From the NCBI GenBank assembly GCA_964415015.1, contig CAYPXM010000002.1:14269-50157 (forward strand): a DNA stretch of 35,889 bases. Reading direction: 5' to 3'. Below are positions 1 to 35,889 of this stretch, piece by piece (position 1 is the stretch's first letter; every line of letters begins with the position of its first letter). The stretch comes from an uncultured Muribaculaceae bacterium (lineage in GTDB: Bacteria; Bacillota_I; Bacilli_A; RF39; UBA660). The notes beneath the pieces are model-generated. The model did not search any database. It saw only the letters and a list, made by a program, of their open reading frames with translations, and was not told the DNA's origin. The position numbers and the translations under genes were made by a program.

Positions 1-80
1 GCATTTGCTGGTGTTTGTGCTCCTTGATGTTTTATGTAAAAATATTTAATCGGACTTCACAAACCGGGTATGCGCAATGC

Positions 81-2423
81 TTATTTACCAGTCGGATTAA
101 CACTGTCCCAGGCATTGCCGATTTTGATAATTTTAAACCCATCTTCATATGGAATTGATAAGAACAATGTTTGTTTGGTATTATCAACTGTTATTTCACC
201 ACTTAATAAATGATTACTGTCTGTTACTTTTAACATATTAGTTTTTAAATTAGTTATCGCTTTATCAATGTTATCAATATTCATTAATTTAAAATCAAAG
301 GCTTCAATTTTATCCCTTTTTGGATCATAACTAATGCAAATGGTTACTTTATTGCCCTTATTAATTTCTACATATGTACCATTACTTATGTATTGTTTAT
401 CATTTACTAATATATTAGTATATCCTTTATATTTTTCAATGTTATTGGGTACGATTAAATTATGTTTTAACGCTGTAAAATTAATATTTACCACAACATT
501 TTCATTATAATTATCCGCAATTACTTTGCCATTAACCATTTTTCCATTATCAACTATGTAAGTAAGGTCATCATTATTTACTTCTTCATAATAAATATAA
601 TCTTTATCAATCATATCATTTACCATATTGGTAATATTTTGATATGGTAATTCTTTTTTTAGAGATGTCTTTTTTACATCTTCATTAACCATGAATCCAA
701 CACTTAAATTGTTTTGATTTTCATATATTGAGAAACTATTATTATTTTTAATTAAGTTATAATATGTTACATTATGACCAATAATATATTTGATATCTAA
801 TAAACTTATTAATAAAGGATCAAAATAGTTTATAACTGTACTACAATGACTATCTACATCAAATTTTAAATAATATTCTGCAAAATTTACATAGTTTTGA
901 TTTCGAACACTATTAAAGTAATTTACACCATGGTAGTTATAACTTAGACCATCATTATATAAATGACGATTAACTAGTTCAGTTCGATAAAAACTTGAAT
1001 CATCGATGTTTGAAAGACTGCTAGTTAAGGCTTTATCATAAACATTTATACTTTCTATACTACGACCAGTTACATTATTAGCTGTCGTAATAAAGGTATT
1101 AAGGCTTAACTCAATACTTAAAAGGAAAATAATAAATAGATTGAAATTATTATTTAATAATAAAAAGTAACTAAGCAGATATAATATGGTTACTGCTGCC
1201 ATAATCACTAAAAATATTTTACTTTTAATATTTGATAAATCATAATAACGATATCCAAACGAAACAATGAATAATGCTATTGTTGATATAATTACTATCG
1301 GAAAGAAATACTTATCGTATTTAATTGTTTTAATATTAATAAATGAGTCATATGCAAAGTAAATAATCATAAAACTAAAGATGAAGGAATAACGATGATT
1401 CCACCATACTGGGCGTTGAAACAGTTGCCAAGCATAATCAAGACCATTAAAACTAAATGATATGATAAAAAATAATAATAAAACAAATAATGATATTTTA
1501 TAACGTTTAGAGTATTTTTGATTAAATAAAATCATTATAAATAGTACTACACATAATAAACTACTGTAAATTTCTGGGGCACCATTAGCTTGATCTCCAG
1601 CAAAGAAGGAACCGGGACTTAATTTTTGAAAAAAGAAAAAGATATTACTATTAAAACCAAAATAATTGGTAAAATCACTATTAAATCCACTTGCTTTACC
1701 TTGCATTAAACCAAAGAAAGCCGGTACGATAATCACCATTGCTATTAGGCCACTTAGTAGGGAAGAAATAATAAATTCTTTTATTAAGCCCTTACGGTTT
1801 ATTTTATCAATATTGAAATAAGACCAGATAAAGTATAATAAAGAAAAGAAACATACCATATAACCAGTATAAAAATTAAAAATAATACATAATGATAAGG
1901 TTATGATGTATAAAATGATCTGATGTTTTTTAATTAATAGATTTAAACCAAGGATAACTAATGGTAATAAGTATATACTATCTAACCACATAATATTGTA
2001 GTGATAGCTGGTAATAAAACCGGCTAAAGCATATATAATACTAAATAAGAAAGCACTTTTTTCTTTTTTCTTTTCATAATATAATAAGATATACATAAAT
2101 AATCCGGCTAATCCAATTTTAATCATGTACACGATAGTAAATAATAAATCAATATTAAATATATCACTAAATAAAAATAAAAAATTTATGGGGCTTAATA
2201 GGTAATATGTAGCAGTTGCAAAATAATTAAAACCTAATCCTGCTCCAAAACTGTAAAAGCTAAAATCTTTTATACTTAAAAATAAGCCCGTATATTGATA
2301 ATATGAGTCAAATATACGAGGAGTATATTCACCAAAAGGATATATATTTTTTATAAATAAGAATAAACCAATTATTATTAATGGGACACATATGCTTAGT
2401 AAAGCAAAAAGATACTTTTTCAT
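81..2423 (-). CDS. yfhO: YfhO family polytopic membrane protein (cell-envelope glycosylation family); C-terminus appears truncated or replaced
   Basis: 780-aa ORF with GGAGAG RBS 6 nt before the ATG (minus strand). Many hydrophobic helices are followed by a soluble C-terminal domain. It is collinear with the paralogue at 20467..22971 (SIPYEDGFKI vs SIPYDKGYKI) but lacks that paralogue's last ~55 aa, including the terminal TM helix. Confidence 0.8.
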   Translation of the reverse strand: MKKYLFALLSICVPLIIIGLFLFIKNIYPFGEYTPRIFDSYYQYTGLFLSIKDFSFYSFGAGLGFNYFATATYYLLSPINFLFLFSDIFNIDLLFTIVYMIKIGLAGLFMYILLYYEKKKEKSAFLFSIIYALAGFITSYHYNIMWLDSIYLLPLVILGLNLLIKKHQIILYIITLSLCIIFNFYTGYMVCFFSLLYFIWSYFNIDKINRKGLIKEFIISSLLSGLIAMVIIVPAFFGLMQGKASGFNSDFTNYFGFNSNIFFFFQKLSPGSFFAGDQANGAPEIYSSLLCVVLFIMILFNQKYSKRYKISLFVLLLFFIISFSFNGLDYAWQLFQRPVWWNHRYSFIFSFMIIYFAYDSFINIKTIKYDKYFFPIVIISTIALFIVSFGYRYYDLSNIKSKIFLVIMAAVTILYLLSYFLLLNNNFNLFIIFLLSIELSLNTFITTANNVTGRSIESINVYDKALTSSLSNIDDSSFYRTELVNRHLYNDGLSYNYHGVNYFNSVRNQNYVNFAEYYLKFDVDSHCSTVINYFDPLLISLLDIKYIIGHNVTYYNLIKNNNSFSIYENQNNLSVGFMVNEDVKKTSLKKELPYQNITNMVNDMIDKDYIYYEEVNNDDLTYIVDNGKMVNGKVIADNYNENVVVNINFTALKHNLIVPNNIEKYKGYTNILVNDKQYISNGTYVEINKGNKVTICISYDPKRDKIEAFDFKLMNIDNIDKAITNLKTNMLKVTDSNHLLSGEITVDNTKQTLFLSIPYEDGFKIIKIGNAWDSVNPTGK

Positions 2424-2525
2424 TTATTACTCTCCATCTTTATATACAAAATATATCATAATAGGTTTAATAATGTCTATATTTTTAATTATTTACACAA
2501 AAACAAAAAATTATTGAAAAACATA

Positions 2526-2554
2526 TTGCATTTAATTTTTATTTTTGGTAATAT
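2526..2554 (+). promoter_or_regulatory. sigma-A-type promoter of the TasA-like gene
   Basis: TTGCAT (2526-2531), 17-nt spacer, TGgTAATAT extended -10 (2546-2554). It lies downstream of the TTG at 2514, so it argues against the longer ORF start. Confidence 0.45.
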
Positions 2555-2579
2555 TTATATTGTAGAGGAGGTATACAAT

Positions 2580-3164
2580 ATGGAAAAAAGAAACACTGTA
2601 TTTTTAACTATTATTGCTGTTGCAACTTTATTAGTTGCTGTTATTGGAGCTACATTCGCATACTTTAGTGTACAAATCACTGGTAACGATACTGCTACTT
2701 CAACAATTATTAAAACAGCAAACATCAAGATAACTTACAATGCAGGAGATTCAATATCTGGTGAGAACATTGAACCAAATTGGAGCGATGATTTAACTTT
2801 CACTGTTGCAAATGAAGGTGATCGTCAATTAAGCTACTATATTAAATGGAACGATGTAACTAACACTTTTGATGCAGATTATCCAGGTGAGTTAACATAC
2901 ACTGTTGCTTGTCAAGCAGGTTTGACTTGTGGAAAAACTTTAACAAGTACTGAAGCACCAACAGCAGATGGTTATATTGATTATGCTGCTGGAGCTATTA
3001 ATATTGCTGCAGGCGTAACTCATTCATATGTTATTCATATGGCTTTTGCAGAAACTGGTTCTGAACAAAATTATAACCAAGGTAAATCATTTACTGGCGC
3101 TATAAATATTGAATTAGCTGGAACAACTGTTTTCTCAACTGATGAAGTTATTTCTGGTAGTTAG
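2580..3164 (+). CDS. TasA/CalY (camelysin, M73-like fold) secreted fibre-type protein with SipW-dependent-type signal peptide
   Basis: ATG at 2580 follows a strong GAGGAGG RBS. The N-terminus MEKRNTVFLTIIAVATLLVAVIGATFAYFS matches the Bacillus CalY/TasA signal (GGTFAYFSD). The mature part has the TasA-like pattern (L.I.Y..G..I.GE.I.P ... N.G ... QG.SF.G.I). The product is 194 aa and Ala/Thr/Gly-rich, and the gene has its own promoter and strong terminator. Confidence 0.75.
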   Translation: MEKRNTVFLTIIAVATLLVAVIGATFAYFSVQITGNDTATSTIIKTANIKITYNAGDSISGENIEPNWSDDLTFTVANEGDRQLSYYIKWNDVTNTFDADYPGELTYTVACQAGLTCGKTLTSTEAPTADGYIDYAAGAINIAAGVTHSYVIHMAFAETGSEQNYNQGKSFTGAINIELAGTTVFSTDEVISGS

Positions 3165-3195
3165 TGTTTTGACCAATTGATAACCAATCAACTTT

Positions 3196-3220
3196 AAAAA
3201 CCGTTTTTGACGGTTTTTTT
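3196..3220 (+). terminator. rho-independent terminator
   Basis: AAAAACCGT / ACGGTTTTT stem with a 5-nt loop, followed by a T-run. Confidence 0.7.
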
Positions 3221-3223
3221 GTG

Positions 3224-3251
3224 TTGCATAATCTTTGGTCTATGATATAAT
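3224..3251 (+). promoter_or_regulatory. sigma-A-type promoter
   Basis: TTGCAT (3224-3229), 16-nt spacer, TGaTATAAT extended -10 (3243-3251). Confidence 0.45.
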
Positions 3252-3276
3252 GAATATAGTAGTTTTGAGGTAGCCT

Positions 3277-4047
3277 ATGAAGAATAATGAGGAACAAATA
3301 AATAATAATATAGTCGAAAAAAAAGATAAAAAACATCATCAAGGATGGTTATTCCTTTTGTTTGCATTATGTTTTTTATTTGTTAGTTTTACCTCAACTT
3401 TTTCTTTCTTTCGGTTAAAAGAAGTTATTAAAAAAACCGAACCGGTTATTGATATTGATCCTGTTAGCAGTGAAAATCCTTCAAGTAGTACTAAAAAACC
3501 AGATGTATCATCAGTGATACCACCTAAAATTTCTAGTTCAACTACACCAGGTGATTCTAGTATAATACCGATTATTTCTAGTAGTGAATCTGGTAGTAGT
3601 GAAACCAGTAGTTCAAGTAGTACAATACCTGAAGAACCTGATATTCCGGATGATGGAACTACTAAAATATTAAAAGTAGTATATATGGCTGGTAGTGAAA
3701 TAGAGTCTGTAGGGGATGTATTACCAGGATGGACTAGTGGAGAAAAAATAATTAAAATAACTAATATGAGTGATGTCTTATTAAAATATAATGTAATGTG
3801 GACTAATGTTACTAATACTTTTAATCGAAAAAGCGATTTAACATATCATATCAGAGTCGGAAATAGTGAATTATCAACTGGCGTGTTACCTAGTCGAAAA
3901 TCTGCATTAATGAATAATGTTTCCATTGCTAGTGGAGAAACTCATACTATTAAAATTTTTATAAAATATGCTAATTTAAATTTAGATCAAAGCGTTGATA
4001 TGGGAAAATTATTTGCAGGGACTGTTCTAATTGAAAATGTCGAATAA
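3277..4047 (+). CDS. membrane-anchored/secreted protein: signal-anchor, Ser/Thr/Pro-rich stalk, TasA-like C-terminal domain (TapA-like position)
   Basis: GAGG RBS. A TM segment ends in TSTFSFF, resembling the ATFAYFS motif. Residues ~62-127 are S/T/P low-complexity. The C-terminal domain is paralogous to 2580..3164 (WTNVTNTF vs WNDVTNTF; GETHTIKIF vs GVTHSYVIH; GKLFAGTV vs GKSFTGAI). Confidence 0.65.
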   Translation: MKNNEEQINNNIVEKKDKKHHQGWLFLLFALCFLFVSFTSTFSFFRLKEVIKKTEPVIDIDPVSSENPSSSTKKPDVSSVIPPKISSSTTPGDSSIIPIISSSESGSSETSSSSSTIPEEPDIPDDGTTKILKVVYMAGSEIESVGDVLPGWTSGEKIIKITNMSDVLLKYNVMWTNVTNTFNRKSDLTYHIRVGNSELSTGVLPSRKSALMNNVSIASGETHTIKIFIKYANLNLDQSVDMGKLFAGTVLIENVE

Positions 4048-4052
4048 TATGT

Positions 4053-4080
4053 AAACAAGCATTTTAATGCTTGTTTTTTA
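4053..4080 (+). terminator. rho-independent terminator
   Basis: AAACAAGCAT / ATGCTTGTTT 10-bp stem, TTTA loop, T-run. Confidence 0.75.
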
Positions 4081-4129
4081 TTGTTTTGGGATAAAATAAA
4101 TAATATAATAATAATGATAGGTGAATGTG

Positions 4130-4876
4130 ATGACAAAGAATAAAAAGGAAAAATATACTTCTAAAGTATCTGTTTTTGAATTCATAAAAGGGGTTTTAAC
4201 CTGGACTCTTTTTAGTTTTCTTTTAATTATTGCATTATTACTTGTATATTATGTTTTTGCTAATTATCGATATTCTAAAAAAGGCGAAGGATTTGAACCG
4301 GCATTTTCTTTATTCACCATAATAAGTCCATCCATGGAACCAAATGTCAATGTGTATGATGTAATTGTTGATTTACCAGTAAAAGATGCTAGTACAATAA
4401 AAGTAGGAGATATAATTACTTTTATATCTAATTCTAGTGTTTCCGAAGGAATGACTGTTACTCACCGTGTCACACAAATTAATGTTGTTAATGGCGAGTA
4501 TGAATTTAATACAAAAGGTGATAATAATGAAACAGAGGATACTGGTCGAGTTCATGAAAAAGATATTATAGGCCGGGTTAAACTACGAATTCCTCAATTA
4601 GGACGATTACAATATTTTTTAGCTAGCCGTGGCGGTTGGTTATTAGTAATCCTAATTCCGGCAGTTGTTATTTTAATTATGGATATTATAAAACTGGTTA
4701 GAATGTTTAAAGTTAAGAAAAAAGTTGATGCTATTAATGGTGAAGATAAAGATGTATCTATTGAAACTAAAGAAAAATTATTAACTAAAAAACAAGAACT
4801 AATGAGTAAATATCAAAAAGATGAGTTACCAAAAGATTTAGACGATATAGAAATGGAATTACCAAAATTAAAATAG
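4130..4876 (+). CDS. sipW: signal peptidase I, archaeal/ER type (S26B, SipW-like)
   Basis: N-terminal TM, then SPSMEP (catalytic Ser box), GDIITF, THRV (His box), TKGDNN, IIGRV and IPQLG, plus a C-terminal TM helix, as in Bacillus SipW. The ATG at 4130 is 5 nt after the AGGTGA RBS. The GTG starts at 4121 and 4127 are alternatives. Confidence 0.85.
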   Translation: MTKNKKEKYTSKVSVFEFIKGVLTWTLFSFLLIIALLLVYYVFANYRYSKKGEGFEPAFSLFTIISPSMEPNVNVYDVIVDLPVKDASTIKVGDIITFISNSSVSEGMTVTHRVTQINVVNGEYEFNTKGDNNETEDTGRVHEKDIIGRVKLRIPQLGRLQYFLASRGGWLLVILIPAVVILIMDIIKLVRMFKVKKKVDAINGEDKDVSIETKEKLLTKKQELMSKYQKDELPKDLDDIEMELPKLK

Positions 4877-4881
4877 GTTAA

Positions 4882-4911
4882 TTTACAAAGATAAGTTAAA
4901 TATGGTAAAAT
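4882..4911 (+). promoter_or_regulatory. sigma-A-type promoter
   Basis: TTTACA (4882-4887), 18-nt spacer, TGgTAAAAT extended -10 (4903-4911). It overlaps the ATG at 4910, which favours the start at 4931. Confidence 0.4.
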
Positions 4912-4930
4912 GATAATACTAGGAGGTTAT

Positions 4931-6280
4931 ATGTTAATAAATCAAATAATAAAAAAACAAATTATTATTTTTTCCTTAATTATTGTTATTGCGTTAGCCT
5001 CAATAGCTAGTGTTTCATATGCCATTTTTTATACTGTTACTAGTAACACTGATAATCAAGTAATCCAAACGGGGAATTTAGATGTTACTTTTGGTGCTGG
5101 TGGATCGACCATAAGTGGTGAAATATTACCAATGACGGATGCTCAAGGATTAGCCCAAACTGGTTACGGTATTACTTTAGCAAATCAGATATCTAGTCCA
5201 ATTAAATATTCGGTAACAATTTATAATAATGCCCCTAATAATTTTTCGGGAACTATAGTGAGTCATGAATATATAAAAATATCAATTGATGGAAATACAC
5301 CAATAAAATTAAATCAATTACCTAATCAAAATGGGGGAGTTACAGAGAATACTACAATATATGATTTATATAGTGATGCTTTAGCTGTTAGTGGTAGTAC
5401 TAACCACACCGTTCGAGTTTGGTTAGATGATAATACTCCATATAGTGAAGCTGGTAAATATGTTTATTTACAAATAAAAGTAACAAGTGAAATGGCAGAT
5501 AAGAATTTTAGTGAATATATTAAGGCTAAAAATAGTATTATTGCTACTGCTCCTACATTAACTAATACAAGTAGTAGTACAAATCAAAATGGTTTATACG
5601 AAGTAACCGCAACTAATTCGGGTAATGCAACATATGTATTTAGAGGCAATGTAAATAATAATTATGTAACATTTGCAGGCCTTTCTTGGAGAATAGTAAG
5701 AATTAATGAAGATAATTCAGTTCGTATTGTTTTAGCAAATGGAATTAATTCTAATACTTTATATCGTTTTAGTAGTAGCGCAAGTAGTGCTAATAATATG
5801 GTTTATAATAATGCTTCGGCGGAAATTAACAGTGTTGTCACTAGTTGGTATAATACAACCTTATTTGGATATACCTCTAAACTAAGTGAACAAGAATATT
5901 GTGTTGGAATTAAAGCTAGTATTAGCGGTGCTTCAACAGGAACAATATATAGTTCTTATAGTCCTAACTTTACTTGTTCGGGTAGTGATGTAATGAGTAG
6001 TAAAATTGCATTATTAACATATGATGATATTATTTATGCTGGTTCATATTATAACTTAAGCAATACGAGTTATCTAAATGCTACTAACCCAACTTGGACA
6101 ATGTCACCAGCGGGATTTGTAAGTAATGTTGCTTATGATTGGATTTTAAGTGCTAATGGTAGTATTTCATATACTGCTACTAATAGTAGTGTTAATACTA
6201 TACGACCAGTAATAAATTTAAAAGCTAACACTTTTGCTCATGGTGAAGGTACTAGTACAAACCCATATATTATTGAATAA
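4931..6280 (+). CDS. secreted two-domain surface protein: SipW-type signal + TasA-like N-domain + DUF6273-like C-terminal domain
   Basis: AGGAGG RBS (4921-4926). The signal-anchor ends in SVSYAIFY. The N-domain has GNLDVTFGAGGSTISGEILP. The C-domain (from ~5590) has YVTFAGLSWRIVRINEDNSVRIVL, WYNTTL, LSEQEYC, IALLTYDDI, WTMSP and TIRPVINL, the pattern I associate with DUF6273. Confidence 0.7.
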   Translation: MLINQIIKKQIIIFSLIIVIALASIASVSYAIFYTVTSNTDNQVIQTGNLDVTFGAGGSTISGEILPMTDAQGLAQTGYGITLANQISSPIKYSVTIYNNAPNNFSGTIVSHEYIKISIDGNTPIKLNQLPNQNGGVTENTTIYDLYSDALAVSGSTNHTVRVWLDDNTPYSEAGKYVYLQIKVTSEMADKNFSEYIKAKNSIIATAPTLTNTSSSTNQNGLYEVTATNSGNATYVFRGNVNNNYVTFAGLSWRIVRINEDNSVRIVLANGINSNTLYRFSSSASSANNMVYNNASAEINSVVTSWYNTTLFGYTSKLSEQEYCVGIKASISGASTGTIYSSYSPNFTCSGSDVMSSKIALLTYDDIIYAGSYYNLSNTSYLNATNPTWTMSPAGFVSNVAYDWILSANGSISYTATNSSVNTIRPVINLKANTFAHGEGTSTNPYIIE

Positions 6281-6303
6281 AAAAACCACATTAGTGGTTT
6301 TTA
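6279..6303. terminator. bidirectional rho-independent terminator between convergent genes
   Basis: AAAAAAACCAC-ATTA-GTGGTTTTT hairpin with A-run and T-run flanks. The stop codon of the minus-strand permease lies in the loop. An identical 24-mer is found at 22956..22979. Confidence 0.7.
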
Positions 6304-7088
6304 ATTGCGATTTTTTCTATTTTTGAGATAACTCCATATAATAATCCGGATATAACAATTAACAATAATATACAAGCCATTACGATATTTAAATTAAATA
6401 CTTGAGTACCATAAATAATTAAGTATCCTAAGCCTTTTTTACTTACTAAGAATTCACCCATTATAACCCCAATTAGGGTCATACTTATATTTATTTTTAA
6501 AGATGATATTATCGTTTTCAATGATTCCATAAAAACTAAATTTTTAAATATTTGCCGTTTATTAGCTCCAAATGTTTTTAATAAGAATATTTTATCATTA
6601 TCAGTATGTAAAAAACCATTATATATTGTTAAAATGCTAATGATTAAGTTTATTAGTAAGGCCATGGTAATAATTGATTTCGTACTTGCTCCTACCCAAA
6701 TAATAATGATTGGTCCTAAGGCAATTTTAGGTAGAGAATTAATTATTGTTAAGAAGGGTTCAATTATTTTGGCAAGGCGGGGAATAAAATACATTATAGT
6801 AGCAATAATAAGCCCAAAGATTATTCCGATACTAAATGCAATAATCGTTTCAAAAAGAGTAGTAAAAATATGGCTAATTAAGTGATATTTAAGAAATAAA
6901 GTTTTAATCGTTTTTACAATATTACTAGGTGAAGAGAAGATAAACGGATTAATTATTTCTTTGCGACTTAAATATTCCCATAAAAACATTACTAATAAAA
7001 CAATACTTATTTGGGCAAAAAGAATTAGACATTTTTCGATTCTCCCTTTTTTTAAGTAAATCTTATGTTCATCAGATAACATGGTCAA
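6291..7088 (-). CDS. ABC transporter permease (NitT/TauT nitrate/sulfonate/taurine-type family)
   Basis: 265 aa with ~6 TM helices and an EAA-like loop region (LFLLKTFGANKRQIFKNLVF). It overlaps the upstream ATPase gene by 17 nt within the operon. Confidence 0.8.
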   Translation of the reverse strand: MTMLSDEHKIYLKKGRIEKCLILFAQISIVLLVMFLWEYLSRKEIINPFIFSSPSNIVKTIKTLFLKYHLISHIFTTLFETIIAFSIGIIFGLIIATIMYFIPRLAKIIEPFLTIINSLPKIALGPIIIIWVGASTKSIITMALLINLIISILTIYNGFLHTDNDKIFLLKTFGANKRQIFKNLVFMESLKTIISSLKINISMTLIGVIMGEFLVSKKGLGYLIIYGTQVFNLNIVMACILLLIVISGLLYGVISKIEKIAIKNH

Positions 7089-7809
7089 TTTCCTCCCATA
7101 TCATATCGTAATATTGTTTAAACAATGGACTATTACGAAATTCACTCGGATAAATTGTGTCTTTATTAATCATTATTTCTTTTTTTATTTCGGCTGGTCT
7201 TTTTGTAAGAATAATTACCCGATCAGCAAAGGTTATGGCTTCGGCTATATCATGAGTAACAATAATCGCACTTTTATGATTATTTTTGATTTCCTGGTGA
7301 ACATCATCACTTATCGTTAAACGAGTTTGATAATCAAGGGCACTGAATGGTTCATCTAAAAGATAAATATCGGGTTCTATTAACATGGTTCTAATAAGGG
7401 CTAAGCGTTGTTTCATTCCTCCCGATAAACTTGCAGGATACTTATCTTTAAAACTAAATAAATCATATTTATTTAGTAAATTATCTAAGATGTCATTATT
7501 AATGGTTTTTTGTTTAATTTTTAATCCAATTAACGCATTTTCTTTAACGGTTAACCATGGAAATAGACAATCATTTTGTAACATGTATCCACAATTAATA
7601 TTATCATGCTTTATGATGTCTCCAGAACTTGGTGGAGTAATTCCTGCAATAATGGATAATAAACTTGATTTACCACAGCCACTTGAACCTACGATGGCAA
7701 TTATCTCTCCCTTATTTACTTCAAAACTGACATTATTAATAGCGATAATCTCACCTTTTTTAGTATGATAATTTTTTTTAATTTGATCTAATCTAATTAA
7801 ATAGTTCAT
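7072..7809 (-). CDS. ABC transporter ATP-binding protein (NitT/TauT family)
   Basis: Walker A GSSGCGKSS, signature LSGGMKQR, Walker B IYLLDEPFSALD, H-loop IVTHD. ATGA overlap with the upstream SBP gene. Confidence 0.9.
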   Translation of the reverse strand: MNYLIRLDQIKKNYHTKKGEIIAINNVSFEVNKGEIIAIVGSSGCGKSSLLSIIAGITPPSSGDIIKHDNINCGYMLQNDCLFPWLTVKENALIGLKIKQKTINNDILDNLLNKYDLFSFKDKYPASLSGGMKQRLALIRTMLIEPDIYLLDEPFSALDYQTRLTISDDVHQEIKNNHKSAIIVTHDIAEAITFADRVIILTKRPAEIKKEIMINKDTIYPSEFRNSPLFKQYYDMIWEEIDHVI

Positions 7810-8786
7810 TCCACATTCTTAATCAGAGCTTGATAATTTGGGGATTCTTTTATTAGATCATTTTTCAATAGCATATCACCTAAATTTTGGAAATCAGCTT
7901 CAGGTATAAAGGTGTTACTATACCAAGAATCAGCTTGTTTATAGTTGTTTATAATTCTTTCTAAATCATTAATTGAACTATCTGGAAATTGATCGATAAT
8001 AACGTTAGCGATATTTTTAGCATCATTATTTTTTACATATTCTAATCCCTTATTAATGGCATTACTAAAATTTATTAAGATATCATGATTATCATTATAA
8101 TAACTTAATAAAGTATTAAATGCAGTATATGGAACAGTACCTGAATATGTTCCAACACTAGCCATAATATGACCAAATCCTTGTTTTTCTAATAAAGTTG
8201 CATTTGGTTCAAAGAGATTAACATAATCACCAGTACCACTAATAAAAGCACTAGCTAAATTAGCAAACTCTACTGAGTAATCTAAAGAAACATCAGTTAT
8301 TTCTTCGTTATCTAAGGCATTAATAAAATTTAATGCTGGCATTCCCCCTAAACGACCAACTAAAACCGTTTTATCCTTTACGTCTTCTAGTTTAAAATCA
8401 GGATTATCTTCACGACTAACAATAAATTGGCCATCCCTTTTAGTTAAGCCAGCAAAACTTATTAGATAGTCTTTTTCGCCCCCTTCATAAATGTATATGG
8501 TACTTTCGGGACCACAAAAACCGATTTCTACATCCCCGGATATTACGGCAGCACTAACTTTGTCAGCACCAGGGGTGAGTATAAGTTCGATATCAAGACC
8601 TAAATCATTAAAATAACCATTTTCGATGGCTACATAAAGTGGTGCATAAAAAGCACTATGAGTTACTTCGGCAACTCTAATTTTAGTTAAATCTGAATTA
8701 TCTTCTTGGTTATAAAAGTACACTGATATTGAACTAATTATTACTATTAATAATGATAATATACTAATAATAATTTTTTTCATCAT
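7806..8786 (-). CDS. ABC transporter substrate-binding protein, NMT1/THI5-like (sulfonate/nitrate/pyrimidine-precursor type)
   Basis: N-terminal signal-anchor and GGAGGA RBS. The AEVTHSAFYAPLYVAIENGYF...LDIEL motif is typical of NMT1/SsuA-like binding proteins. It is the first gene of a three-gene minus-strand operon. Confidence 0.75.
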   Translation of the reverse strand: MMKKIIISILSLLIVIISSISVYFYNQEDNSDLTKIRVAEVTHSAFYAPLYVAIENGYFNDLGLDIELILTPGADKVSAAVISGDVEIGFCGPESTIYIYEGGEKDYLISFAGLTKRDGQFIVSREDNPDFKLEDVKDKTVLVGRLGGMPALNFINALDNEEITDVSLDYSVEFANLASAFISGTGDYVNLFEPNATLLEKQGFGHIMASVGTYSGTVPYTAFNTLLSYYNDNHDILINFSNAINKGLEYVKNNDAKNIANVIIDQFPDSSINDLERIINNYKQADSWYSNTFIPEADFQNLGDMLLKNDLIKESPNYQALIKNVE

Positions 8787-8851
8787 ATTCCTCCTTACGT
8801 TACATAGATATTATATGTATTGGAAAAAAAATGGTTAAGGTTAAAACCTAC

Positions 8852-8880
8852 TTGACAAAGTATTATCTTTACGATAAACT
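8852..8880 (+). promoter_or_regulatory. sigma-A-type promoter
   Basis: TTGACA (8852-8857), 17-nt spacer, TAAACT (8875-8880). It makes the ATG at 8881 implausible as a start. Confidence 0.5.
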
Positions 8881-8913
8881 ATGGGACGTGCGCTAAAAAA
8901 AGGGGAGAAATTT

Positions 8914-9276
8914 ATGCCAAGATATGAATTAGATTGTCTTTATGAAGATTTAATCGTAAATAATAATTATAATGAGTTAGTTTTAAAAAAATTAATTACT
9001 TATTATGATAATTTAGGAATATCAGAATATTACATTGTAAAAGCAATGGAAGACTTAAATTGTGATGTATTGTTCGCCACCCAATTAGTATATAGTTTAT
9101 TAGAAGATGCCATTAAAATGGGTAGTAAACTAAACATTTATGGGACGGCAAGAATAATATATACCAGAGATTACATTGAACGTCAATTTAATAATTCCTT
9201 AATTAATACGATTATTAAAGATTACATGAAGAAAAAAAATTATGAATTAAAAGAAGTTTCTAGTTATACTTACTAG
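8914..9276 (+). CDS. hypothetical protein (120 aa, soluble, helical-looking)
   Basis: The ATG at 8914 follows an AGGGGAG RBS. Monocistronic, with its own promoter and terminator. No recognisable motif. Confidence 0.55.
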   Translation: MPRYELDCLYEDLIVNNNYNELVLKKLITYYDNLGISEYYIVKAMEDLNCDVLFATQLVYSLLEDAIKMGSKLNIYGTARIIYTRDYIERQFNNSLINTIIKDYMKKKNYELKEVSSYTY

Positions 9277-9288
9277 AGACTTTTTTTA
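9254..9288 (+). terminator. rho-independent terminator
   Basis: AAGTTTCTA / TAGAGACTT stem (one G.U pair), 11-nt loop, T7 run. It overlaps the TAG stop. Confidence 0.55.
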
Positions 9289-9310
9289 TGATAAAAACAC
9301 GCGCTTTTTC

Positions 9311-9339
9311 TTTACATTCAATTTTGTCTTTGTTATAAT
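9311..9339 (+). promoter_or_regulatory. sigma-A-type promoter of the five-gene operon
   Basis: TTTACA (9311-9316), 17-nt spacer, TGtTATAAT extended -10 (9331-9339). Confidence 0.6.
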
Positions 9340-9372
9340 TTATATTAGAGAATAAGATAGGAGTGGTTTACT

Positions 9373-10635
9373 GTGATAGAAAGAAAAATGTTATCACTAG
9401 AAACAACAGCACTATTAGATAAGCTTTATAATTTACGAGGCGAAGATAGTGTCATTTTAGTAGAAATGGATAAGCAAAAAAGTAAGGCAGAGGAGACTAA
9501 AACTCGCACTAGCGCTGAAAAAATAGAGCTTCAAGGACGGATAACGGATTTAGAAAATGATCATACTAATTTAAATACGCAAGGAGAACGACTAGCAGAT
9601 TTATTATCTAGTATTGATCGTAATGATTATAGTACTGTTTTAGATCGCTTAGAAATTGATTTTGAACCAGTAAGTTTAAAAGATAAATTAGATCAATTAC
9701 TTCCAGAAACAATTAAAAAAGTGGAAAATGAAATTGAAGAAGCGAAACAAAAACTAGCTACTGTAGAAGATGAAATGATGAGTGCTGAAACTACTATTCA
9801 AGAATTAGGAATAAGAAAAGACCAAGCAACATCTAATCAATTACATTTAAATGAATACTTTAATTTAGCTTTAAATGGTAATATTAGTATTACGAGAGAT
9901 GAAATTACGGCTTTATTAATTGAATTAAATTTAAGTGAAGATGAAGCACGTGAAGGAGCAAAATTACTTATGTTCCCTGAAGATGCTTTGTATGAATATG
10001 ATCGTCGTTACAGTAAAGAACCACAAACTGGTAAATCTATTTCTGAAGTATTAGCAGAAGCAAATGCGGCTGTTGAAGAAAAAGAGGAAACGGTTGTTGA
10101 AAATAATGTAATTGAAGAAGAAAGTAACACAGAAGAATCATTTGAAATTGCAGATATTGATAGTGAAGAAATTACCAATGAAGAAATTGAAGAAGAAGTT
10201 GTCGTAAATGATGAAGAACAAGCAGATGAAAATACTGATTTTGAAGAGAGTATTAATGCTTCTTTAAGTGATGATTCTAGTGAAGAAATAAAAAAGATTT
10301 TAGCCGATCATAATATTGACTTCTTAGATATAAGTAGTGATGATATGGCTAAGATAGTAGATAATTATGATGGTGAAATCATTAAAAATAATATTGAAAC
10401 AGTAAAAAAACATAGTATTGATACTGATATGTTAGTAGACAACGTTTCATTATTATATGATAAAGAATTAAGCGATAAGATTAATTTACTGATAAGTGTT
10501 GGAAAAGAACCATTAGATATTTATTTTAACGCTAAAGTATTAGTGAAATATGATTTTAAAGGTTTATCTGATGCAATTGAATTATTAAAGGAAAATGGAT
10601 TAGAACCAAAAAAAGTTCCACTTATGGCTTATTAA
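9373..10635 (+). CDS. hypothetical protein: N-terminal coiled coil, central acidic tract, C-terminal mTERF-like helical repeats
   Basis: GTG start 9 nt after AGGAG. Heptad-rich N-terminal half. E/D-rich tract at ~10067..10290. The C-terminus has ~30-aa repeats of the type I..L...G......I. Confidence 0.6.
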   Translation: MIERKMLSLETTALLDKLYNLRGEDSVILVEMDKQKSKAEETKTRTSAEKIELQGRITDLENDHTNLNTQGERLADLLSSIDRNDYSTVLDRLEIDFEPVSLKDKLDQLLPETIKKVENEIEEAKQKLATVEDEMMSAETTIQELGIRKDQATSNQLHLNEYFNLALNGNISITRDEITALLIELNLSEDEAREGAKLLMFPEDALYEYDRRYSKEPQTGKSISEVLAEANAAVEEKEETVVENNVIEEESNTEESFEIADIDSEEITNEEIEEEVVVNDEEQADENTDFEESINASLSDDSSEEIKKILADHNIDFLDISSDDMAKIVDNYDGEIIKNNIETVKKHSIDTDMLVDNVSLLYDKELSDKINLLISVGKEPLDIYFNAKVLVKYDFKGLSDAIELLKENGLEPKKVPLMAY

Positions 10636-10651
10636 TATATGGAGGTATATA

Positions 10652-11011
10652 ATGACTTATATTGAATATCAAAAAATATTAAAATTTTTGGAAAATAACA
10701 AGGTAAAATTATCTCCGGCGGATCAAAAATTTGCTGAAGCTTGTTTAATACGAGTTACTTATGATGATGTAGTTACAAATTTTGATTTGTTAGTTAATAA
10801 CGAATTTAATGTTCTTCGTAAATCAAAAGTATCATTACTAAGAATTTTAACTGCTAATCCAGAGGTATTAGAAGCTGCAATTGGTGCTTTACCTAAAGAT
10901 GATCGTAGTTTAAGAAGCTTAAGAACATTTTATGATAAAGGTAAAGTAATAATTAATAACAAACCAAGTATATATGATGAAACTAGTGAAGTATCTTTTG
11001 GAGGACGTTAA
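10652..11011 (+). CDS. hypothetical protein with mTERF-like helical repeat
   Basis: GGAGG RBS. Motifs ILKFLENNKVKLSPAD and LLRILTANPEVLEAAI resemble the C-terminus of the upstream product. Confidence 0.55.
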   Translation: MTYIEYQKILKFLENNKVKLSPADQKFAEACLIRVTYDDVVTNFDLLVNNEFNVLRKSKVSLLRILTANPEVLEAAIGALPKDDRSLRSLRTFYDKGKVIINNKPSIYDETSEVSFGGR

Positions 11012-11298
11012 TGAAGTATTTAGAAGAATTGGGGTTTACAAAGGAACAAATAAAAACTATTAATGATGGAATATCTGATGTAATTATTGAAGCAATAAAG
11101 GATAATAAGCCATTAATAAAAGTTAATTTAAAATATTTAGAAGATTTAGGAGTAACAAATTATCGAGAAATATTTGTTGAGTATTATGAAATCTTCTTAT
11201 TAGAGCCATCAGCTTTTAGAGGAATTTTTGATCGCTATGATACTGAATCATTAATTCAAAAATTAGCTGAAGATATAAGGGTAATCGAATTTTTATAG
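11011..11298 (+). CDS. hypothetical protein with two mTERF-like motifs
   Basis: TAATG overlap with the previous gene; GGAGGA RBS. Motifs KYLEELGFTKEQIKTI and LKYLEDLGVTNYREIF...FLLEPSAF. Confidence 0.55.
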   Translation: MKYLEELGFTKEQIKTINDGISDVIIEAIKDNKPLIKVNLKYLEDLGVTNYREIFVEYYEIFLLEPSAFRGIFDRYDTESLIQKLAEDIRVIEFL

Positions 11299-11315
11299 AA
11301 ATCAGGTGAGGGTTT

Positions 11316-11819
11316 ATGGATGATTACGATAAATTTGAAAAAGCAAAGAAAAGAAGTTTAAGTAAAGCACCATTCAAAGTCGTTGTTAAAAACATTGAAG
11401 ATGTCTTAGATAAACGTAAATTAGCTGGACTGATGGTTACTTTTTCATTAGTTGTTGGAGCTTCTGTAGCTATTATTGGATGTAATAATGGTGGTAAAAC
11501 CAATGAAGAAAATACTATTATTTCTGAAACTATCACTTATGGTGAACTAAATTATGATTTTGATTTGACGGCAGAAAATATAATAAATAGTGGAGATATC
11601 AACAAAGGTATTTATGAATTTTGTAAAGAAGATGAACATTATATTTTAGGAAATAGTAATATTAATGCTTTAATCTATGTTTTACATGAAAAAGGAGCCA
11701 TAAAAGCAAGTAATTTTGATGAGTTTTTAAGTCTTAATGGTTATGAATCAAAAAAAGATTTTATGGAAGACTATGAATTAAAAGATAAAGAAAATGATAA
11801 TTATGGAGTTAAACAATGA
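11316..11819 (+). CDS. hypothetical membrane-anchored protein (possible lipoprotein)
   Basis: GGTGAGGG RBS. A ~38-aa charged N-terminus is followed by a TM segment ending in AIIGCNNGG (lipobox-like). Confidence 0.5.
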   Translation: MDDYDKFEKAKKRSLSKAPFKVVVKNIEDVLDKRKLAGLMVTFSLVVGASVAIIGCNNGGKTNEENTIISETITYGELNYDFDLTAENIINSGDINKGIYEFCKEDEHYILGNSNINALIYVLHEKGAIKASNFDEFLSLNGYESKKDFMEDYELKDKENDNYGVKQ

Positions 11820-12031
11820 GTAAAGTATGTATGATTAATTTTATGGGTATTGATTATCTTATCTTAAAACGAATTGAAGAATATATTTATTTAGTAAATC
11901 CTGATGATGCAACTGATTTCTTTATAAAAAAAATTATCAAAACCAATGATGGTGAAAAAATAATGGAATTATCTGATGAGTTGGAGTTTGACAAAGCCCT
12001 ATTAATGTATCAAAAAGATGTGAAACTATAA
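11816..12031 (+). CDS. small protein, DUF1292-like (71 aa)
   Basis: ATGA overlap with the previous gene. The pattern IDYLILKRIEEYIYLVNPDD...DGEKIMELSDELEFDKAL resembles UPF0473/DUF1292 proteins. Confidence 0.45.
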   Translation: MSKVCMINFMGIDYLILKRIEEYIYLVNPDDATDFFIKKIIKTNDGEKIMELSDELEFDKALLMYQKDVKL

Positions 12032-12049
12032 GGAAACTTATAGTTTTTA
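12023..12049 (+). terminator. rho-independent terminator
   Basis: AAACTATAAG / CTTATAGTTT 10-bp stem, GAAA loop, T-run. It overlaps the TAA stop. Confidence 0.7.
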
Positions 12050-12091
12050 TATGCTAATTTTGGTATAATATAAATAGGAACTGGTGATGTT

Positions 12092-16183
<4,092 letters not shown>

Positions 16184-16212
16184 TTTACAATAAATTAATT
16201 AAATACTATAAT
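16184..16212 (+). promoter_or_regulatory. sigma-A-type promoter
   Basis: TTTACA (16184-16189), 17-nt spacer, TATAAT (16207-16212). Confidence 0.6.
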
Positions 16213-16236
16213 TATCATAGTAGGAGATTAACATAT

Positions 16237-17343
16237 ATGAAAAAGAAATTTATAGTAACTTTAGGCGTTATGTTATCACTAATTATTATTGCCGGTTCAT
16301 CATATGCTTATTATCAAATTAATCCAATAGGTGAATCTAGTGATGTAGAAATAGTAGCTAAAGATCTAAAAGTAAAGTATTCTGATGGTCCAGAAATAAA
16401 TGTAGATGATTTTTTGCCCGGTGGTAGTGTAGTTAAAACCTTTAGTATTGAAAATGAGGGAACAGAAGATATCAATTATGCCATAAACATTGAAGATATA
16501 ACCAATGATTTTATATATAAAGGTGATATCCTTATTACATTAACTAGTAATTATGTAAGTGGTCATATTGAAGATATTTCTTTTCCAAGTCGTAATCGAA
16601 CAATCTTAAAAAATTTAACCATCACTCCAAATGAAACTCATAGTTATACAATGACGATTGAATTTATAAATGATGGTGATCAATCAGAAGATATGAATAA
16701 AACAATATCTGGTAAAGTTCAAGTAATTGAAAATGCTAACGCCTTAAAACCATGTGAAATGACTAATGATGTTAATGGTAATGGAGTAGCTGATATAGGT
16801 GATGAAGTAACTTGTGACTCTGAATCATTTTATGTATATGATAATACTGGAGACAACTTAAAAATGCTTGCTAAGTATAATTTGTATGTAGGTGATGAGT
16901 ATTCTTTATCAACTGGTATCAGAAAACAATATCAAAATTTTTCTGGAATTCAAAATAGTGAAATGAGAGGATATATTGTTAACGATGATATAAGAAAGGG
17001 GACAACAAGATTTTCTGTTATATCCAATGATTATGAAGGTAGTGATGTTAAATCATATGTGGAATTCTATGAATCATATCTTAATATCAATTTAGGTGTA
17101 GTTAATACCGCATATTTATTATCTTCTAATGAAGCAAATAGCCTTGGTTGTTCTCCCTTATCTGTATGTGTAAATTCGCCATATTCTTGGTTATTTACAT
17201 CAAGTTATTGGTTAAGTGACGGCGACAATAATGATCAACATTATTTTATTCGTAATAATAAGCAATTATTTATGACTAAATATTCATATATAAATAATGA
17301 TGGTGTCCGTCCAGTTATAACCATTGCTAAAAATTTAGTTTAG
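16237..17343 (+). CDS. secreted two-domain surface protein: SipW-type signal + TasA-like N-domain + DUF6273-like C-terminal domain (paralogue of 4931..6280)
   Basis: AGGAG RBS. The signal ends in GSSYAYYQ. N-domain: LKVKYSDGPEINVDDFLPGGSVVKTFSIENEGT, NETHSYTMTIEF, ISGKVQVIE. C-domain: AYLLSSNEANSLG, SYWLSDG, DGVRPVITI. Confidence 0.7.
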   Translation: MKKKFIVTLGVMLSLIIIAGSSYAYYQINPIGESSDVEIVAKDLKVKYSDGPEINVDDFLPGGSVVKTFSIENEGTEDINYAINIEDITNDFIYKGDILITLTSNYVSGHIEDISFPSRNRTILKNLTITPNETHSYTMTIEFINDGDQSEDMNKTISGKVQVIENANALKPCEMTNDVNGNGVADIGDEVTCDSESFYVYDNTGDNLKMLAKYNLYVGDEYSLSTGIRKQYQNFSGIQNSEMRGYIVNDDIRKGTTRFSVISNDYEGSDVKSYVEFYESYLNINLGVVNTAYLLSSNEANSLGCSPLSVCVNSPYSWLFTSSYWLSDGDNNDQHYFIRNNKQLFMTKYSYINNDGVRPVITIAKNLV

Positions 17344-17368
17344 ATAGCATGTTGCTATTCTTTTTTTT
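17343..17368 (+). terminator. weak rho-independent terminator
   Basis: GATAGCA / TGCTATT 7-bp stem (one G.U pair), 3-nt loop, T8 run. Confidence 0.4.
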
Positions 17369-17377
17369 ACTATTTTT

Positions 17378-17386
17378 TGGTATAAT
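17378..17386 (+). promoter_or_regulatory. extended -10 promoter element of the TIR gene
   Basis: TGgTATAAT, with a poor -35. It lies 27 nt upstream of the ATG at 17413. Confidence 0.45.
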
Positions 17387-17412
17387 TACTATGTTTGAAA
17401 GAGGGAAGTAAT

Positions 17413-19785
17413 ATGGCTAAAAATAATAGTTATCATTATGATGCATTTATCAGTTACAGACATAGTGAATTAGATAAATATGTTGCTGAAACTCTACATC
17501 ATTTATTAGAAACATATAAATTACCAAAAAGCATTAAAGAAAAATATGGTATAACCAGAAATGGCATTAATCGGATATTTCGTGATCGAGAAGAATTACC
17601 ACTTGCTAGTAATTTAGAGGATCCAATTATTGATGCCCTAAAAAATAGTGATTATTTAATCGTTATTTGTTCACCACGCTTAAAAGAATCGATGTGGTGT
17701 AAAAGAGAAATAGAAACTTTTATTGATTTACATGGTAGAGATCATGTATTATCGGTTTTAATTGAAGGTGAACCAAAGGACTCATTTCCTGATGAACTAC
17801 TATATAGTTATGAATTAGTTAAAGGCAAGAAAGTAAAAAAATGTGTTGAACCACTAGCAGCTGATGTCAGAGGGAATAATAAAAAAGAGGTTAAAAAACT
17901 GATTAAAGCAGAGATGTTACGTCTTTTAGCACCTATTTTTGATTTGAATTACGATGATTTAAAACAACGACATAAAGAAAGAAAACAAAAACAACTAGTA
18001 GCATTGATTTCTAGTATTTGTATATTTTTATTAATATTTAGTATTTATACTACTTCAATGGTTCTAATTATTAATCAACAAAAAAATATGTTGCGTACTG
18101 ATCAAGCCAGTAATTTAGCCAGAGAAGCGAGCGAATTATTAAAAAAGGATGATCGTAAGAATGCTACTCATAAAGCATTAATGGCTTTAACCTCTTATAA
18201 AGGGGTAAAGATGCCTTATACTAGTGATGCTGAATATGTATTATCAGATAGTCTTAATGTGTATGACATTGGTAGAAGTAGTGAAGCTTTATACCAATTA
18301 GATACTAAAGGAGTAATTAATAATTATCAATTAAGTCCGGATAAAAACTTATTATTAACATATGATAATTCAAATACTTTAACTTTATGGAATATTAAAA
18401 AAGGAACTATTATCTTAAGTGTTAATGATATATCAGCACTCGGATTTGATACCAATAATTATGCATTCTTTGGAAATGATTATTTTATGTATGAGAGTTT
18501 AGATAATACAATTAATATTATAAGTATTAAGGATAAAAAGATTAAAAAAAGTATTAAATTAGACAGTCTAGTGGCTTTAAATGCTAGTGATGATGGTAAA
18601 TTTTTTGCCCTTACAAATCAAGAAGATATTACGATTTATAATAATGAATACAAAATAATTAAAACCATTAAGGGTGATAAAACGAAAGACATACTAACTA
18701 ATTTTTATTTCTTTAATGAGTATTTATTATATGCTACGGGGGATAATGGTTTTGATAATTTAGATAAATTTGGTTCTCTAGCGATAAATATTATAAATCT
18801 TGAAAATATGAATATAGATAAATATGAAGTGTCTGGTAAATATTTAAAAAGCCTTGATATTAAAGACAATAATGTATTCTTATTAACGGCTGATTCAGCT
18901 AAATTAGATTATCAATCCCATTTAATTAGTATTAATTATAAAACTGGTAAATTAAATTATGAGAAGACTTATAATAATGAATTTGCTACTAAAATGGTAG
19001 TATCAAGTAGTACTAATTACATCGCTATTGCTTCAAGTTTTTTTGTTCACTTAGTAAATAGTAATAATGGTGATATTGTTAATGATTCACCAATTGGTGA
19101 ATCAGTTGTAGGTATTATTCCATCTAAATCTGGAGATATGTTTTTAGCTTTTTCTCGTTCTGGAGAAAATTTCATTATTGATACTAAAACATATAATACC
19201 ACGACGATAAAATCATTATTTAAATTTAATGCCGGAAGTTATAACGAAATAAGTTTATCCACTGCCGGATACTTAGGAGTAGTATTTAATGATAACCGGG
19301 TAATTGTTTATAATTATTATGATAATCAAGATTTAAAAGATATTAATAAAAAAATAAGTACTCCAGAATATTTGTCATATAGTGAGATCAAAAAACTAGC
19401 TGAAGATTTAGATCTAGAAAAAAAGAATTTAGTAACTGGGATAGTAGAAGAAAAAGACTTAGCCTATGTTAGTTATACTGATAAAACACTAGATATTATT
19501 AATACTAAAAATAATGAAGTAATAAATACGATTAATGATCTAACATGTGATATTACTTACTACTATGGAAAAACTAAAGATGGAAACATCATTGTTGGGG
19601 GTAGTGGATATGGTTATATTTTAAATAAGAATTATGAAAAAATTGCTGAAGTAGAAGGTTTAGTTGGATATGACAAAGAAAAGAATTGTTTATATATTAG
19701 TAATAATAGTAAAACATATCAATTACCAATTAAATCAACTAAAGAATTAATTGAGATTGCTAAAAAAATGACTGAGTGCTATTAA
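17413..19785 (+). CDS. TIR domain - single TM - extracytoplasmic WD40-like beta-propeller protein
   Basis: The ATG at 17413 follows a GAGGGA RBS (the track's TTG at 17395 is rejected). TIR motifs: YDAFISYRH, IFRDREEL, YLIVICSP, SMWCKREIETF (Glu99, nt 17707-17709). A basic stretch KQRHKERKQKQ precedes a hydrophobic helix (~17995-18072). Blades then repeat, e.g. YQLSPDKNLLLTYDNSNTLTLWNIKKG. Confidence 0.85.
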   Translation: MAKNNSYHYDAFISYRHSELDKYVAETLHHLLETYKLPKSIKEKYGITRNGINRIFRDREELPLASNLEDPIIDALKNSDYLIVICSPRLKESMWCKREIETFIDLHGRDHVLSVLIEGEPKDSFPDELLYSYELVKGKKVKKCVEPLAADVRGNNKKEVKKLIKAEMLRLLAPIFDLNYDDLKQRHKERKQKQLVALISSICIFLLIFSIYTTSMVLIINQQKNMLRTDQASNLAREASELLKKDDRKNATHKALMALTSYKGVKMPYTSDAEYVLSDSLNVYDIGRSSEALYQLDTKGVINNYQLSPDKNLLLTYDNSNTLTLWNIKKGTIILSVNDISALGFDTNNYAFFGNDYFMYESLDNTINIISIKDKKIKKSIKLDSLVALNASDDGKFFALTNQEDITIYNNEYKIIKTIKGDKTKDILTNFYFFNEYLLYATGDNGFDNLDKFGSLAINIINLENMNIDKYEVSGKYLKSLDIKDNNVFLLTADSAKLDYQSHLISINYKTGKLNYEKTYNNEFATKMVVSSSTNYIAIASSFFVHLVNSNNGDIVNDSPIGESVVGIIPSKSGDMFLAFSRSGENFIIDTKTYNTTTIKSLFKFNAGSYNEISLSTAGYLGVVFNDNRVIVYNYYDNQDLKDINKKISTPEYLSYSEIKKLAEDLDLEKKNLVTGIVEEKDLAYVSYTDKTLDIINTKNNEVINTINDLTCDITYYYGKTKDGNIIVGGSGYGYILNKNYEKIAEVEGLVGYDKEKNCLYISNNSKTYQLPIKSTKELIEIAKKMTECY

Positions 19786-19801
19786 CAAAATAATAAAACC
19801 A

Positions 19802-19810
19802 TGTTATAAT
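19802..19810 (+). promoter_or_regulatory. extended -10 promoter element
   Basis: TGtTATAAT lies 22 nt upstream of the ATG at 19833. There is no terminator between the TIR gene and this element. Confidence 0.4.
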
Positions 19811-19832
19811 TACGTCGTAAAGAGGGAATCAA

Positions 19833-20516
19833 ATGAAAAAGAAGTTAATTATTTTAGGGGTTGTGGCTTTAATTATTGTTTTATTAAATGCGATTTATTA
19901 TAGTTTTATTTATCATAAACCAATTGATTCGGAAGTATTAAACAAAATTAAAGCTAAAAAATTAATGATCGTTGCTCATCCTGATGATGAAATTATTTGG
20001 GGTGGAAGTCATTTAATTGATGACGAATACTTTGTTGTATGTTTAACAAATGCGAATGATGAAGTACGAAGTGAAGAATTTAAAAAAGCGATGGCTTATA
20101 CTAATGATGCATATATAATGCTTGATTATCAAGATAGATTTATGGATAAAAAAAGTCGTTGGACAATTGAACAATTCTTTATTAAGCGTGATTTAAAACA
20201 AATAATTAACTTAAAAAATTGGGAAGAAATAGTAACTCATAATCCGGATGGGGAATATGGACATATTCAACATAAATTAACTAGTAAATATGTAACAAAA
20301 TATGCTAAAGATAAGAATTTATTATATTTTGGTTATTACTATGAAAAAGAAATTCCTAATAATGTAAGTACTATTCCGGATATTAATTATCAAAAAAAGA
20401 TTACTGACTTGGTAGAAATTTATAAGTCACAAAAGATTTTAAAACCTTATGGTCAAATGTTAAACCATGAAAGTTGGGTTAGTTATGAGGACTGGGAAAA
20501 AAACCAAACAAAATAA
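19833..20516 (+). CDS. PIG-L/LmbE family deacetylase with N-terminal signal-anchor
   Basis: AGAGGGA RBS. N-terminal TM MKKKLIILGVVALIIVLL. Motif MIVAHPDDEIIWGG (the AHPDDE zinc-site motif) and a later HNPDGEYGHIQH. Confidence 0.8.
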   Translation: MKKKLIILGVVALIIVLLNAIYYSFIYHKPIDSEVLNKIKAKKLMIVAHPDDEIIWGGSHLIDDEYFVVCLTNANDEVRSEEFKKAMAYTNDAYIMLDYQDRFMDKKSRWTIEQFFIKRDLKQIINLKNWEEIVTHNPDGEYGHIQHKLTSKYVTKYAKDKNLLYFGYYYEKEIPNNVSTIPDINYQKKITDLVEIYKSQKILKPYGQMLNHESWVSYEDWEKNQTK

Positions 20517-22971
20517 ATATTTAGATATTTTTGCGATAGTATTTTTTGCTATCGTTTTTAGTATGGTATATTTTATCTTAACTAATGAAAATTACTTGTA
20601 TGGTTCTACTATTGATTGGCAAAATCAACATTATGTAATACCAGAATACTTTCGTAATTTATTTTATCAAACAAAAGATATCTTTCCATCACTTGCAATG
20701 CATCTTGGAAGTGGCCAAAATATATTTTATTTTGCCTATTACGGCTTATATAGTCCTATTATTTTAATATCATATTTATTACCCAATGTTAGCATGATTG
20801 ATTATATTACTTATAGTACAATAATTCTTGCTTTTAGTAGTGTAGTATTATTTTATTTCTTTTTAAAAAAGCATCAATTTAATTTTTTGACGCGATTGGT
20901 AGTAACTACCTTATTTATGTGTGCAGGTCCAATTTTATACAATACTCATCGCCAAATTATGTTTATTAATTACATGCCTTTTTTAATATTAGGGTTATAT
21001 GGAGTAGATAATTATTTCAGTAAGAAAAAGAACTTATTATTAGTAATTAGTTTCTTTTTATTAATCATGACATCTTTTTATTTTAGCGTTAGTTCAGCCT
21101 TTATTTTAATTATTTATTTTACATATTTATATCTTAAAAATAATGAGTTATTTAAATTTAAATCTTATATGATAGAACTATTAAAATTTAGTCTTTCATT
21201 TGTTATTGCCTATTTATTAGCATCATTCTTACTTTTTCCAACTTTAAATTGTTTACTTGAAAGTCGTGGCGGTACTAATAATATTCATTTGATTAAATTA
21301 TTTATTCCGATGATTAGGGGAAAGAATATAATCTATAATTTCTTTGGAATGGGTGTAACTGCTATTACCCTAATTGGATTAATATATACCACCATAAAAA
21401 AAGAAAAAGCATCCCGTTTTTTAGGAATTACGATTCTTTTGTTAGCCTATTTACCGATTGGAGCTTATTTATTAAATGGAACTTTATATACTGATCCTAA
21501 ATCATTATATCCTTTAATTCCATTGTTACTCCTATTTACTGCCCCTTTTATTAATGATGTTATTTATGGAAAAATTGATTTTAAAAAATTAGTTTATATA
21601 ATAATTACAATATGTCTATTATCATTTAATCTTTTTTTAGTAATTGATTCTTTAGTATTATTATTAATATTTTATCTTACTAAGAAACACTTATATATTC
21701 GCACTAGTTACATTATATTATTAAGTATATTATATTTAGTTGGGGTAAATATGAGTGATACTTTATTATCCCGAGATAATTTTCAAAAAGAAAATACTTT
21801 TGTTAGTACACACTTTTTTGATGAAGTAGATAAAAATAATATTTATCGAACCAGTAACTTAATTCATCCTTATAATAATTTTAATAAAATATATAGTGAT
21901 AAACAGTATTTAACTACCATGTATAGTTCTAGTAGTAATAAATTATATAATAATTTTTATTTTGATTTAACTGCCAATAATATACCATATCGAACAAGAG
22001 CAATGATGATGGCATCAACTAATCCATTATTTCAAATGTATATGGGAGAAAAATATATAATTAGTAATAAAGAGAGTATTTTTCATGGTAAATTAATAAA
22101 TCAAGAAAAAAATATTAAATTATATGAACTTGAAAATACATTACCAATTGGTTATGCTACTAGTCATTTAATGAAAAATAGTAATTATGATACTTTAAGT
22201 TATCCCGATAATATTTTAACTTTACTCGGAAATGTTATTACTCCTGATAGTGAACAAAATAAAGTTAATATTAATTATGATATGCCTTTTTATACTATTA
22301 ATAAGACAAGTAATGTGGTAATTAATAATAGTCATCGTAATATTGATGTATTGGCTAATAACAAGGGTTATATGAATTTGGCACTAGATATTGAACCACA
22401 AGATAAAATAATTTTGGTTCGGTTTACCAATAAACGATTACCAGAAAATAAAGATGAAGAATATAGTATTAAAGTAAATGGGATAAAGAATCGTCTAAGT
22501 GCTGTTAACTGGAAGTATTTTAATCATAATAAAACTTTTAACTATGTACTATATAATACTAATAATTTAAAATTCGAATTTACGAAAGGATCATATTATT
22601 TAAGTGATTTAGAAATTATTGTTATTGATTATCAAGAAGTAATTAGTAAAATGAATGATATAGATCCTTTTATCTTTGATAAAGAACGTACTTTAGGTGA
22701 TATATATGAAGGTGATATAAAGGTTACTAATGAAGGATATTTTAAATTATCTATTCCATATGATAAAGGTTATAAAATATATGTAAATGACGAATTAACT
22801 GATTATGAAGTAGTTGATAAAACCTTTATTGGTTTTAAAGTTTCACCTGGTAATTACCATATAAAAATTGTTTATGAAGCCCCTTATTTAAAACTGGGTG
22901 TAATTACATCCTTAGTAAGTTTAACTTTATATATTATAACTATCATTATTACACGAAAAAAACCACATTAG
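20467..22971 (+). CDS. yfhO: YfhO family polytopic membrane protein
   Basis: 834-aa ORF overlapping the end of the PIG-L gene by 50 nt. The alternative ATG at 20485 gives a 32-nt overlap, and neither start has a good RBS. The product is multi-TM with a soluble C-domain and a terminal TM, and is paralogous to 81..2423. Confidence 0.85.
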   Translation: MKVGLVMRTGKKTKQNKYLDIFAIVFFAIVFSMVYFILTNENYLYGSTIDWQNQHYVIPEYFRNLFYQTKDIFPSLAMHLGSGQNIFYFAYYGLYSPIILISYLLPNVSMIDYITYSTIILAFSSVVLFYFFLKKHQFNFLTRLVVTTLFMCAGPILYNTHRQIMFINYMPFLILGLYGVDNYFSKKKNLLLVISFFLLIMTSFYFSVSSAFILIIYFTYLYLKNNELFKFKSYMIELLKFSLSFVIAYLLASFLLFPTLNCLLESRGGTNNIHLIKLFIPMIRGKNIIYNFFGMGVTAITLIGLIYTTIKKEKASRFLGITILLLAYLPIGAYLLNGTLYTDPKSLYPLIPLLLLFTAPFINDVIYGKIDFKKLVYIIITICLLSFNLFLVIDSLVLLLIFYLTKKHLYIRTSYIILLSILYLVGVNMSDTLLSRDNFQKENTFVSTHFFDEVDKNNIYRTSNLIHPYNNFNKIYSDKQYLTTMYSSSSNKLYNNFYFDLTANNIPYRTRAMMMASTNPLFQMYMGEKYIISNKESIFHGKLINQEKNIKLYELENTLPIGYATSHLMKNSNYDTLSYPDNILTLLGNVITPDSEQNKVNINYDMPFYTINKTSNVVINNSHRNIDVLANNKGYMNLALDIEPQDKIILVRFTNKRLPENKDEEYSIKVNGIKNRLSAVNWKYFNHNKTFNYVLYNTNNLKFEFTKGSYYLSDLEIIVIDYQEVISKMNDIDPFIFDKERTLGDIYEGDIKVTNEGYFKLSIPYDKGYKIYVNDELTDYEVVDKTFIGFKVSPGNYHIKIVYEAPYLKLGVITSLVSLTLYIITIIITRKKPH

Positions 22972-22980
22972 TGGTTTTTT
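22956..22980. terminator. bidirectional rho-independent terminator between convergent genes
   Basis: The same 24-mer as at 6279..6302 (AAAAAAACCACATTAGTGGTTTTT). The TAG stop of yfhO sits in the loop. Confidence 0.7.
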
Positions 22981-22983
22981 AAA

Positions 22984-23943
22984 TTATTTAGTATATTCTA
23001 ACATGTATTCGATTAATAAACCGTATCCACTATCAAAGTCATTATTAATAGCATGACTTACAGCTCCAACTAATAAACCATCTTGTAATATTGGTGAACC
23101 ACTCATTCCTTTAATAATACCATTAGTATTATTAATTAATTCTGGATCTGTGATATCAAAAGAAATTTGTGTTTCATTTTTATCTAAATTTAATTTAGTA
23201 ATTACGATATCATAACTTTTTACAACATCATCTATAGTAGTAACTATTTTTGCATTTCCAAGGTGGATATCTTGTTTATTTCCAACTGGTACTAATTGCA
23301 TATTGTTAGTTGCACTAACACTACCATATATACCATATTCATTTGCAGTAGTAATTTTACCAAAAGCTAAACCAGCTTTACTAATAAAACGACCAACACT
23401 ATTAATTGTACTAGGGATAATACCAGTAATTTTATTTTGATTTACGGTACCTAAGAAATCATTACTTAAAGTAGTATTAGTTAAAATACTATGTCCAACC
23501 GCTGCATATTGTAAATTATCAGGATTAATATAAGTAAGTGTGGCATTACCAGATATTGAATTTCTTCCCATAATCTCTTTTAAAGTAGCTACACTAACTG
23601 TTTCACTTAAAATATTATTATTACGTTTAAAAGTAACTAGAACATTATCAGTGGCAATATCATTAATATACTCGTTAATATTAGTATTTCCTAAAATATT
23701 ATTATTAATGGCATAGATATAATCGCCAGTTTCTAAAACATCACTGTCTTTTGTTGCAATGAGACCACTAGCAACCATATTTATTTTAATGGATTGTCCA
23801 CCTAAATAAACATAATCACGAATACTAGTTTCATAAGCATAACTAGTTGTATTGATTTTGATTAGTCCTAAAATAGCTAAGATGATGAATAATAGTGCAA
23901 TTATTATTTTGGACACTAAAAATATTCTTTTAACCCCTAACAT
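22984..23943 (-). CDS. S55 family serine peptidase (SpoIVB-like) with N-terminal TM and PDZ-like region
   Basis: GGGGGAG RBS. Motifs: TM anchor, PDZ-like GDYIYAINNNILG, His box AAVGHSI, GIYGS, catalytic Ser box KGMSGSPI, VGAVSH. Confidence 0.8.
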   Translation of the reverse strand: MLGVKRIFLVSKIIIALLFIILAILGLIKINTTSYAYETSIRDYVYLGGQSIKINMVASGLIATKDSDVLETGDYIYAINNNILGNTNINEYINDIATDNVLVTFKRNNNILSETVSVATLKEIMGRNSISGNATLTYINPDNLQYAAVGHSILTNTTLSNDFLGTVNQNKITGIIPSTINSVGRFISKAGLAFGKITTANEYGIYGSVSATNNMQLVPVGNKQDIHLGNAKIVTTIDDVVKSYDIVITKLNLDKNETQISFDITDPELINNTNGIIKGMSGSPILQDGLLVGAVSHAINNDFDSGYGLLIEYMLEYTK

Positions 23944-23967
23944 ATTTACTCCCCCTGAGTACTATGT

Positions 23968-23996
23968 ATTTTAGCATATTAAAGAAAAAATGTCAA
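23968..23996 (-). promoter_or_regulatory. near-consensus sigma-A-type promoter of the S55 peptidase gene
   Basis: The minus strand reads TTGACA (23996-23991), 17-nt spacer, TGcTAAAAT (-10 at 23973-23968). Confidence 0.6.
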
Positions 23997-24015
23997 GTAA
24001 ATGTATAATATTTTC

Positions 24016-24055
24016 TTTTTTGTCAAATTGTTGTTGCTTTTTTGTCATTTTGTTA
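24016..24055. repeat. 17-nt direct repeat TTTTTTGTCAwwTTGTT x2, 22 bp apart, in a divergent promoter region
   Basis: The copies start at 24016 and 24038 and match at 15 of 17 positions. They lie between the two divergent promoters. Confidence 0.6.
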
Positions 24056-24071
24056 TCAAATTGAATGTTAA

Positions 24072-24101
24072 TTGAATTACAACTCGTTTTGTAGTATAAT
24101 T
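24072..24101 (+). promoter_or_regulatory. sigma-A-type promoter
   Basis: TTGAAT (24072-24077), 17-nt spacer, TATAAT (24096-24101). Confidence 0.5.
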
Positions 24102-24125
24102 ATCTATACTTATGGAGGCAAAAAA

Positions 24126-24608
24126 ATGAAAAAATTATGGCATCAAAATCGCATATTTATTATCTTAATGACTATTGTGATAGTTTGTTTTATTGTGATG
24201 GGTATATTCTTATTAAAATTGTTTTTTTCCGGTAATGATTCTAAATATGGTGATCGTTTAGAAGATGTTGAATCAATCGTTGTGGATGATAAATTAATTA
24301 ATAAAGTAAATAAGAAAATGATGGAAGATACAAGTATTACTACTGCTAAAGCTAATGTATCAGGTAAAATAATATATGTAACACTTAAATTTAATGGCAT
24401 CTCAAACTTAAGTGAAGCTCAGGGTAAAGCGGTTACTGCAATGAATGAATTTGGTGAAGAAATAGGCAAAAAATACGATTTTCAATTCATTTTATTACAA
24501 GATGCAACTGATAAAAGTGAAGAAATAAAAATTATGGGTAGTAAAAATGTCAGTGGGTCAGGTATTATTTGGAATAATAACAATGTTTTAACAGAGAGTG
24601 GAGTATAA
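24126..24608 (+). CDS. hypothetical membrane-anchored protein (160 aa)
   Basis: The ATG at 24126 follows a GGAGG RBS (the TTG at 24072 coincides with the -35 box). One N-terminal TM. The gene ends 3 nt before the next gene. Confidence 0.55.
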   Translation: MKKLWHQNRIFIILMTIVIVCFIVMGIFLLKLFFSGNDSKYGDRLEDVESIVVDDKLINKVNKKMMEDTSITTAKANVSGKIIYVTLKFNGISNLSEAQGKAVTAMNEFGEEIGKKYDFQFILLQDATDKSEEIKIMGSKNVSGSGIIWNNNNVLTESGV

Positions 24609-24611
24609 CAA

Positions 24612-26627
24612 ATGAAAAGAAAATATCGTTTATATGGTATTATTGGTCTGGCTTTAATATTACTTGGCATAGGAACTTTTTATTCAATTCGTTTAATTAC
24701 GGATAAAAATAAATTAACTACTGATGAAAAAAAGTGGATTAGCGATAACTTAAATAATATTCAAAATATCAATGTAATTGATGATTTAGATGTATTTGGC
24801 CTTAATGGTGTTGGTGTATTTTATGATTTTATTGATGATTTTAGTGGAAAATATAATCTAAAAGTAAATCCCATTACTTATAAAGAGAATGAACTTATTT
24901 CGGGAATTAGTTTTAAAAAAACTAATAATTATCGTAAAAATGATAATTTAATATATACTGATCATTATGTTGTAATTAGTAAAAACATGGTTAACATGCC
25001 TTTAATCGACGATTTAGCTAATAAAAAAATTGGTATTTTAGGTAGTGATGAAACAAGAATTAATGCTTATTTTCAAACGGTAGAAGATGTTAGTTTGAAA
25101 AGTTATGTAAGTATGGATGAATTATATAGCGCAATTAATAATAATACCGATATTAATTATGCAATTGTTCCCTTAAATGATAATATTAGTGAAATAATTG
25201 CTAATGATTTATATGTTTTATATCATTTAAGTGATTTAAATGTTTATTATATTTTAGATACTGATGATTCTCTATTTGGTAGTATTTTAAATAAATATTT
25301 TATTACTTATAAAGAGGATAAACTAGAAAAGACAATAAAAGAAAATCAGTATAATTTGTTTGTTAGTGCACTTAATCTATCTAGTGTTGAAATTGATAAA
25401 ATAAATGCAGAAATCTATGAATATGGCTTTATTAATCAGTCTCCATATGAAATTATTGCGGGTGGTAATTATGGTGGCATAATAAGTTATTATATTAGTG
25501 AATTTAGTAGTTTTTCTAATTTAGAATTTCGGTTTACCAAATATAAAAATTTTACTCAATTTAAACAAGCAATAAGTGAAAAAGAAGTAGATATTTACTA
25601 TAATTATTATGATTTGGAAACCCCTTATGCAACGGTTCCTACTTTAAATTATATAAATTACGAAGTAATCTCTAGTTTAAAAAATGAATTAGTATTAACC
25701 AGTTTAAATGGCTTAAAAAATTATGATGTTTATGCTTTAAATGATAGTAAGATAGCTGCTTATTTAAAAGATTTAGGAATAAATGTTATTACCTATAAAG
25801 ATAATAAAGAATTATTTAAATTAAATCATAAAGATGCAATTATTGTTCTAGATAGCCATATATATGATTATTATCAAAAAGATAAATTAGATAAATACAC
25901 TAGTCGTTTTAGTGGAGTTATTAATGATGTCTATAATTTTAAAATAAAAGATGATGATATTTTATTTAAATTATTTTATCATTATATTAATATAATTGAT
26001 CCTAATGTTGCTTATAACGAAGGAATACTTAACCATACGGAATTATTAAAGACGGGATTAATTTATCGTTCTTTAGCCAAATATTTGTCAATAATTATCG
26101 TTCTATGGGGTTTAGTATGGTTAGTTAGTTATCGTTATCGAAAAAAAATTAAAATTGCTAAACGAATTAAGAAAGATGAAAAAATTCGTTACATTGATCA
26201 ATTAACGTTACTTAAAAATCGAAATTATTTTAGTGAAAATATCGCTAGTTGGAATAAAAATACAATATATCCTCAAGGAATAGTCGTAATTGATTTAAAT
26301 CGAGTACATGAAATTAATGATACACTTGGTTATGAAAAAGGGGATAAACAAATAAAAGCTGCTGCTAATATTTTGATCAAAACCCAACTTGATAATTCGG
26401 AGATAATAAGAACCGATGGTAATGAATTTATGGTCTATTGTGTTGGTTATTCAGAAAAACAAATAGTTAGTTATATTCGTAAGTTACATAAAGAATTTAA
26501 GTATTTGCCTTATGAATATGGTGCAACTATTGGAAAAAGTTTTATTACAAGTGAGTTAAAAAGTGTTGATGATGCTTTAAATGAAGCCATCGATGATATG
26601 AAAAATTTAAAAGAAGAAAATAAATAG
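24612..26627 (+). CDS. membrane protein with a large extracytoplasmic domain and a C-terminal degenerate GGDEF domain
   Basis: TM1 is at residues ~7-27 and TM2 at ~490-507. The GGDEF-domain pattern reads DQLTLLKNRNYF ... VVIDLNRVHEINDTLGYEKGD ... RTDGNEF (nt 26415-26429), so DGNEF replaces GG[DE]EF. No RxxD I-site is visible. Confidence 0.75.
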   Translation: MKRKYRLYGIIGLALILLGIGTFYSIRLITDKNKLTTDEKKWISDNLNNIQNINVIDDLDVFGLNGVGVFYDFIDDFSGKYNLKVNPITYKENELISGISFKKTNNYRKNDNLIYTDHYVVISKNMVNMPLIDDLANKKIGILGSDETRINAYFQTVEDVSLKSYVSMDELYSAINNNTDINYAIVPLNDNISEIIANDLYVLYHLSDLNVYYILDTDDSLFGSILNKYFITYKEDKLEKTIKENQYNLFVSALNLSSVEIDKINAEIYEYGFINQSPYEIIAGGNYGGIISYYISEFSSFSNLEFRFTKYKNFTQFKQAISEKEVDIYYNYYDLETPYATVPTLNYINYEVISSLKNELVLTSLNGLKNYDVYALNDSKIAAYLKDLGINVITYKDNKELFKLNHKDAIIVLDSHIYDYYQKDKLDKYTSRFSGVINDVYNFKIKDDDILFKLFYHYINIIDPNVAYNEGILNHTELLKTGLIYRSLAKYLSIIIVLWGLVWLVSYRYRKKIKIAKRIKKDEKIRYIDQLTLLKNRNYFSENIASWNKNTIYPQGIVVIDLNRVHEINDTLGYEKGDKQIKAAANILIKTQLDNSEIIRTDGNEFMVYCVGYSEKQIVSYIRKLHKEFKYLPYEYGATIGKSFITSELKSVDDALNEAIDDMKNLKEENK

Positions 26628-26636
26628 GAGTATTAT

Positions 26637-27479
26637 ATGAAAGCAAGAGTAAAAGCCTTTTTTAAAAACTTTTGGAACGTTATTAAACGACCAGACATGG
26701 CGATATTACCAGGTCAACTTGCTTTCTTTTTAGGTTTATCAATCGTTCCTACTGTAACCTTGATTGGCTTTGTAGCAACTAGATTAAACTTATCAATGGA
26801 TTTTATTTATTCTTTCTTATCAAAAACTTTTAATGCTGATATTGCTTCATTCATCGTTCCAACCCTTAGTGATGCACCAGGATTAAAATTTGTATTATAT
26901 TTAATCTTAGGATATATTATTGCCTCTAATGGGGCAGCATCAATCATTGTTACATCTAATGCGATATATAATATTCCTAATGGTAATTACTTTAAAAGAA
27001 GATTAAAAGCTATTGTAATGACTTTCTTTTTGGTCCTATTATTTACGTTTATCTTAATTGTCCCTGTTTTTGGTGATAAGATTATTTTACTATTAGAATA
27101 CATCAATATTTCTAGTAAAGTGACAGAAAATATTATTGTTACTTTTAATGTTTTAAAAGGACCCGTATCATGGTTTATTATGTTTTTATTGATTAAGATA
27201 ATATTTACCATGGCGCCAGATCGTAAAATACCTAGTTCGTATGTTAATTATGGTGCTATTTTCACAACTGTTTTCTGGGTTCTAGTTACTATGGCATATT
27301 CCTTTTATATTAATGATGTTGCCAATTACAATTTATTTTACGGTGGTGCTGCCAATATCGTAATATTACTATTATGGGTATATTTATTATCATACATATT
27401 TGTTATTGGGATGGCCTTAAACTATCGGGAAGAAAAAATTAAACTGGAAAAAACCGGGCAAATAGAAACTAATAAATAG
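26637..27479 (+). CDS. YihY/BrkB family membrane protein
   Basis: TAGGAG RBS. Six hydrophobic helices, with the N-terminal motif ILPGQLAFFLGLSIVP typical of YihY (the former 'ribonuclease BN-like' annotation). Confidence 0.75.
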   Translation: MKARVKAFFKNFWNVIKRPDMAILPGQLAFFLGLSIVPTVTLIGFVATRLNLSMDFIYSFLSKTFNADIASFIVPTLSDAPGLKFVLYLILGYIIASNGAASIIVTSNAIYNIPNGNYFKRRLKAIVMTFFLVLLFTFILIVPVFGDKIILLLEYINISSKVTENIIVTFNVLKGPVSWFIMFLLIKIIFTMAPDRKIPSSYVNYGAIFTTVFWVLVTMAYSFYINDVANYNLFYGGAANIVILLLWVYLLSYIFVIGMALNYREEKIKLEKTGQIETNK

Positions 27480-27490
27480 GTTATATTATT

Positions 27491-27532
27491 ACTGTACACA
27501 ACGGGTATTACTTATGTGTACAGTATTTTTTT
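27491..27532 (+). terminator. rho-independent terminator
   Basis: ACTGTACACA / TGTGTACAGT 10-bp stem, 14-nt loop, T7 run. Confidence 0.65.
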
Positions 27533-27581
27533 GATATTAATCTAGTATTATATGTACTAACGATATTAAGAAGTAATACAC

Positions 27582-27610
27582 AAAAACTAACTATTAAAAG
27601 TTAGTTTTTT
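27582..27610. terminator. second terminator-like hairpin directly upstream of the ATP-grasp gene
   Basis: AAAAACTAACT / AGTTAGTTTTT 11-bp stem, 6-nt loop, with A/T runs on both sides. It ends 4 nt before a TATAAT at 27615-27620. Confidence 0.5.
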
Positions 27611-27637
27611 GTTGTATAATTATGGTGGTGGTTAAGA

Positions 27638-28627
27638 ATGGCATTTTATGGATATATTAAAACAGCAAATTATAAAAGATATACTAAAAAACTAAAAATA
27701 GTAGCTAAGAAATATCATAAAAATTATTTATGGTTACTAATCGATACAGTATATGCAGTTAATCGTTATGGAATTGGATTAACTGACTATTTAAATTATC
27801 AATTCTATTTAAAAAAGAAAAAAGAACGTTTAACTTATGCGGGGATTAAAATTCAAGATTATTTTTATGAAATTGTAAGTCCTAGTAAATATAAAGAACG
27901 TTATACTATTAAACCTAATTTTTTAAAAGAATTCAAACAATATACGAAGCGAGATTTTTTTGTTGCTGATGGGAAAAATATTAATGATTTAAAAAAGTTT
28001 TTAAATCATAAAGAGTTCTTCATGATTAAACCATATGATGGTTTAGGAGGAGCCGATGTTAGTAAAGTAAAGGTTAGTGAAATAGGTGATATTTTAGCCT
28101 TTTATCAAAAATTAGTTGATGAACACTTATTTTTAGAAGAACTCGTAATTCAACATGATGCTTTAAATAAACTATGTCCCGCCAGTGTTAATACGATTCG
28201 AATAATGACTTTTAATGACCATAATAAACCAACTATTTTATGGGCAGGATTAAGAATCGGTAATGGTATAAATAGTGTTGATAATTTTCATGCCGGAGGT
28301 ATGAGTAGTGAAATCGATATTGATACTGGAGTATTAATTAATAATGCATTAGATAAAGATTTAATTGAATATGATAAACATCCTGTTACGAAAACTAAAA
28401 TTAAAGGTTTTAAAATTCCTTATTTTAAGGAAGTAAAAGAAATGGTTTTAAAAGGGGCTTTAGAATCTGACAAAATATTAGTAGTGGGTTGGGATATAGC
28501 TATTACTCCATCTGGTCCAGTCGTAATTGAAGCAAATCGTCGACCTGGGTTTGATGTTGTTCAAGTAGCATCAAGAAGAGGACGAAAAGATATTATTGAT
28601 GAGGTATTAAAAAAATGTAATAGATAG
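27638..28627 (+). CDS. sugar-transfer-associated ATP-grasp family protein (ATPgrasp_ST-like)
   Basis: GGTGGTGG RBS. Motifs: N-terminal DY.NYQFY...KKERLTY, then LEELVIQH..LNKLCPASVNTIRIMTF, RIGNG..VDNFHAGGM...ID..TG, KHP.T...I.GF.IPYF, VGWDIAIT..GPV.IEAN..PG. Confidence 0.8.
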   Translation: MAFYGYIKTANYKRYTKKLKIVAKKYHKNYLWLLIDTVYAVNRYGIGLTDYLNYQFYLKKKKERLTYAGIKIQDYFYEIVSPSKYKERYTIKPNFLKEFKQYTKRDFFVADGKNINDLKKFLNHKEFFMIKPYDGLGGADVSKVKVSEIGDILAFYQKLVDEHLFLEELVIQHDALNKLCPASVNTIRIMTFNDHNKPTILWAGLRIGNGINSVDNFHAGGMSSEIDIDTGVLINNALDKDLIEYDKHPVTKTKIKGFKIPYFKEVKEMVLKGALESDKILVVGWDIAITPSGPVVIEANRRPGFDVVQVASRRGRKDIIDEVLKKCNR

Positions 28628-28646
28628 AATTTATTCTATCTTTTTA
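28622..28646 (+). terminator. rho-independent terminator
   Basis: AGATAGAA / TTCTATCT stem, TTTA loop, T-run. It overlaps the TAG stop. Confidence 0.6.
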
Positions 28647-28682
28647 TTTGGGAGTAAGATATAATATTTCTGGTGATTAAGA

Positions 28683-30800
28683 ATGGATAATAATGTAATA
28701 AAAGCTTTAAGTGAAAGCCTAAATATCAAAGTAAATCAAATCGAATGTGTATTAAAATTATTAAGTGAAGGAGCTACTATTCCATTTATTGCTCGATACC
28801 GTAAAGAATTAACTGGGAATTTAGATGAAGATCAAATTCGTAGTATTGAAGAACAATACCGATATCAAAATAATTTATTTGAACGAAAGAATGATGTTAT
28901 TAGGTTAATTGATGAAAAGGATCTACTAACGGAAGAATTAAAACAAAGTATTATTAATTGCAAAAAATTAACGGAAGTAGAAGATTTATATCGCCCATTC
29001 AAAGAGAAAAAGAAAACTAAAGCCACGGAAGCTATTAAGCTCGGTTTAGAACCACTAGCGAAAAAGATTATGTCATTTCCAACAACTGGTAATATGGAAA
29101 ATCTATGTAGTGGTTATAACATGGATTACAAAGTGGCGTTAGAAAATGCTGGATATATCATAAGTGAATGGATTAGTGATAATGTATATTACCGTAAAAT
29201 AATTAGAAGTTATTTATATCGAGAAGGGAAAATAACTAGTAAAATAAAAAAAGGGGCGGAAGATAGTTTAAAAACATTTAGTAACTATTATGATTTTTGT
29301 GAACATATTAAAACGATTAAACATTTTCGTGTTTTAGCTCTTAATCGAGGAGAAAATTTAAAAGTATTAAATGTCGGAATTGATTATGATTTAGCTACCA
29401 TTGAAAATATGTTAGCTGATAAGATTATTAAAAATAAAACATCTTTTGTTGTGCCGTTTATTTTAGAATTTATTAAAGATAGTTTAAAACGATTAATTCT
29501 TCCTTCAATTGAAAGAGAAATACGTAGTGAATTAACTGAAGATTCAGAACTCCAAGCGATTGATACTTTTAAAATAAATTTAGAACATTTATTAATGACT
29601 AGACCAATTAAAGGTTCAAATGTTTTAGGTTTTGATCCAGCTTTCCGAACTGGTTGTAAGTTAGCAGTTCTTGATAAAGAAGGACGAATAAAAAAAATAG
29701 CTGTTATATATCCGCATGAACCAGTAAATGATAAACTTAATTCTGCGAAAACATTATTAGAATTAATTAATGAATATCATATAGATTTAATTGCTATTGG
29801 AAATGGTACTGCCTCAAGAGAAAGTGAATCTTTTGTGGCCGAAACGATTAAAAATACGAATTGTAAATATATCATTGTATCTGAAGCTGGTGCCAGTGTA
29901 TATAGCGCTAGTAAAGAAGCCCAAAATGAATTTCCGGATTTAACCGTTGAAAAACGTAGTGCGATATCAATTGGTCGACGAATTCAGGATCCATTAGCTG
30001 AACTAGTTAAAATTGATCCGAAAAGCATTGGGGTTGGAGAGTATCAACATGACGTTAATCAAAAAACATTAGGGGAATCACTTGATTTTACTGTACTAAA
30101 GATTGTTAATAGTGTAGGAGTTAATGTTAACACCGCCAGTGAAGCAATTTTAAAATATGTTAGTGGATTAAATAAAAGTAGTATTAAAGCCATCCTTGAT
30201 AATGTTCCCTTTACATCTCGAGAAGAGATTAAAAAATTAAAAGGAGTAAGTGCTAAAACCTTTGAACAATGTGCTGGTTTTTTAAAAATTGTTGATGGAA
30301 TAAATCCACTTGATAATACCAAAATTCATCCAGAAAGTTATGAACTTACAAATAAACTATTAAAAGCATTAGCTCAAAATATAAATGATATTAATAGTGA
30401 TGAATTTAAAGAAACGTTAAAGATCGTTAACCCTGAATCTTTAGCTGATGAACTTAATAGTGATGTGTATACCATTAGTGATATTATTAATGAATTATTA
30501 GCCCCTGGTTTAGATCCACGTGATAATTTAGAACAACCAACTCTTAAGAGTGATATTTTACATATTGAAGACTTAAAAATTGGTATGGAACTTGAAGGAA
30601 CGGTTCGTAACGTTGCATCTTTTGGTGCATTTATTGATATTGGATTAAAAAATGATGGTTTATGTCATATCTCTAAATTAAGTAATAGTTTTGTATCTAA
30701 TCCCCTTGATATCGTAAATGTCGGTGATATCGTAAAATGCTATGTTATTGATATTGATATTGAAACTAAAAAAGTAGGTTTATCACTTGTAGAAAGATAA
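28683..30800 (+). CDS. tex: Tex-like transcription accessory protein (S1 RNA-binding, YqgF and HhH domains)
   Basis: The N-terminus VLKLLSEGATIPFIARYRKELTGNLDEDQIR is the Tex signature. Motifs: YqgF-like GFDPAFRTGCK, HhH region, C-terminal S1 domain GMELEGTVRNVASFGAFIDIG...DGLCHIS. Confidence 0.95.
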   Translation: MDNNVIKALSESLNIKVNQIECVLKLLSEGATIPFIARYRKELTGNLDEDQIRSIEEQYRYQNNLFERKNDVIRLIDEKDLLTEELKQSIINCKKLTEVEDLYRPFKEKKKTKATEAIKLGLEPLAKKIMSFPTTGNMENLCSGYNMDYKVALENAGYIISEWISDNVYYRKIIRSYLYREGKITSKIKKGAEDSLKTFSNYYDFCEHIKTIKHFRVLALNRGENLKVLNVGIDYDLATIENMLADKIIKNKTSFVVPFILEFIKDSLKRLILPSIEREIRSELTEDSELQAIDTFKINLEHLLMTRPIKGSNVLGFDPAFRTGCKLAVLDKEGRIKKIAVIYPHEPVNDKLNSAKTLLELINEYHIDLIAIGNGTASRESESFVAETIKNTNCKYIIVSEAGASVYSASKEAQNEFPDLTVEKRSAISIGRRIQDPLAELVKIDPKSIGVGEYQHDVNQKTLGESLDFTVLKIVNSVGVNVNTASEAILKYVSGLNKSSIKAILDNVPFTSREEIKKLKGVSAKTFEQCAGFLKIVDGINPLDNTKIHPESYELTNKLLKALAQNINDINSDEFKETLKIVNPESLADELNSDVYTISDIINELLAPGLDPRDNLEQPTLKSDILHIEDLKIGMELEGTVRNVASFGAFIDIGLKNDGLCHISKLSNSFVSNPLDIVNVGDIVKCYVIDIDIETKKVGLSLVER

Positions 30801-30838
30801 TTATTAAGATATAATAATATGTATTCAGGGAGGAATAT

Positions 30839-32497
30839 ATGTATAATTTAGAAGAATTAAATAATAAAGTAAATGAAATGCTTGGTAGAAATAAAGAATT
30901 AATAAATAAAAATGTGTTTTTTGGTGATAATACTTTAAATGTTGAATTATTAAAAGAATATTCTATCGAAGAAATAAGTAATGAATTAGGAAAATATATT
31001 ATTCGTAAAGAGTACGATAAAATTAAAGAATTATTGTGCTTAAATGATAAAGAACTATCTGATAAAATAAAAAAAGCATTTTTATTATCTAACAAATTTA
31101 ATATCACTTCTTATTTTTATGATGAAGTAAGTGATTTCATTTTAGAAAATTATGAATTAAATAAAGATTTATTTACTAAATATGTTATCGGTTGTAATAG
31201 AGAGAAATTATTAATTAGTTATGCTAAAAATGCCCAATTAGATAATGATGATGAAATAATTAAAGCAGTTATAGATATGGGTATTAATAGTATTGTTTCA
31301 TATGCTATTGAAGTACCAAATGCTCCTTTAGAATTATTTGGTAAAGAACTAATAAATACTCAAAATAATGATGTTTATGAATTAATTCGTTTTATCTTAT
31401 TTGTACCTAATATTCCTAATAATATTTTTAATCAAATAATGGAAAAAATATTTCAAATCAATGATGCTAAAGCTTTCATCTATATGTTAAAAAGCGATAC
31501 TTATCAAAAATTAATATGTGATGAAATAATTTTTAATAGAATATGCGACGCAATATTATCTTCTGGAAGAGGTTTACTTATCTATGATTTAGCGACCTCA
31601 GTTAAAAATGTTCCAATGTCAAAAATAATTAAAGTATTAATTAATAATGAAGATATCGATACATTATATAAACTTATTACTCATGATAATATTTTTAATA
31701 GGGCTATTTCAAAGAATAAAATAGAGGCAAAATTAATTGAAGAAATAATTAATTTATTTGTTAAAGAAGCTAGTATTTATGATATTATTCAAATTAACAA
31801 AGTATTCCTAAAAGAAGATGAAATTTTAGCAAAATTAATTAATGCAAATAATTGTTCTGAAGAAGAAATTAGTGATTACGTTTCCCACAGTATAAAAAGA
31901 TTAAATCCATTAAAAACATATGATTTATTAATTAATACTAATAGTATAATGGTTCTTAAAAAATTATATTCTGTGGTAATAAAGAATGATCAATTGCGTA
32001 AAAATGTAGTAACTAAAATAATTAATCATGAAAATCAATTATCTGCTTTAGATTTTGCTTTAGAATCTAGCACATTACCTGTTGATAGAAAAAATATTAT
32101 TGACAATATAGATTTAATAAAATTATTTAGGATAATAAATAGAAAAAAAGATAATGAAGAAACAGTAAATTTTAAAAATAAAGAGTTACTTGCTATATGC
32201 CATAACAACTATTTAGAAATTTGTAATTTCTTTTATGCAAGTGCAAAATATAATAAAAAGAATAATACTGTACATGACAAACTATTAAAAGAATTCATAA
32301 GTTGTTCTATTTTAGAAAAAGATGGAATACTATTCTTACAAGTTTTTTATGATTATTTAATTGATCCTATTGGTAATCATGATAAGTTAGAAGAATTAAC
32401 AAATGAGTATGAAACGCAAAAAGCTTTATTAAAAACCGATGTTAAGGAACCAAAAGAAAATAAAAGCTTATTAAAAAAAATGTTTAAGAAGAACTAG
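30839..32497 (+). CDS. hypothetical protein (552 aa, soluble, all-alpha repeat-like, Lys/Asn/Ile-rich)
   Basis: Strong GGGAGG RBS and a TATAAT at 30807-30812. There is no terminator after tex, but its own terminator follows. No recognisable catalytic motif. Confidence 0.55.
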   Translation: MYNLEELNNKVNEMLGRNKELINKNVFFGDNTLNVELLKEYSIEEISNELGKYIIRKEYDKIKELLCLNDKELSDKIKKAFLLSNKFNITSYFYDEVSDFILENYELNKDLFTKYVIGCNREKLLISYAKNAQLDNDDEIIKAVIDMGINSIVSYAIEVPNAPLELFGKELINTQNNDVYELIRFILFVPNIPNNIFNQIMEKIFQINDAKAFIYMLKSDTYQKLICDEIIFNRICDAILSSGRGLLIYDLATSVKNVPMSKIIKVLINNEDIDTLYKLITHDNIFNRAISKNKIEAKLIEEIINLFVKEASIYDIIQINKVFLKEDEILAKLINANNCSEEEISDYVSHSIKRLNPLKTYDLLINTNSIMVLKKLYSVVIKNDQLRKNVVTKIINHENQLSALDFALESSTLPVDRKNIIDNIDLIKLFRIINRKKDNEETVNFKNKELLAICHNNYLEICNFFYASAKYNKKNNTVHDKLLKEFISCSILEKDGILFLQVFYDYLIDPIGNHDKLEELTNEYETQKALLKTDVKEPKENKSLLKKMFKKN

Positions 32498-32516
32498 AAT
32501 AATCTAGTTTTTTTTG
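32492..32516 (+). terminator. rho-independent terminator
   Basis: AACTAGA / TCTAGTT stem, ATAA loop, T8 run. Confidence 0.6.
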
Positions 32517-32558
32517 TTCCTTTAGGGTATAATATAAATAAGAATTAAAGGTGACAAA

Positions 32559-34502
32559 ATGAAGAAATTAAAAGCTAATCAAATAGCTGTATTTAGCGTA
32601 TTTTTAATACTACTAGAAATTATTATTAGAGCATTACTATATAAAACATTTTTTGTAAGTGTTACATTATATACTATTGTTTTTTTAATCCCTTTATCAT
32701 TTATCTTTATGTTGATTACCCTGTTACCAGTGAGAGTAAATAAAATTTGCTTTTATGTATTAACTAGTTTTTTTACCATATATTTTGCTTTCCAATACTG
32801 TTTCTATCATTTATTTAGTACCCCATTTAGTTTTACAACCATCGGCCTTGCTGATCAAGCAGTAGATTTTAGTAATGTGGTATTAGATACGATAATCGCT
32901 AATTGGTGGCAATTACTACTTATTTTTATGCCTTTAATTTTCGTCATAATATTTCATAAACACATTAATTTTAAAAAATATAATCTTCGTCATGGCATAC
33001 TTTTTACTGGTATAATTCTCCTTAGTTATGGAGCTGGATTATTATGTTTATTAATTAATAAAAAAGAGCAATATTCGGCTTATAATTTATATTATAATGT
33101 GAATTCTGATATTGATAATTATAAAACTTTTGGGGTAATTACTTCAAGTCGTCTTGATATTAAAAGACTTATTTTTGGTTTTGAAGAAAAAATTATTTTA
33201 GAAGATTTAGAATTAAATACTAGTCCTACCATTATTGATCCTTTACTTCCAATAGTAAAAGGAGATAATAAAATAGATATTGATTTTGATGGACTTATAA
33301 GTAATACCAGTGATCAGACTTTAACTGGCGTGCATGAATACTTTAAAAATCAAGAACCAACTAATAAAAATCAATATACTGGTTATTATAAAGGTAAAAA
33401 TTTAATCTTTATTTTAGCAGAAGGATTTAATAATATCGCGGTTAGTGAAGAGTTAACTCCTACGTTGTATAAAATGAGTAATAATTCATTTGTTTTTGAA
33501 AACTTTTATTCACCAGTTTTTTTAAGCACGATTGGGGGAGAGTTTCAAGCCGTTACAGGTTTAATTCCAAACCAAGAAATACTTACTAATTGGAAAAAGA
33601 ATATGGTTAGTAATCCTTATGCTTTAGGCCATGCCTTTAATAAGATTGGATACAATACTCAAAGTTATCATGATTGGACTTACACATATTATGCTCGAAA
33701 TAAATATATGCAAAATATCGGATTTAATAATTATTTAGGCTGCAATAATGGAATGGAAAAACTAATTAATTGTAAATGGCTACCTAGTGACATTGAAATG
33801 ATGGATAAAACGGTTGACTTGTATGCTACTAATACACCATTTACAACTTATTATGTAACGGTTAGTGGTCATGCTCCTTATGTCTTAACTAATGGAAATA
33901 GTATTGCCCTAAAAAATAAAGATTTAGTCAAAGATTTACCTTATAGTACAGAAATAAAAGCTTATCTATCAACTCAAATTGAATTAGATAAAGCACTAGA
34001 GACTTTAATTAATAAACTAACTATTGCTGGAGTAATGGATGATACGGTTATTGCCTTAGTAGGAGACCATTATCCATATACCTTATCGACTGATTTAATT
34101 AATGAAATAAGTAGTTATAATCGAGATGGAATTGTCGAAGTAAATCGGAGTAATTTTATTATCTATAATCCTAGTACTCCTAAAACAGTTATTAAGAAAA
34201 CTGGAAGTCAAATTGATGCTTTACCAACCCTTTTAAATTTATTCGGAATCGAATATGATTCTCGTTTAATTGTTGGGCGAGATATATTAAGTAATCAAGA
34301 GGGATTAGCAATTTTTTCTAATCGTAGTTGGGTAACAGACAAAGGAAGATATTATAGTTCTTCTAAGAAATTTGTGCCAAAAGAAAATCAAATAGTTAGT
34401 GATACTTATGTTGAAGATATGAATAAGAAGGTATCCAATAAATTTACAATGAGTAGTTTAATAATGAGTAAAGATTATTATAAAATAGTTTTAGGAGAGT
34501 AG
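32559..34502 (+). CDS. LTA synthase family protein (LtaS-like membrane sulfatase / phosphoglycerol transferase)
   Basis: Five N-terminal TM helices are followed by an extracellular sulfatase-type domain (NLIFILAEGF, FLSTIGGEFQAVTGL, SGHAPY, GDHYPY). Confidence 0.8.
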   Translation: MKKLKANQIAVFSVFLILLEIIIRALLYKTFFVSVTLYTIVFLIPLSFIFMLITLLPVRVNKICFYVLTSFFTIYFAFQYCFYHLFSTPFSFTTIGLADQAVDFSNVVLDTIIANWWQLLLIFMPLIFVIIFHKHINFKKYNLRHGILFTGIILLSYGAGLLCLLINKKEQYSAYNLYYNVNSDIDNYKTFGVITSSRLDIKRLIFGFEEKIILEDLELNTSPTIIDPLLPIVKGDNKIDIDFDGLISNTSDQTLTGVHEYFKNQEPTNKNQYTGYYKGKNLIFILAEGFNNIAVSEELTPTLYKMSNNSFVFENFYSPVFLSTIGGEFQAVTGLIPNQEILTNWKKNMVSNPYALGHAFNKIGYNTQSYHDWTYTYYARNKYMQNIGFNNYLGCNNGMEKLINCKWLPSDIEMMDKTVDLYATNTPFTTYYVTVSGHAPYVLTNGNSIALKNKDLVKDLPYSTEIKAYLSTQIELDKALETLINKLTIAGVMDDTVIALVGDHYPYTLSTDLINEISSYNRDGIVEVNRSNFIIYNPSTPKTVIKKTGSQIDALPTLLNLFGIEYDSRLIVGRDILSNQEGLAIFSNRSWVTDKGRYYSSSKKFVPKENQIVSDTYVEDMNKKVSNKFTMSSLIMSKDYYKIVLGE

Positions 34503-34503
34503 T

Positions 34504-35889
34504 ATGTGTGGAATAACCGGATTTATAACTAAAGACAAAAATAAAGAAGAAATATTAAATAAGATGTTAGTAAGAATAAATCATCGAGGACCTGATGGTG
34601 AAGGAACCTTTATTGATGATACGATAGCTATTGGTCAAAAAAGACTAGCGATTATTGATTTAAAAACTGGTGAACAACCAATGTTTAATGAAAATGAAAG
34701 ATATGTTACAGTTTTTAATGGTGAAATATACAATTATTTAGAATTAAGAGCTGAATTAGAAAAAAAGGATCACTATTTTAAAACCACTAGTGATACTGAA
34801 GTATTATTGCATGGTTACGAAGAGTGGGGCTATTTACTTTTAAATAAACTTAGAGGTATGTTTGCTTTTGTAATTTGGGATCGTGAAAAAAAAGAACTTT
34901 TTGGTGCTAGAGATCATTTTGGAATAAAGCCATTTTATTATTATCATGAAAACGAAACATTTATGTTTGCATCAGAAATAAAAGCCTTCTTAGATCATCC
35001 AAGCTTTAAAAAAGAATTTAATCAAGATATCTTATTACCATATTTATCTTTTAATTATTCACCAACAGAAGAAACTTTCTTTAAGAATGTTAAAAGATTA
35101 GAACCAGGTCATTTCTTTGTTTATAAAGATAATAGGCTAATTATTAAAAGATATTTTAAATTAATGTTTAAAGAAGAAGAAAAATCAAAAGAAAAATATA
35201 TTAAAGAAATATCTGATATAATGAAAGACTCAGTTAATAAACATATGTTAGCTGATGTAGAAGTAGGATCTTTCTTATCAAGTGGTATTGATTCTTCATA
35301 TTTAGTTTGCTTAGCAAAACCTGATAAAACCTATACGGTAGGTTATAAAATAGATAAATACAATGAAATATCTTATGCTGAAGATTTAGCAAAAAAATTA
35401 AATATAAATAATACTAGTAAAATTATTACTAAAGATGAGTATTTCAAAGAAATACCTAAAATAATGTATCATATGGATGAACCTTTAGCAGATCCTGCAG
35501 CAGTATCTTTATATTTTGTTTCAAAACTTGCTAGTAAAGATGTGAAAGTTGTCTTATCGGGTGAAGGTGCCGATGAGTTCTTTGGTGGATATAACTATTA
35601 TCGTGAAGAAGTAGATTACAAATTTTACAATAAAATACCTTACTTTATTAGGAAATTTATTTCAACTTGTTGTAGTATTTTACCAGAGGTTAGGGGAATA
35701 AATTTTTTAGTTCGTAGAGGTCAAAAATTAGAAGATAATTATATTGGAGTAACTAAAGTATTTAGTGAAAAAGAACGTAAAAAAATAGTTAATTTTAAAG
35801 CAAAAAATCAAAAAAACAAAGATATTACTAAATGGGTTTATGATGAACAAAGTAAACAAAATAATGTTATTAAAATGCAAGCTATTGAT
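34504..35889 (+). CDS. asnB: asparagine synthase (glutamine-hydrolysing), 3'-partial at the window edge
   Basis: Absent from the ORF track because there is no stop in the window. AGGAG RBS lies inside the end of the upstream gene. MCGITGFI gives the Cys2 nucleophile. Motifs: RGPDGEG, RLAIIDL, FNGEIYNY, TSDTEV, and the PP-loop SFLSSGIDSS. The frame is open for 462 codons to nt 35889. Confidence 0.93.
   Translation, partial: MCGITGFITKDKNKEEILNKMLVRINHRGPDGEGTFIDDTIAIGQKRLAIIDLKTGEQPMFNENERYVTVFNGEIYNYLELRAELEKKDHYFKTTSDTEVLLHGYEEWGYLLLNKLRGMFAFVIWDREKKELFGARDHFGIKPFYYYHENETFMFASEIKAFLDHPSFKKEFNQDILLPYLSFNYSPTEETFFKNVKRLEPGHFFVYKDNRLIIKRYFKLMFKEEEKSKEKYIKEISDIMKDSVNKHMLADVEVGSFLSSGIDSSYLVCLAKPDKTYTVGYKIDKYNEISYAEDLAKKLNINNTSKIITKDEYFKEIPKIMYHMDEPLADPAAVSLYFVSKLASKDVKVVLSGEGADEFFGGYNYYREEVDYKFYNKIPYFIRKFISTCCSILPEVRGINFLVRRGQKLEDNYIGVTKVFSEKERKKIVNFKAKNQKNKDITKWVYDEQSKQNNVIKMQAID

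Follow-up and report, generated by a model that had tools for sequence, protein, structure and literature searches.

TIR domains that cleave NAD+, such as those of SARM1, L6, L7, RUN1, AbTir, ThsB, TIR-STING, TIR-SAVED and the SPARTA TIR-APAZ protein, share with the protein described here a common TIR fold and a glutamate in an S.WC..E context, and they are activated by sensor-driven TIR oligomerisation, the same mechanism that we propose for it. To our knowledge, all prokaryotic TIR systems characterised so far detect their cues within the cell. The sensors of the characterised TIR enzymes that we know of (ARM, NB-ARC/LRR, STING, SAVED, Argonaute and separate ThsA signalling) are all cytoplasmic, and none spans the membrane with an extracytoplasmic sensor.

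Animal TLR1, TLR2, TLR6 and TLR15 resemble the family under study in spanning the membrane once and in linking a TIR domain inside the cell to an ectodomain made of repeats, a layout that is predicted for the family. The TIR domains of both groups carry the Box 1 (YDAFISY) and Box 2 motifs and the BB-loop proline. The animal receptors, however, are type I proteins with a C-terminal TIR domain and a leucine-rich repeat (LRR) solenoid as their ectodomain, whereas members of the family have an N-terminal TIR domain, a predicted type II orientation and a WD40-like propeller, and are not Toll-like receptors in the strict sense. We know of no MyD88-type adaptors in bacteria.

Two further groups of bacterial proteins invite comparison. 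STAND conflict systems of the TIR-NTPase-WD40/TPR type (Avs, bNACHT, AP-ATPase) have been described by Kaur et al. (PMC7159879, PMC8195603). In these proteins, as in the family, a TIR effector is coupled to a sensor of WD40 or TPR repeats, and a similar helical element lies ahead of the repeats. They also contain a central P-loop NTPase, whereas Pfam finds no NB-ARC, NACHT or AAA match in our protein, in which the region that holds the NTPase in STAND proteins (residues 130–290) is occupied by the end of the TIR domain, the transmembrane helix and, according to the model, a helical stalk. Moreover, the repeats of the family are predicted to lie outside the membrane and its genes sit in a housekeeping and not a conflict-system context. 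Among the receptor Ser/Thr kinases, PknD of M. tuberculosis, which carries an NHL β-propeller, and the PASTA kinases have the topology and logic proposed for the family, with a cytoplasmic catalytic domain at the N-terminus, one transmembrane helix and an extracytoplasmic sensor at the C-terminus, and are encoded on the chromosome in a housekeeping context. Their output domain is a Hanks kinase and the NHL propeller has six blades; in the family the output domain is a TIR and the WD40-like ectodomain has about 8 + 3 blades.

The partners and domains that define the known TIR defence systems are missing here. No SIR2, SLOG or Macro gene of Thoeris is present in the window (the whole 36-kb stretch of DNA that was analysed) or beside any relative, and the match to the NCBIfam model of Thoeris III ThcB4 reaches 17.9 bits where the cut-off is 220. 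With regard to CBASS and Pycsar, the protein contains no SAVED, STING or CNB domain and the window contains no CD-NTase or Pycsar cyclase. The PADLOC SAVED_TIR match is limited to the TIR part (profile positions 15–117 of 404). Pfam and PADLOC scans of the open reading frames of the window detected no SIR2, SLOG, STING, SAVED, CD-NTase, Argonaute or STAND gene, and neither PADLOC nor NCBIfam yielded a system-level or family-level model for the protein.

We found no account of bacterial TIR–transmembrane–propeller proteins in the literature, with a mention in Burroughs et al. 2015 (NAR) being possible. The family is unstudied, and its layout is like that of a Toll-type receptor. We propose, with a probability of roughly 0.5, that the protein is an outside-in type II membrane receptor that responds with self-association of its TIR domain and cleavage of NAD+.

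The gene, the predicted ectodomain and the TIR domain

The open reading frame, which begins at TTG 17395 or ATG 17413 and ends at position 19785 of the plus strand, encodes a 790-residue protein. ATG 17413 is the likely translation start, preferred to the TTG because of the Shine-Dalgarno sequence 4 nt before it (Table 1). The gene appears to have its own promoter in the window, with a putative extended −10 element ahead of the Shine-Dalgarno sequence, and, as no known partner lies in the 36 kb, it would be an independent unit here. The promoter call rests on direct reading of the sequence because a consensus promoter and terminator scan of the window performed no better than on shuffled sequence. 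The hairpin at the end of the upstream gene has only two G–C pairs and is below the reach of that scan. An Rfam search of the window returned no match.

Table 1 Features of the gene and of the protein it encodes, in window coordinates
Feature	Position	Strand	Basis
Terminator-like hairpin ATAGCA-tgt-TGCTAT with T-run, end of upstream camelysin-like gene	17344..17368	+	Sequence reading
Putative extended −10 promoter element TGgTATAAT	17378..17386	+	Consensus match from sequence reading
Shine-Dalgarno sequence AGAGGGAAG	17400..17408	+	Sequence reading; 4 nt ahead of ATG 17413
CDS of the TIR–transmembrane helix–propeller protein, 790 aa	17413..19785	+	ORF, Pfam, AlphaFold2
TIR domain, aa 9–176, including family-specific C-terminal element EPLAADVRG and helix 157–176	17437..17940	+	Pfam TIR_2, AlphaFold2
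Glu99 codon, putative catalytic glutamate	17707..17709	+	Profile alignment to flax L7/L6 TIR
Single continuous predicted helix, aa 180–244: juxtamembrane YDDLKQRH, basic stretch, transmembrane segment, start of outer stalk	17950..18144	+	AlphaFold2
Transmembrane segment, aa 195–220	17995..18072	+	Hydropathy; single segment in 114/120 homologues
Putative extracytoplasmic helical stalk/linker, aa 221–280	18073..18252	+	Homologue alignment, AlphaFold2
WD40-like β-propeller, about eight blades, aa 290–644	18280..19344	+	AlphaFold2 strands, Foldseek, phmmer
C-terminal module, aa 656–789: helix, about three four-stranded sheets, terminal helix	19378..19779	+	AlphaFold2

The AlphaFold2 monomer model of the whole protein has a pLDDT of 89.9 and a pTM of 0.75. 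Residues 290–772 are modelled, mostly with a pLDDT above 90, as about 43 β-strands that make up approximately 11 four-stranded blades, of which about three (residues 674–772) are extra blades contributed by the C-terminal module. Foldseek matched the model to WD40 propellers (E = 4e-17) and to tandem WD proteins (E about 1e-17), with target-normalised TM-scores of 0.76 for the eight-bladed designer protein Tako8 and 0.64 for ODA16. In phmmer searches, the WD40 domain of ATG16L1 was matched at 2e-7, and a sequence match to the WD40 domain of WDR5 was in agreement. As every Pfam propeller model scored far under its curated cut-off (e.g. 35.6 against 305), the propeller is called from the structure model, and the predicted ectodomain can be assigned to the WD40/β-propeller class at the fold level only.

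The TIR domain matches Pfam TIR_2 (PF13676) over residues 12–121 with 42.9 bits (cut-off 28; E = 8e-11) and the ThsB_TIR profile with 28.0 bits against 21.2; PF01582, at 18.2 bits, is under its cut-off of 21.3. This region is modelled with a pLDDT of about 80–90 as a flavodoxin-like alternating β/α fold, in which five parallel strands (residues 9–14, 55–57, 79–86, 112–116 and 149–151) are interspersed with helices (residues 19–34, 69–77, 94–107 and 157–176).

In a profile search of the PDB, Glu99 pairs with the glutamate of the 'WCLMEL' motif in the flax L7/L6 TIR domain, and it is conserved in all 120 close relatives and in all 61 diverse relatives. The full set of residues that are invariant among the latter is F12, S14, Y15, D21, F56, R57, D58, L62, S93, W95, E99, F103, E120, P121, F125, E146, A149 and D151. 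The arginine that follows 'SY' (R16) is found in 59 of these 61 proteins, which come from three phyla, and the BB-loop proline (P63) is likewise present in 59. A glutamate at the catalytic position in helix αC is necessary, but not sufficient, for an NAD+-cleaving TIR domain. Among PDB sequences, the TIR profile finds its closest matches in the TIR domains of TLR15, TLR2, TLR6 and TLR1 (E about 1e-4), and because these non-enzymatic domains carry the same glutamate, Glu99 alone is no proof of NADase activity. The R16/D58/W95/E99 set appears to resemble the SARM1 and plant enzymes and not the 'SYSERD' of TLR2. Judged by these residues, the TIR domain is probably NAD-cleaving.

Isolated TIR domains often yield false negatives in NADase assays. 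Weagley et al. 2022 screened 152 TIRs, including gut TIR proteins (PMC9092222). Neither PLAADVR nor SPRLK, two motifs specific to the family, occurs in the supplement of that study, which indicates that no family member was among the 152 TIRs tested. The label 'Inactive' beside the family-like TIR RSYIYDAFISYRH in its Table S1 could not be assigned to that sequence, as the columns are out of register in the copy consulted, and was not used. No NADase activity was seen in E. coli lysate for the isolated TIR domain of Bacteroides ovatus Bovatus_RS13830 (PMC9092222, Table S2). This protein has the same TIR subtype as the family, AFISYRH...FRD.DEL...YLIVICSP, followed by a single hydrophobic helix and a periplasmic domain, and comes from the same gut habitat, but no W-C pair precedes its glutamate and its ectodomain is a different one.

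An alternative is a non-catalytic, TLR-like scaffold or signalling adaptor of the cell envelope, in which the propeller would organise extracytoplasmic partners, for instance wall or teichoic-acid enzymes, and the TIR domain would recruit a conserved cytoplasmic protein. The TLR domains at the top of the PDB matches, the TLR-like Box 1 and the near-invariant P63 argue for such a role, as does the inactivity in vitro of the related B. ovatus TIR domain; the extreme conservation over the whole TIR surface would suit partner binding, and YfhO-type glycosylation genes lie one to four genes downstream both in the window and in the closest relative (P0002). These envelope-gene neighbours, however, are not conserved past the closest relatives, a second TIR or adaptor gene was seen in no neighbourhood, and all or nearly all relatives possess R16, D58, W95 and E99. 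Since the family TIR domain keeps these enzyme-type residues, catalysis is a likelier output than scaffolding, and we regard the scaffold as credible but on balance unlikely.

Distribution, selection and genomic context

The homologue family comprises 1,920 clusters at 50% identity (E ≤ 1e-30). Its carriers belong to the Bacillota and Fusobacteriota and are concentrated among gut and rumen anaerobes (including Blautia, Butyrivibrio, Fusobacterium and uncultured small-genome Bacilli); a variant with TPR repeats occurs in Sinorhizobium. The TIR domain, the EPLAAD.R element and the transmembrane helix thus form a module that is attached to WD40 repeats in Fusobacterium and Butyrivibrio and to TPR repeats in Sinorhizobium, and the family also includes longer propeller versions of ~1,000 residues. 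Mean pairwise identity is 81% in the TIR domain, 62% in the linker and 41% in the propeller, and dN/dS is 0–0.07 in the TIR domain and 0.10–0.27 in the ectodomain. Both parts are under purifying selection, and the values for the ectodomain indicate that it is not under diversifying selection. A faster ectodomain attached to a conserved TIR domain would speak for receptor-like evolution.

The family was not found in 50,697 phage records or in 2.9 million IMG/VR viral contigs, and a phage or prophage origin was rejected on these grounds. The plasmid database gave partial matches only, and the replicons concerned were all very large: a megaplasmid of 243 kb, rhizobial replicons of 0.7–1.1 Mb and one 2.1-Mb record. 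An association with mobile plasmids was rejected for that reason. A scan of genome contigs with the single protein recovered one locus, in Wujia sp. (L004). Family genes are chromosomal and, in the ~60 loci inspected, are flanked by housekeeping genes that differ by lineage (rimM/trmD/rplS, trpS, purH, glnS, PFOR/recG and pcrA/ligA), with no adjoining defence gene. The gene is kept on contigs of about 1 Mb, apparently derived from small genomes. In Lachnospiraceae, some loci carry it at a fixed site where others lack it (L097 versus L098 and L099), so that the gene approaches, but does not reach, the status of a conserved core gene, which the initial annotation, if no phage or envelope phenotype went with it, had held to be incompatible with its proposal.

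That proposal was a one-protein device that senses an external cue such as phage adsorption, wall damage or a host ligand. A rare stand-alone anti-phage device is not supported by the analysis: the family is huge, its context is housekeeping, and PADLOC returned only a generic TIR match to its SAVED_TIR model. A more specific form of the idea is a dedicated abortive-infection sensor, in which the propeller would detect phage adsorption or a wall breach and NAD+ depletion by the TIR domain would lead to death or arrest. TIR NADases are common abortive-infection effectors, and the weak matches to ThsB_TIR and SAVED_TIR, the presence or absence of the gene at the Lachnospiraceae site and the faster evolution of the ectodomain all agree with such a function. 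It is made unlikely by the housekeeping neighbours, by the missing matches in phage genomes and viral contigs and the restriction of plasmid matches to very large replicons, by the purifying selection on the ectodomain, by a TIR identity across species that is unusual for defence effectors, and by the retention of the gene in what appear to be small genomes; the overall picture resembles neither a defence island nor an arms race. The receptor that we propose more likely serves to sense the envelope or the environment, in connection with growth control, than to act as a classical mobile anti-phage module.

In 18 of 56 non-redundant loci, the gene directly upstream encodes a DHH/DHHA1 phosphodiesterase (NrnA/Pde2-like), and such a gene lies within three genes in 21 of the 56; the next commonest neighbour is glnS (9/56). 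The arrangement belongs to Lachnospiraceae-type relatives, where the two genes are on the same strand, separated by −56 to +97 nt and often overlapping, and it occurs with both the ~800-residue and the ~1,000-residue classes of TIR protein. The fold of the DHH protein resembles that of pApA, nanoRNA and c-di-AMP phosphodiesterases (TM1595, Pde2, DhhP and GdpP; target TM-score up to 0.74). When the DHH protein was searched for a domain that might sense a TIR product, PDB matches were confined to its NrnA/Pde2-like core, with nothing for the C-terminal ~180 residues.

DHH-DHHA1 enzymes are known off-switches of cyclic-oligonucleotide signals, and the frequency of the adjacency, its occurrence with both size classes and the fold of the DHH protein are compatible with a two-gene module made up of a TIR second messenger and this phosphodiesterase, which in the lineage of the window would be encoded elsewhere or lost. 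Against this module, the DHH gene is highly conserved (72–84% identity) and persists without the TIR gene in L098 and L099, so that the adjacency may be inherited synteny; the gene is absent from the window and from the sites beside the closest relatives; and the unmatched C-terminal part offers nothing suggestive of a ligand sensor. We therefore consider the module quite improbable. Conserved-neighbour clustering found no partner for the 'Bacilli-type' clade to which the window belongs. The description as a one-protein device fits this window, where the initial annotation had rightly seen no partner of a known TIR system and no fit to Thoeris, CBASS, SPARTA or Avs, to which Pycsar can be added, but it does not extend to the loci with an upstream DHH gene.

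Membrane topology and a model of signalling

The sole hydrophobic segment of the protein (26 residues) reaches a Kyte-Doolittle 19-residue mean of 2.54. Exactly one such segment, at a conserved position, is found in 114 of 120 homologues, and all 69 complete metagenomic ORFs have it as well; its sequence varies (47% identity). Hydropathy reveals no N-terminal hydrophobic signal or signal peptide in the protein. Across the 120 homologues, the 15 residues before the helix contain on average 4.9 lysines and arginines against 2.2 after it, with an excess on the N-terminal side in 108. Cysteine makes up 2.0% of the TIR domain and 0.13% of the ectodomain family-wide, a 15-fold depletion; exclusion of cysteine is a pattern of exported proteins in Gram-positive bacteria. 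Hydropathy, charge bias and cysteine content thus lend indirect support to an N-in/C-out (type II) topology, with the TIR domain predicted in the cytoplasm and the propeller outside. The juxtamembrane motif YDDLKQRH is conserved, with R186 invariant among the 61 diverse relatives, and the stalk region carries a conserved MPYT motif together with Y275, L277 and Y284.

A mis-assigned topology, in which the helix is buried or peripheral and the protein is an NTPase-less intracellular TIR–WD40 sensor, would accord with the WD40 propeller and the 'ALMALT'-type helix before it, both typical of cytoplasmic STAND-WD40 proteins, but the charge bias, the cysteine depletion and the near-universal retention of so long and hydrophobic a segment (Kyte-Doolittle above 2.5) despite its sequence variation make it highly improbable.

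The architecture given in the initial annotation, a cytoplasmic TIR domain, one transmembrane helix and an outside WD40-like propeller, is supported by Pfam TIR_2, hydropathy, AlphaFold2 and Foldseek, as is its type II orientation by the signals described above and its placement of Glu99 by the L6/L7 alignment and by invariance. Its details are amended as follows: (i) all of the TIR motifs that it quoted are present, but the domain extends in the model to about residue 176 rather than over ~130 residues, and (ii) the propeller fold stands, but as about eight blades plus a module of about three and not as one uniform array.

Building on the fold with its one transmembrane helix, the signals of orientation, the TIR residues of active-site type that are invariant, the size of the family and its genomic contexts, we envisage the outside-in receptor as follows. 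The TIR domain would reside in the cytoplasm, the long helix would span the membrane, and the stalk would hold the propeller between the membrane and the wall of these monoderm Bacillota. The propeller may bind an extracytoplasmic ligand or a component of the envelope, and this binding would alter the oligomeric state of the protein or the geometry of the stalk. In the altered state, the cytoplasmic TIR domains could assemble head to tail, as characterised TIR enzymes must in order to act. The assembled TIR would then cleave NAD+, resulting in its depletion or in an ADPR-type product.

A more far-reaching version of this model, which we put forward as a doubtful extension, casts the protein as a bacterial counterpart of Toll-type receptors. 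The propeller would read a ligand of the host, the diet, a neighbour or the cell's own envelope, the TIR domain would make an NAD-derived messenger or gate NAD+, and the DHH phosphodiesterase of Clostridia would be the off-switch. Such a signalling pathway would be new, would be common among gut commensals and would have no connection with phage defence; the TIR domain in it would be the closest bacterial relative of the TLR1/2/6 TIR domains.

If the receptor model is true, bacteria too use the Toll-receptor layout and couple cell-surface events directly to NAD+ chemistry. As the family is large and concentrated in gut and rumen anaerobes, its activity could affect NAD and ADPR metabolites in the gut, an issue that Weagley et al. 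2022 (PMC9092222) have brought up before. The family also provides a test case for how membrane tethering holds TIR enzymes off and switches them on, and for whether enzyme-type and scaffold-type TIRs have a common origin. Should the protein prove to be an ordinary envelope scaffold, a fold and a topology would still have been assigned to thousands of entries now named 'TIR domain-containing protein'.

Gene start, fold and predicted orientation of the TIR protein

The open reading frame of the initial annotation is upheld and runs on the + strand from 17395 (TTG) or 17413 (ATG) to 19785. Because a hairpin, a −10 element, a Shine-Dalgarno sequence and the ATG follow one another in that order (Table), the protein is likely the 790-aa product initiated at 17413, and the gene probably has a promoter of its own. 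A generic promoter scan of the upstream DNA did no better than on shuffled sequence, so the promoter call is based on a reading of the sequence only.

Table. Features of the TIR gene and its product, conservation along the protein, and gene neighbourhoods of relatives
Feature	Position	Strand	Basis, value or setting
Weak hairpin with T-run, end of upstream gene	17344-17368	+	sequence read
Extended −10 element TGgTATAAT	17378-17386	+	sequence read
Shine-Dalgarno AGAGGGAAG	17400-17408	+	sequence read
Start codon ATG	17413	+	3′ of hairpin, −10 and Shine-Dalgarno
Alternating β/α TIR fold	aa 9-176		AlphaFold2
Single unbroken helix	aa 180-244		AlphaFold2
Two more helices	up to aa 280		AlphaFold2
~43 strands, ~11 four-stranded blades	aa 290-772		AlphaFold2
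Terminal helix	after blades		AlphaFold2
TIR core			mean pairwise identity 81%
TIR extension			mean pairwise identity 72%
Transmembrane helix			mean pairwise identity 47%
Outer linker			mean pairwise identity 62%
Propeller			mean pairwise identity 41%
C-terminal module			mean pairwise identity 50%
Relative locus, rimM-trmD-rplS-lepB			1.03-Mb scaffold
Relative locus, trpS, plus Tex gene ~10 kb off			0.89-Mb scaffold
Relative locus, purH/glnS			
Relative locus, PFOR/recG			
Relative locus, HD/PNP/RNase HII			

The N-terminus of the protein is hydrophilic and carries no signal peptide. One hydrophobic segment spans amino acids 195-220, with a 19-residue Kyte-Doolittle mean of up to 2.54, and exactly one such segment is found in 114 of 120 homologues, at amino acids 183-203. 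The 15 residues flanking it in these homologues contain on average 4.9 Lys/Arg before the segment versus 2.2 after, and the excess lies on the N-terminal side in 108 of the 120. Family-wide, the Cys content is 2.0% in the TIR part versus 0.13% in the C-terminal part; in Gram-positive bacteria, exported proteins are known to exclude Cys. The window also codes for SpoIVB, two YfhO proteins and an LtaS-like sulfatase, and the host is, judging by these genes, a monoderm member of the Bacillota. Hydropathy, charge bias, Cys content and a monoderm host all support a predicted orientation with the TIR domain inside the cell and the propeller outside. The anatomy and orientation proposed initially are supported by the single segment, the Lys/Arg bias and the depletion of Cys on the predicted outer side.

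In Pfam, TIR_2 scores 42.9 bits over amino acids 12-121 (cut-off 28, E = 8e-11), ThsB_TIR also scores above its threshold, and WD40/propeller entries match amino acids 280-707, every one far under its curated cut-off. A sequence search of the PDB returned the WD40 domains of ATG16L1, RACK1 and WDR5 for amino acids 281-445, and weak TIR matches. The AlphaFold2 model of the protein, computed from 120 homologues, has high confidence (pLDDT 89.9, pTM 0.75; Table), and Foldseek retrieved only WD40-type propellers for it from the PDB (best E = 4e-17), with TM-scores normalised to the target of 0.76 for the eight-bladed designer propeller Tako8 and 0.64 for ODA16. In the model, the ectodomain is most aptly viewed as a propeller of approximately eight blades (amino acids 290-644) followed by a module of about three more blades. 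The protein thus belongs to the TIR superfamily and, at the level of the fold, to the WD40 propellers.

A large modular family under purifying selection

More than 3,500 matches are present in the protein database, of which the top 120 all span the full length (782-820 aa) and share 34-48% identity with the window protein; the few named ones among these 120 come from ‘Bacilli bacterium’ and Lachnospiraceae MAGs, with no annotation beyond that of a TIR-domain protein. An exhaustive HMMER search with amino acids 1-192 as the query and one representative per 50%-identity cluster as the target gave 1,920 clusters at E ≤ 1e-30, and the protein is accordingly one member of a large modular family, not the stand-alone rarity for which it had been taken. 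At E ≤ 1e-10 the count was 8,032. In the best 150 of these matches, the TIR domain is N-terminal or nearly so, and full-length members have 729-1,061 aa. At least 528 relatives were found in a metagenome scan, in material from the rumen, the gut and digesters, and all 69 complete ORFs among the metagenomic sequences contain an N-terminal TIR motif followed by one hydrophobic helix at about amino acids 180-290. These ORFs form two length classes (~785-855 aa and ~970-1,080 aa), both of which are propeller proteins wherever the repeats are visible to Pfam.

The combination of a TIR domain, an EPLAAD.R element and a transmembrane helix recurs in three more proteins of a plasmid collection: an 814-aa protein of Butyrivibrio fibrisolvens, a 1,018-aa protein of Fusobacterium vincentii with clear WD40 repeats, and a 918-aa Sinorhizobium protein in which TPR repeats are joined to the TIR-transmembrane module. 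On the 773-kb replicon pK101b of Sinorhizobium sp. K101 (L010:5560-8316), where TPR replaces the propeller, the TIR-TPR gene adjoins an autotransporter gene and a GH108 lysozyme-like gene.

Conservation differs along the protein (Table), and N628, R629 and Y633 of the ectodomain are invariant. In near-identical groups, the TIR domain has a dN/dS of 0-0.07 and the ectodomain one of 0.10-0.27, values that indicate purifying selection on both, looser on the ectodomain and not diversifying. An arms race with phage proteins would fit this pattern less well than a receptor whose ligand is fairly stable. Within one species-level group (loci L023-L026, L034, L037 and L047), dS is ~0.02-0.08 in the TIR segment versus ~0.1-0.2 in the ectodomain, two- to four-fold lower in most pairs, which may reflect recombination or synonymous-site constraint in the 5′ part of the gene.

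TIR active site and a model of transmembrane signalling

A profile made from the N-terminal 192 residues was compared with solved TIR domains. In the alignment to the flax L7/L6 TIR, ‘dslWCkkEietf’ stands opposite ‘DSKWCLMELAEI’, and Glu99 (codon 17707-17709) is aligned to the catalytic Glu of plant TIRs (L6 E135, RUN1 E100). Glu99 is invariant among 120 close homologues and also in 61 diverse proteins, the Butyrivibrio, Fusobacterium and Sinorhizobium members included. In the 61-protein set, F12, S14, Y15, D21, F56, R57, D58, L62, S93, W95, F103, E120, P121, F125, E146, A149, D151 and R186 are invariant too, and R16 is present in 59. By alignment and invariance, Glu99 occupies the position expected of a catalytic Glu, as the initial annotation had it, and catalysis is putative.

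The top PDB matches of the TIR profile are the animal TLR15, TLR2, TLR6 and TLR1 (E ~1e-4), which rank ahead of all bacterial TIRs and carry the same Glu, yet are non-enzymatic. The enzyme TIRs L6/L7, AtTIR, AbTir, RPS4, Cat1, TIR-STING, ROQ1, TcpB and RUN1 score more weakly than these TLRs. TLR Box 1 (YDAFISY) and the BB-loop proline are present in the window TIR (17437-17940), and both are conserved. The likeness to TLRs may stem from common ancestry, from gene exchange of gut bacteria with their host or from convergence. Evidence against catalysis in the window family comes from a Bacteroides ovatus protein of the same TIR subtype, Bovatus_RS13830, which also has a transmembrane helix and whose isolated domain yielded no NADase product (PMC9092222, Weagley et al. 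2022); the authors themselves caution about false negatives (PMC9092222). These observations speak for a non-catalytic, TLR-like scaffold and the position and invariance of Glu99 for an enzyme; we regard the scaffold as possible, if unlikely.

Candidatus Accumulibacter A0A080MIQ6, inactive when assayed, combines an N-terminal TIR, a hydrophobic helix and a formylglycine-generating-enzyme-type (FGS) domain (PMC9092222 Table S2), and TIR-transmembrane-sensor designs thus exist outside the window family. A TIR NADase can be restrained by membrane tethering, as reported for amoeba TirC in a 2026 preprint (PMC13142454); by analogy, a regulatory role of the tether in the window protein would be compatible with this finding.

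The model that we favour starts from a cytoplasmic TIR domain of probably catalytic type, a long continuous transmembrane helix and a large propeller outside, from the very strong constraint on the TIR domain and juxtamembrane helix, and from the lack of an obligatory partner gene in the window lineage. TIR enzymes (SARM1, plant TIRs, AbTir, TIR-STING, TIR-SAVED, SPARTA) are activated by sensor-driven self-association, from which we infer a sensor-triggered TIR assembly in the window protein. The propeller would bind a ligand or sense an envelope change, this event would alter oligomerisation or the packing of the stalk, and the TIR active site would thereby be assembled, with NAD+ cleavage as the outcome, either as depletion (growth arrest) or as production of a messenger. 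Such a receptor with TIR output is the most economical reading, with a probability of about 0.5.

The logic of an outside sensor, one helix and an inside output is shared with Toll-type receptors and PknD-type receptor kinases. The window protein falls outside both classes, as it has no LRR and the opposite orientation compared to the former and no kinase domain compared to the latter. It also differs from Thoeris, whose defining ThsA is missing, from CBASS/Pycsar TIR effectors in having no SAVED, STING or CNB domain and no cyclase, and from STAND TIR receptors in having no NTPase. The bacterial TIR-transmembrane-propeller architecture was not found in the literature searched, and may be listed in the domain-architecture catalogue of Burroughs et al. 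2015.

Genomic context and possible physiological role

In the window, the TIR gene is preceded by pcrA, ligA and a gene for a camelysin-like secreted protein, and followed by genes for a PIG-L deacetylase, YfhO and SpoIVB (opposite strand) and, farther downstream, by GGDEF, BrkB, ATP-grasp and Tex genes. Searches of the window for known TIR partner genes and with PADLOC gave no partner and no hit, Rfam gave no match at the gathering threshold over the whole 36 kb (1-35889), and the G+C content is ~26% throughout, with no compositional island at the TIR gene. The housekeeping neighbours of relatives differ from one another (Table). No member of the family occurs in 50,697 phage genomes or among 2.9 million viral contigs. 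With this housekeeping context, the lack of phage and viral matches and the purifying selection, the anti-phage purpose first proposed is not borne out, and dedicated anti-phage abortive infection is unlikely. Within the receptor model, the genomic context makes physiological sensing more likely than classical anti-phage defence.

The closest relative (48% identity) has bPH_3, GT2, GtrA and YfhO genes downstream (L093:2608-6945), and a loose link with teichoic-acid glycosylation genes, common to the two nearest lineages only, is possible. In the window, PIG-L-family deacetylase and YfhO ORFs that overlap by 50 nt lie 3′ of the TIR gene (19833-22971), a second YfhO is encoded at 81-2423 (−) and the LtaS-like sulfatase at 32559-34502. 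Two proteins (2514-3164 and 16237-17343) have camelysin (Peptidase_M73)-like N-terminal regions, and the three ORFs after the first of these genes (3277-6280) have no Pfam or PADLOC match; this could be a TasA/camelysin-type secreted-fibre cluster. A 671-aa protein (24612-26627) carries a C-terminal GGDEF domain (amino acids 527-670) after ~520 residues with no Pfam match, and in the Lachnospiraceae block, too, a GGDEF-EAL protein is encoded close to the TIR gene (L005, L098).

When the four genes flanking the TIR gene on either side were clustered over 56 non-redundant loci, a sole recurrent neighbour emerged, a DHH+DHHA1 phosphoesterase of ~505-550 aa (e.g. L004:6391-8001, L005:8494-10026, L097:7001-8527). 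In 18 of the 56 loci its gene immediately precedes the TIR gene in the same orientation, at a spacing of −56 to +97 nt and often with an overlap, and in 21 it is no more than three genes away; glnS is next commonest (9 loci). The loci with a DHH gene are those of proteins more remotely related to the window protein (31-35% identity) and of part of the 1,000-aa class, and the gene is absent from the window and from the protein’s closest relatives. The DHH protein is strongly conserved in Lachnospiraceae (72-84% identity; Blautia, Acetatifactor). Its core has the fold of the NrnA/Pde2/TM1595/DhhP/GdpP phosphodiesterases (TM-score normalised to the target up to 0.74), and its β-rich C-terminal part (~180 aa) has no match in the PDB. 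Blautia sp. (L097) has a purH-DHH-TIR-glnS-DUF2225-GntR block, and another Lachnospiraceae (L098/L099) has the same block minus the TIR gene. The TIR gene is thus not strictly core, and a fixed chromosomal site may hold it or lack it. As the DHH gene also occurs without it, their adjacency may be functional or else inherited synteny. That the TIR protein and the DHH phosphodiesterase form a two-gene messenger module, a reading in part overlapping the receptor model, is rather improbable. A mis-assigned topology is highly improbable in view of the hydropathy and charge bias.

The genomic context points to a conserved function of the TIR protein in signalling or in the envelope, and away from a striking new immune system. 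What is new here is that the coupling of a TIR effector to a sensor, already known in kind, would be placed across the membrane. This large and as yet uncharacterised family is conceptually attractive, and its function is one that we infer.
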